64,000 nt of DNA from Polyangiaceae bacterium (GTDB lineage Bacteria > Myxococcota_A > Polyangia > Polyangiales > Polyangiaceae), in contig JANRKO010000033.1 in the NCBI GenBank assembly GCA_033763455.1, positions 198,002 to 262,001 of the forward strand, written 5' to 3'. The notes below the pieces were generated by a model that saw nothing but the letters and a program-made list of their open reading frames with translations, searched no databases and was not told where the DNA came from. Position numbers and translations under genes: made by a program. How positions within the stretch are numbered: position 1 is the first letter of the stretch; each line of letters begins with the position of its first letter. This document shows positions 1-64,000 of this stretch, in pieces.

Positions 1-7
1 ACACGCC

Positions 8-601
8 CTAATCCTTCTTTATTTTACTTGGGATTTGTTCCAGCTCTGCCAAGGCGGCGTTCATTTTTCGTGTGAGATCAGCTTGGAATTCCTGGATATT
101 CTGGACGGTTTTTGATTCGAAGGCCCGCACGTCCCCGCGCAACTTAGCTGTCGTTGCGGCGATGGTAGCAAGCTTGGATTCGGCTTGAGCGCGCGCCTCA
201 GCGGATTGATCTTTCAGGTTCTCGCGAGCGCGCTTAACTCGGTCGTCCAGATCGTTCAGATCCTTCTCTACCGCAAGCCTCGAAGCTTCGCCGGCCTTTC
301 GCAAGGCCTCCCTCGCCTCCTTTGCCGCTACCTCAGCATCTGCTTGGGCGCCCTCAATAGCCTTGTTGCCATCGTGAACCGCTTCGCCCACGCGTTCCCG
401 AGCATCTTCTTGGATCTTTGCAATATCCTTGGCGGCTTCCTGCCGCACCTGCTGCACCTCTTGTTGCGTCTGAGTGGTAGCCGCCCGTACCTCCTGTTTA
501 GCCTCAAGGGCGGCTTGCTGTGCCTCTCGTTGCTCCTCACCCACACTCTTTTCGCAGCCCACGAGCAGAAACAGGACCACACACTTGCTGAACTTCGCCA
601 T
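8..601 (-). CDS. Coiled-coil lipoprotein, hypothetical
   Basis: Signal peptide with lipobox (FLLVG-C), then an Ala/Glu/Gln/Lys-rich helical region. Start taken at MAKFSK (601); the ORF track starts at 607. Confidence 0.75.
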   Translation of the reverse strand: MAKFSKCVVLFLLVGCEKSVGEEQREAQQAALEAKQEVRAATTQTQQEVQQVRQEAAKDIAKIQEDARERVGEAVHDGNKAIEGAQADAEVAAKEAREALRKAGEASRLAVEKDLNDLDDRVKRARENLKDQSAEARAQAESKLATIAATTAKLRGDVRAFESKTVQNIQEFQADLTRKMNAALAELEQIPSKIKKD

Positions 602-690
602 ATTCACTTTGCCTCTTGGTTGATAGGGAAGGCCGACGCTGGTGCCGCGGCCGAAGAGCCAGTGGCGCCCAGTTGGGCACGCGACCCCAG

Positions 691-706
691 TGCACGACCC
701 GTGCCG
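691..706 (-). promoter_or_regulatory. Putative sigma-54 promoter for the lipoprotein gene
   Basis: Minus strand reads CGGCACGGGTCGTGCA (GG-N10-GC, GGCACG at -24), about 90 bp upstream of the start. Confidence 0.4.
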
Positions 707-1002
707 TGGTGGTACTCAACACCCGTGCGCACAGCGTGCTCACTGCCCCCCTGCCTTCAACACGTTGTGAGCTCGGCGTTGCACGCTCCGACGCGAGGGG
801 TCGACGCAGTGCCGCTTGGCGCCGATCGTCGCAGGCCCCGGGCGGAGCGTCTTTGAGAATGTACCAATGTGCCACACTGTTGCGCGCGCTGTGGCAAGGA
901 GGCGCCCGTGAGGAACGCTCACCCCGAGCATGGAGTACAAGCCCCGTTCGCGTTCGTTCCGCTTTGGGGAAGTGCGGAGGCACGGTGCCCACCGAACAGC
1001 TG

Positions 1003-1031
1003 GGTATGTTGCTTGCGGCATGCTGCTTGCA
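1003..1031 (+). promoter_or_regulatory. Tandem sigma-54-like -24/-12 elements
   Basis: GGTATGTTGCTTGC followed directly by GGCATGCTGCTTGC; both are GG-N10-GC. AGGAGG RBS at 1052-1057. Confidence 0.55.
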
Positions 1032-1068
1032 GTTTAGCTGTGGCCCCAAACAGGAGGACGAAGACATC

Positions 1069-1296
1069 ATGCAAGCGTGCGCAAGCTGCGGAAACAACTA
1101 CGATAAGTCATTTACGGTGCGAATGAATGGAGCAGAGCACACGTTTGATAGTTTCGAGTGTGCTATCGCCAAGTTGGCGCCACCCTGTCAGCACTGTAAA
1201 ACTAAGATTATTGGTCACGGAGTGACCTCCCAGGGAACCTTGTTTTGCTGCGCCCATTGCGCGCGAGCTCATGGTGCGCAAGCAGATACAGATTAA
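1069..1296 (+). CDS. Small Cys/His-rich metal-binding protein (prokaryotic metallothionein-like)
   Basis: 75 aa, MQACASCGNNYDKSF..FDSFECAI..CQHC..IIGHG..FCCAHCA. The RBS supports ATG 1069 rather than the longer 616 ORF. Confidence 0.85.
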   Translation: MQACASCGNNYDKSFTVRMNGAEHTFDSFECAIAKLAPPCQHCKTKIIGHGVTSQGTLFCCAHCARAHGAQADTD

Positions 1297-1547
1297 CCGC
1301 ACCTAAGTATACACCTGCACCGAGCGGTGATTCGACAACAGGCATGGCCCGCATTGCATCGCGAGCAAGCCGAAATGTGTTCTCCTCTTATCCGCGCGCA
1401 TCTCACTCAGATCGCCGCTCCAGAGCCCAGAACGGTCAGCTTCAGTATTTCGCGAGCCTTATGGCGCTGCACAAACTCTGCGAGCGCCCGATCCACCGTC
1501 TTTGAGTACGTCTTTTCCCCAGAAAGACGGGTGGCTTCTTCAAGCAC
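1297..1547 (-). pseudogene. Remnant of a vapBC toxin-antitoxin pair
   Basis: Manual translation gives VLEEATRLSGEKTYSKTVDRALAEFVQRHKAREILKL, a frameshift, then SGLWSGDLSEMRAD (VapB-like). This is joined to FRLARDAMRAMPVVESPLG (internal PIN/VapC-like segment). No start codon. Confidence 0.65.
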
Positions 1548-1572
1548 AATTGCCGCGTTGGAGCCACGCCGG

Positions 1573-3057
1573 TCAGGCGTGAGCCCAATGCGTAGAGGGC
1601 GAAGCCACTACCCGGGGGTCAACAAGGGCACTGAGGCATGGTCGCACTACGGATTCGAGCACCCGCGTTCGAATTTCGCGGCTCAGCTCCGGGCTTGCGA
1701 GACCATAAGCGTGCAGTTCTTGTGCGGAGATGCCGGCGCGTTCTTCTTCGTCGGATCCTTCGCACGGTGGGTCTTCAGCCAACACACGCCGGCCGAGAGC
1801 CGCCGCTGCCTCACGCAATTCCGGATGCACCCCAAGCAACCACCGCACAGCACGGTAGGCAAGCTCCGCATGTCGAGCTTCATCGTCGCTCACTTTACGG
1901 AGCAGATCACGCACGTACGGATCCTCGGCGCGCAGGGAAAGTTCGAGCGCCTCCACGGCAGCGACAGTTTCCCCTACACAACCCTCCAAGAGCGTTGTGG
2001 TGAGAATGGCTTCGGGTGAGGAATCATTCAGAGCTCCCTCAATCGATAGAGCGCCCGGGCCAATTGCGCCCTCTGCATAGCGGCTCGCCAGGCCAAAGGC
2101 CTCGCGCGCATGGCGAAGCTCGTCGGAGGCGGCGCGCTGGGTGGCTTCGAGCAGATCGCTCGGCGCTCCGAGCGACAAAAGTTGGAGGGAGAAACGCGAA
2201 AACGCAGCCACAGAGGCGTGCTCCATGAGAGCGATGCGCGTCCAGCCGAGCACTACGGCATCGCGCAATGGCCGGCAAAGATTATCCGCGGCATCGATCG
2301 TGGGCTCAGCAATCCAATCGGGCGAGTTGCTGAGCGCCGCGAGCCTTTCGCTGCCATTGATCAAGAAGGGGCGCCCGATGACGCAGTTACCTGGTGAGCA
2401 GATCCTGATCCCGTTTTCCACCGTGCACACTGCGCCGGCCATACCGCGCGCGGCGCAATCTGCGTCCACAGCGCACTGATCGGCGGATGTTTGGCAAGCA
2501 AGAGCCGGCCCCCCACAAAAAGGCATCGAGACATAACCCGCGCAGAGTTGGCCGGTGGGGCAAGCTTGGTCATTCGCGCAGGTACTCGGAACACACTGTC
2601 CGGAAGCTTCTCCGCATTGGCAAACTGAACCCGCGTCGCAGTCGGCATCCGATGCGCACCCATAGGTGCAGTAGCATCCCACCTGCCCAACTCCACACTG
2701 GCCGTAAGGCTTCGCCTTGCAATCCGCATTGGTGGCACACTGCTGGTTTGAGCCCGGAGGCAGCATCACCTGGCTGCAAATCTCGGGAAGCGACGCTGCT
2801 ACGGGGCACTTCCCAATGGTCGGCCGGTGGAGAAGCCCGTTTTCGCAGGTCGAAAACCCTGTATCTATGCCGTTGACCAGGAGAGGCATCGACTTGCCAC
2901 ATGCAAACATCGAAGGCTGTCCGCCAACACCGCTCGGAGCGCCTCCCGTACCGCCCGAGCCGTTCACGTCCACGGAGGAGCCACCGCACCCGGGCAGAAG
3001 CCCGAGCGCCGCAGCAAAGGTTGTGCACCACATATCGACGGATACCCGAAGCTTCAT
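1573..3057 (-). CDS. Lipoprotein with Cys-rich repeats and C-terminal ferritin-like domain
   Basis: Lipobox LLPG-C; Cys-rich repeats; GRPF linker; EHASVAAF, DELRHA, EGCVGET and DEARHA diiron-type motifs. Confidence 0.85.
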   Translation of the reverse strand: MKLRVSVDMWCTTFAAALGLLPGCGGSSVDVNGSGGTGGAPSGVGGQPSMFACGKSMPLLVNGIDTGFSTCENGLLHRPTIGKCPVAASLPEICSQVMLPPGSNQQCATNADCKAKPYGQCGVGQVGCYCTYGCASDADCDAGSVCQCGEASGQCVPSTCANDQACPTGQLCAGYVSMPFCGGPALACQTSADQCAVDADCAARGMAGAVCTVENGIRICSPGNCVIGRPFLINGSERLAALSNSPDWIAEPTIDAADNLCRPLRDAVVLGWTRIALMEHASVAAFSRFSLQLLSLGAPSDLLEATQRAASDELRHAREAFGLASRYAEGAIGPGALSIEGALNDSSPEAILTTTLLEGCVGETVAAVEALELSLRAEDPYVRDLLRKVSDDEARHAELAYRAVRWLLGVHPELREAAAALGRRVLAEDPPCEGSDEEERAGISAQELHAYGLASPELSREIRTRVLESVVRPCLSALVDPRVVASPSTHWAHA

Positions 3058-3069
3058 GCTATCTTTCTG

Positions 3070-3085
3070 AGCAAACCTCGTGCCA
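3070..3085 (-). promoter_or_regulatory. Sigma-54 promoter
   Basis: Minus strand TGGCACGAGGTTTGCT matches the TGGCACG-N4-TTGCW consensus and ends 12 nt before ATG 3057. Confidence 0.75.
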
Positions 3086-3307
3086 TCTGCTACCTCCACC
3101 GCGCTCGCCCAGACTTATATGGCGCAAATCCGCAAGAACGTGCGCGAGGCGCATCGCGCAGGGCTTACACTGAACATCGGCCCGGCTGATCCGGCGTGCC
3201 AATGTTGGCACACCTGGCGCTTCAAGCCGCAAGGAGTGCGCTCGCCCCCACATCCTTCTCAGCCCTTTCCCGGAACCTTGACGATCAGCTAGCGTCGCCC
3301 ACCTCGC

Positions 3308-4231
3308 ATGCCGGCCGGTAGCCTTCTCACCCTTCTCGACGACATTGCCACCGTGCTGGATGACATTGCGGTCCTCACGAAGGTGGCCGCGAAGAAGACG
3401 GCTGGGGTGCTCGGCGACGATCTCGCACTCAACGCCCAGCAGGTCGCAGGCGTGCGCGCCGACCGCGAGTTACCAGTGGTGTGGGCGGTAGCGCGCGGCT
3501 CGGTGGTGAATAAGGCCATCCTGGTGCCAGCCGCCTTGGTCATCAGCGGCTTGATCCCTTGGGCCGTGACGCCCCTCTTGATGCTCGGCGGAGCATTCCT
3601 GTGTTACGAGGGCTGTGAGAAAATTGTCCATAAGTTGCTGCATCGAACCGAAGATGCTGCTCATCAACAGGAACTGAAAGCCGCCGTGATCGATCCGGAG
3701 GCAAACTTCGTCGCGATCGAAAAGGAGAAAATCAAGGGCGCCATTCGCACCGACTTCATACTATCCGCCGAGATCATCACCATCGCTCTCGGAACGATCG
3801 CGGAGGCACCGTTTGGAACGCGAGTGGGGGTCTTGATTGGGGTCGCGATAGTGATGACGCTGGGCGTGTACGGCTTGGTGGCAGCCATCGTGAAGCTGGA
3901 TGATTTTGGTCTATATTTGCATACCAAACCCGGAGAAGCTGCTGGCGTTCGCATTCAGCGACGCTTGGGCATGGGCATCATCAAGTCGGCGCCGTACCTG
4001 ATGAAAGGCCTGGGTATCGCTGGTACTTTGGCCATGTTCCTGGTGGGAGGGGGCATTCTGACCCACGGCTTTCACGCTCTCGATGTTTGGATCCAAAATG
4101 CCGCCAAGACGGCGGGAGCATGGGGCGTCATTTTACCCACGGTGCTCAATGGTCTCGCTGGGCTTATCGCCGGTGCGTTGATAGTCGCTCTTGTAGCTGG
4201 CGTGAAGCGCCTGCTACCGGTTCCTCGTTGA
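3308..4231 (+). CDS. yedI: DUF808 family inner membrane protein (YedI-like)
   Basis: [47 protein letters not shown] and AMFLVGGGI motifs. Confidence 0.9.
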
Positions 4232-4317
4232 CAGGCTTACTGACTCGGCGGTTCGTGTTGGGCGGTGAGCTTGGATTCGCAATAGCTGCCGGAGGACAAA
4301 GGCAATCCGCTGTGTTG

Positions 4318-5577
4318 CTACGGCACCTCGCTTGCTAAGAACCGCCGAAAAGCCTTCGGATCACTCATCAACGCCAGGCGCAGGTTTTCCAGCACAGTAT
4401 CCTGATGGCCCTCACCTCGATGAGCCATCACCAGATCGGCGACTCCCAGCGCCTCGAGCACGTCAGCCTTCGCCACCTCTTTGCGTCCATGTCCGACTGC
4501 ACTCGCGCGTGCGAAACGCGAAACCACGCAAAGGGTCAGCCCCAAGTCGACGATGACTCGCGTGAGGTACGTCTGGCGGGCGAAGAGCTGGCCGCGCGCG
4601 ATGACCTCGCCTAGGTATTCCGCCACGAGGGGAGCCAATTCTCCGGCCAAAAAAGGCGGGACGCGGTCGATCTGCGCCATGGCGACGGGCGAAGGTACGT
4701 AGAGTAAATCCACTTTTCCCACCTGAAGCAGCCATGAAAGCTTGTTGCCCCAAGCTCCTACCCGCTGGGAAAAGGACGACCTCCGGGCTGCAAATTCGGG
4801 CAGCACGCGTGCTGGATAGCTGAGGCTGCCAAGAACATGAGCATAGAAGACGCGCGCCTGCCAGGTGGGGCGAGTGCGCCGCTCTTGGCTCGCCAGCACG
4901 GTGCGTTCCCTAGCCACTTCGATGGCTTGCTGTACCTCGAGATCTTTCGGTTCCGCCCCGCGTGGCAGCACGTCGTCGAATTCGTCCGTGAGCGCGTAGC
5001 TCTGCAGGGCACCTCGTAGCGGCGAACCCGCTGCGAGGATTTCGCGCCATGCGCCCACCACCATGAGATACTGCTTTAGCGCGAGTGTGCGCCCCGAACG
5101 CAAGCCCATACGCGAAGCCAGGGGGCGAGCACCGCCAGCCTGCTCCAGCTTGCTGGCAATTTGACCGGACAATAGTTCGCCGTAGTTGTCGCGGATCGAG
5201 GGGCAGTGCCGCGATAGCAACGCGACTGGCTCGCCCTGCTCGTTCTTCATGAATCCGAACGGATAAGCCTGACACGCCTGAGGAATGCCGGAGTGCCCGA
5301 AGCGCTTCTGCAGCCCACAGAGCAGATCGTCGTCGAGGAAAACACACTGCAACTGGCGATCTCGTTCCACCATGGGCAACGTGCCACCGGCTAGAATGGC
5401 CGGAGCACGCCCCACGAGTCGCTCGCGAAGCCCGCTGTCCGAAAGCGCGGCATGCGCAACCTCCGGCGACACCGGAATGCCCCACGGCGTCCGACAGCAG
5501 CGCGCGGGGCAATCCCGACAGGCGTAGCGCTGCTCCTCAGGGTAGTGGATACGAAGAGCCTTTTTCTTCGACGCCAT
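4318..5577 (-). CDS. YkgJ-family cysteine-cluster protein (CxxCxxxCC)
   Basis: CRDCPARCCR, CVFLDDDLLC, PQACQAYPF and SRHCPS motifs. Confidence 0.75.
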   Translation of the reverse strand: MASKKKALRIHYPEEQRYACRDCPARCCRTPWGIPVSPEVAHAALSDSGLRERLVGRAPAILAGGTLPMVERDRQLQCVFLDDDLLCGLQKRFGHSGIPQACQAYPFGFMKNEQGEPVALLSRHCPSIRDNYGELLSGQIASKLEQAGGARPLASRMGLRSGRTLALKQYLMVVGAWREILAAGSPLRGALQSYALTDEFDDVLPRGAEPKDLEVQQAIEVARERTVLASQERRTRPTWQARVFYAHVLGSLSYPARVLPEFAARRSSFSQRVGAWGNKLSWLLQVGKVDLLYVPSPVAMAQIDRVPPFLAGELAPLVAEYLGEVIARGQLFARQTYLTRVIVDLGLTLCVVSRFARASAVGHGRKEVAKADVLEALGVADLVMAHRGEGHQDTVLENLRLALMSDPKAFRRFLASEVP

Positions 5578-5810
5578 GTGACCGCGACTCTATACGCCGC
5601 CAGCATCAATGAGGCCACAGTGCTCCGTCCTCGACGCTGGATTCTGGGGCGGTCAGCGGCGAAAGGAATCAACAATTGATGGGGGAGCGGATGGCGAACG
5701 CGTGGTGGTCCATGCTCGGCAGGTAAGGTGGGGATCGTCGCCACTTTTTCCTATTGAGCAGCCAGGCTGAGAGCTCATAGGGTTGCGTTCGGCTTTCACC
5801 GCCTGCCACC

Positions 5811-8800
5811 ATGCCGAGCGAAAACCGGGGATTCAGTCTGATCGTAGCCGCGCTTCTGGTGGTGCTTGGCATTGGGCAGGTGCGTGGGGCCAGTGAGTCA
5901 ACACAAGCCAAGGCGACCACTACGCCATCGCCAACGCCTGTGACTGCGTCAACGCCTTCGTCCAGCGGCTCCAGCGAGGTGCCACTGGTGGCAGCCAAGG
6001 TAAAAGCGCCGGCTACCTGCACGGAGGCGTTGGACGTGCTGGAGAGCTACCGCACGCTCTACCGTCAGCCCGGAGCGAAGGGTGTCTTTCAGTTTCTCGT
6101 GGTGCTCGCGCCCGATCCCGAAGACTCGGGCCACACGGACTACTTTGATGCCGTGATGGAAGGAGTCGAAGAAGCTGCAGCGGCTGGAACGCTTGGCCAC
6201 AAAGACGGTCGCAAGTACTCGCGCCGCTTCGTCAAAGATCACCATTATTTTCCGTGGCCGGGAAGTAGTGCCAGCAAACGCAGCCAGCGTTGCTGGGAGA
6301 AGACGCCCGGTGTGGTGCTCTACCGTCCGGTTAACGATCCCCAGAGTGAACAAGCGCTCGCGCTCCTGGTGGTGGGAGAAACGCCAACCTGGGGTGTGCA
6401 GGCGCAGCAGCTCAGTACCGCGTTTTCGTGGATTGACGAGGATTCACCCCTAACTGAATACCGAATCCTCGGCCCTACTTTTTCTGGAAGTGCCGATTCC
6501 CTGGCGGCCATGATCCGGCAGCAAGCCGCAGCGCGTCGCGCCCAGGCTACCCCGCCGTTGCCAAACCTCAATTTCCATATCGCCTCGGGCACCGCGACAG
6601 GCATTAACGTTAAGCAGACGTTGGATTCTCTGAGCCAGGCCAATCTCGGCTTCACGATCGAATACCGCACCTCGGTTCCCAGTTACGACATCCTCCTGGT
6701 CGAGATGTTGCGATTTCTCGCGAGCACCAACGGAGGCTTGGCAAACGGGCCGAACGACACCGCACTCTTAACGGAAAGCATGACAGCCTACGGCGAGAAT
6801 GTTCGGCGTAGCAACGCGCATCCGCTCCGGAACATCCCGCAGTTCGGGTTCCCGCCCAATCTCGAATCTTTGCGCCGCGCCTACAGCGGGATCGACCAAA
6901 CGGCGACTCCCGCTATCCGCGCACCCTCTTCCGCACGAACAACGCCTGAGGAGCAGAGAGGGGAGCTCTCAGATCAGACACCCATCAGCCATGATTTGGC
7001 GCTCGCAGAGCTCTTAGGAAAGCTAAAGCAAAATCAGGTTCGCAACGTTGGCATCGTGGCCACGGGCGCTCGAGATGTCGTCTTTATGGCTGAACGCATC
7101 AAGCGTCAGCTTCCCGATGTTCGCCTCTTCACCATCGGTTTAGACATTCGCTACCTCCACCCGGACCATGCCGATGTTCTCAACGGCATGGTGGTCGCTC
7201 ATGCAGCCCCCGAAGTAAGCGGACATAACTCAGCCGCGCAATCCACCGTTCTTGAGAATCCCATGAGCCGGGGTGTCGCCGGCGCCGCCCGACACCTGCT
7301 TGCCCAACAGCCGCTCTCGCGCAAGGTGCAGCTCTCGCTCTTGAGCAACGGAACCCAATTTTCGCTCACCCCGGGACTCAAGGTACCCGCCATCCCTCGT
7401 ACTTTTCGCGCCGTCTATTGGCTATCTTTGGTGGTGTTTGGGTTGATTTCGTTGGCCGTCACAGTGCCGGCGTTGCTGCTTAAACTCACGCGGCTCAAGG
7501 AGCGAATAGCATGCCTAGAAGGCGTAATGCGAAGCAGCTTCGTGCGCCAACGCAGCAACTTCTGGTCCACTCTGGGAAACTGCGACCACCTGGACCTCGC
7601 AGCAGATCACGCTTTCGCTACAGCCACATTGCTCACGACAGCTCTCGCTGTTCCAGCGCTCATGGCGGCTGCAACGCTGCGAGTAACCTTCACACTTGCC
7701 AACGCGATGATATTCGGCACCATCGTCGCTATCACGCTTGGCCTAGCCTGGTGGAAGACGCGGGGCTATTGGTCGCGTAAGAACTGGCAGGCGTGGACTT
7801 TGGGCGCGGGTGCTGGTTCCGCTGCTTGCCTTGGGACAAGCTTGGGCTGTGCTCCGCCCCGCGAGGCGACCTTCCATCTTCTGAGTGGCGGCTCGCCGTT
7901 GCTGGCCGCACTGCTTGGCCTAGCCATGCTACTGGTGACAGCTTGGTGCTGGCGCGCACGACTCCGGTTGCTCGATACCTTTCGCTTCGGTGCCTTGTCG
8001 GGAGCTCGTTTCTTCAAGCACATGCCGCTTCCCTTGAGCCAGATCCTCGGCAAAGCTGAGCAGAGCGAACTCGGTCAGCATGAACGGCGACTGCTGAGGT
8101 TGTTGCAGAGCCCCTGGTCTGCCCCGGCGGTCCCGTTCATCGTGAACGTGCTCCTCATCGCCTGCATGGGGCTCGTAGTGTGCACAAAACCGGTTTTGAC
8201 GTTCGAAGAGGGTTTTCGGCACTGGATCTTGGTTGGGTTCGTGTGCATCTGCATCCTCCCGATTGCGACCAGCTTTGCGCGCATCCTGATAGCCTCTCAA
8301 GCGCTCACACGAGTCCTCGGGGCTGCAGCCTGTGCCCCGATCCTGAAGGCGCTTCGCGACCTTCCTCCCAAGCTCGCACGCCGTCTGGAATCTCAGCTCG
8401 CCGAAGGCGGCCGCGAGGTGGGCGAGCTGCGTTACGCAGTGGAAACGCTGGCAAAAATCGGGAGAGCCTCAACAGCCTTTGCCAGCGTGGCCAAAGAATG
8501 CCGCGAATTGCTGGAGGCCGAGCTCGCCTACGAAGCTGGCGCAGATCCCTCGGACAAAAATCCGCTAGAGAGCGCCCGTGCCCCAGCTAGGCTCGCCGAT
8601 CGCCTGCTGCTCACGGCACAAGAGCTCGCAAGCTCTCCAAGCTCTGGTCCGCTGCGCAATCTGGTCGTAGAGTACCAGGCGCGGCTCGTAGCGATCTTTG
8701 TCGCACGCTACGTACGCCAGCTGAGGCTCTTAATCCCCCCAGTGCTCGTCGGAAGCGTGCTGGCGGTGCTGATGACATCCCTATATTTCGTGCAGCCACG

Positions 8801-9065
8801 ACACATGATCTCAAGCATTTGCTTCATCTGGGTTACCGCGATGGTTCTCGGAATTATAGCCGTCTACCTCGGGTTGGCGCGCGATCCAGTCATCAGCGCT
8901 ATTGGGCGCACCACCGCGGGTTCAGTCACTCCCAGCTGGACGCTCGCTGTGCGTGTTCTGGGCGTCACCCTTGTCCCATTGGCGAGCCTACTTGCAAGCC
9001 AGTACCCCGAGTTTGCATTCCACGTGAGCTCGCTGTTGGGCGCGGTTGGTCGAGTGTTTCAGTAG
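5811..9065 (+). CDS. Large hypothetical membrane protein: extracytoplasmic domain plus about 10 TM helices
   Basis: 1084-aa ORF with an N-terminal signal/TM, a soluble region of about 500 aa containing ILGPTFSGS, and many hydrophobic segments in the C-terminal half. Confidence 0.8.
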   Translation: MPSENRGFSLIVAALLVVLGIGQVRGASESTQAKATTTPSPTPVTASTPSSSGSSEVPLVAAKVKAPATCTEALDVLESYRTLYRQPGAKGVFQFLVVLAPDPEDSGHTDYFDAVMEGVEEAAAAGTLGHKDGRKYSRRFVKDHHYFPWPGSSASKRSQRCWEKTPGVVLYRPVNDPQSEQALALLVVGETPTWGVQAQQLSTAFSWIDEDSPLTEYRILGPTFSGSADSLAAMIRQQAAARRAQATPPLPNLNFHIASGTATGINVKQTLDSLSQANLGFTIEYRTSVPSYDILLVEMLRFLASTNGGLANGPNDTALLTESMTAYGENVRRSNAHPLRNIPQFGFPPNLESLRRAYSGIDQTATPAIRAPSSARTTPEEQRGELSDQTPISHDLALAELLGKLKQNQVRNVGIVATGARDVVFMAERIKRQLPDVRLFTIGLDIRYLHPDHADVLNGMVVAHAAPEVSGHNSAAQSTVLENPMSRGVAGAARHLLAQQPLSRKVQLSLLSNGTQFSLTPGLKVPAIPRTFRAVYWLSLVVFGLISLAVTVPALLLKLTRLKERIACLEGVMRSSFVRQRSNFWSTLGNCDHLDLAADHAFATATLLTTALAVPALMAAATLRVTFTLANAMIFGTIVAITLGLAWWKTRGYWSRKNWQAWTLGAGAGSAACLGTSLGCAPPREATFHLLSGGSPLLAALLGLAMLLVTAWCWRARLRLLDTFRFGALSGARFFKHMPLPLSQILGKAEQSELGQHERRLLRLLQSPWSAPAVPFIVNVLLIACMGLVVCTKPVLTFEEGFRHWILVGFVCICILPIATSFARILIASQALTRVLGAAACAPILKALRDLPPKLARRLESQLAEGGREVGELRYAVETLAKIGRASTAFASVAKECRELLEAELAYEAGADPSDKNPLESARAPARLADRLLLTAQELASSPSSGPLRNLVVEYQARLVAIFVARYVRQLRLLIPPVLVGSVLAVLMTSLYFVQPRHMISSICFIWVTAMVLGIIAVYLGLARDPVISAIGRTTAGSVTPSWTLAVRVLGVTLVPLASLLASQYPEFAFHVSSLLGAVGRVFQ

Positions 9066-9076
9066 TGAGCGCTAGC

Positions 9077-10447
9077 TCAAGAGTCGTCCCCTCGCAAGGC
9101 CCGGATCCGCACGATCGTGGTGCCTGGCTTGGGTACGATGGTAAGCTGCGGTTGCACCTCGATCTTCCTGGGCTCGACAGCCTCCAGCTGAAATTTGCGG
9201 AGAACTGCCGCCACCACCACCTTCAGCTCCTCTTGTGCTAACGACTGCCCGGTACACACGCGGGGACCTGTGCTAAACGGGAGGTAGGCGCGAGCGCGCG
9301 AATTCAGACCTCCAGAAACGCCCCAGCGTTCGGGGCAAAAGGCCTCTGGATCTGGAAAAACCTTGGGGTCCCTATGGAACACCCACAAAGGCACGAGAAG
9401 TTCGTCACCCTTGCGCACCAGGTGACGGCCGAGCATGACGTCGCGCACCGCCATGCGGGCTATCATGTGGACGGCCGGGTAGAGCCGGAGCGTTTCCTTG
9501 AGTGACCGGTCCAAAGTCTCGCTCGCGCCGCTCGCCGCAAGCTCACTGCGGATCATGGACTGCAGGTCCGGACGGTAGGAGAGCTCGTACAGAGCGAAAG
9601 CCATGGAAGTCGCGGTAGTGTCGTGACCGGCGAGGAAAAGGGTCACGACCTGATCTCGGATCTGGCGGTCCGTCATCAGGGCGCGACCCCGGGCGTCACG
9701 AGCCTGAAGCATCGCGCTGAGAAGCCCACGGTCGTTCCTCCCCTGCTTGCGTTCCTCGCGTATGAGAGCAAAGACGGCCCGGTCGAGAGCCCAGTTCGCG
9801 CTTCGAGACCGCAGGTTCGCGAGGGTCGGAAGATAGTGCGGGTAGGGTAAGCATCGGATCTCCACGGCTCGGTGCCAGCGTTGCACTGCGGTGGCCGCAC
9901 GTCGGATCGAGGGGCGAAGCATCGCTGAGCCCACCCCGAACAGAGCCTGGCAGGCGACTTCAAGGCTCACCTCGATCATCTCTTCGTAGAGCTCAGGCGT
10001 GTCGCCGTCCTGCAAAGCATCTAGCCGCTTTGCAATCGTCGACTCCATCAGGCCGCGATAGCTGGCGGCGGCCTTGGGGGTCATCGTTGGACTCACGAGC
10101 CGTCGCTGCTGCCGCCATGCCTCGCCTTCGGAGGTGACCAACCCGTTGCCGAACGTCGGCCGAGAGAACTGAAGCGCCCGCGACTTGCGGAAAGCATCCG
10201 CCTCGACGGTAAGGATCTGAGTCACGAGTTCGGGGTCTGTAACGATATGAAAGCCCACCGAGTAAAGCCGCAAGCGCACGTGCCCGCCAACCTCGGCACA
10301 GCGCTGAAACAGGCCGAGCTTGTCCCGGCTGAGATCGCGAACGTGACCGGAAAGCCACGAACTCACCGGTAGAGTCGGGATGCTTGGACGCGCGGAGGTG
10401 AACTCCGACGAGAGCGACGCTGAGCCAGAGATCGACGGGACTCGCAC
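9077..10447 (-). CDS. Cytochrome P450
   Basis: I-helix AGHDTT, ExxR (ETLR), PERW and heme-binding FSTGPRVCTG. Start codon uncertain. Confidence 0.93.
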   Translation of the reverse strand: MRVPSISGSASLSSEFTSARPSIPTLPVSSWLSGHVRDLSRDKLGLFQRCAEVGGHVRLRLYSVGFHIVTDPELVTQILTVEADAFRKSRALQFSRPTFGNGLVTSEGEAWRQQRRLVSPTMTPKAAASYRGLMESTIAKRLDALQDGDTPELYEEMIEVSLEVACQALFGVGSAMLRPSIRRAATAVQRWHRAVEIRCLPYPHYLPTLANLRSRSANWALDRAVFALIREERKQGRNDRGLLSAMLQARDARGRALMTDRQIRDQVVTLFLAGHDTTATSMAFALYELSYRPDLQSMIRSELAASGASETLDRSLKETLRLYPAVHMIARMAVRDVMLGRHLVRKGDELLVPLWVFHRDPKVFPDPEAFCPERWGVSGGLNSRARAYLPFSTGPRVCTGQSLAQEELKVVVAAVLRKFQLEAVEPRKIEVQPQLTIVPKPGTTIVRIRALRGDDS

Positions 10448-10563
10448 GGGCGGCAGCGTACAGCATGGAGCCAGAGCAGTCAGCCGAAAGTCCGGGGAGG
10501 GTTCGCCGAGCATTGGGGATCACCACCGGTGACCTCGCCGCCGTGGTACACGGCTACCCAGTG

Positions 10564-11421
10564 ATGACCAAGCGCGACGCGGGGAATGTTTGTGTCAAAG
10601 GTGTGAACACCACCTTTTCGCAGCGGGGTCCTGCTGACGATCCCGAAGCGGTGGTCTTTGTTCATGGTAACCCAGGGGAGCGTCACGACTGGGCGCCAAT
10701 GATGGAGGCGCTCGATCCCACGATCAGAGCCGTTGCCCTCGATATGCCGGGCTTTGGTGGTGCCGATCGACCGCGTCGCTTCGACTACAGTCTGCAAGGG
10801 TATGGGCGGCACCTTTCCGGGTTCCTTGATGCACTCGGGATAAAGCGGGCGCATGTCGTTGCCCACGATCTCGGAGGGCCGTGGTGTTTCGCGTGGGCCC
10901 GAACTCGGCGTCAGAGTCTGGCGAGCCTCGTGCTCATCAACTCCGGCATCTTGCTCGGTTTTCAATGGCATGCGGTGGCGCGGCTTTGGCAAACACCTTT
11001 TCTCGCCGAGATCAGCATGGCTCTTCTCAACCGCTGGACCTTCGATCGACTGCTCGATGCCGGTAATCCGCGAGCGTTACCGAAGGCCTTTTTGGAACGG
11101 ATCTACGGCACCATTGATGCCGGCAACAAGCGGGCGGTCCGGGCCTTGTATCGATCGATGCGTCCGATCGGCGAGATCTTTCAAGGCATGGCTGATGATC
11201 TCGGTGGGCTTCCGATCCCCGTATTGGTGATCTGGGGGACCGAAGATCCGTACCTTCCTGTGCACTATGCCACGCGCCAGGCCGCAATTTTTCCCAACGC
11301 CAGTGTCCACCTGCTCGCGGGCTGCGGTCACTGGCCCTTCATCGACGATCCGGAGCGCGTCATTGACCTCGTGGTCCCCTTCGTGCACGCCCAGAAAGAC
11401 TCAGGCTCTCGGAGCGCCTAG
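10564..11421 (+). CDS. Alpha/beta fold hydrolase (epoxide hydrolase/haloalkane dehalogenase-like)
   Basis: VFVHGNP, DMPGFG, nucleophile HDLGG, IWGTED and GHW motifs. Confidence 0.9.
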   Translation: MTKRDAGNVCVKGVNTTFSQRGPADDPEAVVFVHGNPGERHDWAPMMEALDPTIRAVALDMPGFGGADRPRRFDYSLQGYGRHLSGFLDALGIKRAHVVAHDLGGPWCFAWARTRRQSLASLVLINSGILLGFQWHAVARLWQTPFLAEISMALLNRWTFDRLLDAGNPRALPKAFLERIYGTIDAGNKRAVRALYRSMRPIGEIFQGMADDLGGLPIPVLVIWGTEDPYLPVHYATRQAAIFPNASVHLLAGCGHWPFIDDPERVIDLVVPFVHAQKDSGSRSA

Positions 11422-11570
11422 CACACCACAGCGCTCACCTGCATGGTCGTTGGGATCACCGTGTTGGCAGGCTTCAGGCCTCCAATATCGGCATCGGTGA
11501 AACCGGTCTCGAGATCGAGCGGATTGATCGTAACTGCAGCTGCGTTTGAGCCGTTTGCCCTCGGATATTC

Positions 11571-13511
11571 CTAGGGGTTTTGGAGCAACTTCACCAGGAA
11601 GGCCGAGCCATTCGCAGGATTGAGATGGGTGCCCAACATATCGATTCCAAGATTCTCAGTCGAGCCAACAATATACAAGGAATAGTTAGTGTCCACCGCC
11701 AGCCCTTGGATCGTACTCGGGCCGCCGTCGTAAACCTGCGACCAACGGTGTGCCCCGCTGGAGGTAAGGCTCACCAAGAATAGCCCGTCAGCGATGCTCA
11801 GATTACCTCCGCCATAGTTGATGGTGCCTGTCTGATCCCCAGCGAGATACACATTGCCGTCCTTATCAACGGCGATCGCATTTCCCTGATCTGCACCGTT
11901 CGAGCCGAATCCAAGCGACCAGCGGTGAGCTAGTGTGTTGGTGAAGCTGGCGACGAAGATGTCGGTATTACCTTTGGTGGTGAGCGTCGCCCCGCCGAAA
12001 TTGATCGAGTTTCTGAAGTAGCCGGTGATATAGATGTTGCCTGAAGGGTCCTGGGCTGCGTCCGTGATAGCGTCGTCGCCTCCTGCACCGAATGTAGCAA
12101 CCGTGGAGTAAACACCTCCCAGTGTGTAGGTGGCGATTGCGGCGTTGAAAGGTGCATTGTACGTACGTCCGAACGCGTACGTTGCCGCGGAGCTCTCGAT
12201 CGCCTGAAACCAGTGGTAATTGGGACGAGTGCTGGCAGCGAGCAAGGTGCCACTGCTGTTGAACACGGCCAAGTAACCCGAGCCGCCGCTGGCGTTGAGG
12301 ACGGTGCCATCCACATTAAGGTTAGATTCATGGGCGCCGAACATGAAGACATTCCCCGACGTGCCCACCGCAACCCCTTCGGTGTTGGCATCGGCGAGCG
12401 AGTACGTACTGAGCAGAGCGCGCTTCATCCAGACCGCTTGTCCATTGGTGTCCATGACACCGACGGCGGCACCACCAGTGGTGCCCGTGGCTACTTGAAG
12501 CCCATTCAGCGTCAATGTTCCTTGATCGATGCTAATCGCGAATGCAGTGCCCGCTCCTGTGCTCGCTAGCCCCATGGTGGCATCAGCGCGCGCAAGCGTA
12601 GGATGGGTAGACCAGCGGTGGGTACCGGCTGAATTGTAGCTCGCAAAGAATCCGTCGGTGCCCTGGTTGCCGGACACGAGGTTGCCACCCCCAAAATTGG
12701 CGGTTCCGTCAAAGACACCGCCGATCTGCACGTTGTTGCTGGCGTCAACACACACGGAGGTCGTGTAGTCATCACTCGCGCCGCTGCCGCTAATCTGCTG
12801 ACTAGCGGCAACTGACGAGGGCGCATTTGCGGGCGCTCCACCGGTTCCAGCTCCGCCAGTTCCAGCTCCACCGGTTCCAGCTCCGCCAGTCCCAGCCCCA
12901 CCAGTTCCAGCTCCACCAGTTCCGGCTCCACCAGTTCCGGCTCCACCAGTTCCGGCTCCGCCAGTCCCAGCTCCACCAGTTCCAGCTCCACCAGTTCCGG
13001 CTCCACCAGTGCCAGCTCCACCAGTTCCAGCTCCACCGGTTCCGGCTCCACCGGTTTCAGCTCCACCAGTGCCAGCTCCACCAGTTCCAGCTCCACCGCT
13101 CGAGCTCCCACCCGTTGCGGTCCCGCCACTGGCTTCGGTGCTACCGCCGCCCGTGCCACCATTCGAGGGTGTCCCTCCGGCAAAGGCCATTGTCCCGCCG
13201 GCCCCACTTCCGGGCACGCCACCCGCAGCGTTGGGAGTACCACCTGCCCCCCCAACCCCAGAGGCGGCCTCTACGGGAGCGACGCCACCAGTTTGACCGT
13301 TGCTCCCGCCAAGCGATCCACTTGAGGTTTGAACCATGCCCGCATTGCCCCCCGTTGAAGCTCCCGGCATGCCAGCGACTATCCCGCCAAGATCGGTCGT
13401 TTCGTCGAAAGGCAGTGAGTCGTAACCAAACGCGCACATTGTAAGCAGCGCTGGCAACGCACCCATAGCCAGCTTCTCTGCAACCCGATGCGTACGTAGA
13501 ATCTGAGACAC
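11571..13511 (-). CDS. Secreted/surface protein with GGAGT linker and SBBP-like beta-propeller repeats
   Basis: Gly-rich linker, then repeats such as DPSGNIYITGYF, DKDGNVYLAG and DIFVASF..HRWS. Start uncertain. Confidence 0.8.
   Translation of the reverse strand: MSQILRTHRVAEKLAMGALPALLTMCAFGYDSLPFDETTDLGGIVAGMPGASTGGNAGMVQTSSGSLGGSNGQTGGVAPVEAASGVGGAGGTPNAAGGVPGSGAGGTMAFAGGTPSNGGTGGGSTEASGGTATGGSSSGGAGTGGAGTGGAETGGAGTGGAGTGGAGTGGAGTGGAGTGGAGTGGAGTGGAGTGGAGTGGAGTGGAGTGGAGTGGAGTGGAGTGGAPANAPSSVAASQQISGSGASDDYTTSVCVDASNNVQIGGVFDGTANFGGGNLVSGNQGTDGFFASYNSAGTHRWSTHPTLARADATMGLASTGAGTAFAISIDQGTLTLNGLQVATGTTGGAAVGVMDTNGQAVWMKRALLSTYSLADANTEGVAVGTSGNVFMFGAHESNLNVDGTVLNASGGSGYLAVFNSSGTLLAASTRPNYHWFQAIESSAATYAFGRTYNAPFNAAIATYTLGGVYSTVATFGAGGDDAITDAAQDPSGNIYITGYFRNSINFGGATLTTKGNTDIFVASFTNTLAHRWSLGFGSNGADQGNAIAVDKDGNVYLAGDQTGTINYGGGNLSIADGLFLVSLTSSGAHRWSQVYDGGPSTIQGLAVDTNYSLYIVGSTENLGIDMLGTHLNPANGSAFLVKLLQNP
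12841..13095. repeat. 15-bp coding tandem repeat, 17 units (GGAGT)
   Basis: Unit ccagttccagctcca with mostly synonymous variation, repeated 17 times. Confidence 0.95.
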
Positions 13512-13932
13512 TCCTGACGTCGATGAACGGCACGCACCCCATAGTGTTTAGTGGGAACTTCGCAGCAGCCCTAGCCAACAATGTAGCCGCGTGCCGGTTC
13601 TGCTCGTGTGAGGGCCGACACTTCCACACTATTCAGCGACTTTCGGCTGGCGTCCGCCATGCGATCACAGCTATCTACAGGAAGTCCCAATCACCTAATC
13701 GTGCCGTGGTTATGGTGAATGAATCCACCAACGTGGAGCCTTCTACGCGCTTGCAGCTCCTCCGCTTGGAGCTCTTGTTCCCTGCGCGGAACGACAACGG
13801 CAAGCCTGCCTGGTGTACGATTTGGCACACTCTGATACAGCAGCGATCCCACCTCGCCCAAAGCCCGCAGCATGGGCCGAAGGAAGCTGAACGCCCAGCG
13901 TTCAGTGCTTTTCTGTAGTGCGACGAACCAAG

Positions 13933-14217
13933 TCATCGATCGCTAGCAATTACGGCGGATTGCCATGGGTTACCTGCGGATTCGTGGCGACAATGCCCGC
14001 CCAGGCCATGCACCGCAATCTCGAGCACACCGAGCCGATACCTGTGCACAAGCACGGCATGACCCATCTCGTGGATGCAGATGAGCAAGACATACGAGAA
14101 CCAAGAACCAGGTGCGAGCCGGAACCCACTGAATGCCAGCGCCCCGATAAGCACGGACCAGTGCAAGCGAATGGGTGCGCCGTGCCACGCCGCAATCTGC
14201 CACCATCCGCCGCGCAT
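13933..14217 (-). pseudogene. Truncated site-2 protease (peptidase M50)
   Basis: GAPIRLHWS..LICIHEMGHA..HGLGG, then a stop before the region expected to carry the third zinc ligand (NLLP..DG). Confidence 0.7.
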
Positions 14218-14435
14218 ACGTCCACACATAACACAACGCTCTTTCGGAAACGCAAGGTACTTGCCATGACAAGCACCCTTTCGTCGCCGTGAAGGGGCCT
14301 GCCGCGCTCCATGAGTGGGCCGACGTTTCCCAGCAGTAGCCGCCTGAAAACCGGCCGCCTGCGAGGAATAGCCGCTCCGCATGCCCACCGTTGCTGGGGA
14401 GCGACAACTCCCCAAAGACGCGCTAGAGAGCGCCC

Positions 14436-16169
14436 ATGCTGGATCCGGCCGCGCTCCTTTCACAACGACTCACCGACGCTATTTGCAAAGCACTGGGCGA
14501 CGAATTCCGTGACACGGATCCCCTGCTACGCTCTTCTCAGCATTCGGACTTCCAGGCGAATGTGGCCATGCCGCTCGCAAAGCGCCTGGGACAGAAGCCG
14601 CGCGATATTGCTGCCAAGATCGTTGAAAATCTCGAGGTGAGTGATCTCTGCGCGAAGGTGGAGCTGGCGGGGCCGGGCTTCATCAATCTCAGCTTGAAAG
14701 CTGAAACCGTGGCTCAGGCGCTGATGACAGCGCTTACGTCAAGTACTTGGGCACCCCCCACCACCCAAAAGCAAACCGTTGTTATCGACTACTCAGGTCC
14801 GAACGTGGCCAAGGAAATGCACGTTGGCCACCTCCGCAGCACCATTATTGGCGATGCTTTTGCTCGCATTTTCACCGCCCTTGGGCACCAGGTGATCCGG
14901 CAAAATCACATTGGGGATTGGGGCACGCCGTTTGGCATGCTGATCGAGCTCCTACTTGAGCTTGGGGAGCGACAAGGCACTGAGCTACTTTCGATGGGAG
15001 AGCTCAATCAGTTCTATAAGATCGCGCGAATGAAGTTCGATTCCGATCAAGCTTTTGCTGATCGCGCGCGTGAACGCGTGGTGAAGCTGCAAGCGCTTGA
15101 CACAGAGACCCTGAAGTTTTGGAAGCTTTTGGTGGACAAATCTGCCGAGTATTTTTCGCGTGTGTACCAAGAGCTTGGCATTTTGCTCACTCCTTTGGAT
15201 ATTCGGGGTGAAAGTTTCTACAACCCTTACTTAGACGGCACGGTAAAGGAGCTCTTGGAGCTCGGAATAGCGCGCGTCGATCAAGAAGCGGTGTGCGTTT
15301 TCCCGACTGGCTTTGTGGGCCGAGAAGGCGAGCCTTTGCCGCTCATTATTCAAAAAAGAGAAGGCGGTTATGGCTACGCGAGTACGGATCTTGCGGCGCT
15401 CCGCTACCGGGTGCGCGACCTTTCTGCCAACCGCATTCTTTACGTGGTGGGCAGCCCGCAACAGCAACACTTCGCAATGGTGTTCAAAACCGCTGAAATG
15501 GCTGGCTGGCTCACTTCTGGAGTGAGAGCGGAGCACGTAGGGTTCGGTTCGATTTTGGGCGCCGATAAGAAGATGTTCAAGACGCGTGCGGGGGATACCG
15601 TGCGCTTGATCGATCTGATTGAGGAGGCCATCACGCGTGCACGCACGGTCGTCTCCGAGAAGAACCCAGAGCTCGGAGAGGAAACCACGGAAGAGGTGGC
15701 ACGCCAAATCGGCATTGGCGCGCTCAAATACGCCGATCTTTCAAGCGATCGCGTGAAAGATTACGTATTCGACTACGACCGCATGCTCTCTTTCGAAGGC
15801 AATACGGGGCCATACCTGCAATATGCCCACGCTCGCATTTGCTCCATCTTCCGCCGTGCCGAGCTCGATCCGAGTGCAGCCAGTGGCCCCATCTTGATCG
15901 AAGCCCCCCAAGAGCGCGCCCTGGCGCTCCATTTGCTCAGCTTTGGCAATATTGTCAGCAACGTTGCCGAGAGCCTAGAGCTGCAACGGCTCTGTACGTA
16001 TCTTTACGAGCTTGCCACCCTTTTCATGAGTTTCTACGAACATTGCCCGGTGCTGAAAGCCGAAACGGAAACGCTGCGCACTTCGCGCCTGGCTATTGCT
16101 CGGGCCTCCGCGCTCACGCTCAAGCGGGGGCTTGGGCTCTTGGGTATCGACGCGCCGGAACGCATGTAG
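14436..16169 (+). CDS. argS: Arginine--tRNA ligase
   Basis: DYSGPNVAKEMHVGHLRST, NHIGDWGTPFG, KMFKTRAG, GNTGPYLQYAHAR and C-terminal ERM. Confidence 0.98.
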   Translation: MLDPAALLSQRLTDAICKALGDEFRDTDPLLRSSQHSDFQANVAMPLAKRLGQKPRDIAAKIVENLEVSDLCAKVELAGPGFINLSLKAETVAQALMTALTSSTWAPPTTQKQTVVIDYSGPNVAKEMHVGHLRSTIIGDAFARIFTALGHQVIRQNHIGDWGTPFGMLIELLLELGERQGTELLSMGELNQFYKIARMKFDSDQAFADRARERVVKLQALDTETLKFWKLLVDKSAEYFSRVYQELGILLTPLDIRGESFYNPYLDGTVKELLELGIARVDQEAVCVFPTGFVGREGEPLPLIIQKREGGYGYASTDLAALRYRVRDLSANRILYVVGSPQQQHFAMVFKTAEMAGWLTSGVRAEHVGFGSILGADKKMFKTRAGDTVRLIDLIEEAITRARTVVSEKNPELGEETTEEVARQIGIGALKYADLSSDRVKDYVFDYDRMLSFEGNTGPYLQYAHARICSIFRRAELDPSAASGPILIEAPQERALALHLLSFGNIVSNVAESLELQRLCTYLYELATLFMSFYEHCPVLKAETETLRTSRLAIARASALTLKRGLGLLGIDAPERM

Positions 16170-16408
16170 CGGGGACCGTTCTTCAGCCCCGACCTCAATG
16201 CGAATGCCGGGGCGGGCCTTGGCCCTCCTTACCCCCCTTACTGAAGCCCCTGGCAATTCTAAAGTAAGCTTTGGAATTGCCAAACCTATGCATGCTTGTC
16301 CGGGTGCGATGCCTTGAACTATCGCGTGATATCCAAAAGGTACTGAACGTGCAGACGTGCAATTCGACATTGCCGGCGCGAATGGCAGGCTGGATAATTT
16401 CACGCCCC

Positions 16409-17122
16409 ATGCCACGCTCTCTCTTCTTACTCCTCGCGTTTCCCTCCTTGCTTGCTGCGTGTTCCAGCGAAAGCACTGCGCCTGGTTCGCCAGCGAGCTC
16501 AAACGGCCCCGGCCCAATGGCAACCAAGGCTCCACCCGTGGCCACCACGCCAGCAACGGTGCCAAACGGAAATTGCCCAACACTCAAGACTACGAAGAGC
16601 GGAACTTACGTAGATTCTTTCTTCGGCGCCGGCATTTATGCGCCTCTGGCTAACATCAATGATGCTGGCTACGAAGACGCAATCGGCATTCGCCTCAAAA
16701 CGGGCTACGGCTACCTCGATAATATCACTCCGTACGAGCAGATGCCCGGCACCTTCAGCCTTACCGATCCAATCGATCAAGACGGGCGCACCTGCCGCCA
16801 CTGCGTGTACGTAGTCTCTGATGTAAGCGGGGATCATATCCAGATCCCGTACATTGCAGTATCGGGCTCGCTCGTACTTGAGTCCGTCAATCAGGACACT
16901 GGCGAAGCCAAAGGTGAGCTCAAAGACGTGGTGTTCGCTGAAATTTCAGAGATCGAATATTACACGTGGGCGGGGCCCCTTCCGAACGGGCGTTGCTTGA
17001 AGCTCAGCAGTTTTCCCTTCGATACGCGGGCCGTGCCCGGCGGAAGCTGCAACAACGATCCCGAGGATTGCCCCAACGCCCAGCTGCAAGTGTGTACAGG
17101 CGGCAAATGCGTGAATAAGTAG
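16409..17122 (+). CDS. Hypothetical lipoprotein
   Basis: Lipobox LLAA-C, Pro/Thr linker and Cys-rich C-terminus. Confidence 0.75.
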   Translation: MPRSLFLLLAFPSLLAACSSESTAPGSPASSNGPGPMATKAPPVATTPATVPNGNCPTLKTTKSGTYVDSFFGAGIYAPLANINDAGYEDAIGIRLKTGYGYLDNITPYEQMPGTFSLTDPIDQDGRTCRHCVYVVSDVSGDHIQIPYIAVSGSLVLESVNQDTGEAKGELKDVVFAEISEIEYYTWAGPLPNGRCLKLSSFPFDTRAVPGGSCNNDPEDCPNAQLQVCTGGKCVNK

Positions 17123-17208
17123 CCTAAAAAGGCTGCGCGGTGAGCCGGCTCAGCGACGTCCACCTCTCCGCTTGGCTCTTTTCGGCCTAGCGGCTAAAAG
17201 CCCGGGCC

Positions 17209-17949
17209 ATGCAATTCACTTTGGGTGCGGGAAAATCGTTGGCAGTAATCCTAGCGTTGGCGGCGGCCTCTATCGTGTCAGGCTGCACGCCGCCCTCGCT
17301 GAAATATCCTACGCGTTCCGTATCCCCTCAAGTGTTTCGCGATCGCGTAACAACTCTAGCTTACTCCCCCCTCTTCACCACGAAAGATGCTCAAACTGAT
17401 CAGTTCGTGAACGCGGTGGGAGGTCAATTAGGTCGAAGGCTTCAATCGATAGGCGTTACGTTGCTGCGCCCCGAGCCTTGGAATGAATGCTGGCTTCCAG
17501 CGGTTGAAGAAGCAGGGGGCCTCTACAATGCCCGCACGGGGGAGTTCGACGAACAAAAGGAAGCGCGTGTGCGCTGGAAGTGCGAGCAAGATCTGGGACA
17601 GCGCTTACGCATCGACGGTTTTCTCGAGGTAGACATAATCGCAGTAAGCGCTCCGCTCTCCCAAGATGTGGTTCGGTGGCACGGCGTTGAAGAAGATACT
17701 CGCTCATTCGGAGATCGCTTCTGGTCCGGCAGCACCTACAGCGGCAACCTCCCGGCACTTTCACTGCTTGTGCGAATTCAAGATAAAGACGGCCACGGGC
17801 TGTTCGACAATGCGGGCGGTCTTGAGGTTGTTGGCAAGATCGAAGACGGGCAGGTGGAAAAGAAGTCCGGCCTCCTGCACAACCATGAGACGATTGCTCG
17901 CGCGGTACAGGTAGCTCTTAGGCCGTTACTTTCAGAGGAAAACGACTAA
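17209..17949 (+). CDS. Hypothetical lipoprotein
   Basis: Signal peptide with lipobox VSG-C; 246-aa ORF. Confidence 0.75.
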   Translation: MQFTLGAGKSLAVILALAAASIVSGCTPPSLKYPTRSVSPQVFRDRVTTLAYSPLFTTKDAQTDQFVNAVGGQLGRRLQSIGVTLLRPEPWNECWLPAVEEAGGLYNARTGEFDEQKEARVRWKCEQDLGQRLRIDGFLEVDIIAVSAPLSQDVVRWHGVEEDTRSFGDRFWSGSTYSGNLPALSLLVRIQDKDGHGLFDNAGGLEVVGKIEDGQVEKKSGLLHNHETIARAVQVALRPLLSEEND

Positions 17950-17961
17950 CCCCGGAACGTA

Positions 17962-18450
17962 GTGCTTGTAGCGCGTAGAAAGCCCCTTTTGGACCAGCTG
18001 TGCGCGGAGCTTGAAGAAGAGTTCAAGATCCAGGCGCGTGCCATCAAGTGTGATCTGGGAGCCGCCGAGAGCCTGAGTCGGCTCTTGCAAGAAGTTTCCA
18101 TGCTGAAGCTTGATTACTTGGTTAACAACGCGGGCTTCGGGTCAGCGGGCGCCTTTATCGAGTTGGATGCGGCTCGCGAATTGGAGATGATCGCTATAAA
18201 TGTAACCTCGCTCGTGCAGCTCACTCAGGCTACGCTTCCGGGAATGCTCGCGAGAAAACGCGGCAAAATCCTCAATATTGGCTCCACGGCAGGCTTTCAA
18301 CCTGGGCCGTTCATGGCCACGTATTACGCAACGAAAGCTTTCGTGAATAGTTGGAGCGAAGCGCTTGGCTTTGAGCTTAAGGGCACAGGCGTTAGCGTTA
18401 CCGTGAGTTGCCCGGGGTCCACCAACACTGAATTTGGGCATATGCCTTAA
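17962..18450 (+). pseudogene. Short-chain dehydrogenase/reductase fragment
   Basis: LVNNAGFG and YYATK (YxxxK) are present. The N-terminal TGxxxGxG is missing and the ORF stops right after CPGSTNTEF. Confidence 0.75.
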
Positions 18451-18565
18451 ACTCCGTGTCGCCAGCTCCGAGAGCGTGGCGTTGCGCGTAGCGCCACGCA
18501 GTGCGGTGCGTGCAGTCGTGGCAGCCCTCAACCGACCCGTGCCGTCCGCCCCGGGGATACCCAAG

Positions 18566-19141
18566 CTAACGGGCAAAAGCTAAGCGCGCGCGCATGCCCC
18601 AACGCGTGCTCATCCCCACCGTCTTGCTCGTAATTTTGCCTGTATCGCTCAGGAAATAGTTCGTGGGAAATGCACGAACCGCGTAATTGGAAACGACTCG
18701 ATCCGAAGCCAGAAGCACCGGGTAATGAATGTCGTGTTCTTTGGCGAATTGCCGAAGCCGTTCAACATCGTCCGCATCTGACACCACGCTGAGCACAACC
18801 GCATCCGGGCCCGCCTGAGCCGCCACATCGTTCAGGGCACCAAATTCGCGGCGACACACGCCACACCACGTTGCCCAAAAGTGAAGCAGCACCCGCTTGC
18901 CCCGAAAGGACTCAAGGGACACAGGCTTTCCGTCAAGATCGCTCAGTACGAAACCTGGCGCCGTTCCGGCAATCAGATCCCGTTCGTTGTAGGCACTGAC
19001 CCCAAAGTACACAACCACAAGAAGCAGTACCTGCCCAAGCCAACTCAACCACTTGCGACGAGGGGCAGCGGGCTTGCGCACCGACTCGGCGGGAACAGCC
19101 GGAGTGGGATCCGCGGGTGGCGTTGATGCTGAGTCGCTCAT
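18566..19141 (-). CDS. TlpA-like thiol:disulfide oxidoreductase
   Basis: TM anchor, FWATWCGVC and cis-Pro AFPT. Confidence 0.9.
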   Translation of the reverse strand: MSDSASTPPADPTPAVPAESVRKPAAPRRKWLSWLGQVLLLVVVYFGVSAYNERDLIAGTAPGFVLSDLDGKPVSLESFRGKRVLLHFWATWCGVCRREFGALNDVAAQAGPDAVVLSVVSDADDVERLRQFAKEHDIHYPVLLASDRVVSNYAVRAFPTNYFLSDTGKITSKTVGMSTRWGMRARLAFAR

Positions 19142-19382
19142 ACAGGTGGGGTCGAAGTTGGGCGATGAGGCGGGTTCGGCCGTGCTGGCTCTCTAACTCC
19201 GGCCGCACGCTGTAGCACAATACCAAGGCGCACGTTCCCGAGCCACGTTACGGTAGCCGGACTCGGCCCTCCGAGAACCACCCCAGGCCACTAAGCGATG
19301 CGTTTCCGTCGCTCGGCAGGGCGCTCCCAGTATAGGATGCGCCCCCGAAATCCCCCTTTCAGGACTTTAAGGAACCACACGC

Positions 19383-20543
19383 ATGGCAACCACACTTCGC
19401 AGAAAACTTCGACTCGGAATGATTGGCGGCGGCAAGGGTGCGTTTATCGGTGCCGTTCATCGCATCGCCGCACGCTTGGATAATCGCTACGAGCTCGTTG
19501 CAGGCGCGCTTTCGTCGGATCCCACGCGTGCGCGCGAGTCAGCAATTGAACTTGGGATTGCGGAAGGCCGCGCCTACGGCTCGTACGCCGAGATGATCGA
19601 AAAAGAAAAGCGCCGTGCCGACGGCGTAGATGTGGTTTCAATTGTAACCCCCAATCACATGCACTTCGGTCCCGCCAAGGCGTGCCTGGAGGCTGGCATT
19701 CACGTGATCTGCGACAAGCCACTCACCACCACGGTGAGCGACGCCGAAGAATTAGTGGCACTCGTGGAGAAGACAGGGCTCGTGTTCGGCGTGACGCACA
19801 ACTACACCGGTTATCCGATGATTCGCCAGGCGCGAGAAATGGTGAGAAGCGGAGAGCTTGGCGCCATTCGCGTGGTTCAGGCAGAATACCCGCAAGGCTG
19901 GCTCGCCACGAATCTCGAAGGAACTGGCCAAAAACAGGCCGCTTGGCGCACCGATCCTACACAGAGCGGTCAGGGTGGTTGCCTCGGCGATATTGGTACC
20001 CACGCCTTTAACCTGGCAGCATTTGTGAGTGGGCTACGCGTGAGCGAGCTTGCGGCGGATCTTGGAACCTTCGTTCCTGGGCGCCAGGTGGACGACAACG
20101 TGCACGTACTCTTGCGTTACGCCAATGGCGCCAAAGGCATGTTGTGGTCGAGCCAAGTGGCCGTGGGCCACGAAAACAGCCTCAAGCTCCGCGTCTACGG
20201 CGAGAGAGGCAGCTTGCTCTGGGAACAAGAGCACCCGAATCACCTCACCCACCTGCGTCTGAACGACACACCCAGGCTGCTCACGCGTGGTGGCGCGGGG
20301 CTTGGTGCGGCAGCGGGGCACGCCACCCGAATCCCTTCGGGACACCCGGAAGGCTACCTGGAAGGTTTCGCCCAGCTGTACGCGGATCTCGCCGAGCAGA
20401 TCTCTGCGGCCATCGAGAAGAGAAAGCCCAACGAGGCGGCATTGCTAGTGCCCACGGTGAAAGATGGCCTCGATGCCATGCGTTTCATCCAGAAGACCGT
20501 GGAATCCAGCCAGAAAAACACCAGCTGGGTGAAGCTCGCCTAG
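19383..20543 (+). CDS. Gfo/Idh/MocA family oxidoreductase
   Basis: GMIGGG..FIGAVHR, TPNHMH, CDKP and GDIGTHA motifs. Confidence 0.93.
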   Translation: MATTLRRKLRLGMIGGGKGAFIGAVHRIAARLDNRYELVAGALSSDPTRARESAIELGIAEGRAYGSYAEMIEKEKRRADGVDVVSIVTPNHMHFGPAKACLEAGIHVICDKPLTTTVSDAEELVALVEKTGLVFGVTHNYTGYPMIRQAREMVRSGELGAIRVVQAEYPQGWLATNLEGTGQKQAAWRTDPTQSGQGGCLGDIGTHAFNLAAFVSGLRVSELAADLGTFVPGRQVDDNVHVLLRYANGAKGMLWSSQVAVGHENSLKLRVYGERGSLLWEQEHPNHLTHLRLNDTPRLLTRGGAGLGAAAGHATRIPSGHPEGYLEGFAQLYADLAEQISAAIEKRKPNEAALLVPTVKDGLDAMRFIQKTVESSQKNTSWVKLA

Positions 20544-20603
20544 GACGCCGCTCGTAGTTTCTAGGCTAAAGCGGCGGTATTTTTGTAGGCGGAGGCTTAA
20601 GAT

Positions 20604-20662
20604 TCGGACTGACAAGTCCGATTGAAACGACTAGGGTCTGAACCCCAAACGATTCTGTTCAG
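20604..20662. promoter_or_regulatory. Palindromes upstream of the TetR gene (candidate operators)
   Basis: TCGGACT-gaca-AGTCCGA (20604-20621) and CTGAAC-N13-GTTCAG (20638-20662). Confidence 0.5.
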
Positions 20663-20688
20663 TGTTCTTCGCTTCAATCTAGGTCCCC

Positions 20689-21330
20689 ATGACAACCTCC
20701 GAAATCGAACGCCGGCAAGCCATTCTTGGCGCGGCTGAGCGCCTTTTCTGCCACTACGGCTCCGGCAAGACGACGATCGGCGACATCGCCAAAGAAGTGG
20801 GTATCGGCGTCGGCAGCGTTTACCTGGAATTTGATTCGAAGGACGACATCGTTACCGAGCTCACCCGGCAGCGTCACCGGGACGTGCTAGAGGCCATGCG
20901 GCAAGCAGCGCGAGAAGGCACTTTCGCCGAACGCCTCACCCGAATGATGGTGGCGCGAACACAGGCTCTCTTTAAGTTCTCTGAGCTCGGCACCCACGCC
21001 TGTGAGCTCATTCAGTGTGACGGCCAAGCACCGAAGCATTGGGGCGCCACTACTTCTGACGAAGAGGTCACCCTGCTGGCGGCATTGATTGAGCGCGGCG
21101 GGCGGGAGAGTGAATTCGCGATGCACAACCCGCGCGCGATTGCCGAGCTCATTTTGCGCGCTTTTGCCACCTTAACCCCGCCTTTTATCTTCCAGCTTTC
21201 GGAGCGCGAAGCGCTGCGCGCAGTGCAAGAGCTTGCCGGCCTGCTGTTGAACGGCATCGTCGCGCGCCCAAGAACTTCCGCAACGGCTGCCGCAAGTTCA
21301 CCGCGACGCCAACGGTTTGGAAGTCGCTAG
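20689..21330 (+). CDS. TetR/AcrR family transcriptional regulator
   Basis: ILGAAERLF..KTTIGDIAKEVGIGVGSVYLEFDSKDDI helix-turn-helix. Confidence 0.93.
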   Translation: MTTSEIERRQAILGAAERLFCHYGSGKTTIGDIAKEVGIGVGSVYLEFDSKDDIVTELTRQRHRDVLEAMRQAAREGTFAERLTRMMVARTQALFKFSELGTHACELIQCDGQAPKHWGATTSDEEVTLLAALIERGGRESEFAMHNPRAIAELILRAFATLTPPFIFQLSEREALRAVQELAGLLLNGIVARPRTSATAAASSPRRQRFGSR

Positions 21331-21335
21331 TTCTC

Positions 21336-22889
21336 TCAACGGCTCTTCTTGCCTAAAAGCTTGTTCCAAAGCGCAGTTTCCGCGGCAGCTGCGCCCTTGC
21401 CCACGCTCGGAGAGCCGGCTTTTCGAATCTCGGCATACGCTACCTCGTTCGCCTCCGCCACCAACTCAAAACTTACAAAGCCCTCCACGGCGAGAACCCT
21501 GAAAACTTGCATTTCAGGCGCTGCATGCTGACGCAACAGCCGCTCCTCTACGGGTGAAAGCTCTTGCGGCCTCCCCATCTGTACCCACGTCTCCCACGCG
21601 CTCCCGGCGCCCGCTCGGATCCGCTCAACCACCACGAGGTGCTCCCCGGGGCCGTGAGCCGGCACACTCACCCTCTCTCGAAGCTCAGGTTGCTCCAACA
21701 CTTCTAGAGGCTTGTGGTTACTCGCAATCACGTGAGTTGCCGTAGCATCTCGCGTCGCGCACAGCACGTGTTCAGGGTGCCTCGATGATCCCGACGCAAG
21801 CCGTAAGCGGGGCCCACGCAGCCGACTCATCAAGAGGAAAGCGTTAAACGATGCTTTGGGGATCCCATGAACCGTAAGGAGCCCGTAGGTGCAAGAATAG
21901 GGACTCAAAGGGAAGCCTACTTCTTCGAAGATATCGCTCACTACCCAGAAGAAGAAGGAATCTGCGGCACTATCAAGGGCAAGGCAATTTTCAACGATAA
22001 AGGAGGCCGCAAATAAATTATCGTTCGTCGGGTTCTCCACGCAGCTCACCGACATGCCGGCATCCGCAGACATGGCGTTCCACTCGGTCCAATGCAGCTC
22101 AAGCTCTGGGTAGGCAGAAGCCTTGATTTTGGCCTGTGCTTCGAGCGCCGTGGTCCGAAAAAAAGTTCCGGGAGAGTAGGGGCTCGTGCCAGGCTCGCTG
22201 AACTCCACGTATTCATCTTGCGGGTAGAGGTGTGTGGAAACAAAGTCGAGCGGCACCTCGTTCTTGGCGCAGTAGTCGATAAATTCCGTGATCCAGCGAG
22301 CTTGGCTCGAAGCTGGGCCACCCACTCGCAGCTGAGAATCGGCGCGCCGCAAGCCGTGCGCTGACGCGCGGTACAACTCAAAGTACTCAGCTTGGCTGCC
22401 CGACCAAAAGCAGTCCAAGTTGGGCTCATTCCACACCTCAAAATACCAACTACGCACCTCCTCGACCCCGTAGCGGCCCATGCAGTGCAGGGCGAAAGCG
22501 TACGCCAGCTCCTCCCACTCTCTATAATCCTTCGGAGGTGTGACGTTCATCTGATAGAAGAACATCTTCTGCTCACCCGAAGCGAGCGCGCTCGGCATAG
22601 GGTTCAGCTCTACAAATGGCTTTAGCCCCATGCTCAACAGCGCATCAAACACTTTGTCCACATGCTGCCACTGATAGACAACCTGGCCCGCCGCCGTTCG
22701 CTGGACCACCGCCATATCATCGTGGAAAATCCCATGAAATCGACAGTATTTGAACCCAATCTCTGCCTGTGCGCGGCGCAAATGGGAAAGTAGATCTTCC
22801 CTCAGAAGTTCGTAAGCGCGCCCCACGGCAATGCCCTTCTTCCATGGCATTCGGAGCGGTAAACCTGTGGCGTCGATTTCAAAGCGCAT
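21336..22889 (-). CDS. Glycoside hydrolase family 39 (beta-xylosidase-like)
   Basis: GFKYCRFHGIFHDDM, acid/base WNEP, STHLY and nucleophile TEWN. Start at MRFEID (22889) or 22907, not 23120. Confidence 0.9.
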   Translation of the reverse strand: MRFEIDATGLPLRMPWKKGIAVGRAYELLREDLLSHLRRAQAEIGFKYCRFHGIFHDDMAVVQRTAAGQVVYQWQHVDKVFDALLSMGLKPFVELNPMPSALASGEQKMFFYQMNVTPPKDYREWEELAYAFALHCMGRYGVEEVRSWYFEVWNEPNLDCFWSGSQAEYFELYRASAHGLRRADSQLRVGGPASSQARWITEFIDYCAKNEVPLDFVSTHLYPQDEYVEFSEPGTSPYSPGTFFRTTALEAQAKIKASAYPELELHWTEWNAMSADAGMSVSCVENPTNDNLFAASFIVENCLALDSAADSFFFWVVSDIFEEVGFPLSPYSCTYGLLTVHGIPKASFNAFLLMSRLRGPRLRLASGSSRHPEHVLCATRDATATHVIASNHKPLEVLEQPELRERVSVPAHGPGEHLVVVERIRAGAGSAWETWVQMGRPQELSPVEERLLRQHAAPEMQVFRVLAVEGFVSFELVAEANEVAYAEIRKAGSPSVGKGAAAAETALWNKLLGKKSR

Positions 22890-23084
22890 GGGGGAGACTC
22901 CTTGCATGTAGTGGCACGGCGCAGGTGACTCTAGAATGTCAGGCTCCTCGGGCCACGCAGAGTTCCGCCAATCGCGTTCATATTTACGTCGATCCCAAGC
23001 GACTGTTGGGGTCGGGGCCCTGATGGCTTTGAAGGGCCCTTGAAAGAGTGGCCGAAAGCTCAGAGGGCCATTCTGAAATAAACC

Positions 23085-23282
23085 CGGCACATCTTCTTCA
23101 GGGATTATTTGTGTAGCCACCCCCTGCTTGCCACCGAGTACCAGAGCCTAAAGGAAGACCTGCAAGTCAAATTCGATGGAGACCGCCACAAGTATCAGAA
23201 CGGGAAGTCTGCCTTCTGCGATAGAATCCTAGCTCATCTAAGGATGGATTTCTCGAACCCCAGCGAAGAGGATGTGGTGTAG
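23085..23282 (+). pseudogene. C-terminal remnant of a GrpB-family protein
   Basis: RHIFFRDY, a +1 frameshift in a T-run, then LCSHPLLATEYQSLKEDLQVKFDGDRHKYQNGKSAFCDRIL; matches the GrpB FRDYL..Y..LK..Y..K..F pattern. Confidence 0.7.
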
Positions 23283-23516
23283 GAGCCTCGCTGTCACCCC
23301 ACACATCAACCCCGACGGTTAGGAACAATGGGGGAGAGTTCGCCGTTCCGGGTGTGGCTGCCGCTCCCGGAGTCCTCCGGCCAAGATGCCCTAACGTCAG
23401 ATCGCCCCCTTGACGGTTGCTTGAAGCGATTTAGGTTTCGTTCAACGTTCAGTCACCAGTTTCTTTGAACCGCGCTTCGGACTCCCTTGGCCCGAACGGT
23501 TAACGAAAGGCTCTTA

Positions 23517-25910
23517 ATGTCCACTCTCCGTGATGGCGCACCCCTCCCCCAAAATCCCTTCCCCGTCATCGCACTACGCTCCGGCGTTGTATTCCCGGGC
23601 ACCACGTTGACGCTCACAGTGGGGCGCCCAAGCTCCATCGCGCTCATTCGGCGCCTGCATATTGGGGACGTGATCGGCGTCGCCACGCAGCACTCGGCCA
23701 ATACCGTGGAGCCACACGCGAGCGATCTTTACCAAACGGGAAGCTTCGCCAAAGTGGTCCAAATTGTTCGCCAGAGCGACACGCGATTTCAAGTTGCGTT
23801 GGAGGGCCTCGGGCGCGCCTCGTTTTCCGAGTTCGTGGAAGATGGGCCATTCTTGCGCGCCAATGGTGAGCTCTTACCAGAAGTGCACGGTGACACCCCG
23901 GAGGCTGAGCTTTGGGCTGAGCAGTTGCGCGAGAAGGTCGGGCAAACGCTGAACCACGCGGGCGGTGCGTTGGAGGAGCATAATCTGAAGGCTTTGAGCC
24001 CTTCGGAAGCCGCTGATCGTGTGGCTTCGGTGCTACCCATCGAGACCGAGCAAACGGTAGCCGTGCTGGCGGAGGCACGCGTGCCGGAACGCGTGCAGAA
24101 GGTGCTTTCGCTGCTCAACGAGGCGCAGGTGCGCTCCGAGCTCAAGGCCAAGATCGAAAAGGATGTGCGCGAGCAGTTTGGCAAACATCAGCGCGATGCC
24201 GTGCTGCGAGAGCAACTCAAGGCGATCAAAAAGGAACTCGGAGAAAAAGAGGGCGATGACGTAGAAGCCCTGCGCCAGAAGTTTGAAGCCAAAAACCCTC
24301 CCGCCGAGATCAAGGAGGCTTTCGAGAAAGAGCTCGGCCGTTTGGACTCTGCACAGGGGCCAGAAGCCGGAGTGATCCGCAACTATCTGGATTGGCTTTC
24401 GGAGCTCCCTTGGAACGTGCGCGCTGAGACCCAAGACGATTTGGATGCTCTCTCAGCGCAGCTGGATCGAGATCACACGGGCCTCGAAGATGTGAAGAAG
24501 CGCATCTTGGAGCACATGGCTGTGCTGAAGCTCTCTGGCAACAAGAAGGGAACTATCTTGTGCCTGGTGGGGCCCCCAGGTGTCGGCAAAACGTCGCTTG
24601 GTGAGTCTATTGCCGAGGCGACTGGTAGGCCTTTTGCACGAGTGGCGTTGGGGGGCGTGCGGGATGAAGCAGAGATCCGCGGGCACCGCCGCACGTATGT
24701 GGGCGCATTGCCAGGCCGCTTGATCCACGCGCTGCGTAAGGTGAAAGCGAAAAATCCTGTAATCTTGCTCGATGAGATCGACAAGCTTTCCGCGGGCTAC
24801 TCGGGCTCACCCGAAGCTGCGTTGCTGGAGGTTCTCGACCCCGAGCAGAACCACACGTTCTCCGATCACTACGTGGAGCTACCGTTTGATCTGAGTGAGG
24901 TGCTATTTGTCTGCACCGCGAACACCTTGGAAACCATCGCGGCGCCCCTTCGAGATCGCTTGGAGATTGTGGAGCTGAATGGCTACACGCCCGAAGAAAA
25001 GCGGCAAATCGCCCGCAAGCATTTGATTTCGAAGCGCATCACGGAAAGTGGCGTACCCGAAAACACTCTGCTCATTACTGACGGTGCGTTGGATGCAATC
25101 ATCACTCGGTACACGCGTGAGGCTGGTGTGCGCCAATTGAGCCGGGAGCTGATGCGGTTGATCCGTTCGGTGGCCTTGCAGGTTGCGCGTCACCACGGTG
25201 ACGAGCCGCTCAAGCTCACGGTGGATGCCGATCAAGTGAAGGAATATCTCGGCAAAGCGCGTTTCGAAACGGAGCTCTCCGAAGGCCCACAAACGCCCGG
25301 TATCGCTACCGGCCTAGCCTGGACCCCCTTTGGCGGCGACATTCTGTTCATTGAAACTTCAAAAATGCCTGGCAAAGGGCGCGTAGAAATCACGGGCCAG
25401 CTGGGCGATGTGATGAAAGAGTCGGCGCGCGCGGCACTGAGCTTTGTGAAGAGCCACACGGATTCTCTGGGAATTTCAGCGGACGCCGTGGATCAGTTCG
25501 ACCTGCATATTCACGTGCCCGCCGGAGGCGTTCCCAAAGATGGCCCATCTGCAGGCGTCACCATCTTCACGGCGCTCGTTTCCCTGCTCACCGATCGTTT
25601 GGTTCGCTCCGATACGGCAATGACCGGCGAGTGTACTTTAAGGGGTCGTGTGTTGCCGGTAGGCGGCATCAAGGCGAAGGTCCTGGCGGCGCACCGTTCG
25701 GGCTTGCGAAGAGTTATTCTGCCGAAGAAAAATGCTCGTGACCTCGAGGATCTGCCTCCCACTATTCTGGCCGAAATGGAGGTCATCTTGGCTGAAGACA
25801 TGACGGAGGTGCTCGCGGCAGCGCTCGAGGCAACTCCACATTCGGGCAAGCCCCTGCGCGCGCCCGAAGCCGCGCCACCGGAAACACCGATGGCGGACAT
25901 TGGAGCCTAA
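23517..25910 (+). CDS. lon: Endopeptidase La (Lon protease)
   Basis: GPPGVGKT, RGHRRTYVGA, LLDEIDK, PKDGPSAG (catalytic Ser) and GGIKAK (catalytic Lys). Confidence 0.97.
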   Translation: MSTLRDGAPLPQNPFPVIALRSGVVFPGTTLTLTVGRPSSIALIRRLHIGDVIGVATQHSANTVEPHASDLYQTGSFAKVVQIVRQSDTRFQVALEGLGRASFSEFVEDGPFLRANGELLPEVHGDTPEAELWAEQLREKVGQTLNHAGGALEEHNLKALSPSEAADRVASVLPIETEQTVAVLAEARVPERVQKVLSLLNEAQVRSELKAKIEKDVREQFGKHQRDAVLREQLKAIKKELGEKEGDDVEALRQKFEAKNPPAEIKEAFEKELGRLDSAQGPEAGVIRNYLDWLSELPWNVRAETQDDLDALSAQLDRDHTGLEDVKKRILEHMAVLKLSGNKKGTILCLVGPPGVGKTSLGESIAEATGRPFARVALGGVRDEAEIRGHRRTYVGALPGRLIHALRKVKAKNPVILLDEIDKLSAGYSGSPEAALLEVLDPEQNHTFSDHYVELPFDLSEVLFVCTANTLETIAAPLRDRLEIVELNGYTPEEKRQIARKHLISKRITESGVPENTLLITDGALDAIITRYTREAGVRQLSRELMRLIRSVALQVARHHGDEPLKLTVDADQVKEYLGKARFETELSEGPQTPGIATGLAWTPFGGDILFIETSKMPGKGRVEITGQLGDVMKESARAALSFVKSHTDSLGISADAVDQFDLHIHVPAGGVPKDGPSAGVTIFTALVSLLTDRLVRSDTAMTGECTLRGRVLPVGGIKAKVLAAHRSGLRRVILPKKNARDLEDLPPTILAEMEVILAEDMTEVLAAALEATPHSGKPLRAPEAAPPETPMADIGA

Positions 25911-26065
25911 GCAGGCGCTGCGCGCGGAATGACCGAAAAGTACTATAGGCGGCACCTTCTTGGCCTAAGAGCACCAAACTATCTTCATAGCTGGGCGATC
26001 AGCTAGCTTGTTGCTACAGGCTCGTGCGCTAGAGTGCGGGTTCCAACCGTTACCGGTTACCCGCT

Positions 26066-26935
26066 ATGACACTCGCACACACCGCAACTGCACACGCCCA
26101 AACTGCAGCCACATCTAGTGCCCAGGCAGCGCTCACAGCCGAGGAGAAGGTTCACTTCGCCGAACGCGGGTACCTCGTGTTGCCAAGCTTCGTGCCTCAA
26201 GAATTCAACGAACAGTTGAGGCCTGAGGTCGATCAATTCTGGGCTGATCAGGCAGCTCCGCCCGATCCCTATGCTCCCAGCGGCTCCCTGAAGAAGCTCC
26301 AACTGGAATACCCAGCACATGGCGAGCTGACTACAGAGCCACGCCTGATGGCCATCATCTCCGAGCTGATGGGCCACACGGAGTTCTCGCTTCACCACCT
26401 GCATACGGCTAAGCACACCGCAGGGTTTCCGGCAGCCAACTGGCATCACGATTACGAGCAGATCCCTCAGACGAACCGCTCGCACTTGATGCTTCACGTC
26501 TTCTTCTATCTGAATGGTCTGAACGGAACGGTGGGCGACCTCTTGCTCATTCCCGGAAGTCAGAAGCGCATCATGGCTCGCAATGCCTTTGAGTTCTGCG
26601 GCACCGAAACGCTGCCGGGCACCGTAGTCATCAATGATGTGCCTCCGGGCACGGCAATTATTGTAAATTCCGCGGTTTTGCACGCACGCCGGCCCCAACC
26701 CGGAGGGGAAGAGCAACCGCGCTACTTCATCGACTCCTCTTACTGCCAGGCCGGCATCAAGTGGCCGTCCTATCCTCACGTGCACCGCCGTATGTTTCAA
26801 CGGGCTAAGGATCTTAACCTGGGGCGCAATGGTCAGTATGATTTCGTGTTCAACATCGACAATTTTTTCGACGATTCCGCCGCTTGGAAGCATCTGGCCG
26901 AGCTGAACCAAGGAAGCCTCATTGAGCAACTCTAA
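26066..26935 (+). CDS. Phytanoyl-CoA dioxygenase (PhyH) family Fe(II)/2OG enzyme
   Basis: FAERGYLV, WHHD (HxD), IPGSQ and distal LHAR. Confidence 0.85.
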   Translation: MTLAHTATAHAQTAATSSAQAALTAEEKVHFAERGYLVLPSFVPQEFNEQLRPEVDQFWADQAAPPDPYAPSGSLKKLQLEYPAHGELTTEPRLMAIISELMGHTEFSLHHLHTAKHTAGFPAANWHHDYEQIPQTNRSHLMLHVFFYLNGLNGTVGDLLLIPGSQKRIMARNAFEFCGTETLPGTVVINDVPPGTAIIVNSAVLHARRPQPGGEEQPRYFIDSSYCQAGIKWPSYPHVHRRMFQRAKDLNLGRNGQYDFVFNIDNFFDDSAAWKHLAELNQGSLIEQL

Positions 26936-27923
26936 AGACGTGAAGCTTCTGCTTGTAACCGGCGCTACTGGCAAGGTGGGGCGGAACTTCATCGAGATGT
27001 TTCTGAAGAGCGCCCCGCATGAATCTTGGCGGGTGCGCGCACTGGTGCACGAACGCCCCTACCCTGCGCACCCACGCGTCGAAAGTGTCCGTGGGAGCAT
27101 TTCTGAGAGGAGCGTTGTGAAGGCCGCCATGAACGGCGTAAGCCACGTGCTTCACCTCGCCACCTGCAAGGAAACACCGGAAGATGTGATGGACGTCACG
27201 GTGAAGGGCCTCTTTTGGCTGCTCGAAGAGGCGCGCATTTCGCCGAAATTTGAGCAATTTATCCTCATCGGCGGGGATGCAGCGCTCGGGCATTTTGTCT
27301 ACCCGCACCCCGTGCCCGTAACCGAAGCGCAAAAATGGAGCGCATACCCCGGCTGCTATGCACTCTCCAAAGTGCTCGAAGAATGCATGCTGGAGCAATA
27401 CTACATTCAATATGGGCTCAATGGCTGTTGCTTGCGAGCTCCTTGGATTATGGAGAAAGACGACTTTAAGTACACGCTTTCTTTTGGGGAAGATGTGTTT
27501 GGGGGCCCCATCTGGCGTAATTTAGTCACCAAAGAGCAAGCGGAAGCGTATTACTCACGCGGAGTGGTGCCCGTCATGCTGGATCCCGAAGGAGCACCCG
27601 TGCAGCGCAATTTCGTGCACGTGAGCGACCTCGCTGCGGCGATCTTAGCCGCGCTGGATCACCCCAAGGTACGGCACCAATGCCTCAATGTTTGCATGGA
27701 TGAGCCCGTGCAGTATCGCCGCGTGGCCGAACACCTCAAAGCCACCCGAGGCTTAGATTCCGTAGATATTCCGACGGCGTACCACTCCACGTGGCTGGAC
27801 AACACCAAGGCAAAGTTCCTCTTGGGTTGGCGCCCCAAGTACGATCTTGCACGCTTGATCGACGACGCGTTCAGCTTTGAGCGCCCCGCAGACGACCCCC
27901 GTAAAACTTGGTACCCAGGCTAG
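26922..27923 (+). CDS. NAD-dependent epimerase/dehydratase
   Basis: VTGATGKVG, YALSK, RNFVHVSD and LLGWRP; overlaps the upstream gene. Confidence 0.9.
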   Translation: MSNSKDVKLLLVTGATGKVGRNFIEMFLKSAPHESWRVRALVHERPYPAHPRVESVRGSISERSVVKAAMNGVSHVLHLATCKETPEDVMDVTVKGLFWLLEEARISPKFEQFILIGGDAALGHFVYPHPVPVTEAQKWSAYPGCYALSKVLEECMLEQYYIQYGLNGCCLRAPWIMEKDDFKYTLSFGEDVFGGPIWRNLVTKEQAEAYYSRGVVPVMLDPEGAPVQRNFVHVSDLAAAILAALDHPKVRHQCLNVCMDEPVQYRRVAEHLKATRGLDSVDIPTAYHSTWLDNTKAKFLLGWRPKYDLARLIDDAFSFERPADDPRKTWYPG

Positions 27924-28054
27924 GCCCCATCAATCGCTATTCCGAATAGCTCGCACATCACGCGCGAGAGGTGCTTCGCCGCGTTTCAAGATCTGTGCAC
28001 GGTGGCTTCTTGCGAATTCTGAGGTCAGATAAGATTGTCTGCAGCCTCCGGAGA

Positions 28055-29434
28055 TCACCACGGAGGCGGAATACTTCCAAGGCCAACATGTTTGGCTAGC
28101 TCCCCCAGCCACGCCGGCCGTAGGAGCCCTGCGGCCACAATGCCGAGCCAACCAGCGGCAACCAAGGTGTTGCCGCGCCGCACCCCGAAGCGTTCGGGCA
28201 ACTTGGAGAGCACCCACGAGAGCAACAGTGTTGTCCCCATTACGCCAATGAAACACTTGTAAGAAAGCAGAGGCACACTCAAGTAGGGCCGATACTTGAT
28301 CAGCATGTGGGTGGACGCACCAAATAGGACCATGAGGGAGCAAAAGAGCGGAACAACCTGGTCGACACTCGGGTACGAACCGTGCGCCCTGCGAAATGCG
28401 CGACGAAGAAACTGTGCGAAGAGCGCTGCCACCGCTCCGGCCTGAAAGTACCAGAGAAACAGGTGATGTGCGTATGTCAGCTTCTGGTACTCGGCATGAT
28501 ATCCGAATTGCTGGGCGATTATCGTGTCACGGCCTAGATCTATGAGCGAGTTGGACGCGAGTAAGAACGGTGGGAGGTAGTTGGTGAGCGATACGTAGAG
28601 GTACGTCACTAGATTGGAGAGCAAATCCTCAAGGGTGATCACGGCAGCTTTACCCAGCGGAAGTGTGCGAAAATAGCCAACAACAAGCTCTGCCTCTTGG
28701 CCCGGTCGAAGGTGCTCCTGTGCACCACCAAGGGCAACCTTGAGTACCAAGTAGCTGAGCGTTATGGCCGAAGTTGCTATCGCAACAAAACGGAGCCCGG
28801 CCAAGTGCGCAGCGTGCAAGCGACTGCGGTGCACGACAAATGCCCAGGCGAGCGCGGTAGTTAGCGCTGCCAGATAGTCGAGCCACGTCTCGAAGGCCAG
28901 AGCTAGCAGCACCAGGCTCGAGGCGTAAAGTATCCGCACTGAGCTTCTAGCGGGGTGCCGCCATAGGAGCACCAGCGAGAGTAGATTGAGCTGCAACCAG
29001 ATAGACATTGGAAGCAGGGAAGCGCAACCGCTGTTAACCAACGCATAGTCAAACTGCGATCCGAAAGCCATGCAGATGGTTGCGGTCACGGTAAAAACAG
29101 CCGAGCGGAAGGCTACCCACGAACACACAAAGACGCTGACCACATTGGCCAGGCTCCAGCACAGGTAAGACACCTTGGCCCCAACCAGAAGATCGAGAGC
29201 GCTCACCGGCACGAGGCCTGTGGTGGACCAGCGCCAGGCATCCCCACCGGGGGCATTGGAGACGCGCAGCGGGAGTAGGAGCTGCCAGGGTCGCGATAGC
29301 GCGTCGGGGGGCAACGGCAGGAACGTGGTGAGAGTCGCCGAGTGGACCTGTAGACCCTTGAGGTAGAGATGAGCCAGGCAGATCGCGACCAGCGCTAGTA
29401 GCAGCCGGCGGGATAGCCGCCGTGAGTTCGCCAT
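28055..29434 (-). CDS. Polytopic membrane protein, possible GT-C-like glycosyltransferase
   Basis: About 10-12 hydrophobic segments and an AFETWLDY motif; divergent from the sugar biosynthesis genes. The function is an inference. Confidence 0.65.
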   Translation of the reverse strand: MANSRRLSRRLLLALVAICLAHLYLKGLQVHSATLTTFLPLPPDALSRPWQLLLPLRVSNAPGGDAWRWSTTGLVPVSALDLLVGAKVSYLCWSLANVVSVFVCSWVAFRSAVFTVTATICMAFGSQFDYALVNSGCASLLPMSIWLQLNLLSLVLLWRHPARSSVRILYASSLVLLALAFETWLDYLAALTTALAWAFVVHRSRLHAAHLAGLRFVAIATSAITLSYLVLKVALGGAQEHLRPGQEAELVVGYFRTLPLGKAAVITLEDLLSNLVTYLYVSLTNYLPPFLLASNSLIDLGRDTIIAQQFGYHAEYQKLTYAHHLFLWYFQAGAVAALFAQFLRRAFRRAHGSYPSVDQVVPLFCSLMVLFGASTHMLIKYRPYLSVPLLSYKCFIGVMGTTLLLSWVLSKLPERFGVRRGNTLVAAGWLGIVAAGLLRPAWLGELAKHVGLGSIPPPW

Positions 29435-29560
29435 GGGCCGGACCCTAGCGCACGCTGGTTTGCACGGTCCATGGGCTACCGCCCCAAGGGAAAATGCATA
29501 CCCCATCAAACAGGCTCCTGTGGGGGGCCGAGAGCTGTGGTACGCGGGGAAGTAACAATA

Positions 29561-30826
29561 ATGCTGAAGACTAGGAAAACGTGTCGCGCTTGCGGGTCCT
29601 CTGCTCTTCTCCCGGTGGTGTCGCTAGGGGAGCAGGAGCTTGCTAGCAACTTTGTGATTTCGAAGGATTTCCCGCCCACAGTGCGCGAGTTGCCGTTGGA
29701 GCTGGTGCGGTGTGCACCCGAAGTCGACGAGAACGCGTGCGGGCTTGTGCAACTCCGGCATACCGTTCCGGGGGACCTGATGTATTCCTCTTACGGTTAC
29801 CGTTCGGGAATTAATCAGACCATGACAGCCCACCTCGGCGGCATTGCGCACGGCCTAGAGGAACGCCTGAACCTTCAACCAGATGATCTTGTCGTTGATA
29901 TCGGAGCTAACGACGGCACGCTCTTGCTCTCCTATCGCAAGCCCGGGTTAAAGCTCGTTGGGTTCGAGCCATCCAACATTCGCCCGCTCGAACCAACGCC
30001 GCAAATCGAATTCATTCGCGACTATTTTTCTGCACTGGGCCTCAAGGAGCGCTGCGGAGATCGCAAAGCCCGGATCGTCACGAGCATTGCGATGTTCTAT
30101 GACCTCGAGGAGCCAAATCGGTTCGTGGCGGATGTAGCGTCCGTATTGGCGAAGGATGGCCTGTGGGTGCTTGAAATGAGCTACCTGCCTTCAATGTTGG
30201 CGAACAATTCTTTCGACACCATCTGCCATGAACACCTGGAATATTACGCCATCGATCCCATCGAACGCATGCTTCACCGCCATAATTTGCGGATCGCGGA
30301 TGCTGAGCTCAACGACGCCAACGGTGGAAGCTTAAGGATCACCGCGTGCCGCGCGGACAGCCCCTTCCGCGAGCATTCCCTCGAAACGCGTTCGAGAATC
30401 TACAGGCTAAAGAAGCAAGAATTTGAGTTGAAGCTGGATACCGCAGAGCCATACCGAGCCTTTGCCGAGAACTCCGAAACAATTCGGCGTGAGCTTCCAG
30501 CGCTGCTGTTGCAGCTGATGAGCGCAGGAAAGAAGATCTATGGGTACGGCGCTTCCACCAAAGGCAACGTCATCCTGCAATACTGCGGGCTCTCCACCGC
30601 TTACCTCACGGCTATTGCTGATCGAAATCCGGCGAAGTGGGGAGGAAATACCGTGGGAAGTGGCATTCCAATCATTTCGGAAGAGGAGATGCGCGCCGCC
30701 AAGCCAGACTACTTGTTGGTGTTGCCATGGCATTTCTTGACCGAGTTTAAGCTGCGCGAATCAGAGTTCCTGGCTCGCGGCGGGCGCTTCATCAGCCCGA
30801 TCCCCAAAGTTACCATCGTTTCTTGA
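29561..30826 (+). CDS. NDP-hexose C-methyltransferase (class I SAM, Zn-binding N-terminus)
   Basis: CRACGS, CGLVQL, YGYRSG, DIGANDG, DTICHEHLEYY, YGASTKG and LPWHF. Confidence 0.92.
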   Translation: MLKTRKTCRACGSSALLPVVSLGEQELASNFVISKDFPPTVRELPLELVRCAPEVDENACGLVQLRHTVPGDLMYSSYGYRSGINQTMTAHLGGIAHGLEERLNLQPDDLVVDIGANDGTLLLSYRKPGLKLVGFEPSNIRPLEPTPQIEFIRDYFSALGLKERCGDRKARIVTSIAMFYDLEEPNRFVADVASVLAKDGLWVLEMSYLPSMLANNSFDTICHEHLEYYAIDPIERMLHRHNLRIADAELNDANGGSLRITACRADSPFREHSLETRSRIYRLKKQEFELKLDTAEPYRAFAENSETIRRELPALLLQLMSAGKKIYGYGASTKGNVILQYCGLSTAYLTAIADRNPAKWGGNTVGSGIPIISEEEMRAAKPDYLLVLPWHFLTEFKLRESEFLARGGRFISPIPKVTIVS

Positions 30827-30836
30827 GGGGGCGGCA

Positions 30837-31778
30837 TTGGCAGTCGCACGTCGCGCACTCATCACGGGTGTTTCAGGGCAAGACGGCTACTACCTCGCGC
30901 GACACCTGCTGGATCGTGGGAGAGAAGTCCTAGGAGTTTCGCGCGGTAGGCCGAGCCACCCTGCAGGTACCCACCGCGTTCTCGATATCTCCGAGCATGC
31001 AAAGCTCCGCGAGCTCATTAGCGAGTTCGCTCCAGATGAGATTTACCACCTTGCAGCCTACCACCGCTCTTCAGCCGCCGGTGTCTCCCTTTCCGAGAAG
31101 GAGGAGGAAGAGCTCTACTTTCGGAACAATATCGAGTCCACGAGGGCACTCCTACGCGCCACCTTAGAACTTAGGCCAAGGTGTCGAATCTTTCTTGCGG
31201 GGTCGTGTCACTTGTTCGGAAATGCGCAGGTGTCGCCGCAAAGCGAAACCACCCCCATTCGCCCCAATAGCCTGTACGGAATCACCAAAGCCAACAATTT
31301 CTGGCTCGGCCAATACTACCGCCAAAGCTTGGGGATGTTCTGCGCAACGGGCATCCTTTACAACCACGAATCCCCCCTGCGTGGCCCAACCTTCGTAACC
31401 ACCAAGATCGCTAGTGCTGCGGCCCGCATCGCGGCTGGCCTCGAGGAGGAGCTGGTCTTGGGAGATCTCGACGCTCAGGTCGATTGGGGTTTCGCGGGTG
31501 ACTACGTGGAAGCCATGGTCCACATGCTGGAGGGTGATGAGCCTGAAGATTTGATAATCGGCAGCGGCGAGCTTCACCGGGTCCGCGACTTCGCCGAGCT
31601 GGCATTCGCCCACGTTGGCCTCGACTGGCGGCTCCATGTGCGGCAAGCCGATGGGCTGCACCACCCCGTGGCCAGGACGGTGTATTTTGGTGACACAACT
31701 CGGATTCGTAAGCGCGGATGGGCCCCACGCGTTCCATTCCCCGAGTTGGTTCGCCAAATGGTAGACGCTCACAGGTAG
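30837..31778 (+). CDS. gmd: GDP-mannose 4,6-dehydratase-like protein
   Basis: ITGVSGQDGYYLA, PDEIYHLAA, YGITK, LYNHESPLRG..FVT.KI and DWGFAGDYV. Confidence 0.8.
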   Translation: MAVARRALITGVSGQDGYYLARHLLDRGREVLGVSRGRPSHPAGTHRVLDISEHAKLRELISEFAPDEIYHLAAYHRSSAAGVSLSEKEEEELYFRNNIESTRALLRATLELRPRCRIFLAGSCHLFGNAQVSPQSETTPIRPNSLYGITKANNFWLGQYYRQSLGMFCATGILYNHESPLRGPTFVTTKIASAAARIAAGLEEELVLGDLDAQVDWGFAGDYVEAMVHMLEGDEPEDLIIGSGELHRVRDFAELAFAHVGLDWRLHVRQADGLHHPVARTVYFGDTTRIRKRGWAPRVPFPELVRQMVDAHR

Positions 31779-31856
31779 CCAACCATACCCACCTCAGGCT
31801 ATGTGGTCCCGAAGCGGGCGCAGCAATTAGCCCTAAAGCGCGCGAGACGTCAAAAA

Positions 31857-33281
31857 ATGTCGAAGAAAACCCTGATCTTCATCCCGACCTTCAACGAACG
31901 CGAGAACGTCGGGCCGATGTGCGAGCAAATCCTTGCACTTGGAATGGACGCGGATCTCATCTTCATGGATGACAATTCCCCGGACGGCACGGGGCAGCTG
32001 CTCGACAATCTTGCGGCTCAGCATCCGCGTGTGAAGGTCATGCATCGTACGGGTAAGCTCGGCGTCGGCAGTGCCCACATGGCCGGGATCCAATTTGCTT
32101 ACGCTGAGGGGTATGAGAGGTTGATAACCCTTGATTGCGATTTTACGCATTCTCCAAGTCTGATCCCGGCTTTCCTGAAACGGTGTGACACCGCAGACAT
32201 TGTCTTGGGTTCGCGGTATATGCAAAACGCCAGCTTGCCCGGGTGGTCTTTCTTTCGCAAAACACTAACTGTACTCGGGCACACGCTTACGAAAACCCTA
32301 CTGGGCATTTCGGAGGATGCGACCGGTGCGTTCCGCGTGTACAATTTGGAGACGATTCCACGTGGCCTATTCGACCTGGTGCAATCCCGAGGTTATGCAT
32401 TCTTCTTTGAGAGCCTGCTGGTCCTTTCCAGGAACGAGTGCAAAATTGCGGAGCTTCCGATTGCGTTGCCGGCTCGCACATATGGTAGCTCGAAAATGTC
32501 GCTCACGGAGATACAGCGGAGCGTGCAGACCCTGGGCACCCTCTATTATGAGGATCTAACGAATCCCACTCGCTTTCTGGTAAAAACGCCTCAAGCAGCG
32601 CTCACCCCCGGCCTTCTTGACCCACAAAACTGGAACGAATACTGGGACAAGAAGAGCGCAAAAAGTACCGCCGCTTACGACGTGATTGCGACATTCTATC
32701 GCAACGCCGTCATTCGCCGCGGGCTCACCCGCGCCATCACTGCGGAATTTGCCCCCAATGCGGCACTCTTGCACGCGGGCTGCGGGAGCGGTCAGGTGGA
32801 CGGGGATCTGCATCGGCACGCGAGAATCACGGCGATCGACATTTCCCCCTCAGCACTTAACCTGTACCGCCAAGCGAACCCGGGGGCAAAGGCAACGTAC
32901 CACGCCAGCATCTTCGACTTGCCGTTTGAGAACGGCACCTTCGATGGCGCGTACAATCTTGGCGTGGTCGAGCACTTTACGCGTGACGAACTAGCGCGGG
33001 CATTCTCCGAGCTCCACCGCGTCATCAAGCCTGGCGGCAAGTTGGTAATCTTCTGGCCCCATGCTTACGCAACGAGCGTGATGGTGCTCGGCTCCGCGCA
33101 CTTTCTACTGAATGATGTCCTGCACCGGAATGTGCGTCTGCATCCCCCCGAGGTTTCACTCGTTCATTCGAGAGAAGAGGCCGCGGAGCTCCTCGCGCTC
33201 GGGGGATTCGAGCTCACCTCCTATAGATTCGGAGCGAGGGACTTGTTCGTGCAGGCCGTGGTTGTGGCAAAGCGGGTATAG
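31857..33281 (+). CDS. GT2 polyprenol-phosphate glycosyltransferase (DPM1-like) fused to a class I SAM methyltransferase
   Basis: N-terminal IPTFNERENV, DDNSPDGT and LDCDFTH; C-terminal LHAGCGSG, DIS and GVVEHF..RVIKPGG. Confidence 0.9.
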   Translation: MSKKTLIFIPTFNERENVGPMCEQILALGMDADLIFMDDNSPDGTGQLLDNLAAQHPRVKVMHRTGKLGVGSAHMAGIQFAYAEGYERLITLDCDFTHSPSLIPAFLKRCDTADIVLGSRYMQNASLPGWSFFRKTLTVLGHTLTKTLLGISEDATGAFRVYNLETIPRGLFDLVQSRGYAFFFESLLVLSRNECKIAELPIALPARTYGSSKMSLTEIQRSVQTLGTLYYEDLTNPTRFLVKTPQAALTPGLLDPQNWNEYWDKKSAKSTAAYDVIATFYRNAVIRRGLTRAITAEFAPNAALLHAGCGSGQVDGDLHRHARITAIDISPSALNLYRQANPGAKATYHASIFDLPFENGTFDGAYNLGVVEHFTRDELARAFSELHRVIKPGGKLVIFWPHAYATSVMVLGSAHFLLNDVLHRNVRLHPPEVSLVHSREEAAELLALGGFELTSYRFGARDLFVQAVVVAKRV

Positions 33282-33397
33282 CTGTTCATACACCCGTGAG
33301 TGCCTTGGATTGCTCGGGCGACGCAGATACCGACTATCGCTCGCTGCACCCCCGACACTCGTTTTTCTGGCACGGCTCGACGTTAATCAGGAACGTC

Positions 33398-34267
33398 CTA
33401 AGTACGCTGCCAACGCTTGGGCGAACTGCCCATGATCGTTGTGAATTGTCGGTAGAAGTTACTCGGGCTCGCGAAACCTGCCGCCATGCCAGCTTCCAGT
33501 ACACCCATGCCCGCACTCAAGAGGCGCGCCGCGTGCTCCACACGTAAGCGTTGCTGATACTGCTTCGGCGAACATTGCAAGGCCCGCTGAAACGAGCGGC
33601 GCAGCGTTTCTGAGCTCATACCGCACACTCTGGCTAACTCTTCAACCGAGACATCTTCGGTGCTGCGCTGAGCCACAATATCGAGGGCTCGCGCGATGCG
33701 ATCAAGCGCCTGCCGACGCTCGGTATCCTGCGTAACGCGCCTGCCTGGTAAGCGCTGCAACTCTACCATGATAGGCCACATCAAGGCGCGCACGCCATCG
33801 CGCCAATCGGAGCGTTTTTCTAGCACTTCGGTGGCAAGATGCGACACTAACGAACTGAGGCGCGGCGCATCCGCCGGGTGCTGGCAATTCCTAAACTCAG
33901 GCCCAGCCAGTGGATAAGGATCCAACAGCTGTCGATTTCCACGCGGCGAACCCACGAGCTCTTGAGGATCAGAGAAACAGAAGAACCAACGGCTTGTAGT
34001 GCCTGGCTTGCTTTGCGCGAAATGGTGCTCATCAGGCCCCATAACTACGACATCACCGGGACCGAAGTGAAAGAGCTTGTCTTCCACAACAAAAACTCCC
34101 TCGCCTTGTAAGCAGTACCCAATCTCGAAAAAATCGTGCCGATGGAGGGCGTTGATCGGAGCATCTCGTTGTTCCCACTCGCCTGCCGCGCAGGGAAACT
34201 CCGCCGTAAGCCGGTGGGGTTCGTCGCGGACCCGCCGGGGCGTAGTAAGCAGGGTGGGATTCGGCAT
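33398..34267 (-). CDS. AraC family transcriptional regulator
   Basis: Cupin HRHDFFEI; C-terminal ELARVCGMS and GFASPSNFYRQF....GSSP. Confidence 0.93.
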   Translation of the reverse strand: MPNPTLLTTPRRVRDEPHRLTAEFPCAAGEWEQRDAPINALHRHDFFEIGYCLQGEGVFVVEDKLFHFGPGDVVVMGPDEHHFAQSKPGTTSRWFFCFSDPQELVGSPRGNRQLLDPYPLAGPEFRNCQHPADAPRLSSLVSHLATEVLEKRSDWRDGVRALMWPIMVELQRLPGRRVTQDTERRQALDRIARALDIVAQRSTEDVSVEELARVCGMSSETLRRSFQRALQCSPKQYQQRLRVEHAARLLSAGMGVLEAGMAAGFASPSNFYRQFTTIMGSSPKRWQRT

Positions 34268-34513
34268 GATCTTTTTGGGGAACGAGGAAGAACTGCTAGA
34301 GCCTGAAGGCTATCTTAATCCACAAGCGACCAAGAGTGACGCCTTCTGACGCCACCAGGGCGCATTAGCTGTCAGGCATAAGTTTTACATTTCCGTGCGA
34401 AAACGCACCGAGAGCTCTCGGCGGCGAGTAACGGAGTGCGCCTTGCGCGCGCACCTACACCTACTGTTCGTTCTGGAACACCGCTTGGTCAACGCGGTGG
34501 GGAAGTTCACGTT

Positions 34514-36298
34514 ATGCAACTCCGGACTCAGAAACCTATATGGATTGGACTGGTACTCCTCGGCACCACAGGTTGCCAAGGCACCGCCCGAGCGCCAGCC
34601 GGAAATTCAGAGAGGGCTGCGGCGCCCATGGCCAGCACCAACCCGGATGGTACCCCGAAAGTTCCGGATACTGGCACCGGTGGGCAGGGCGGGACGATGA
34701 CGCCGCCTACCGCAACGGGCCCCGTCGTGCCTCCGCCGCCTAGTGTCTGCGCAACCGCGGCTCCAGAACCCGGCCCCTCCCCCCTGCGTCGCCTGACGCA
34801 CACCGAATACGACAACACCGTGCGCGACCTTTTGACCACCACAGCTACACCCGCGCGCACCTTCGTAGCCGAGGAGCGTTCGCTCGGTTTTGATAATGGC
34901 GCCACCGTACGCACCGTTAGCCAGCTATTGGCGGAACAATACGCGAATGCAGCACGCCAGCTGTCGCAAGCTGCTGGCACTAACCTGGCAGGCACTTTGG
35001 GTTGTGACCCAGCCGTAACCAGCGAAGACGCCTGCGCTTCCAGCTTTATCGATAGCTTTGGGCTCCGGAGTTATCGCCGCCCGTTGAGCGTGAACGAAAA
35101 GGCTCGCCTGAATGCCTTTTACCAAGCTTCCAAGGCTGAATACGGCTTCCCCGCCGCGGTTGAGATGCTGGTGCAGGCTTTGTTGCAAACGCCGCAATTC
35201 CTCTACCGCATGGAAGTTGCGGACACCACGGGGCCCGCCGTGGCCCAAGCGCCCGGCGTTGTGCAAGCGGGGCCCTACGAGTTGGCTTCGCGGCTTTCGT
35301 ACTTGTTCTGGCAGAGCATGCCAGATGCAACCTTGCTCGCCGCCGCGCAAACCGGCGAACTCGCGACACCCGCTCAGGTTGTTGCCCAAGCGCGGCGCTT
35401 ACTATTGGATCCGAGAGCAAAAAGCGCCGTCGTGAACTTTCACTCGCAATGGTTCGAGCTTGGCCCCGTCGATCACATCTCCAAAGACGCGACGGTGGTT
35501 TCGAATTTCACACCTGAGCTTGGCCCCCTCTTGCGGCAACAGGCGGAGGCCTTTGTAGCGTCCACGGTGTTTGACGGGGCGGGCACCTTGGGCGCCCTTC
35601 TGACCTCGCCCGCGGGCTTCGTGAACGACACCTTAGCCCCACTCTACGGCGTTGCGGCTCCCGGCTCGGCAACTCTTTCCCCCATCATGTTGCCCTCCAC
35701 AGAGCGCGCCGGCTTGCTTACCCAAGCCGCTTGGCTCGCGCTCAACGCCAAGCCTGATCAGAGCTCGCCCGTAAAACGCGGATATTTCGTGCGCAGCGAA
35801 TTGCTGTGCAACACGCCGCCACCGCCTCCGCCAGCACTCAATGTCATGGTCCCTGCTTTCGACCCCAACGTGAGCACCCGTCAACGTTTTGAGGCACACC
35901 GTACGGACCCAGCGTGTGCCAGCTGTCACCAATTGATGGACCCGATAGGTCTCGGGTTTGAACACTACGACGCTCTCGGAGGCTATCGAGTAGCCGAGGC
36001 CAACGCTCCGGTGGATGCCAAGGGAGAGCTGACGAATACCGACATCAATGGCGTATTCAACGGCGCCATCGAGCTTGGGCAGAAACTTTCCTCCAGCGCG
36101 CAGGTTCAGAACTGCGCCGTGAGTCACTGGTTTCACTTTGGGTTTGGCCGCGCGGAAACCCAGGCAGACGGCTGCACCTTGGGCAAAATGCAGGAAGCCT
36201 TTAGCAAAACCAACGGAGACATTCGAGAGCTGATGGTCACCATGAGCCAGAGCGACGCGTTTCTGTACCGGAGTGCCTCTCAAGGCGGCGCGCTGTGA
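34514..36298 (+). CDS. DUF1592/DUF1588 family lipoprotein with CxxCH
   Basis: LRRLTHTEYDNTVRDL, ELASRLSY, RAGLLT, SSPVKRG and CASCHQLMDPIG. Confidence 0.9.
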   Translation: MQLRTQKPIWIGLVLLGTTGCQGTARAPAGNSERAAAPMASTNPDGTPKVPDTGTGGQGGTMTPPTATGPVVPPPPSVCATAAPEPGPSPLRRLTHTEYDNTVRDLLTTTATPARTFVAEERSLGFDNGATVRTVSQLLAEQYANAARQLSQAAGTNLAGTLGCDPAVTSEDACASSFIDSFGLRSYRRPLSVNEKARLNAFYQASKAEYGFPAAVEMLVQALLQTPQFLYRMEVADTTGPAVAQAPGVVQAGPYELASRLSYLFWQSMPDATLLAAAQTGELATPAQVVAQARRLLLDPRAKSAVVNFHSQWFELGPVDHISKDATVVSNFTPELGPLLRQQAEAFVASTVFDGAGTLGALLTSPAGFVNDTLAPLYGVAAPGSATLSPIMLPSTERAGLLTQAAWLALNAKPDQSSPVKRGYFVRSELLCNTPPPPPPALNVMVPAFDPNVSTRQRFEAHRTDPACASCHQLMDPIGLGFEHYDALGGYRVAEANAPVDAKGELTNTDINGVFNGAIELGQKLSSSAQVQNCAVSHWFHFGFGRAETQADGCTLGKMQEAFSKTNGDIRELMVTMSQSDAFLYRSASQGGAL

Positions 36299-36384
36299 AA
36301 CACAACCACTTCTTATTGCTCCTCAAGTAGGCAGCGGGCCGCTCGCGCGCGCCACCAATTAACACGAAGAGCTAGGAGAAACCG

Positions 36385-37794
36385 ATGAATTTACCTCGAA
36401 AACTCGCTCGACGAAGATTCCTACGCGGTGCCGGCGGAATAGCCGTGGGCCTGCCCTTCCTTGAATCGTTTCTGCCAAGAAAGGCGAGCGCGCAATCGGC
36501 GAAGCCACGGCTTGTGATTGTGTACAGCCCGAATGGGTCGAACAACGTATCGGAATTCATGCTCACGGGGGGCGGCGCCAACTACACCTTTGGGCCCGAG
36601 ACGGCGCCGCTCACACCCTACAAGAACAAGCTCTTGGTGATTTCAGGGATCGAAATCAAGCACCCCACCGCTGGCGGGGATCAACACACCGTGGCCATCG
36701 CGAGCATGTTGACAGGCGTAAAGACCGGCTATGACGCCAAATTCGACGACGTTGCTACGTCGGTGGCTGGCGGCTGGGCAGGTGGCATTTCCGTGGATCA
36801 GGAGGTGGCTAAAACCATCGGAGCCACCACCAAGTACCAGTCACTTCAGTTTGGGGTGCAAACGAGTTATCGCTACGGCAACCACCCGATCGGGCGGCTC
36901 TCGTACGCCGCTGCAGGGCAACCTCTGCCACCCGAGGATGATCCGGCTGCCGCCTACGCACGGCTTTTCTCCAACGTGGGCGCACCAACCGCCCCCGGTG
37001 TGCTGGATGCCAATCTAAAGCGCGACAAGAGCGTGATGGATTTTGTGATCGCGGAATATGGCGCGGTGAGCGGCGCCGTTTCAGCCGAAGATAAGCTGCG
37101 GCTTGATCAGCACGTGAGCATGCTACGCGAGGTGGAACGGGGGCTCACCGTAACTCCAGTGAGCAACCTGGCTTCGTGCACGCAAACAAGCTTTGCCTCC
37201 GCAGGAGATCCGAGTGCAGTAAGCAACTTCCCCGCAATCGCTAAGCAGCAGCGGGACCTCATGGTGCTGGCTCTTTCTTGCGGCCTTACGCGGATTGCGT
37301 CCTTGCAATATTCGTACGGGCGCTCGCTGCAACCTTTCCCTTGGTTGAACCTGGCTTCGGACCATCATTCGATGTCGCACGGGGACGCCTTGGGCTCAGA
37401 CGGCACAAAAGAGATCAACATTTGGTACGCCAAGGAGCTTGCCGAGCTTCTAAAGAGCTTGGATGCGGTCAACGAGGGGTCGGCTACACTCCTCGATAAC
37501 TGCATCGGCTGGTGGTGCAGTGACGTTGCAGACGGCGGCGATCACTCTTGGCTGAACTTGCGCGCGATCTTGTTTGGATCGGCTGGCGGCCGCGTAAAAA
37601 CCGGCCAACTCGTCACGTACGGTCAACGCTCGGCGCCGGTTCCGGACCCCGATTCGGATCTCAACTACGGCTGGACCAACGGTCAAGCCACCAACGCGCT
37701 GCACGTGACGCTGCTGAACGCCATGGGAGTCCCTGCAACCACGTTTGGTGATCCGCAGGTCGGAAGCGGCCCACTGCCAGGCATCCTCGTATAG
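36385..37794 (+). CDS. DUF1552 family protein (Tat-exported)
   Basis: ARRRFLRG..LPFLES Tat signal, ISVDQ and HHSMSH. Confidence 0.9.
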   Translation: MNLPRKLARRRFLRGAGGIAVGLPFLESFLPRKASAQSAKPRLVIVYSPNGSNNVSEFMLTGGGANYTFGPETAPLTPYKNKLLVISGIEIKHPTAGGDQHTVAIASMLTGVKTGYDAKFDDVATSVAGGWAGGISVDQEVAKTIGATTKYQSLQFGVQTSYRYGNHPIGRLSYAAAGQPLPPEDDPAAAYARLFSNVGAPTAPGVLDANLKRDKSVMDFVIAEYGAVSGAVSAEDKLRLDQHVSMLREVERGLTVTPVSNLASCTQTSFASAGDPSAVSNFPAIAKQQRDLMVLALSCGLTRIASLQYSYGRSLQPFPWLNLASDHHSMSHGDALGSDGTKEINIWYAKELAELLKSLDAVNEGSATLLDNCIGWWCSDVADGGDHSWLNLRAILFGSAGGRVKTGQLVTYGQRSAPVPDPDSDLNYGWTNGQATNALHVTLLNAMGVPATTFGDPQVGSGPLPGILV

Positions 37795-37796
37795 CC

Positions 37797-38777
37797 ATGA
37801 GCTACTCACGGACTCTCATTTTGGCAGTCAGCGCAGCGGTAGGCTCGGGGTGTTCATCCGGTGCGCCAGCGCGTACGGTGAACGGAGCTAGCACCACGTC
37901 AGGTGGCAGCACGAGCGGGCCGCACTCTGGAGGTAGCGCGTCCACAAGTGGTGGAGCGAGCCCTACCAGCGGCGGGTTGCCCTCCGTTAAGCCGCCCGCC
38001 TCGGGCGAAAGTGGCGGCGCCGTGAACATGGCATTTAGTGGAGGCGCTGCTTCCGGGGGCACCCCTGCCGTGCCGCCTACGGGAGCTGCCGGCGGTTCTT
38101 CGCCCACAAACCCAATGATACCTGCTGCCGGAAATTCTGGCCTAGGCGGAGAGCTCAATGGGCTGCGTTGGGAGGCTCTATGCCGCGAAAATCTGCCACC
38201 TGGGAGCGCGGCTTGCCCCAATGTACCGGCTGACGGCATGTGCCCCACGGATAAGGCAGACCCATCGGGCGACAGGCAAGGTTACTACAGCACCGATACA
38301 ACAGTGACATTTCCTGGAACACCCGGCGTTGTTTACAACGTAGGCATCCGCGTGCGCGGCGTCGTTGAATTTCGCGATTACCAGAATGGTCAGCATGACG
38401 GCGAGCATTTTTATGTGGGTGGTACCGCTCCAGATATTGTCCAGACCGCGGAGGGCTCCGAGGAAGTGCATCTGAACCTCTACAGCTTAGAAATTTCCGC
38501 GCCACACCAAATCTATTTCTTGAATCACGACGGTGGGCTCCCAACAGGCACCAACTCCCCTGTAGGTATCGTTGATCAAACCAAAACCATTCAAATTGAA
38601 GGCGGCGCCACCGTGCACGCCGTGGCCTTCGATCGCAACTGCAACGCCTACATGAATTGCGATAGCTACGACGGCGTATGCAAGCCTCTCCTCGTGCCGG
38701 GAGTAGCACCCTATCCGGCGGCTTTTAGCGGGCAATTCTTGCAGCTAGATGTAACTTCGGTGACCCCCAAAAATTGA
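37797..38777 (+). CDS. Hypothetical lipoprotein
   Basis: Lipobox GSG-C, Gly/Ser linker and IRVRGVVE beta-rich domain; co-oriented with the DUF1552 gene. Confidence 0.75.
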   Translation: MSYSRTLILAVSAAVGSGCSSGAPARTVNGASTTSGGSTSGPHSGGSASTSGGASPTSGGLPSVKPPASGESGGAVNMAFSGGAASGGTPAVPPTGAAGGSSPTNPMIPAAGNSGLGGELNGLRWEALCRENLPPGSAACPNVPADGMCPTDKADPSGDRQGYYSTDTTVTFPGTPGVVYNVGIRVRGVVEFRDYQNGQHDGEHFYVGGTAPDIVQTAEGSEEVHLNLYSLEISAPHQIYFLNHDGGLPTGTNSPVGIVDQTKTIQIEGGATVHAVAFDRNCNAYMNCDSYDGVCKPLLVPGVAPYPAAFSGQFLQLDVTSVTPKN

Positions 38778-38810
38778 GGAAAGAAGCGCAGGGCTGAATT
38801 ATCGGGGAAC

Positions 38811-40274
38811 TCAAATGAGATCTGGAAGCGGCCCTTGCGACGCCACATTGGGCCCGCCTCTTCCCGTACCGAAGCTGCCCTGCGGGACCCCGAGCCCTTG
38901 GCCAATGGCCAAATAGAGATCCACCAGCGAGCGCCCTTCAGTGCCAGGGTAGCGAATGTAACGGCCATCCAGCTTCAGGCTACCGGCTCGACCTGCGACC
39001 ACTGCCGGCCAGCGATTGTGCGCTGAGTGGTGCGTTTCGCCGTTATCGCTTGAGATGAGCACGAACGCGTCTTTGACATTAGTATCGGCCAAGAGTGCGT
39101 CCAGCGTCTTTACGGCCATACTGCTCACCCAGTTGTAGGTGCGCGCTATCACAGGGCCGTTGGTAGCAGCCTGCTCGTGACCCACATTGGCCAGGCTTGT
39201 GCCAGGCGCATTTTCCACTTCAGACCCAACCAAGAGCTTGTGGAGATCGGGACCGAAATCGTGCGAATCCCCGCAGCCGATGTCCACCCCGAGCACGTTG
39301 GAAACGCCGCAAATCAGCGCAATGCTGGCCAAATTGTTCAAAGCTTCGAGAACTTCCACCGGATCATTCGCTTGCGTCAAAGACGGTTGCGCCGGAAGGT
39401 TGCAGCTTAGAACACGGGAGACGGTGAGCTGCTTTTCACGCGCTTCGATGGCTGCCAGATACCCCGATAGCTTGTCTTTTTCGGGTGCAGCAAAGTGTGC
39501 CTCAAGGCGCGTAATATCCGCCTTCAGCGTGTCAAAGATCAGGCGCTCACGCTTGCCAATGGCACGTGCCACAGCGCCTCCTCTGCCCCCCCCACCAGCA
39601 GGCGCCAAACCCGCAAACAGTGTTTTGAAGAGCTCCACTGGGCTCTGAAAAGCAGGAACAGATTTATTCGGCCCCTCGGCAAACAGATTGTCGACGAACG
39701 CGGCATCTTGCTTGCTTGAGATGCCGATATTGATCGATTTGCGCGGGGCATCTCGGCTGAGCGCATTGGCGAGATGTTGATCGAACGTGATGCCGCCTGG
39801 CACCAGGTGATCGAAATCTTGCCCCGGCACACAGCTGAGCGCCATGTAGCCACAGCCATGCCCGCGATCTTCACCGATGCGAGGATGGTTCTTCATTCCT
39901 TCGAGCAGCACCATTTGCTGGCGGTAGTTGCCGCCCGTGGCACCGCCGTAAAGTGCAGCTGTGCCCGCGAGTGGGGCGAAAGCAAGCGGAACCGTGAACT
40001 GCTGAGAGCTGACCTTTTCGCCCGCGGCTTCCGGCGGCTCTTGAGAATCAGCCGCAGGATCCTTGAATTCCGGAGGAGCGAAAACCCAATTGGGGTTGAT
40101 TCCGTTACACCCCATCCAGAACATGGCAACCTGCCGATTCACGGCTTGGCCTTGAGCTTCACGAATGAGATTTCTCGCTAAAGGCCCCAGCAGGCTAGCA
40201 CCTACGCCAAGCCCCATTTTCTCCACAAAAGAGCGGCGGCTGAAGGACACGGATTTGCGGCTGTGGGCCACCAT
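38811..40274 (-). CDS. DUF1552 family protein (Tat-exported)
   Basis: FSRRSFV Tat signal, ITFDQHLA and SDNGETHHS. Confidence 0.85.
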   Translation of the reverse strand: MVAHSRKSVSFSRRSFVEKMGLGVGASLLGPLARNLIREAQGQAVNRQVAMFWMGCNGINPNWVFAPPEFKDPAADSQEPPEAAGEKVSSQQFTVPLAFAPLAGTAALYGGATGGNYRQQMVLLEGMKNHPRIGEDRGHGCGYMALSCVPGQDFDHLVPGGITFDQHLANALSRDAPRKSINIGISSKQDAAFVDNLFAEGPNKSVPAFQSPVELFKTLFAGLAPAGGGGRGGAVARAIGKRERLIFDTLKADITRLEAHFAAPEKDKLSGYLAAIEAREKQLTVSRVLSCNLPAQPSLTQANDPVEVLEALNNLASIALICGVSNVLGVDIGCGDSHDFGPDLHKLLVGSEVENAPGTSLANVGHEQAATNGPVIARTYNWVSSMAVKTLDALLADTNVKDAFVLISSDNGETHHSAHNRWPAVVAGRAGSLKLDGRYIRYPGTEGRSLVDLYLAIGQGLGVPQGSFGTGRGGPNVASQGPLPDLI

Positions 40275-40283
40275 GGTACCTCC

Positions 40284-42023
40284 TTAGAAGCTCCTCTTCA
40301 TGAAGGACTCGGAGGTGGCGAGCTTGGCTACGAATTCTACGTAGCTGCCAGCCTGCTTATCGTAGGCTTCCTTGGCGCTCGTTAAGCTACAGCTATCGAA
40401 CGCGGTTTCCTTGCGGCCCATATAGTAGCGGAAGGCGTTGCGCATCACGCACTCTTTTACTGTGTTAGAGGCGCCGAGCTTGGTAGACATATCGACCGCG
40501 TCCTTAAAGTGAACGCTTGCGAGATCACCGAGGGACGCGTCGCTCGGAAACGTTCCAGATCCATCAATAGGCTTATTTTGTGGGGTATCCGTGGCACGAT
40601 AGGCACCCACCACATCGTAAGATTCAAACGCGAGGCCCGTGGGATCAATGAACTTGTGGCAACCGTTGCAACCTAGCCCCACATGCGAGACGAACCGCTC
40701 ACGCATCGTTAGGTTTGGGTCATTCGGAAGAATGGGCACGGCATTGAGATCTACGGGAGGAATATCCGTACAAAAAACTTCCTCGTAGATGTACTCACCA
40801 CGCTTCATCGGCTTCGTATCGTCGCGTGCCGCCTTCAGGCCAAGCCAAGCAGGGTGGGTGAGGAAGCCTGCTCGCTGCCCTAAAGGAGCGCTGAACTTGG
40901 CGGGAACGGCTCCGAATGCGGGTGCGCCTGTTACACCAAAAATGGCCTCAGATCCGCAATCCGCGAAGACAGTGGAAGTAGTGAACAGCGTCTCGAAAAA
41001 GCCACTCGTGGAATTGGAAGCATACACGTCGCTCACGAGTGCCTCCGCCTGCGCTACAATGCTCTTGCGATCATAAGGGCATGGCATGCCTTGTGTATCT
41101 GTCTCGAGCTGCTTTTGCACCTCCAGCAACTTGCGAAGCTCGAAGTACTCCGTCACGAAGTTGCGTGCGCCGTGGGCTTCGGACGAAGCCATGAGCCTTA
41201 CCACTTGCGCTTGGATCTGCTCAGGGGAATTGAGCGCGCCGAGCACCGCTCTATCCCACAGCTCCTGATCGGGCGAACCACCCGTGATGGCATAGGCAAG
41301 CTGAGTGGCAACTTCATACGGCGTCAACGCCACCACGTTGCCCAAAGGCTCGGCGCCTATCTCCGGTTTGAACAAGAACTGCGGCGCCAGCAGCATGCTC
41401 TGAAGCACGGTGCTCAGCGACTCATCCGCGCTAAGCTCCAGCTTGGCACTCGCATAAACACCCGTATATTGAGTGAGCTCGGCAGCTGTAACCGGGCGGC
41501 GAAACAGGATAGCGCCGCGCTCCTGCACCAGCGTTTTCACGCACGCCTCCGATGGATCGGTGCGCCAACAGCTCGAAGCCTTTAGAACCTGCACGAGCTG
41601 ATCCGCAGCCTCCAGTGTGACACCGTAGGCCTGAGTGAATTCGTCGTTCGAGACGCTTTGAAAGCCCGAACTCGTACTGAAATGTTCCGCCCCTGGGATG
41701 AGCGGATTGACCAAAGTTGCAGGCATAGGCGCGACCGGCGAACTTGGCGCACGACGCCCCTTCAGAAACTCACCCACTGTATTAGAGAACTCCGATGGAC
41801 TCAGCCGCCACAAACGTCGCGGAGGAGGAACCCCCGGATCCTGCCCTGGGGGACACTGGAACGTAGCTGGCGACAACGTAACGCCGCCACTTCCCGGCGT
41901 ACCACCCATACCGCTAGCACCACCAGCACGCTCAGTGGGCGTTCCTTGGCTAGGAGCAGAAGGCTCCGAGCTGCACGCCACTACCCCGAGCGCGATGCAT
42001 GCAGTAATGGGGAGCGAACGCAT
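40284..42023 (-). CDS. DUF1592/DUF1588 family lipoprotein with CxxCH
   Basis: Lipobox VVA-C, LWRLSPSEFSNTV, RAGFLT, PMKRG and CNGCHKFIDPTG. Confidence 0.88.
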   Translation of the reverse strand: MRSLPITACIALGVVACSSEPSAPSQGTPTERAGGASGMGGTPGSGGVTLSPATFQCPPGQDPGVPPPRRLWRLSPSEFSNTVGEFLKGRRAPSSPVAPMPATLVNPLIPGAEHFSTSSGFQSVSNDEFTQAYGVTLEAADQLVQVLKASSCWRTDPSEACVKTLVQERGAILFRRPVTAAELTQYTGVYASAKLELSADESLSTVLQSMLLAPQFLFKPEIGAEPLGNVVALTPYEVATQLAYAITGGSPDQELWDRAVLGALNSPEQIQAQVVRLMASSEAHGARNFVTEYFELRKLLEVQKQLETDTQGMPCPYDRKSIVAQAEALVSDVYASNSTSGFFETLFTTSTVFADCGSEAIFGVTGAPAFGAVPAKFSAPLGQRAGFLTHPAWLGLKAARDDTKPMKRGEYIYEEVFCTDIPPVDLNAVPILPNDPNLTMRERFVSHVGLGCNGCHKFIDPTGLAFESYDVVGAYRATDTPQNKPIDGSGTFPSDASLGDLASVHFKDAVDMSTKLGASNTVKECVMRNAFRYYMGRKETAFDSCSLTSAKEAYDKQAGSYVEFVAKLATSESFMKRSF

Positions 42024-42171
42024 ACGAGGACGAGTGTAGCTTTCGACAACTCACGCTACCAGCTAGGTGCCACGGAGAAGCGAAGCAAGCAGAGAATTTC
42101 GAGCCAAAGATGTCGAACCAAGGGGTTTCCCGAATGGCCGGCTCGTAAGCGTCGCACTATCCATCCGTCGA

Positions 42172-43176
42172 GTGACGGCTTCTGATTCAAAAGTTTTCCC
42201 GCACGATGCACTGGTGCGCCGGATCTTTGGCGCACCAGAAAATGCAGCAGCCCAGTTTCGCGCTACGCTTCCTGCAGCACTCCTCGCCAACCTTGATTTG
42301 AGCACTCTCCGCGTCGAAGATAGCAGCTTCGTTAGCCAGGAGTTGCGAGGCACTGTTGTAGACATGCCTTACCGCACCGAGTATCGCGGTAAGCCGGCGT
42401 ACCTCTACGTTCTCTTTGAACACATGAGCACAGTGGATCCGCTCATGCCGTTGCGCACTTTGGGTGGAGCATTGCAAGTTTGGGAGCGCCACGCACAGAA
42501 GGCTCGCTCAGAAGGGGCACCCCTTTTGCCGTTGCCCCTGGTGTTGGTGCAAGTGTTGCATCACAGTGAGCGCGGCTGGACGGCGGCGACGCGCTTCGAA
42601 CAGCTTTTCGATCCAGAACATCTGCTAGATGAGGCAGTGCGCGGGGCCGTGCCGCACTGGGGCTTTTTGCTGGATGATGTCAGCCTGGCAAGCGACGACG
42701 AGTTGCGGCAGCGCCAGCTGGGTCCGATGCTTACAGTGGCGTTGGCGTTGTTGCGGGACAGCCGCCGGGGAGCTCGGCTACTGGGCACGATTGGGGCGTA
42801 TGCCAACGAATTTGAAGCGATCCTAAAGCGCAACGGCGGCCGCGAGGCCTTCCTGGTTTTTGTGCTATATGTGTGGACGGTGACACAAGGCACGGTTGGG
42901 CAAGAGGCGCTGGAAGCCTTCAAGGCGGTCAGAGGAGCAGGAGATGCAGTCATGACATTCGCGGAGGAGTTGGAAGCGCGGGGCGAGGCACGAGGCGAAG
43001 CACGCGGCAAAGCCGAAGGCGTTAGGTTAGTCTTATTGAGCCAGCTGGAGGAAAAGTTCGGGCCCGTCGCCGACAGCGTTCGAGAGCGTATCAGTGGCGC
43101 CGGCGTCGCCGAGTGTCTCCGTTGGTCCGCAAGGCTCCTTCAAGCACGCTCGGCGAGCGAAGTATTAGGGGACTAG
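42172..43176 (+). CDS. Rpn/YhgA-like recombination-promoting nuclease (transposase_31 family)
   Basis: PHDAL, LDLSTL, SFVSQELR, LFEHMS..D..MPLR and C-terminal AEELEARGEARGEARG. Start uncertain. Confidence 0.88.
   Translation: MTASDSKVFPHDALVRRIFGAPENAAAQFRATLPAALLANLDLSTLRVEDSSFVSQELRGTVVDMPYRTEYRGKPAYLYVLFEHMSTVDPLMPLRTLGGALQVWERHAQKARSEGAPLLPLPLVLVQVLHHSERGWTAATRFEQLFDPEHLLDEAVRGAVPHWGFLLDDVSLASDDELRQRQLGPMLTVALALLRDSRRGARLLGTIGAYANEFEAILKRNGGREAFLVFVLYVWTVTQGTVGQEALEAFKAVRGAGDAVMTFAEELEARGEARGEARGKAEGVRLVLLSQLEEKFGPVADSVRERISGAGVAECLRWSARLLQARSASEVLGD
42952..43176 (+). CDS. Probable nested in-frame small protein (RpnS-like antitoxin)
   Basis: Internal SD-like AGAGGAGCAGGAG ends 8 nt upstream of an in-frame ATG (MTFAEELEARG); 74 aa. 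Confidence 0.6.
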   Translation: MTFAEELEARGEARGEARGKAEGVRLVLLSQLEEKFGPVADSVRERISGAGVAECLRWSARLLQARSASEVLGD

Positions 43177-43256
43177 GTCTGCCTGCCAACGGGGCAGTGC
43201 GATGCTGTTAATTGGTAATTCATAAGGCTCGGCGGCATCCAACGGCTCTGGCCGTT

Positions 43257-43820
43257 TTATAGAACCGCGTAGAGCGCGTCCACATCCACGAAGCACCCGA
43301 TGGAATCGAGCTCTACCCGCCCACCGGCTCCGATCTGCAAGGCTGACCACTCATCCCCCGAGCGACGCCACACCTCAATTTGCCGTTCGTGCTGGGAAAC
43401 CAGTGCGTACTGCTCAAGGGAAGCAATGCGCTGATAGTGCTTCCTCTTCGCTCCGCGATCGTAGGCTTCAGTGCTGTCGCTCAGCACTTCAACAATAAGC
43501 TTAGGATTCGTCGCCGTGTCTTTCCCCGCCGGATCTCCTTCGAGCGGCCCGCACACCACCGAAACGTCAGGGTACGTTGCCAGGCCCGTTTCCAGCACCC
43601 GAATCCTCAAATCTGAACTATAAACGCGGCACGGCTTGCCCTGCAGCTGCGCATAGAGGGTGCCCACGAAGGCCGCCGTAAGGGCCGCATGCGCCGGCGT
43701 GCCACCGGGCATGGCATAGATCTCTCCATCAAAGTACTCGTGCCTGTGCGTGCCCTGCTGATCCACCGACAAGTACTCGGCGTACGTATAGCGATGGCGG
43801 GGCGCCGGAAACGAGGACAT
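43257..43820 (-). CDS. Uma2 (DUF820) family endonuclease
   Basis: YTYAEYL, RHEYFDGEIYAM, YPDVSVVC and IVEVLSDSTEAYDRG. Confidence 0.93.
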   Translation of the reverse strand: MSSFPAPRHRYTYAEYLSVDQQGTHRHEYFDGEIYAMPGGTPAHAALTAAFVGTLYAQLQGKPCRVYSSDLRIRVLETGLATYPDVSVVCGPLEGDPAGKDTATNPKLIVEVLSDSTEAYDRGAKRKHYQRIASLEQYALVSQHERQIEVWRRSGDEWSALQIGAGGRVELDSIGCFVDVDALYAVL

Positions 43821-43888
43821 ACCCGAAGCTACGGCCGTGTCCGCGCCCGCGCCAGCCCGAAATGGTGAGCGCTCCCCCAAAGCCGACC

Positions 43889-44296
43889 CTAAACCGACCA
43901 ATCCTCAATCAGCAGCCCTGGCACGCGGGCGAGGTGCTTCACATTGGCTGTTACAAGCACCGAGCCGTGCGCGAGCGCGTGGGCGGCGACCGCAAGATCG
44001 AAGTCCTCAATGCGCTCGCCCCGTTTCTCCAGGGTCGCTTTCGCACGGCCGAAATCTGCGCTCACCTCATCCGACCAAATGGCTCGCGCGATCTCACTCT
44101 TTAACAGCTCGAAGCGCGCCACCAGCGCTTCCTTGCGCTTCGAGCGCGTGAGCCGACTCAGCCCGTATTCGATCTCCGCGAGTACGGGCTGAGGCAAAAA
44201 CACCTGAGCTCGCGACACAGCTTTGAGGTGCTCAATCAAGCGGGCGTCTCCCCGCATCAAAGCCGAGACAGCATTCGTGTCTAGAATGTACTTCAA
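43889..44296 (-). CDS. vapC: PIN-domain toxin (VapC)
   Basis: YILDTNAVS, AEIEYG, FDLAVAAHAL and VTANVKH. Confidence 0.92.
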   Translation of the reverse strand: MKYILDTNAVSALMRGDARLIEHLKAVSRAQVFLPQPVLAEIEYGLSRLTRSKRKEALVARFELLKSEIARAIWSDEVSADFGRAKATLEKRGERIEDFDLAVAAHALAHGSVLVTANVKHLARVPGLLIEDWSV

Positions 44297-44541
44297 AGGC
44301 GCACCGGCTTCTTCGACCGCCGATGCGCATGGATCTGCTCAAGCATCTCAGCTGCTGCTTCCTCCACTTCCGGCTCCACCGTACTGAGCCGCTCCAGAAA
44401 ACCTGGCGACCACTCCGTGCCCTCGACCACTTCACGTTCAAGGGCGCGTACGATGAGCCGATTCCGACTGATATTGAGCGCGCGCGCGCGGCGATCTGCC
44501 GCCAGAAGAAGGTGTTTGGGAATGTGCACACTCGTGGGCAT
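44293..44541 (-). CDS. vapB: Ribbon-helix-helix antitoxin
   Basis: MPTSVHIPKHLL..ADRRARALNISRNRLI; 4-bp overlap with the toxin gene. Confidence 0.8.
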   Translation of the reverse strand: MPTSVHIPKHLLLAADRRARALNISRNRLIVRALEREVVEGTEWSPGFLERLSTVEPEVEEAAAEMLEQIHAHRRSKKPVRL

Positions 44542-44542
44542 A

Positions 44543-44633
44543 GTATATTTGTAGTATACTCGCTGTTCTGGGCGGGGCAAGGTGGGCAAGGGGCGCAAAA
44601 CGGGCTTGATCCCAAACATTACCGTGGTAATGT
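44543..44633. promoter_or_regulatory. Divergent TA promoter region with two palindromic operators
   Basis: AGTATA-N7-TATACT next to the RHH start; ACATTACC-gt-GGTAATGT (44616-44633) downstream of TTGATC, just before the AbrB ATG. Confidence 0.65.
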
Positions 44634-44639
44634 GAGTCT

Positions 44640-44900
44640 ATGCCGCTTCCGAATTCCAAAGTCACCGCGCAGGGGCAAATCTCGGTACCTGCCGAAATTC
44701 GGCGCAAATTAGGCATCGGCCCGGGCTCCGTCTTGGAGTGGCACGATGCGGGTGATCACGTGGTGGTTCGCAAAGCTGGGCGCTTTTCTTCGGAAGAAAT
44801 TCATCGCGCCGTTTTCGCCAAGCGCCCGCAACCTCAGAAGCTTGAGGCCCTAAAGGAAGCCGTGCGCAAGCATCTCCGGGAGAAGCATGCGCGCCGTTGA
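44640..44900 (+). CDS. AbrB/MazE/SpoVT family antitoxin
   Basis: SKVTAQGQISVPAEIRRKLGIGPG. Confidence 0.92.
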   Translation: MPLPNSKVTAQGQISVPAEIRRKLGIGPGSVLEWHDAGDHVVVRKAGRFSSEEIHRAVFAKRPQPQKLEALKEAVRKHLREKHARR

Positions 44901-45267
44901 CACAAATGTGCTGGTGCGTCTCATCACCCGTGATGATGCCGCCCAAGTTGCTTCAGCCGAGGCTTTTATCAAGAAGGGCGCGTGGGTATCCCATCTGGTT
45001 CTCGCCGAGCTCACCTGGGTGCTCGGCGCAGCCTACGGGCTCGGCCACGCAGCCATCGCGACGACCATTGAAATGTTGCTCAGCCATGCACAATTGACGC
45101 TGCAGGATTCGGACGTAGTGCTCGAAGCTCTCACCCACTACCGAAAGAAGCCGGCATTGGGCTTCTCCGATTGCTTGGTGCTAGAGATCGCAAAAAAGGC
45201 CGGGCATACGCCGCTTGGAACGTTTGCTCGGAGTCTCAGCAGGCTCGACGGCGTTGAACGGGTGTAG
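44887..45267 (+). CDS. vapC: PIN-domain toxin (VapC)
   Basis: AVDTNVLVR, VLAELTWVL and FSDCL; overlaps the antitoxin. The usual C-terminal TFD reads TFA. Confidence 0.9.
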   Translation: MRAVDTNVLVRLITRDDAAQVASAEAFIKKGAWVSHLVLAELTWVLGAAYGLGHAAIATTIEMLLSHAQLTLQDSDVVLEALTHYRKKPALGFSDCLVLEIAKKAGHTPLGTFARSLSRLDGVERV

Positions 45268-45324
45268 GGCGCACTGTGAAGGGCGGCGTTGGGAGGGCTC
45301 GCACTCACACGTTTTTTGTGTCAG

Positions 45325-46503
45325 TTACCTCCCAGCCCGCGTCCAATCGAAGCCTTGGATTTCAGCCCAAGGGACGACGCTACCGGACGAGCGCTTCTGA
45401 GAAGCGCTCCCACCATACACCAGAACTGGTTCGACGTTCTCTCGGCCGACGAGAGCCTGAAACTTGGCGAGAGCATCGAAAAAATCGGAAGCCACGGTGC
45501 GACCCGACTTTACCTCTACGGCGAGGAGTCGCTTTCCGGAGTCGACCAGGACGTCCACCTCGGTGCCCTGGTGATCTCGAAAAAAGCCGAGACGCGGTTG
45601 CATGCCCCGATTCGTGTGCGCCTTATAGATCTCCGACACAACCCAGCTTTCGAAGATCGCACCACGGTGCGGATGCGCGATCAGCTCGTCCGAACTGTGG
45701 ATACCTAATAAGTAACACAGGAGCCCGCTGTCGTAGAAATGCAACTTGGGTGTCCTTACCAGCCGCTTGTTCAGATTCACCGCCCAAGGTGGCAACCGAT
45801 GGAGCAGGTAGCTCGCCTCAAGCACTGAGATCCAAGCCTTCGCCGTGTTGTGCGTGATCCCGCAGCTTGCTCCGAGTGCTGAAAGGTTCAAGAGCGAGGC
45901 CGAGTGGCCAGCGCACAATCGAAGAAACGTCTGGAACGAAGTGAGATCGGTTACTTTGAGCACCTGCCGCACGTCGCGTTCGACGTAGGTGCGAACGTAG
46001 TTGGCAAGCCACTCTCGTGGCTTCTGGCGACGATCATAGATGGCTGGGTAGCCTCCAGCTAGAAGCACATCGAAGAGGTCACGCGGCACCTTGGGAAATT
46101 GACGAAGTTCCGCAAGGCTCATGGGGAGCAGCGTGATCAGCGCCACACGCCCGGCTAGTGACTGCGAGACGCTTTGGGTAAGCGTGAAGTTCTCAGAACC
46201 AGTCAGGATGAAAAGCCCCGACTTCCGGCGCTCATCGACGATGCTCTGGAGGTAAGATGCGAGCTCCGGCGTTCGCTGCACCTCGTCCAGAACTGCGCCT
46301 CGCGGGTACTGCGAAAGGAAGCCCCGAGGGTCTGACGTCGCAAAGTGGCGCGTATCTGGATCTTCCAACGAGACGTACGGCTTCTTGGGGAAGACCGCGC
46401 GACAGAGTGTCGTCTTCCCGGACTGCCGAGGCCCGAGCACTGCAACCACCGGATACCGCCGCGCTAGAGCCCGCAAATGCGGTTCCAGAGTGCGAGCGAC
46501 CAT
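45325..46503 (-). CDS. AAA_14 ATPase with C-terminal DUF4143
   Basis: GPRQSGKTT, LDEVQR, LTGS, SLAGR, GGYP, PKLHFYDSGL and EVDVL..AVEVKSG. Confidence 0.93.
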   Translation of the reverse strand: MVARTLEPHLRALARRYPVVAVLGPRQSGKTTLCRAVFPKKPYVSLEDPDTRHFATSDPRGFLSQYPRGAVLDEVQRTPELASYLQSIVDERRKSGLFILTGSENFTLTQSVSQSLAGRVALITLLPMSLAELRQFPKVPRDLFDVLLAGGYPAIYDRRQKPREWLANYVRTYVERDVRQVLKVTDLTSFQTFLRLCAGHSASLLNLSALGASCGITHNTAKAWISVLEASYLLHRLPPWAVNLNKRLVRTPKLHFYDSGLLCYLLGIHSSDELIAHPHRGAIFESWVVSEIYKAHTNRGMQPRLGFFRDHQGTEVDVLVDSGKRLLAVEVKSGRTVASDFFDALAKFQALVGRENVEPVLVYGGSASQKRSSGSVVPWAEIQGFDWTRAGR

Positions 46504-46509
46504 GGGCCA

Positions 46510-46559
46510 AGTATCGACAAGCTATGAAAATTGTCAATTGCATTTACAATTTTCATAGC
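46510..46559 (-). promoter_or_regulatory. Sigma-70 promoter overlapped by a perfect 14-bp inverted repeat
   Basis: GCTATGAAAATTGT-N11-ACAATTTTCATAGC (46521-46559); the minus strand reads TTGACA-N16-GATACT-N6-ATG. Confidence 0.8.
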
Positions 46560-46716
46560 CTAAACCGCAGAAACAGGGTCATTGAGGGCCACTGGCAACC
46601 GCCCGACTTGCTCCCCAACTTGCGCCCCCATTAAACTAAGGATGACTCCGTGGATGGGCCCAATCGGCGGCGTGATTAGGCGTGACTTGTCGGATGTACA
46701 GTGTGGGCCTGGCCAC

Positions 46717-48165
46717 TCATTTCGCCTCCCTCGTTACGGCCGCGAGTCGGGCCCTGCCCGCGGGAGTAAGGCGGTATCGCTGAAAGCGGCTGGTGGGCTT
46801 GTCGGGAAGAGTCAACGCAAGGGTACCATCGCCAGTGAGCTTTCGAATCGTCGCATGAAGCGGGCCAGACGGTTGTCGCTGCCCGAGCGCAGCGGCGATC
46901 GCGGCCTTTCCCATCGGGCCATTTAGCAATGCTGCAAGCACTCGCGACTCTAGCTGTGACCCTAGCTGTGACCCTAGCTCCGACTCTAGCTCCGACTCAC
47001 TTAGCGTCGGCGGACTCGTGTTGATCTCAGCCTGCGCCGCACCCCCCTGCCATGCCCACCGGAGCCAAACACCGCTACCGTCGTACTCAACCGTCGGCTC
47101 CGATGCACCTGCCTCTAGGCACGCATCACGGATCTTCTCGTAGCCGCGTCCCCACGCCTCGATCAGCCCGGCGCGAAAGAAAGTACCGGCAATATCGGGA
47201 TTGGGAGGCATGGACACGTGGGGTCCAAGCAGTGTCATCGCGGTCCACGTTTCAGGGAGCACACCGGGATTCCAGATCCAAAGCCGGTCTCGGTAGACGC
47301 GGATCTGGATGGGCACACCCGAACCGTAGTCCTTGTGGATGAGGGCGTTCAACAAGGCTTCGCGTAGCGCCTCGCGAGGGATCGGAAACGTTTCGCGGCG
47401 CCGCAGCCCTCGGTAGCTGATCCACGCAACCATGTATTTCGTGAGGAGGAGCTCGACTGTTCGCTCCACTTGTGTGAACAGGTCACCGTGCACTTCGTCG
47501 TGATAGGCAAGGTCACTCTCGCTGCGAAACATGCCAACCTTCACATAAGCGCCCGTGAACCAGCGCTCGGGATCTTCATGGAACAGCAGCAGCGCGGCGC
47601 GCTTTAGCATGCCCGCCTCCGTGAGTCGTAGGCGCTGCACTAACTCCGAACGCGGAAGGGTGAGCGCCTTCGGCGGAAGCCGCTCACTCTCTTTCGCGTA
47701 CTCCTTGAACTGCCTAAACGCCGCCGAGCTGAGATCCTTCACGGCAATGCCCGGAACGGGGGCGCCGTCCCAGTGTCGGCCGAGTTTCCTCAGCAAGAAC
47801 GCGGAGAGCGCATTTCCCGTCAGCTGCTGCTTTGTGCTGCCCGAGCGAAAGTGGTACTCGCCACGATAACTGATGGGCGTGGGCGACGCGCCGACATCAA
47901 TCTCGACGAGCGCTTTACCCTTCTTGATGACGGCGCGCACCGGCACAATGAGACCGAGGCTGTCGCGGATCTTGTTCGGTAGGTCGACAAGCAGACGCTG
48001 AGCATCGCGCACACCGACTGGCTCACCCTTATCATTCTTGCCAATGATTAGCGTGCCGCCGTCTGCATTGGCAAAACCGCAGAGCCAACGCAGATACTCG
48101 TCGCGCCATGACTCCTTCCACTCGACGAGGTGGGTCTCAGCCTTTGAGGTCACGGCGCGAGCCAT
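46717..48165 (-). CDS. AlbA_2 (Schlafen-like) domain protein with RecG-C/HATPase_c_4 region and C-terminal HTH
   Basis: ETHLVEWKE, GFANADGGTLIIG, REALLNALIHKDY, IEAWGRG, tetrapeptide repeats and DKPTSRFQRYRLT. Confidence 0.9.
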   Translation of the reverse strand: MARAVTSKAETHLVEWKESWRDEYLRWLCGFANADGGTLIIGKNDKGEPVGVRDAQRLLVDLPNKIRDSLGLIVPVRAVIKKGKALVEIDVGASPTPISYRGEYHFRSGSTKQQLTGNALSAFLLRKLGRHWDGAPVPGIAVKDLSSAAFRQFKEYAKESERLPPKALTLPRSELVQRLRLTEAGMLKRAALLLFHEDPERWFTGAYVKVGMFRSESDLAYHDEVHGDLFTQVERTVELLLTKYMVAWISYRGLRRRETFPIPREALREALLNALIHKDYGSGVPIQIRVYRDRLWIWNPGVLPETWTAMTLLGPHVSMPPNPDIAGTFFRAGLIEAWGRGYEKIRDACLEAGASEPTVEYDGSGVWLRWAWQGGAAQAEINTSPPTLSESELESELGSQLGSQLESRVLAALLNGPMGKAAIAAALGQRQPSGPLHATIRKLTGDGTLALTLPDKPTSRFQRYRLTPAGRARLAAVTREAK

Positions 48166-48316
48166 TACAGGTACCCTTGCTGGTTGTGGCGCGAGAAGAG
48201 TTTAACGTTCATGCTTCCCTCCGCATCATGCCTTCGTTGCAGTCGCCATTGCCACCGGCCCCGACGTTCCCGGACTCCAGGGCGGCCTTGTCCAGTGACG
48301 GCCGCCGCCCTAAACG

Positions 48317-49135
48317 TCACCTAGCCGCGCCCGAACCCTCCTGCGGCAGCAGCTCGATGCTCATGCCAGTCACGAACCCCACGACGCAACGGACCTCGAT
48401 GCGATCGTCGAAGACGGCGACAGCAACGTACGAGCTCGGGTTGCTCATGTCCCGGTGGATGACGGCGTCAATAACAACTTCGCGCAGCGCCTCCGCAGCC
48501 ACCGGCAGCCGGTCTTCGCGGTTAATGGCGCCCGAAGGAAAGCGCGCGGAGATTGGCAAAGTCCGGTCGAGCCAAGCCGTAGAGCATCTGCGCGGCCTGA
48601 GTGATCTGCCCATCGATACGTAGGCCGAGCCGGTCGAGAATATCGCCAACGTCCATGCTCGTGCCGGCCGAGAGCCGCCGCTGCTCAATTGCGGTTTGCC
48701 TTGTGCGGAGGACCTCCTCGCGGTCGAGGTCGTCCAGCCTCACTCCCACGGCGGGCTGATTCTCCCAGCGATGCCGGCTGTGATTGCGATCAAGGAGCGG
48801 GCGCCCGTATTCCTCTTGCGACATCACCGTCGTCGTCGATCCCACGCGCTTGTACGGCTTCGCCTCAAAGACGAACGGTGCGTACTGCAAGGACGGTGCT
48901 GCATCGAGCACGATCACTTGTCGGCCGTTGCCGAGGTCCACACGGCTCATCTCAACGCGCGCTGGTGGCTCAAAAACGGCCGAGCATTGCCGCGACGTCG
49001 CGGAGCGTGATGTCGGCGACCTCTTGACCGACGAGTTTTCCGTCGGGGCCTACGCCAATGAGCACCTTGCCGCCGTCACCGTTCAGAAACGCACAAAGGG
49101 ACTCACCAGCGCGGCGCAACTCGGCGGTTTGATCG
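48317..49135 (-). pseudogene. Decayed second AlbA_2/RecG-C-like gene
   Basis: Three fragments in separate ORFs: CAFLNGDGGKVLIGV; YKRVGSTT; ALREVVIDAVIHRD..FDDRIEV. Both ends are truncated and there is an apparent internal deletion. Confidence 0.85.
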
Positions 49136-49266
49136 AAAGAGTCCCGGGCGGCTAGAGCCAAAGCAACGCTCGGTCTTTTGGCCGGTTCGACAATAAGCGG
49201 GGCTTCCCGTACGGTCGCAAGTTATCTTTAGCAAGCGATGCAGCGTGGCTGCGGAAGGGGCCGGCG

Positions 49267-50274
49267 GTGGGTCAACAGAACAGATACAAGAGCGTCACTC
49301 GCGTATTCCAAGCGTTTGCCGAGCAGCGCACTTGGAAGCAGGCGGAATTGGCACGCGATGTAGGAATTAGTGCAGACGCGTTACGCACTCTACTGCAAGA
49401 ATTGCAGGCATCTGGCATGAAGCTGCACCAAGAATCCGAGCCCCCACAGGTTTATTGGAGCGTACCGAAGGGCTGGTTCCCAGGCGGGATTCTACTTTCC
49501 GACTCCGATTTTCCGACGCTTTTGCGCGCCGCCTTCGAATTGCCCGAGAGTACCGCCCGCACCTCACTTTTGAAGAAAATCTTGGGCACTCAAGGCCATC
49601 CTGAAGCCACTGAGCTCGTGTTAACTCGCGAGGGCAACCCGCGGGAAGATTTGGCGTATGAAGTGGTCCAAAAGGCACTCGTAGAGAACAAGGCACTGCA
49701 GCTCCTCTACCTGACGCAAAGCCGAGGCGTTGAGGGGTCCCGCGTGGTTTCGCCGCAAAAGCTCGTAACGCGCCCCCACCCTCGCCTGCTCGCCTGGTGC
49801 CACCAGACCTGCGAACTGCGCTGGTTTCGTCTGGACAACGTGCTCAGCGCCAGCCTCGGCAACGCGGAGGCCTTCGTGACTTGCAGTGCAGAAGCGGTAA
49901 AGCGCGTCCTCAAGGAAAGCGTGGACGGCTTCCACGGCTCCGAGCCCGAAGGTAGCGAGGAACTGGCATTCTTCGTGCGCCATCCGGAGGCCAGCTGGGT
50001 GAAGAAGAACCTTCTTTCGTCCATGCGCGTCGATGCTAGGGGCTCCACATCCGAAGGCATACGGATCGTTTGTGGGCGTCGAGGTGCACCCGTGGTGGCG
50101 CGCTTCGTAGTGGGCCTTGGCGCTGCCGCTCGCGCGGAGGGTCCCTTATTAAAGGCGCAGGTGGTCAACCTCGCCGAAGAATCCTTGCGCGTGCACACGG
50201 GGGGAGTGAAACGTACGGCGGGGCGCACGCCGCGCGTGAGCGCTGTTAAGTTGGCAGCAAAGGGGAAAGGGTAA
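49267..50274 (+). CDS. WYL-domain transcriptional regulator (HTH-WYL-WCX)
   Basis: QAELARDVGIS helix-turn-helix; Y..SRG....RVVSP..L, LLAWCH...ELRWFRLDNV. Confidence 0.9.
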   Translation: MGQQNRYKSVTRVFQAFAEQRTWKQAELARDVGISADALRTLLQELQASGMKLHQESEPPQVYWSVPKGWFPGGILLSDSDFPTLLRAAFELPESTARTSLLKKILGTQGHPEATELVLTREGNPREDLAYEVVQKALVENKALQLLYLTQSRGVEGSRVVSPQKLVTRPHPRLLAWCHQTCELRWFRLDNVLSASLGNAEAFVTCSAEAVKRVLKESVDGFHGSEPEGSEELAFFVRHPEASWVKKNLLSSMRVDARGSTSEGIRIVCGRRGAPVVARFVVGLGAAARAEGPLLKAQVVNLAEESLRVHTGGVKRTAGRTPRVSAVKLAAKGKG

Positions 50275-50398
50275 TGTTGGGGATCCAGCGTTTGGGAGCG
50301 GCTGCACTGAACAGGTGCGAAGTGCCGGCTAATTATGGCAATGGTTGGCGGGGTGGGGTGTGGGATGAAGGGGTGGTGATGGAAAAGGTGTGTGCAAC

Positions 50399-50536
50399 AT
50401 GAGAGGCGCTCCAACGACCTTCTGGGGAAAGCTTGAGCGTGATGAGACGAACACCGTACGCGCGTGGCACCCGCTGCTTGCGCATTGTGCGGATGTTGCG
50501 GCCCAACGATGCGGGCTGGGCGGGCGCTATGGATGA
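50399..50536 (+). pseudogene. cas3: N-terminal remnant of a stand-alone (I-E-like) Cas3 HD domain
   Basis: Manual translation MRGAPTTFWGKLERDETNTVRAWHPLLAHCADVAA followed by 10 unrelated residues; the stop overlaps the start of cas1. Too short for the ORF track. Confidence 0.75.
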
Positions 50537-51500
50537 ACTATCTCCTTCCGATCTAAAATCAATTCTCCACTCTAAGCGCGCGAATCTGTATTACCTTGAG
50601 CATTGCCGCGTGTTGGTGAATGGGGGGCGCGTGGAGTATGTTACCGAGCAGGGGAGCAAATCGCTCTACTGGAACATTCCGATTGCTAACACCACCAGTA
50701 TTCTGCTCGGTACGGGCACTTCAGTCACGCAAGCAGCTATGCGAGAGCTTGCGAAGGCAGGCGTTCTCGTTGGTTTCTGCGGAGGCGGCGGTACGCCCTT
50801 GTTCAGCGCGAACGAGGTAGATGTGGAATTCGCCTGGTTCACGCCGCAGAGCGAATACCGCCCAACCGAGCACTTGCAGCGCTGGGTGCACTTTTGGTTT
50901 GACGCCTCCGCGAGGTTGGAAGCCGCCAAGCTACTGCAGCGTGCCCGCTTGAACTTTGTCGCCAAGCACTGGCTTGCGGACCGTTCGTTTACACAGCGCA
51001 GCGCCGAGGCAACGGAGCGGTCACTGTTGCCTCTCCTTGAAGAAACAAGCCACGCTGTTGACGCCGCTGGGGATGTGACGTCTCTGCTTACGGTCGAGGC
51101 ACGCCTGACTAAGGCTCTTTACAAGTTGGCCGCTACAGCCACTCGATTCGGGGAATTCACCCGAAGCAAGAACGGCGCGGGGGGCGATCCTGCGAACCGT
51201 TTCCTGGATCATGGAAACTACCTGGCTTACGGTTTGGCTGGAACAGCCACCTGGGTGCTGGGGCTTCCGCATGGCTTAGCCGTCATGCATGGTAAGACGC
51301 GGCGGGGAGGCTTGGTGTTCGACGTAGCAGATCTGGTGAAGGACGCGTTGGTGCTGCCCCAAGCCTTCGTTTCTGCAGCACGAGGCGACGAAGATCAAGA
51401 ATTTCGTGTGGCTTGCCTGGACAAACTCACGCGCGCTGAAGCTCTCGATTTCATGATTGATACGCTCAAGGATGTGGCTTTGAGCGTGGGGCAATCCTGA
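50529..51500 (+). CDS. cas1f: Type I-F Cas1
   Basis: SDLKSILHSKRAN.YYLEHCRV, YWNIPIANT, RFLDHGNYLAYG and HGKTRRGGLVFDVAD. Confidence 0.97.
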   Translation: MDELSPSDLKSILHSKRANLYYLEHCRVLVNGGRVEYVTEQGSKSLYWNIPIANTTSILLGTGTSVTQAAMRELAKAGVLVGFCGGGGTPLFSANEVDVEFAWFTPQSEYRPTEHLQRWVHFWFDASARLEAAKLLQRARLNFVAKHWLADRSFTQRSAEATERSLLPLLEETSHAVDAAGDVTSLLTVEARLTKALYKLAATATRFGEFTRSKNGAGGDPANRFLDHGNYLAYGLAGTATWVLGLPHGLAVMHGKTRRGGLVFDVADLVKDALVLPQAFVSAARGDEDQEFRVACLDKLTRAEALDFMIDTLKDVALSVGQS

Positions 51501-51501
51501 C

Positions 51502-54500
51502 ATGAACGTCCTTATCGTGTCCCAGTGCGACAAGCGAGCCCTCCCCGAAACGCGACGGATTCTGGATCAGTTCGCCGAGCGTCGAGGCAACCGCACCTGG
51601 CAAACACCCATCACCCAGGCTGGCCTGGACACATTGCGCAAGATGTTGCGGCGGAGTGCGCGGAAGAACACAGCTGTAGCGTGCCATTGGATTCGGGGAC
51701 GAGATCACAGCGAGTTGGTGTGGGTTGTCGGAAATGCGGGGCGGTTCAATGAAGTAGGCGCGGTCCCGACCAATACCACTGAGCGTGATGTTCTAAGAGG
51801 CAGGCACGAGAACGACTGGCTAACCGGGGAAGAGATTCGCCTTCTGGCCGTTATGGCCTCCCTGTTCCATGATTTTGGAAAGTCCAGTCAAGCCTTTCAA
51901 ACCAAGCTCACCGCTTCACCAGGGCAAGCGATTGCGGATGCTTATCGGCACGAATGGGTTTCCTTACGCCTGTTCGAGGCATTCGTCGGGACTGATGACG
52001 ATTCTGGGTGGCTCACACGCCTCGTTCAATGCGACGAGAACGCGTCCGCGGATTGCCTGAGTCGCCTGGCCCGTGACGACCAGAAGGGTTGCCGATCTCC
52101 ATTTTCGGAGGGCAGGCTTCCCCCGCTCGCACAAGCGGTGGGTTGGCTCGTGGTCAGCCATCACCGGTTGCTCTTGCCACAGAGCGACGCAAGGGTTGGC
52201 ACACTGCGAGCACTACTCTCCCCTGTCTTGGCGAACTGGAACGGAGCTCGGGAAGGCGCTTCGGATCAGGAAAAACGAGATTGTTGGCACTTTCCACGAG
52301 GTTTGCCTTTCGCAAGTCGTGATTGGCGCGCCCGTGCGAGCAAGTGTGCCCGAGACATGCTTTCTCTCCCCGTGTTCGTGGAGAGAGCCCCCAAGCTGCT
52401 GGATGACCATTACACAATGCATCTCGCACGCGCGTCGTTGATGCTCGCGGATCATCATTACTCCAGCGGCCCATCCGAAACGCGTTATGGAGATGCAGCG
52501 TTTCCGCTCTACGCAAATACAGACCGCAAGACGGGCCAACTCAAGCAGAGATTGGATGAGCACTTAGTTGGCGTATCGCGATTCGCTCGCCGCGTTGTGC
52601 TCGCTCTGCCACGACTGGAGCGCGAATTGCCTAGAATCGCCCGCGCAAAAGCCTTCAAGAGGCGCTCTACTGACGAGAGATTCCGGTGGCAAGACAAGTC
52701 GTATGATCTTGCTTGCGGTGTCCGACAACACTCCTTGGAGCACGGTTTCTTCGGTGTGAATATGGCATCCACGGGTTGTGGCAAGACGCTGGCGAACGGA
52801 AGAATCGTCTACGCGCTCGCTGATCCCGCGATGGGCGCACGCTTCACCGTTGCTCTCGGCCTACGAACGCTGACGCTGCAGACCGGAGAGGCATATCGAA
52901 AGCGCCTTCACTTGGGTGATGACGATCTTGCGGTATTAGTTGGAGGCGGTGGCGTGCGTCAGCTGTTTGAAATGGGAAACGGCGGCGCACGTGGCTCCTG
53001 GGAACGTCATGGGAGCGAGTCGGCAGAGGAGCTCCTCAGTGACGACAGCTATGTTCACTTTGAAGGCAGCCTGACTGACGGCCCATTGAAAGACTATCTC
53101 TCAAAAGATCACGATACGATGAAGCTGCTCCAAGCGCCTGTCTTGTGCTGCACCATCGACCACCTCGTACCAGCTACAGAGAGCCTCCGGGGTGGCCGAC
53201 AGATTGGGCCAATGTTGCGCTTAATGAGCTCTGATCTGGTTTTGGATGAGCCGGATGACTTTGATGTGGCGGATCTTCCGGCGCTCAGCCGCTTGGTGCA
53301 CTGGGCAGGCATGTTGGGGAGTCGGGTGCTGCTTTCTTCGGCAACTCTACCCCCCTCGCTTGTTGAGGGCCTGTTTGAAGCGTACCGCGCAGGGCGCGCG
53401 AGCTTTCAAAGCGTACGCGGCGCGCCGGGGCGTGCCCTAAGCGTTTCCTGCGCTTGGTTCGATGAATATCGGTGCGAGTCTAGCCAATTCGGCAATTCAG
53501 CCGACTTCAGACAAGGGCACAATCAGTTCGTGGATCGCAGGCTGAGCAGCTTGCGTGAAGCGGCGCCTCGCAGGAAGGTTGAGCTAGTTGTGGTGAAGAG
53601 TGCCACGACCGAACGAGACGGGATTTGCACGGAACTAGGCCAACAGCTGGTGCCCTACATCACCGAGCTTCACAGGAGGCACCATACCGTGGACCCGATG
53701 AGCGCTAAACGCGTGAGTTTTGGGCTGATACGTATGGCCAACATCGAGCCATTGATTCGAGTAGCTCAGGCGCTTTGTTCGCAAGAGTTCGACCGCCACC
53801 GGCTCCATCTTTGCGTCTATCATTCGCACCACTTACTTCTGGTGCGCGCGGGGATCGAGCGAACGCTGGACAAAGTATTGCAGCGAAGCCAAGAACTTGC
53901 AGTCTTCGAAGAGCCGGAAATTCGCGCAGCTCTAGACGCGGACGGCCCTTGCGATCAGGCATTTGTGGTAATCGCATCACCTGTTGCGGAGGTAGGACGA
54001 GATCATGATTACGACTGGGCAATCGTAGAACCGTCTTCCATGCGGTCCATTATTCAGCTCGCCGGACGGGTTCGACGTCATCGCCCGGGCGGCTGCACCG
54101 AGCCGAATATGATGGTGTTCCACAAGAACGTGAAGGCGTTAGCCAATAGGCTCCCCGCGTATTGCAGGCCCGGGTTTGAGTTGGAGGGCTTGATGCTCAA
54201 GACGCACGATTTGCGCGAGCTGTTGACGTCTGAGCAGCTTGATCCGCTGGACGCTTCTTCACGCATCCGTGAACGCATCACACTAGACTATGAGAAGAAC
54301 CTGGTTGACCTCGAACAACAGAGGTTACGCATGATGATGCTAGGGTTGGGAGCATCTCCAACTGCCTTCTCGGTGCCCATGTGGTGGCAGACGCGAGCAC
54401 CTCTATCTGGCGTGCTCCAGCATGCGCAGCGCTTTCGTGCTGGGGAGCCAATGAGTGCATTCGCCCTCGTCCCGAACGAGGAAGGCGAGGAGTTTGGGTT

Positions 54501-54741
54501 CCAGAGTTGGGACAGGGAGTGGGCGAACGTTGGAAGTCAGTTCAAGGAAGTTGGTTTTCAGATGGGCCCACACGTCCGGCTGTGGGGTGCCCCTAACTAC
54601 CGCGATGAGCTGCTCCGCCTGGCCGAGGAGCTGGATATGGACCTTGTACGGTGCGCCCGGAGGTTCGGTCTGGTGCAGCTGCCGGAGCGAACGCAAGGGT
54701 GGTGGTACTGCTCAAGCCTGGGTTTTTGGGAACACGGTTAG
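51502..54741 (+). CDS. cas3f: Type I-F Cas2-Cas3 fusion helicase-nuclease
   Basis: Cas2 part (VSQCDKRAL..RRILDQFAER..TWQT.IT), HDFGK, MASTGCGKT, DEPD, SSAT and IQLAGRV.RHR. Confidence 0.97.
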   Translation: MNVLIVSQCDKRALPETRRILDQFAERRGNRTWQTPITQAGLDTLRKMLRRSARKNTAVACHWIRGRDHSELVWVVGNAGRFNEVGAVPTNTTERDVLRGRHENDWLTGEEIRLLAVMASLFHDFGKSSQAFQTKLTASPGQAIADAYRHEWVSLRLFEAFVGTDDDSGWLTRLVQCDENASADCLSRLARDDQKGCRSPFSEGRLPPLAQAVGWLVVSHHRLLLPQSDARVGTLRALLSPVLANWNGAREGASDQEKRDCWHFPRGLPFASRDWRARASKCARDMLSLPVFVERAPKLLDDHYTMHLARASLMLADHHYSSGPSETRYGDAAFPLYANTDRKTGQLKQRLDEHLVGVSRFARRVVLALPRLERELPRIARAKAFKRRSTDERFRWQDKSYDLACGVRQHSLEHGFFGVNMASTGCGKTLANGRIVYALADPAMGARFTVALGLRTLTLQTGEAYRKRLHLGDDDLAVLVGGGGVRQLFEMGNGGARGSWERHGSESAEELLSDDSYVHFEGSLTDGPLKDYLSKDHDTMKLLQAPVLCCTIDHLVPATESLRGGRQIGPMLRLMSSDLVLDEPDDFDVADLPALSRLVHWAGMLGSRVLLSSATLPPSLVEGLFEAYRAGRASFQSVRGAPGRALSVSCAWFDEYRCESSQFGNSADFRQGHNQFVDRRLSSLREAAPRRKVELVVVKSATTERDGICTELGQQLVPYITELHRRHHTVDPMSAKRVSFGLIRMANIEPLIRVAQALCSQEFDRHRLHLCVYHSHHLLLVRAGIERTLDKVLQRSQELAVFEEPEIRAALDADGPCDQAFVVIASPVAEVGRDHDYDWAIVEPSSMRSIIQLAGRVRRHRPGGCTEPNMMVFHKNVKALANRLPAYCRPGFELEGLMLKTHDLRELLTSEQLDPLDASSRIRERITLDYEKNLVDLEQQRLRMMMLGLGASPTAFSVPMWWQTRAPLSGVLQHAQRFRAGEPMSAFALVPNEEGEEFGFQSWDREWANVGSQFKEVGFQMGPHVRLWGAPNYRDELLRLAEELDMDLVRCARRFGLVQLPERTQGWWYCSSLGFWEHG

Positions 54742-54810
54742 GTATATGTCGAAAGAATACGAACGTCATGCATTTTACCAACATGGGCTCCGACTATTAG
54801 TGAGGGCGCG

Positions 54811-56103
54811 ATGAACGACGAGGAACAGGAAATTCGAGAAGCCATGCACGCGTTCGTCGCGGAGAGGCTAGCAACTAAGCTCGAAAAGCTGAAGGAGAGG
54901 GATGGGGCGAAGGCCGAGGAGCTCCAGAAGCAGTATGAGCCGCAAGCTTGGCTCGCTGACGCCGCAAATCGAGTCAAACAGATCCAGCTCGCCTCTCACA
55001 CGCTAAAGTCGATTCATCCGGATGCGCGCGGGACCAATCTACACGTGATCCAAGGAGACCCGGGGTTAGGTCTCGTTGGGACACACGGCGTCCGACACAG
55101 TCGCGTCAATGATGTCGTCGGAAATGCGGCAGCATTGGATGTCTACAAGTTTCTGAATGTGAGCGTCAATGGGAGAACGTTACTTGAACGGGCGTTTGAG
55201 CACGACGAAAGCTTCATTCGTGCCCTGTCCAGCAATCGTAAGGAAGCCCACGAGTGGTGCTCCGCATTTGCGAGTATAAGGGAAATCAAGGGGTCGGTTT
55301 CGTCGCACACGCTCGCCAAGCAACTCTATCTGCCCCTAGATGACGGCAACTACCACCTGTTAGCACCGCTGTTTCCAACATCACTGGTCCATGCAGCGTG
55401 GAGCCAAATGAAGGAAGATCGATTTGGAGACGGAGCCAAAGCCGCAAGGCAAGCCCGCAAGGACGGCAAGCCTCATGATCGGGGATTCCGGGAGTATCCC
55501 AACCTTGCGATTCAGAAGCTCGGCGGCACCAAACCCCAAAATATCAGCCAGCTCAACAGCGAACGCCATGGCGAAAATTGGATACTTCCATGCCTTCCCC
55601 CGGTGTGGAAGTCGCCTGAGGTGCGCGCCCCCTTGGGGATTACCTCCGTATTCGACGGAGCGTTCGGACGCCAGAAGGGCGTGCGGGCGTTGACGCGCTC
55701 CCTGCGCGATTTTCTGGAGGCCACGACGCACAACAATGCTGGGATCAGACGACACCGAGCTTCCTTGGTTCAGCAGATCTGCAAAGAGGCACTCGACTAC
55801 GCTGCGCGCTTGCGGCAGCTGCCTGCTGGCTGGACCAAGCACGAGCGATGTAGGCTCCATCCTGCAGAAAAGCTCTGGCTTGATCCCCTCTTCGTTCATG
55901 AGGATGAGCAGTTTAGAGCGGAGCGACGTGCGGGCGACTGGCTAGACGAAGTTGGCCGGCGCTTTGGCAACTGGCTCAATGCTAGCCTGGCTTCGAAGAA
56001 AGTCGCCCTCGGGGATGAAGAACACGCCCAGTGGACCGCCGATCTAGTGGGAGAGCTCGGTACGTTTCGCGAAATGATGGAGGCCGATGATGATTTACCC
56101 TGA
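54811..56103 (+). CDS. csy1: Type I-F Cas8f (Csy1)
   Basis: HPDARG, DVVGNAAALDV, HTLAKQLY and GGTKPQNISQLNSER. Confidence 0.96.
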   Translation: MNDEEQEIREAMHAFVAERLATKLEKLKERDGAKAEELQKQYEPQAWLADAANRVKQIQLASHTLKSIHPDARGTNLHVIQGDPGLGLVGTHGVRHSRVNDVVGNAAALDVYKFLNVSVNGRTLLERAFEHDESFIRALSSNRKEAHEWCSAFASIREIKGSVSSHTLAKQLYLPLDDGNYHLLAPLFPTSLVHAAWSQMKEDRFGDGAKAARQARKDGKPHDRGFREYPNLAIQKLGGTKPQNISQLNSERHGENWILPCLPPVWKSPEVRAPLGITSVFDGAFGRQKGVRALTRSLRDFLEATTHNNAGIRRHRASLVQQICKEALDYAARLRQLPAGWTKHERCRLHPAEKLWLDPLFVHEDEQFRAERRAGDWLDEVGRRFGNWLNASLASKKVALGDEEHAQWTADLVGELGTFREMMEADDDLP

Positions 56104-57091
56104 AGCACTTCTTTTGCTGCCACACTTGCTCGTGCAAAACGCCAACGCGATTGCCAGCCCGCTCACGTGGGGCTTCCCTTCGCCATCTGCGTTCACCGGG
56201 TTCGTCCACGCGCTCCAACGAAACGTGGCGAGCGACCTCAATGTCAAGTTTGAAGGTGTTGGAATCGTTTGCCACCACTTCGAGGCGCAAGCCTCCCAAC
56301 CGTCTGGGAAGCGGACCCGGGTATTTCACCTTACGCGCAACCCCGTGGGAAAAAGCGGCGAGACCTTGGCGATCGTCGAAGAGGGCCGCGCAAATCTAGA
56401 AATAAGCTTGCTCATAGGTGTTTCTGGGGCGGGCCTCGATGCGGGCATGCCGCGAGAGGAACTGGCCGCGCAAATCTGGGATTGCGCGATGAGCATGCGC
56501 ATTGCGGGAGGAAGTATTTGTCCGCCCACGCAAGTGCTCTCGAAATGGGAAAGGCCGCGAATCGATGATTGGCCTGGCACTCCTGCCGCAGAGCAGAAGC
56601 TGTCGCGCGCGATTGCCAGCCGCTTGCTCCCCGGATTCGCGATCGTGAGCCGCGAAAATCTACTGGCCCAACGCTTCGCTGAACTGCGCGCACTCGATGA
56701 TCGGGCGACGGAATTGGACGCCCTTCTTGACCTCACCAGCCTGTCCTATGATCCACCTCTCCCGTCGGGGGAGAGCGAGACAGCGAACGACCGAACGCCT
56801 CAATCCGGGTGGCACATTCGTTCAAAAGAGGGTTGGCTTGTTCCCATACCTGCTGGATATCAGGGAATTTCCGAGCTGTACCCGCCCGGGGTGGTCGAGA
56901 ACGTCCGCGACAGAAACACCCCGTTTCGCTTCGTCGAAGGGGTCTACTCGATTGGTCAGTGGCTCAGCCCGCATCGAGTCAAGGACGTTAGACAGCTCCT
57001 ATGGGTTCATCAAACTGATCTCGAGAAAGGCATCTATCGCTGGACCACGCCGCACTTTGCAGCTCTCAACGCATCAAAAGAAGGGAATTAA
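56087..57091 (+). CDS. csy2: Type I-F Cas5f (Csy2)
   Basis: [26 protein letters not shown] and [10 protein letters not shown]. Confidence 0.96.
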
Positions 57092-57095
57092 TCAC

Positions 57096-58121
57096 ATGGC
57101 AAACAACGAGATATCTACAGCTTCCGTACTCGCCTTCGAGCGAAAACTCGACCCATCAGATGGGCTGTTTAGTGCAGGCAATTGGGCCGATAGGAAAAGC
57201 ACAAACTGGCCACCCGTCGCTGTGCGTGAGAAATCCGTCCGAGGAACTATTTCGAATAGGCTCAAAGCGAAAGACCAGGACCCCGCCAAGCTTGACGGAA
57301 AGATTCAGTCCCCAAATCTACAGCGAGTAGATGTTGCCACCCTGCCGCCGGACGCTGACACTCTTCGTGTCAAGTTCACTCTAAGAGTGCTAGGTGGCGC
57401 GGGGCATCCGTCGGCCTGCAATAGCGACGCATATCAGACGAAACTGCTTGATACCGTCAACGCGTATGTGAACTCACAGGGTTTCTCGGTGCTTGCCACG
57501 CGGTACGCCTTCAACCTTGCAAACGGCCGGTTCCTTTGGAGGAATCGTGTAGGCGCTGAGGCTGTGGAGGTCACGGTAACGCAACTCAAGGATGGGAAGG
57601 CTCAAGATGAGTGGTGCTTTGATTCGCTCAAAATCAGCCTCCGCGAGTTTACCGAGAACGCTGAGTTGAAGCGCCTCGCTTCAGCTATTGAAGGCGGATT
57701 GGCTGGGAGCAGCCACGTGTTGTTGCAGGTCGTGGCTCACGTTCGCATTGGTAACGGTCAGGAAGTGTTCCCGTCCCAGGAACTCATCCTGGATAAGGGT
57801 GACAAGAAGGGGCAGAAGAGCAAGACACTCTACACGGTGAGAGATGTCGCCGGGCTCCATTCTCAAAAAGTCGGAAACGCACTGCGCACCATTGACACTT
57901 GGTATCCGGATTCAGCCGAGCTTGGTCCCATCGCAATTGAGCCATACGGCTCGGTGACTTCGCTGGGCAAAGCCTATCGGCAGCCGAAGCAGAAAATGGA
58001 TTTCTATACTCTCCTGGATCGATGGGTGCTCAAAGGTGAATCACCACCACTGGAGCAACAGCATTATGTGATGGCCAACTTGGTTCGCGGCGGCGTGTTC
58101 GGAGAATCGGAGAAGGATTGA
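57096..58121 (+). CDS. csy3: Type I-F Cas7f (Csy3)
   Basis: [35 protein letters not shown] and RGGVFG. True start is MANN at 57096. Confidence 0.97.
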
Positions 58122-58125
58122 TCCA

Positions 58126-58686
58126 ATGGACCATTATTTGGATCTAAGGGTACTTCCGGACCCCGAGTTCCCGGCCTCACAGCTGATGAGCGCACTGTTC
58201 ATGAAGCTGCACCGGGTGCTGGCTCGAACCTCAGCAGGCAACATTGGCGTGAGCTTTCCAGCGGTGAACGAAGACGCTCCCCACCTTGGAAACACGCTAC
58301 GCCTGCACGGGACAGCTCAGGCCTTCGAACTTCTTATGCGTGAACCGTGGCTCACCGGTATGAGGGACCACATCAGCATTGGTGGAGTGGCGGCCGTTCC
58401 GTCCAATGTCGCGTATCGCCGCGTGCGCCGAGTGCAAGCGAAGAGCAATGTGGAGCGCGTTCGGCGGCGTCAGATGAAGCGCCATGGCTGGTCGGATGCG
58501 GAGGCCCGCGAGCGCATTCCCAGGACCGCCGAACGCACCCTCTCCCTGCCCTACTTGCAGCTGTATAGTGAAAGTACGGGTCACAAGTTCCCACTGTTCC
58601 TACGTCATGAAGCGGCTGAGAGCTCCACTCCGGGGGTGTTCAACGCCTACGGGCTCAGTGACACAGCCACGTTGCCCTGGTTCTGA
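58126..58686 (+). CDS. cas6f: Type I-F Cas6f (Csy4)
   Basis: DPEF..LM..LF.KLH, IGVSFP, Arg-rich helix, FNAYGLS and PWF. Confidence 0.97.
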   Translation: MDHYLDLRVLPDPEFPASQLMSALFMKLHRVLARTSAGNIGVSFPAVNEDAPHLGNTLRLHGTAQAFELLMREPWLTGMRDHISIGGVAAVPSNVAYRRVRRVQAKSNVERVRRRQMKRHGWSDAEARERIPRTAERTLSLPYLQLYSESTGHKFPLFLRHEAAESSTPGVFNAYGLSDTATLPWF

Positions 58687-58837
58687 CCCTTTTTCTTGTG
58701 CTCTCGACAAACGCCCCTTTTTCCTGGGTCCCTTCTAGCCTACGGGAAAAGGGGATTTTTCGTTTCTGCGGACCACGGACGCGCTACCTACCCGAACTTG
58801 CTGTAGATTTTCGAGCGGGCCAACTGCATTCTCGTTG
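58686..58837 (+). promoter_or_regulatory. CRISPR leader
   Basis: Non-coding stretch between cas6f and the first repeat, with the ACCCTTTTT...AAAAGGGG inverted motif typical of I-F leaders. Confidence 0.8.
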
Positions 58838-61327
58838 GTTCACTGCCGCACAGGCAGCTTAGAAAATGTTGAGCTCGACAAGGGCGAGATACCAATTGTT
58901 CACTGCCGCACAGGCAGCTTAGAAAAAGGAAGCGGCGCCCGAAGGCGAAACCCCCTAGTTCACTGCCGCACAGGCAGCTTAGAAATCGCGAACCACGCGC
59001 ACGTCGCGGTCAACCACGTTCACTGCCGCACAGGCAGCTTAGAAACATCCGCAACTGGGGCAAGCACCAGAAGATTGAGTTCACTGCCGCACAGGCAGCT
59101 TAGAAATACAAGCGAGCGCCAGACTGGGACCGCGAAGAGTTCACTGCCGCACAGGCAGCTTAGAAATACCGCGTCGAGCTCCCCACGGGCGCCGTCGTGT
59201 TCACTGCCGCACAGGCAGCTTAGAAAACCGGCATCTTGAAAGTCACGGTTCCAATGAGGTTCACTGCCGCACAGGCAGCTTAGAAAATCTCCGAGCAAGG
59301 GCGGGCCCCAAAGAACGAGTTCACTGCCGCACAGGCAGCTTAGAAAGCCCTCCTCAAGCGTTGCCGAAGCGTCGAGACGTTCACTGCCGCACAGGCAGCT
59401 TAGAAATGAGCGTCTTCAAGGCCCTGCCTGACAACATCGTTCACTGCCGCACAGGCAGCTTAGAAAGCGAGCGTGAGCCCGTCTCGGTTCTCCTTGCGGT
59501 TCACTGCCGCACAGGCAGCTTAGAAAAAGGGGTCGAAGGCAACCTTGCTGCACAAGGTGTTCACTGCCGCACAGGCAGCTTAGAAAATTGTGTGGGGAGC
59601 CATAATGGTGGCGGCTGCGTTCACTGCCGCACAGGCAGCTTAGAAACCGACGCGCGCGGGTTAGACGGTCTCGAAGTTCGTTCACTGCCGCACAGGCAGC
59701 TTAGAAAAAGAGGAAGCGGCGGAGGTGGCAGCGTGAGCCGTTCACTGCCGCACAGGCAGCTTAGAAAATTCAGCAGCTGGTTCGGGCTGCGGTGTGGAAG
59801 TTCACTGCCGCACAGGCAGCTTAGAAATTCATAGGCCGCTCGCGTGAGTGAGAATTTTGGTTCACTGCCGCACAGGCAGCTTAGAAACTAAAGGATTCCC
59901 AGTCCCCACCCCACTCAATGTTCACTGCCGCACAGGCAGCTTAGAAAATATGGGGAGGGCCGGGTCGTGAGCGTGACAAGTTCACTGCCGCACAGGCAGC
60001 TTAGAAATCTACCACCCGATAGTCGCACACACGCTTGAGGTTCACTGCCGCACAGGCAGCTTAGAAAGTATGGTGTAACCACACGCTCCACATTCTCCCG
60101 TTCACTGCCGCACAGGCAGCTTAGAAACACTCCAGGGAGCACTTGCGGGATGCGTCCTTGTTCACTGCCGCACAGGCAGCTTAGAAAGGACGCTCCGGAA
60201 TGCTACACCGGTCACACGCGTTCACTGCCGCACAGGCAGCTTAGAAAAAGTCGGTCCTCCGCTGATTGTCTATGGTTTCGTTCACTGCCGCACAGGCAGC
60301 TTAGAAAAGGGATGCTCGCGTTGCCGCATATTGGGACGGGTTCACTGCCGCACAGGCAGCTTAGAAAACCCACGAGCTAGCTCCGTCTGCACTACTTAAG
60401 TTCACTGCCGCACAGGCAGCTTAGAAAATGCGCCGTGGTGTTCTATCGGGCTTTACCATGTTCACTGCCGCACAGGCAGCTTAGAAAGTGCTGAGGTAGG
60501 GCGAGACAATCGCATTGAAGTTCACTGCCGCACAGGCAGCTTAGAAAGTGGAGGATGTGCGCTTTGCATGCACGCCCCTGTTCACTGCCGCACAGGCAGC
60601 TTAGAAAAGGAGATATTAGACTCCTTGCCACACATACTAGTTCACTGCCGCACAGGCAGCTTAGAAAACTAGGGTTGGGAAGTTCAACTTCCTTCACGAG
60701 TTCACTGCCGCACAGGCAGCTTAGAAAGTTTGCTGACGACCGCTACAGCGCCACCTACCGTTCACTGCCGCACAGGCAGCTTAGAAATGCGAGCGGTGCG
60801 GGCATACGTGGGAGGTGGAGTTCACTGCCGCACAGGCAGCTTAGAAATGGTAACCCGGATTGAGTTTCGGAAGGTGGAGGTTCACTGCCGCACAGGCAGC
60901 TTAGAAAAGTAGATGCTGGCGTGATCGGGCAAGCCCCGCGTTCACTGCCGCACAGGCAGCTTAGAAATTAAAGGGCTTGTCCGACTTCCACGCCCGTATG
61001 TTCACTGCCGCACAGGCAGCTTAGAAATAGCGGACCCAAGGGTCGGATGACACGGGTCCGTTCACTGCCGCACAGGCAGCTTAGAAAAGTGGTTATCGGC
61101 GTCACCCGAGCCCCAACACGTTCACTGCCGCACAGGCAGCTTAGAAAGTAGCGCTTGGGCGCGGGCTCTTTGCGGTTCAAGTTCACTGCCGCACAGGCAG
61201 CTTAGAAAGTGAAAAAGCTCTAGTTTGTCCGTGTCCATCTGTTCACTGCCGCACAGGCAGCTTAGAAAAATTGGGCGCGCTTGGCGTCCTTGGCTTCCTC
61301 GTTCACTGCCGCACAGGCAGCTTAGAA
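58838..61327 (+). CRISPR. Type I-F CRISPR array, leader-proximal part: 42 repeats and 41 spacers
   Basis: 28-bp repeat GTTCACTGCCGCACAGGCAGCTTAGAAA with 32-nt spacers (three of 33 nt). The 42nd repeat is cut after base 27 by IS66. Confidence 0.99.
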
Positions 61328-61401
61328 GTGACCCATCAGCGACGCCGGGATGATCTCTTCGCAACTTCGGTGCAGGCTCGCGGGCGAAGCGGAGGTGTTG
61401 A

Positions 61402-61761
61402 GTGGCAAGGCGAAGAAAGATCAAGGATGAGGGCGAAGCAAAACGGTGCCTTTTGGCGGCCAGGCGTGGTGGGCAGGACGCGGCTGAGTGGGCTCGTTCC
61501 CACGGCATAGATGGGCGGTCGCTGAATGCGTGGCAGGTGAATTTAGAGCGGTGGGGGACGAGAGGTACGGCGCGCCCCCGTAAACGGCGTCCGGAGTCGC
61601 GAGCAAGAGCGCTGGTTGAGCTTGTTCCAAGGATGGGCAGCCGAAAGGCAGAGGCGGCAGGCCGATACGTGCTTGAGGTTGCTGGGGCGCGCGTGGAGTT
61701 TGGCGAGGAGGTCTCTGTGGCGACGTTGCGTAGGGTGCTTGAGGCTCTTCGCTCGTGCTGA
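61402..61761 (+). CDS. tnpA: IS66 TnpA
   Basis: AAEWARSHGI....LNAW helix-turn-helix and LRRVLEAL; position in the element. Confidence 0.85.
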   Translation: MARRRKIKDEGEAKRCLLAARRGGQDAAEWARSHGIDGRSLNAWQVNLERWGTRGTARPRKRRPESRARALVELVPRMGSRKAEAAGRYVLEVAGARVEFGEEVSVATLRRVLEALRSC

Positions 61762-62144
61762 GTTTGCCGCCGACGGTGCGGGTGTTTGTTGCGGTAGCGC
61801 CGCTCGACATGCGTGGCTCGTTCGACGCTTTGGCTGGCGCGGTGCGCGGGCTTGGGCTCGATCCGGTCGATGGCCATCTCTACCTCTTTCTCAACAAACG
61901 GAGGCGCCTAGCAAAGGCTTTGTGGTTCGATGGCTCGGGCTGGTGCGTGCTCGCGAAACGGCTGGAGGCTGGGAGTTTCCAGCTGCCGCCATTCGACGGT
62001 GACGAGCCGCAGGTGTCCATCGACGGCTCGATGTTCGCCTCTCTTTTGGCCGGTATCGACTACACGGCCGCACGGCGTGGGTGGTATCGGCGACCTCGGT
62101 TCGAAAAAACGCTGAAGAGGATCGACATGGATCGCCAAGTGTGA
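61755..62144 (+). CDS. tnpB: IS66 TnpB accessory protein
   Basis: PLDMRGSFDAL, LYLFLNKRR, K.LWFDGSG and KRLEAGSF. Confidence 0.93.
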   Translation: MLSLPPTVRVFVAVAPLDMRGSFDALAGAVRGLGLDPVDGHLYLFLNKRRRLAKALWFDGSGWCVLAKRLEAGSFQLPPFDGDEPQVSIDGSMFASLLAGIDYTAARRGWYRRPRFEKTLKRIDMDRQV

Positions 62145-62151
62145 TCTTTAC

Positions 62152-63660
62152 TTGTCAGTGGACGAGCTCGAAGCGTTGCGAAAGGAGAATGCGGCGCTGC
62201 GGCATCAGATTTCGCAACTTGTGGTCGCGCTCGCACGACTCAATGAGCGTGTCTCTGAGCTGCTCGCGGTAGCCCAGCGCAAACAGCGGAGGCCTCCCGC
62301 TCTGTCGGAGAAGCCGCCCGCGCCACCGCCCACCGTGGAGGATGAGGCACGGCGCGCCTTCGACGAGCGCCCGAAAGCCCCCGAGAAGCCCCCTCAGGAG
62401 AAGTTGCCAAAGCAGAAGTCGAAGCCCACGGGGCGCAAACCCATCCCCCAGCACCTCGAAGCCGAGGAGCACGAGTTGCGGCCCAATGCCTGCTCGGCGT
62501 GTCACGCAACGGACTTGGACGTCGTTGACGAGCTCATCGAAGAGAAGCTTCACGTCGTCAAGGAGCACCAGCGTCGTCGAGTGGTGCGGCGGTACACCTG
62601 TCGGTGCCGCTCATGCGGCGGGCGTACGACGCTTCGCTCGCTGCCTGCTCCCTACGAGCGCTCTAAGGTGACTTGCGAGTGGCTTGGGTGGCTCGTTTAT
62701 CAGAAATTCTGGCTGCTTACACCGCTCGACCGCATCCGTCGCGATCTGGCTCAGCGAGGTGTGCCCATCGCGATGAGTACGCTCGTGACCCTCATCGAGC
62801 GCGCGGCGGACTTGCTTGCGAGCATCGACGGTTTGCATTGGAAGCAGCTGCTAGCAAGCCCTTGGATGGCTACCGATGGGACCGGACTTAAAGTCATCGT
62901 GCCCAAACTCCCAGTCGCTCACAACGGCTACATTGAGCTCTATCGAAACAGCGATTGCGCTGTTTTTCAGTACGAAGCTGACAAGAGTGGCGAGGTCGTC
63001 CTTTCGAAGCTCCAGGCATTCCGTGGCACTCTCACCGCCGACGCTGAGCATCGATTCAACGCCGTCTTCGCTTCAGGGCTTGTGCTTGAAGCAGGGTGCA
63101 ACGCTCACGGTCGCAGAAAGTTCCGCGATGCCGAAGACACTCAGCCGGTGCTCGCTAAAGAGGGGGGCGCGTTCATCGGCGCCATGTACGGCGAAGAGGA
63201 AAAGGCGCAAAAGCTCGCCCTCATCGGTGACGCACTTCGCCAACATCGACAGCGATACATGCGCCCCATCGTGCGAGACTTTGAGTTCTGGCGCAACGCC
63301 GTAGAACCAACCCTTCTGCCTTCCGAGCCACTGGCGGTGGCGATTCGCTACTACAACAACCACAGCGATGCGCTCTTCCGCTTCATCGACGATCCGCTCG
63401 TACCCATCGACAATTCGCCAACCGAACGCGACTTCCAAAACGTCGCCAAGCTGCGCCTCAACATGCTCTTTGCGGGTAGTACCGAGGGCGCTCACCGCGC
63501 CTGCGTCCTCCTCGGTATTGTCGCCACCTGCCGCGCCCAAGGCGTGCCCGTCCAAGCTTATCTCACGTGGGCCTTTGAGCGCCTCGGTACTCACCGCGAC
63601 CTCTTTGCCCTCCCCCTCGAAGCCATGACACCCGCTGCCTTCAAGAAAACCCTCCCCTAA
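62152..63660 (+). CDS. tnpC: IS66 TnpC DDE transposase
   Basis: Coiled coil, CSAC/CRSC zinc finger, TDGT, GCNAHGRRKF and PIDNSPTER. Confidence 0.93.
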   Translation: MSVDELEALRKENAALRHQISQLVVALARLNERVSELLAVAQRKQRRPPALSEKPPAPPPTVEDEARRAFDERPKAPEKPPQEKLPKQKSKPTGRKPIPQHLEAEEHELRPNACSACHATDLDVVDELIEEKLHVVKEHQRRRVVRRYTCRCRSCGGRTTLRSLPAPYERSKVTCEWLGWLVYQKFWLLTPLDRIRRDLAQRGVPIAMSTLVTLIERAADLLASIDGLHWKQLLASPWMATDGTGLKVIVPKLPVAHNGYIELYRNSDCAVFQYEADKSGEVVLSKLQAFRGTLTADAEHRFNAVFASGLVLEAGCNAHGRRKFRDAEDTQPVLAKEGGAFIGAMYGEEEKAQKLALIGDALRQHRQRYMRPIVRDFEFWRNAVEPTLLPSEPLAVAIRYYNNHSDALFRFIDDPLVPIDNSPTERDFQNVAKLRLNMLFAGSTEGAHRACVLLGIVATCRAQGVPVQAYLTWAFERLGTHRDLFALPLEAMTPAAFKKTLP

Positions 63661-63712
63661 CTTCAACGCACGTTTCCATAACGTGCGCATCCCGGTGTCG
63701 CTGATGGGTCAC

Positions 63713-63883
63713 GCTTAGAAAGCGAGGACCCTGGCGATATCGCCGCACGCGTCGTTCACTGCCGCACAGGCAGCTTAGAAATTGCCGTCGCGGTTGGGCT
63801 CCTCGACCACCACGTTCACTGCCGCACAGGCAGCTTAGAAAACAGGGGCTCGGTAGCGGTGTCCAAGTCTCCCGTTCACTGCC
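63713..63883 (+). CRISPR. Type I-F CRISPR array, distal part: 3 spacers, 2 full repeats and a partial repeat
   Basis: Repeat tail GCTTAGAAA at 63713-63721, full repeats at 63754 and 63814, and only GTTCACTGCC at 63874-63883. Confidence 0.95.
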
Positions 63884-64000
63884 TGTTAGCGGGCACATAA
63901 AACGGCGCAAATGTGAGCGCGTCTAGTTGGGGTTCCGCTGTTTTGTGTGGGCGCGTTCCTTGGCTTCTTTGGCGCGATAGCTCTGGCCTTCGATGGGGAT

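Follow-up and report, generated by a model that had tools for sequence, protein, structure and literature searches.

WYL regulators adjoin CRISPR-Cas loci and have been predicted to act in their transcriptional control (Makarova et al. 2014, PMC4012209); one of them, Sll7009, is cited there as a repressor of the I-D system in Synechocystis. WYL repressors of the BrxR/CapW type lie upstream of diverse defence systems (Picton et al. 2022, PMC9122601; PMC9122589; PMC13622015). A WYL or HTH gene also adjoins cas1 in I-F1 loci of Shewanella xiamenensis (PMC12887000). Shuffling of CRISPR-Cas loci is already known, as is the occurrence of WYL regulators beside many defence systems. Exchange of one system for another is usually inferred from trees; in the window described here (the whole 64-kb stretch of DNA analysed) the break itself survives and can be located to about 15 bases, with the start codon and 35 codons of the older system separating the regulator from the newer one. 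The locus is a clear evolutionary scar within a known kind of system: type I-E was once here and type I-F is here now.

As in the cases treated in PMC4012209, the gene for the WYL protein borders a type I operon, and the protein matches a CRISPR-associated WYL model of PADLOC (PDLC01457, E 7.6e-15). The locus differs from those cases in that members of one WYL family stand in front of five type I subtypes and a relic of the predecessor has been kept. It resembles the BrxR/CapW arrangement in having one regulator family with many defence cargos downstream and a conserved short box near the regulator gene. However, the best solved relatives of the window WYL protein are PafC and PafBC rather than BrxR: the family profile finds PafC (7p5x) at E 4e-18 and also PafBC (6sj9), to which it aligns from query position 16, whereas the match to BrxR (7t8k) is remote (E 5e-4 over about 80 residues, query 120-197). 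The BrxR boxes lie upstream of brxR and form inverted repeats, whereas the conserved block in the window lies downstream of the WYL stop and has no long inverted repeat. Neither the close sequence relation nor the upstream inverted-repeat boxes that characterise the BrxR family are found for this protein. The Shewanella xiamenensis I-F1 loci belong to a different phylum, and the accessible part of PMC12887000 describes no cas3e relic. In the open-access literature we found no report of an I-F operon separated from a WYL gene by a cas3e stub, and no description of the Polyangia WYL family.

Table 1. Features of the WYL and type I-F locus (positions in the window)
Feature	Position	Strand	Evidence or remark
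WYL gene upstream flank, left part of the candidate WYL module; presumed WYL promoter region	49150..49266	+	
WYL-domain regulator gene, 335 aa	49267..50274	+	Pfam WYL PF13280, E 8e-10
Conserved intergenic block past WYL stop, candidate promoter/operator	50306..50388	+	Includes box 50308-50323
Mini-ORF (relic plus 10 unrelated codons)	50399..50536	+	Stop overlaps cas1f start
Type I-E cas3 relic, native start codon and codons 2-35 (HD domain start)	50399..50503	+	
Junction interval between I-E-derived and I-F-derived sequence	50504..50518	.	Approximate, single comparator (L007)
cas1f	50529..51500	+	TIGR03637, 493 bits
cas2-3f	51502..54741	+	TIGR02562, 1249 bits; PF21384 I-F Cas2 domain, residues 1-79
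csy1 (cas8f)	54811..56103	+	PF09611, E 1.7e-125
csy2 (cas5f)	56087..57091	+	PF09614, E 1.3e-95
csy3 (cas7f)	57096..58121	+	PF09615, E 2.7e-148, on residues 141-469 of long ORF 56697-58121; start chosen at in-frame ATG 57096
cas6f (csy4)	58126..58686	+	PF09618, E 8.3e-64
I-F CRISPR array	58838..64000	+	28-nt repeats, 32-33-nt spacers, 44 repeats within window

The mini-ORF runs from ATG 50399 to the TGA at 50534-50536 and has 45 codons (MRGAPTTFWGKLERDETNTVRAWHPLLAHCADVAAQRCGLGGRYG); the ORF listing starts it at GTG 50390, but the alignment of relatives favours ATG 50399. Its stop end overlaps the cas1f ATG (50529-50531) by 8 nt. A preliminary description of this DNA had placed a 45-codon ORF here, between the WYL gene and cas1f, and had read it as the HD-domain start of a stand-alone, type I-E-like Cas3 whose pattern is lost about 25 nt before the cas1 ATG. 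The coordinates and the reading both hold, and the similarity ends after DVAA at 50503, 25 nt short of that ATG. The peptide scores above the Pfam cut-off for Cas3_HD (PF18019; 26.5 bits against a gathering threshold of 23.1, E 7.6e-6), with peptide residues 12-38 aligned to profile positions 1-24 of 207 only, and it keeps the W-G-K and W-H-P-L..H..D-V-A-A motifs of the HD domain start. The match to the NCBIfam I-E Cas3 model PRK09694 is weak (E 0.004, model positions 9-36) and far under the full-length cut-off of 569. When the full-length Cas3e of locus L026 was compared with all six frames of the window by tblastn, the sole match was 50393-50503 (74% identity, E 9.4e-13). A phmmer search of 5.8 billion proteins gave 26 candidates, 20 of them at E<=1e-3 (best 1.2e-10); all 20 carry Cas3_HD, and 13 are proteins of 874-901 aa that have helicase domains too. 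The 35 codons at 50399-50503 are genuinely the N-terminus of a stand-alone I-E Cas3. Short Cas3e-like proteins (P0141, P0145) also exist.

The peptide is short and covers only those 24 profile positions, which is what could be said for a resemblance to Cas3 arising by chance. The E values in the window and in the protein database refute an ORF unrelated to cas3, and start codon, position and strand all match those of full-length cas3 behind WYL homologues, so that this reading can practically be dismissed. The stub comprises 35 of about 890 Cas3 residues; the HD catalytic core (H-D motif) and the SF2 helicase domains are absent. It shares with stand-alone I-E Cas3 (PRK09694/Cas3_HD) the N-terminal start and is what is left of an enzyme rather than a working one. 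For annotation this means that the 45-codon ORF should be treated as a fragment of a pseudogene and not as a gene; it is most likely a by-product.

The preliminary description had proposed looking in related genomes for a WYL gene followed by a full-length cas3/cse operon. Two Polyangia loci, L026 and L011, have exactly this: a WYL homologue, directly followed by a full-length stand-alone cas3 and a full I-E operon. In both, cas3 comes first, with cse1, cse2, cas7e, cas5e, cas6e, cas1e and I-E-type arrays, although cse1 gave a Pfam match in L011 only. Both Cas3 proteins have PRK09694, the I-E-type Cas3 model, as their best match, though under its cut-off. Their cas3 starts 49 nt (L026) and 92 nt (L011) after the WYL stop, and the start codons align with ATG 50399. 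The stub is identical to the L026 protein at 27/35 positions and to the L011 protein at 26/35, and these two share 26/35 of their first residues with each other. The pN/pS values of the stub (0.16 against L026, 0.25 against L011) are not above that between L026 and L011 (0.27), and thus no extra decay is visible. Since L026 and L011 combine a WYL gene, the same cas3 N-terminus and an I-E operon, the stub is the relic of a WYL-cas3e arrangement, and these sequence comparisons show that such an arrangement once stood at the window's locus.

Beyond the stub, cas3e has been lost at this locus from codon 36 onward. Homology to Cas3e ends after DVAA, where the relatives go on C/V-A/T-E-A/S-LL, and similarity to the I-F locus of L007 begins at -10 of the cas1f ATG (8/10 identical). 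The I-F system thus starts 10-25 nt past the break and has kept at most about 25 nt of its own upstream sequence. The window lacks the set of parts that makes a type I-E system (cse1, cse2, cas7e, cas5e, cas6e, cas1e/cas2e and repeats). Apart from the stub, no further Cas3e similarity was detected in any frame by tblastn; the I-E-specific proteins of L026 gave no tblastn match better than E 0.08, a Cas1e query cross-matches cas1f, and no I-E-type repeats with up to 3 mismatches and no other I-E or I-C relics were found within the window. No GC or skew boundary marks the junction; the only compositional feature is that 50000-50600 is rich in G. The I-F locus runs on past base 64000, so that only one of its junctions is in view.

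Downstream of the break the I-F system is complete, with its cas1f, cas2-3 fusion, csy1-3 and cas6f, all six far above family cut-offs, and a 28-nt repeat array that continues past the window end and is split by an IS66-family element at 61329-63753. The flanking genes are those named in the preliminary description, WYL and cas1f, and cas2-3f opens with the I-F Cas2 domain. The Cas1f product is 74% identical to that of L007. I-F spacers directed against the lost I-E system were considered as a cause of deletion and rejected: comparison of 42 spacers with 80 WYL loci and the window gave only three partial matches (21-22 nt), to unrelated loci.

The WYL gene belongs to a family of 134 homologues, and those with names are from Myxococcota. 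Identity to the window protein is 66% in L001, 64% in L002 and 40% in L007, and three relatives known as proteins (P0006, P0008, P0009) are at 63-64%. The N-terminus has weak, sub-threshold HTH matches (residues 12-50, E 0.06-0.23). Homology to L001 and L002 starts about 120 nt 5' of the WYL start and nothing aligns beyond. On the other side the L001 sequence stops 33 nt after its WYL match, while 50306-50365 is identical to L002 (11028-11087) at 44/60 positions. The WYL coding sequence is 65% identical to that of L002 overall and 59% in its last 150 nt; conservation is higher in the 60-nt block that follows the WYL stop than in the gene. Similarity to L007 past the stop extends to 50388. The limits of homology are sharp at about 49150 and 50388, and past the block each sequence leads into a cassette of its own: the I-E stub in the window, I-C in L002, I-F in L007. 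Within the block, a box TGAAC-N7-AAGT lies at 50308-50323; the form TGAAC-N7-[CA]AGT occurs in 12/74 post-WYL regions and in 1% of background segments, an enrichment that is only suggestive because the loci share ancestry and the box was chosen post hoc. The block and this box are the pointers to a possible operator site. The stretch of about 49150-50388, made up of the WYL gene and its conserved flanks, is a candidate regulatory module. A scan for sigma-70-like promoters, which is unsuited to Myxococcota, gave none in 48600-50700; a terminator scan gave one terminator-like site, on the minus strand within WYL, which is no more than shuffled sequences give; and no Rfam family or unusual fold was found in 50275-50540 (z +0.45).

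The comparison set consisted of 80 WYL loci with fetched 10-kb flanks. The first gene downstream of WYL is a cas gene in 19 of them (15 of 54 scanned first ORFs plus L002, L007, L011 and L026), and the subtypes behind the family are I-E, I-C, I-F, I-G and I-MYXAN. A WYL tree of 76 rows joins the window to L001/L002 (I-C) at 100, then to L007 (I-F) at 96; the nearest neighbour with known context, L002, precedes I-C. The L011 WYL groups with L029/L064 at 100, whereas its Cas3 is 63% identical to that of L026 and only 30-31% to those of L029/L064. An AU test rejects a WYL clade of window, L011 and L026 (delta lnL 251, p 3e-144), the group having been named after the tree was seen. WYL and cas phylogenies disagree. 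The preliminary description had inferred that the I-F operon inherited the WYL regulator of the old I-E system. The WYL-cas3e order of L026 and L011 supports the core of that reading, an ancestral WYL-cas3e locus, but the window WYL falls outside the clades found with the closest Cas3e relatives, and its nearest kin precedes I-C; given that neighbour and the AU test, the WYL gene is better regarded as a platform common to subtypes than as an "I-E regulator". It had also held that relatives with this WYL gene directly upstream of I-F cas1, and no stand-alone cas3, would speak against an ancestral WYL-cas3 locus. L007 is such a relative in part: its WYL, of the sister lineage, lies directly upstream of I-F cas1, the 275-nt spacer between them holds no stub in any frame, and its 10-kb flank holds no stand-alone cas3. 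The WYL-I-F pairing may, on this evidence, predate the event, with I-E as a transient insert between.

We propose, with a probability of about 0.75, that the cas3e stub is in its native place and that the I-F operon now lies behind the former WYL-cas3e module, under WYL control. The stub would still be in its original position, about 125 nt downstream of the WYL gene, and the module would supply promoter and operator to whichever type I operon follows. The I-F operon would be transcribed from the module, through the stub, and by this route would come under control of the WYL protein, which by analogy with other WYL regulators would most likely be a ligand-responsive repressor. The exchange may have been one recombination replacing the I-E cassette or a deletion fusing adjacent I-E and I-F loci. 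The ancestral WYL-cas3e locus of the preliminary description is thus retained, while its displacement in place by a full I-F cassette is not distinguishable from a fusing deletion. A wider version of the proposal, which we consider doubtful as a whole, would have the Polyangia WYL gene and its promoter/operator block act as a conserved docking platform where type I cas operons (I-E, I-C, I-F, I-G, I-MYXAN) are swapped at a hot spot of recombination some tens of bases past the WYL stop; newcomers, bringing hardly any upstream sequence or none, would be wired at once into the same infection-sensing switch, and the old cas3e start and leader would be kept as the I-F 5' leader, possibly with coupling.

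A deletion between tandem loci, in which a WYL-I-E locus was followed by an independent I-F locus and everything from cas3e codon 36 to cas1f was removed, is a possible if tentative account. The single clean junction and native stub position are what one deletion would leave, the I-F cassette is compositionally like its surroundings, the sister WYL lineage L007 has I-F nearby, and no incoming cassette is needed. However, none of the 80 loci has I-E and I-F in tandem within the fetched flanks, although those of L026 and L011, 10 kb long, already end inside the I-E array and so say little on this point, and it would be a coincidence that the I-F operon lost almost all of its native upstream sequence. 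It is unlikely that, instead, a resident I-F system captured the regulator through recombination of a WYL-promoter-cas3e-5' segment that replaced its native upstream region. The sharp module limits, the non-syntenic neighbourhoods and the incongruent WYL and cas trees would fit, but the conserved module does not include the stub, which means that a captured segment would need to consist of the module plus 115 nt of I-E, and no inverted repeats >17 nt occur in 48900-50560, module ends included, nor does anything else mark the module as mobile. The genes upstream share no synteny with the 80 loci, save one unrelated Uma2 match in L078, and are themselves defence-like or mobile (Schlafen/AlbA_2, AAA_14-DUF4143, Uma2, YhgA-like); with such variability throughout the region, there is no part that qualifies as resident.

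The mini-ORF might also be a maintained element, either a leader ORF feeding ribosomes to the cas1f start or a small peptide. No stop interrupts its frame between the native ATG and the TGA 5 nt beyond the cas1f ATG, AAGGTG lies 10 nt 5' of ATG 50399, and the stub has no excess of non-synonymous change. Yet a run of ten codons without a stop past the break is no more than chance predicts, the low pN/pS is mostly a legacy of the time before the break, the HD catalytic motif is missing, the leader has no unusual RNA structure or Rfam match, and L007 has no such ORF, all of which makes a maintained function quite improbable. In the arrangement we favour, the mini-ORF stop over the cas1f ATG could couple translation, as the preliminary description had suggested; coupling is not required because cas1f has its own SD-like sequence (GGGCGGG), with a duplex energy within the range of other cas genes, although these energies were computed with a consensus anti-SD and do not discriminate for or against coupling.

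As an example of a defence operon being plugged into a regulatory module that was already there, the locus is concrete and testable. The Polyangia WYL family, together with the block that follows its stop codon, is a candidate for a switch shared by at least five type I subtypes.

By its sequence, the start of the mini-ORF between the WYL gene and cas1f is a relic of an I-E cas3. Its coordinates and peptide, re-read from the sequence, agree with the preliminary description: residues 1–35 (the stub) are MRGAPTTFWGKLERDETNTVRAWHPLLAHCADVAA and the final ten are QRCGLGGRYG, with a stop that overlaps the cas1f start. Residues 12–38 align with positions 1–24 of the 207 in the Pfam Cas3_HD profile (26.5 bits against a cut-off of 23.1, E 7.6e-6), and PRK09694, the NCBIfam model for I-E-type Cas3, matches the peptide weakly (model positions 9–36). 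A search of 5.8 billion proteins, aimed at longer partners, returned 26 candidates, 20 of them at E≤1e-3 (best 1.2e-10, 63–80% identity). All 20 carry Cas3_HD and 13 are full-length (874–901 aa) with helicase domains. The matched Cas3 proteins start M-K/R-G-x-P-T-x-FWGKL...WHPLLAHCADVAA, then C/V-A/T-E-A/S-LL; the stub tracks this pattern up to DVAA (50503) and diverges after it. The Cas2-3 of the window's I-F system has no Cas3e-like N-terminus and its HD match begins at profile position 42. Two short database proteins may likewise be cas3e relics that were truncated or frameshifted: P0141, of 165 aa and from a Myxococcales contig of 1,008,301 bp, and P0145, of 132 aa and from a contig of 12.8 kb, share the Cas3e N-terminus and have tails that depart from the family pattern.

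Relatives with a WYL gene followed by a full-length cas3/cse operon had been predicted, and two are found among 80 loci recovered from Polyangia genomes and MAGs with an alignment of 27 WYL homologues. In L026 and L011, cas3 (929 and 887 aa as listed) begins 49 and 92 nt past the WYL stop, with start codons that align with ATG 50399. It is followed by cse1 (with a Pfam match in L011 only), cse2, cas7e, cas5e, cas6e and cas1e, and then by an array whose 29-nt repeats recur every 61 nt, as is usual for I-E. The stub is identical to the first 35 Cas3 residues at 27/35 positions in L026 and 26/35 in L011; full-length L026 Cas3 gives a single match in the six frames of the window (50393–50503, 74% identity, E 9.4e-13). 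The pN/pS of the stub against these two working Cas3 is 0.16 and 0.25, and 0.27 between the two. The stub is as close to each as they are mutually, which over only 35 codons would fit a recent event or selection.

A complete I-F system begins at cas1f and goes on with cas2-3f, csy1, csy2, csy3, cas6f and an array of 28-nt repeats that extends to the window end. Among the relatives, only L007 also has an I-F locus; it and the window are alike from some 10 nt before the cas1f ATG onward (8/10 nt identical, then coding similarity), which places the I-E/I-F break within 50504–50518. On the WYL side, similarity to L007 extends to 50388, 10 nt short of the stub ATG. No further I-E or I-C relics and no I-E repeats were found within the window. 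Beyond an IS66-family element that splits the array, I-F repeats restart at 63754 and continue off the window end.

Features of the WYL–I-F region and its surroundings (window positions)
Feature	Position	Strand	Remarks
YhgA-like transposase	42067–43176		
Uma2 endonuclease	43257–43901	-	
AAA_14/DUF4143 ATPase	45325–46503	-	
Schlafen AlbA_2/HATPase_c_4 protein	46717–48165	-	
WYL gene	49267–50274		
Box TGAAC-N7-AAGT	50308–50323		inside post-stop block
Mini-ORF	50399–50536	+	ATG to TGA, 45 codons; between WYL gene and cas1f
cas1f	from 50529 (ATG)	+	TIGR03637, 493 bits
cas2-3f	next after cas1f	+	TIGR02562, 1249 bits
IS66-family element	61329–63753		2425 bp; splits I-F array
Small ORF upstream of TnpB_IS66	61402–61761		no Pfam match; inside IS66-family element
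TnpB_IS66 ORF	61755–62144		inside IS66-family element
DDE_Tnp_IS66 transposase	62152–63660		inside IS66-family element

A search with the WYL protein gives 134 homologues at E≤1e-3, four of them 63–64% identical and the others about 35–45%; those with names are all from Myxococcota. Homology to L001 (protein identity 66%) and L002 (64%), the nearest relatives with available sequence, sets in some 120 nt before the WYL start. A block after the stop (50306–50365) matches L002 11028–11087 at 44/60 positions, compared with 65% identity over the WYL coding sequence and 59% in its last 150 nt. Past this block the sequences diverge, L002 continuing with an I-C operon (cas3, cas5c, csd1, cas7c, cas4, cas1). 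The block contains a box, TGAAC-N7-[CA]AGT, found at most about 35 nt from the WYL stop in 12/74 loci (the window, L002, L005, L015, L022, L048, L056, L063, L068, L072, L073 and L074) and in 47/4800 random segments (1%). Its spacing is always 7 nt, irrespective of the downstream system (I-C, I-G, I-MYXAN or non-cas). Because the pattern, taken up after a k-mer screen, was defined post hoc and the loci are related, the box is a lead as a candidate operator of the WYL family. GC skew is strongly positive (up to +0.29) at 50000–50600, and G-runs (GGGGTGGGGTGTGGGATGAAGGGGTGGTG) in the WYL–stub intergenic region are partly common to L002 and L007. Upstream, 42067–48165 has the look of a variable region of defence or mobile genes, and no ORF in 48166–49266 (about 1.1 kb) gives a Pfam match.

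The WYL gene is a platform common to several CRISPR-Cas subtypes, not the private regulator of an I-E system. The first downstream ORF of at least 150 aa was examined in 58 loci (54 scanned, plus L002, L011, L026 and L007); the other 22 had no such ORF or too short a flank. In 19 of the 58 this ORF is a cas gene: I-E in L011, L026, L029, L055 and also L064 (cas1e downstream, cas3 divergent upstream); I-C in L002, L040 and L037; I-F in L007; I-G in L063 and L078 (Cas3g above cut-off), L079 (Cas3g just below cut-off, cut by the contig end), L074 and L075 (Cas7g in NCBIfam) and L076 (Pfam Cas_GSU0053 only); I-MYXAN in L022 and L067 (Cas6/Cmx6); and a Cas3 without subtype call in L056 and L068. 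Among the 54 scanned ORFs, nine are non-cas (PD-(D/E)XK, two DUF2779, RmuC, two kinases, FHA, GerE and a sigma-like protein), one has a DEAD match alone and 29 have no Pfam match. This amends the suggestion that the I-F operon took over the WYL regulator of a displaced type I system.

The WYL tree (76 rows, quick method with SH-aLRT support, five loci with matches below 250 residues excluded) disagrees with the cassettes. The window clusters with L001 and L002 (I-C) at 100 and next with L007 (I-F) at 96, and the I-E-associated WYLs are placed elsewhere. Forcing the window, L011 and L026 into one clade, a group chosen after the tree was seen, costs 251 log-likelihood units (p-AU 3e-144). L011 is a second mismatch: its WYL clusters with L029 and L064 at 100, and its Cas3 is 63% identical to that of L026 and only 30–31% to those of L029 and L064, giving a WYL of one group and an I-E operon of the L026 kind. 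It follows that regulators and cassettes have repeatedly been re-paired, the stub being a physical trace of one such event. A 34-row clade (L004–L006, L008–L010, L012–L019 and others) has no cas neighbour. PD-(D/E)XK, DUF2779 and RmuC are among the first ORFs downstream of its WYL genes, and many of these ORFs lack a Pfam match. They are possible defence genes, as yet uncharacterised, controlled by a regulator of the same kind.

More than one route could have led to this arrangement. In-place displacement of I-E by I-F had been proposed; the cas3e relic and the present position of the I-F system behind the WYL gene agree with it. A single recombination may have put I-F in place of I-E, or a deletion may have fused adjacent I-E and I-F loci, but both predict an identical structure: the window shows the proximal junction and the distal one lies outside, and in both L026 and L011 the 10-kb flank stops within the array. 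The order is similarly arguable. L007, of the sister WYL lineage, is paired with I-F across a 275-nt spacer from WYL to cas1f and has no stub. It is in part the kind of relative that had been named as evidence against an ancestral WYL–cas3 locus. With I-F already present in L007, WYL–I-F may be the older state and I-E a transient insert.

We infer that the I-F operon would now be transcribed from the WYL module, because nearly all native I-F upstream sequence is lost; a consensus promoter scan found no promoter. Translational coupling of the mini-ORF to cas1f, as suggested earlier, is possible from the geometry but would not be needed, since cas1f carries its own SD-like GGGCGGG, whose duplex energy falls among those of the other cas genes. 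The WYL–cas1f intergenic and stub region has no RNA family match or unusual fold.

WYL proteins adjoining CRISPR-Cas loci were described in 2014 as predicted ligand-sensing regulators, and the I-D repressor Sll7009 is cited there (PMC4012209, in excerpt). Passages of later papers present the BrxR family as WYL regulators that precede a variety of defence systems (PMC9122601) and note that WYL or HTH genes occur close to cas1 in I-F1 loci (PMC12887000). The window WYL protein matches the PADLOC model for CRISPR-associated WYL; its nearest solved structures are PafC/PafBC, and BrxR is only remotely related. BrxR-type regulators upstream of diverse defence systems are reportedly also the subject of two further papers (PMC9122589 and PMC13622015). 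Searches of the open-access literature turned up neither a cas3e relic lying between WYL and I-F genes nor a description of this Polyangia WYL family. The preliminary description is confirmed, and its interpretation is right at the core: an I-E cas3 relic is present and an I-F system now lies behind the WYL gene. The locus adds a well-documented new case of processes already known, in which CRISPR-Cas and WYL-linked defence loci are shuffled as modules.
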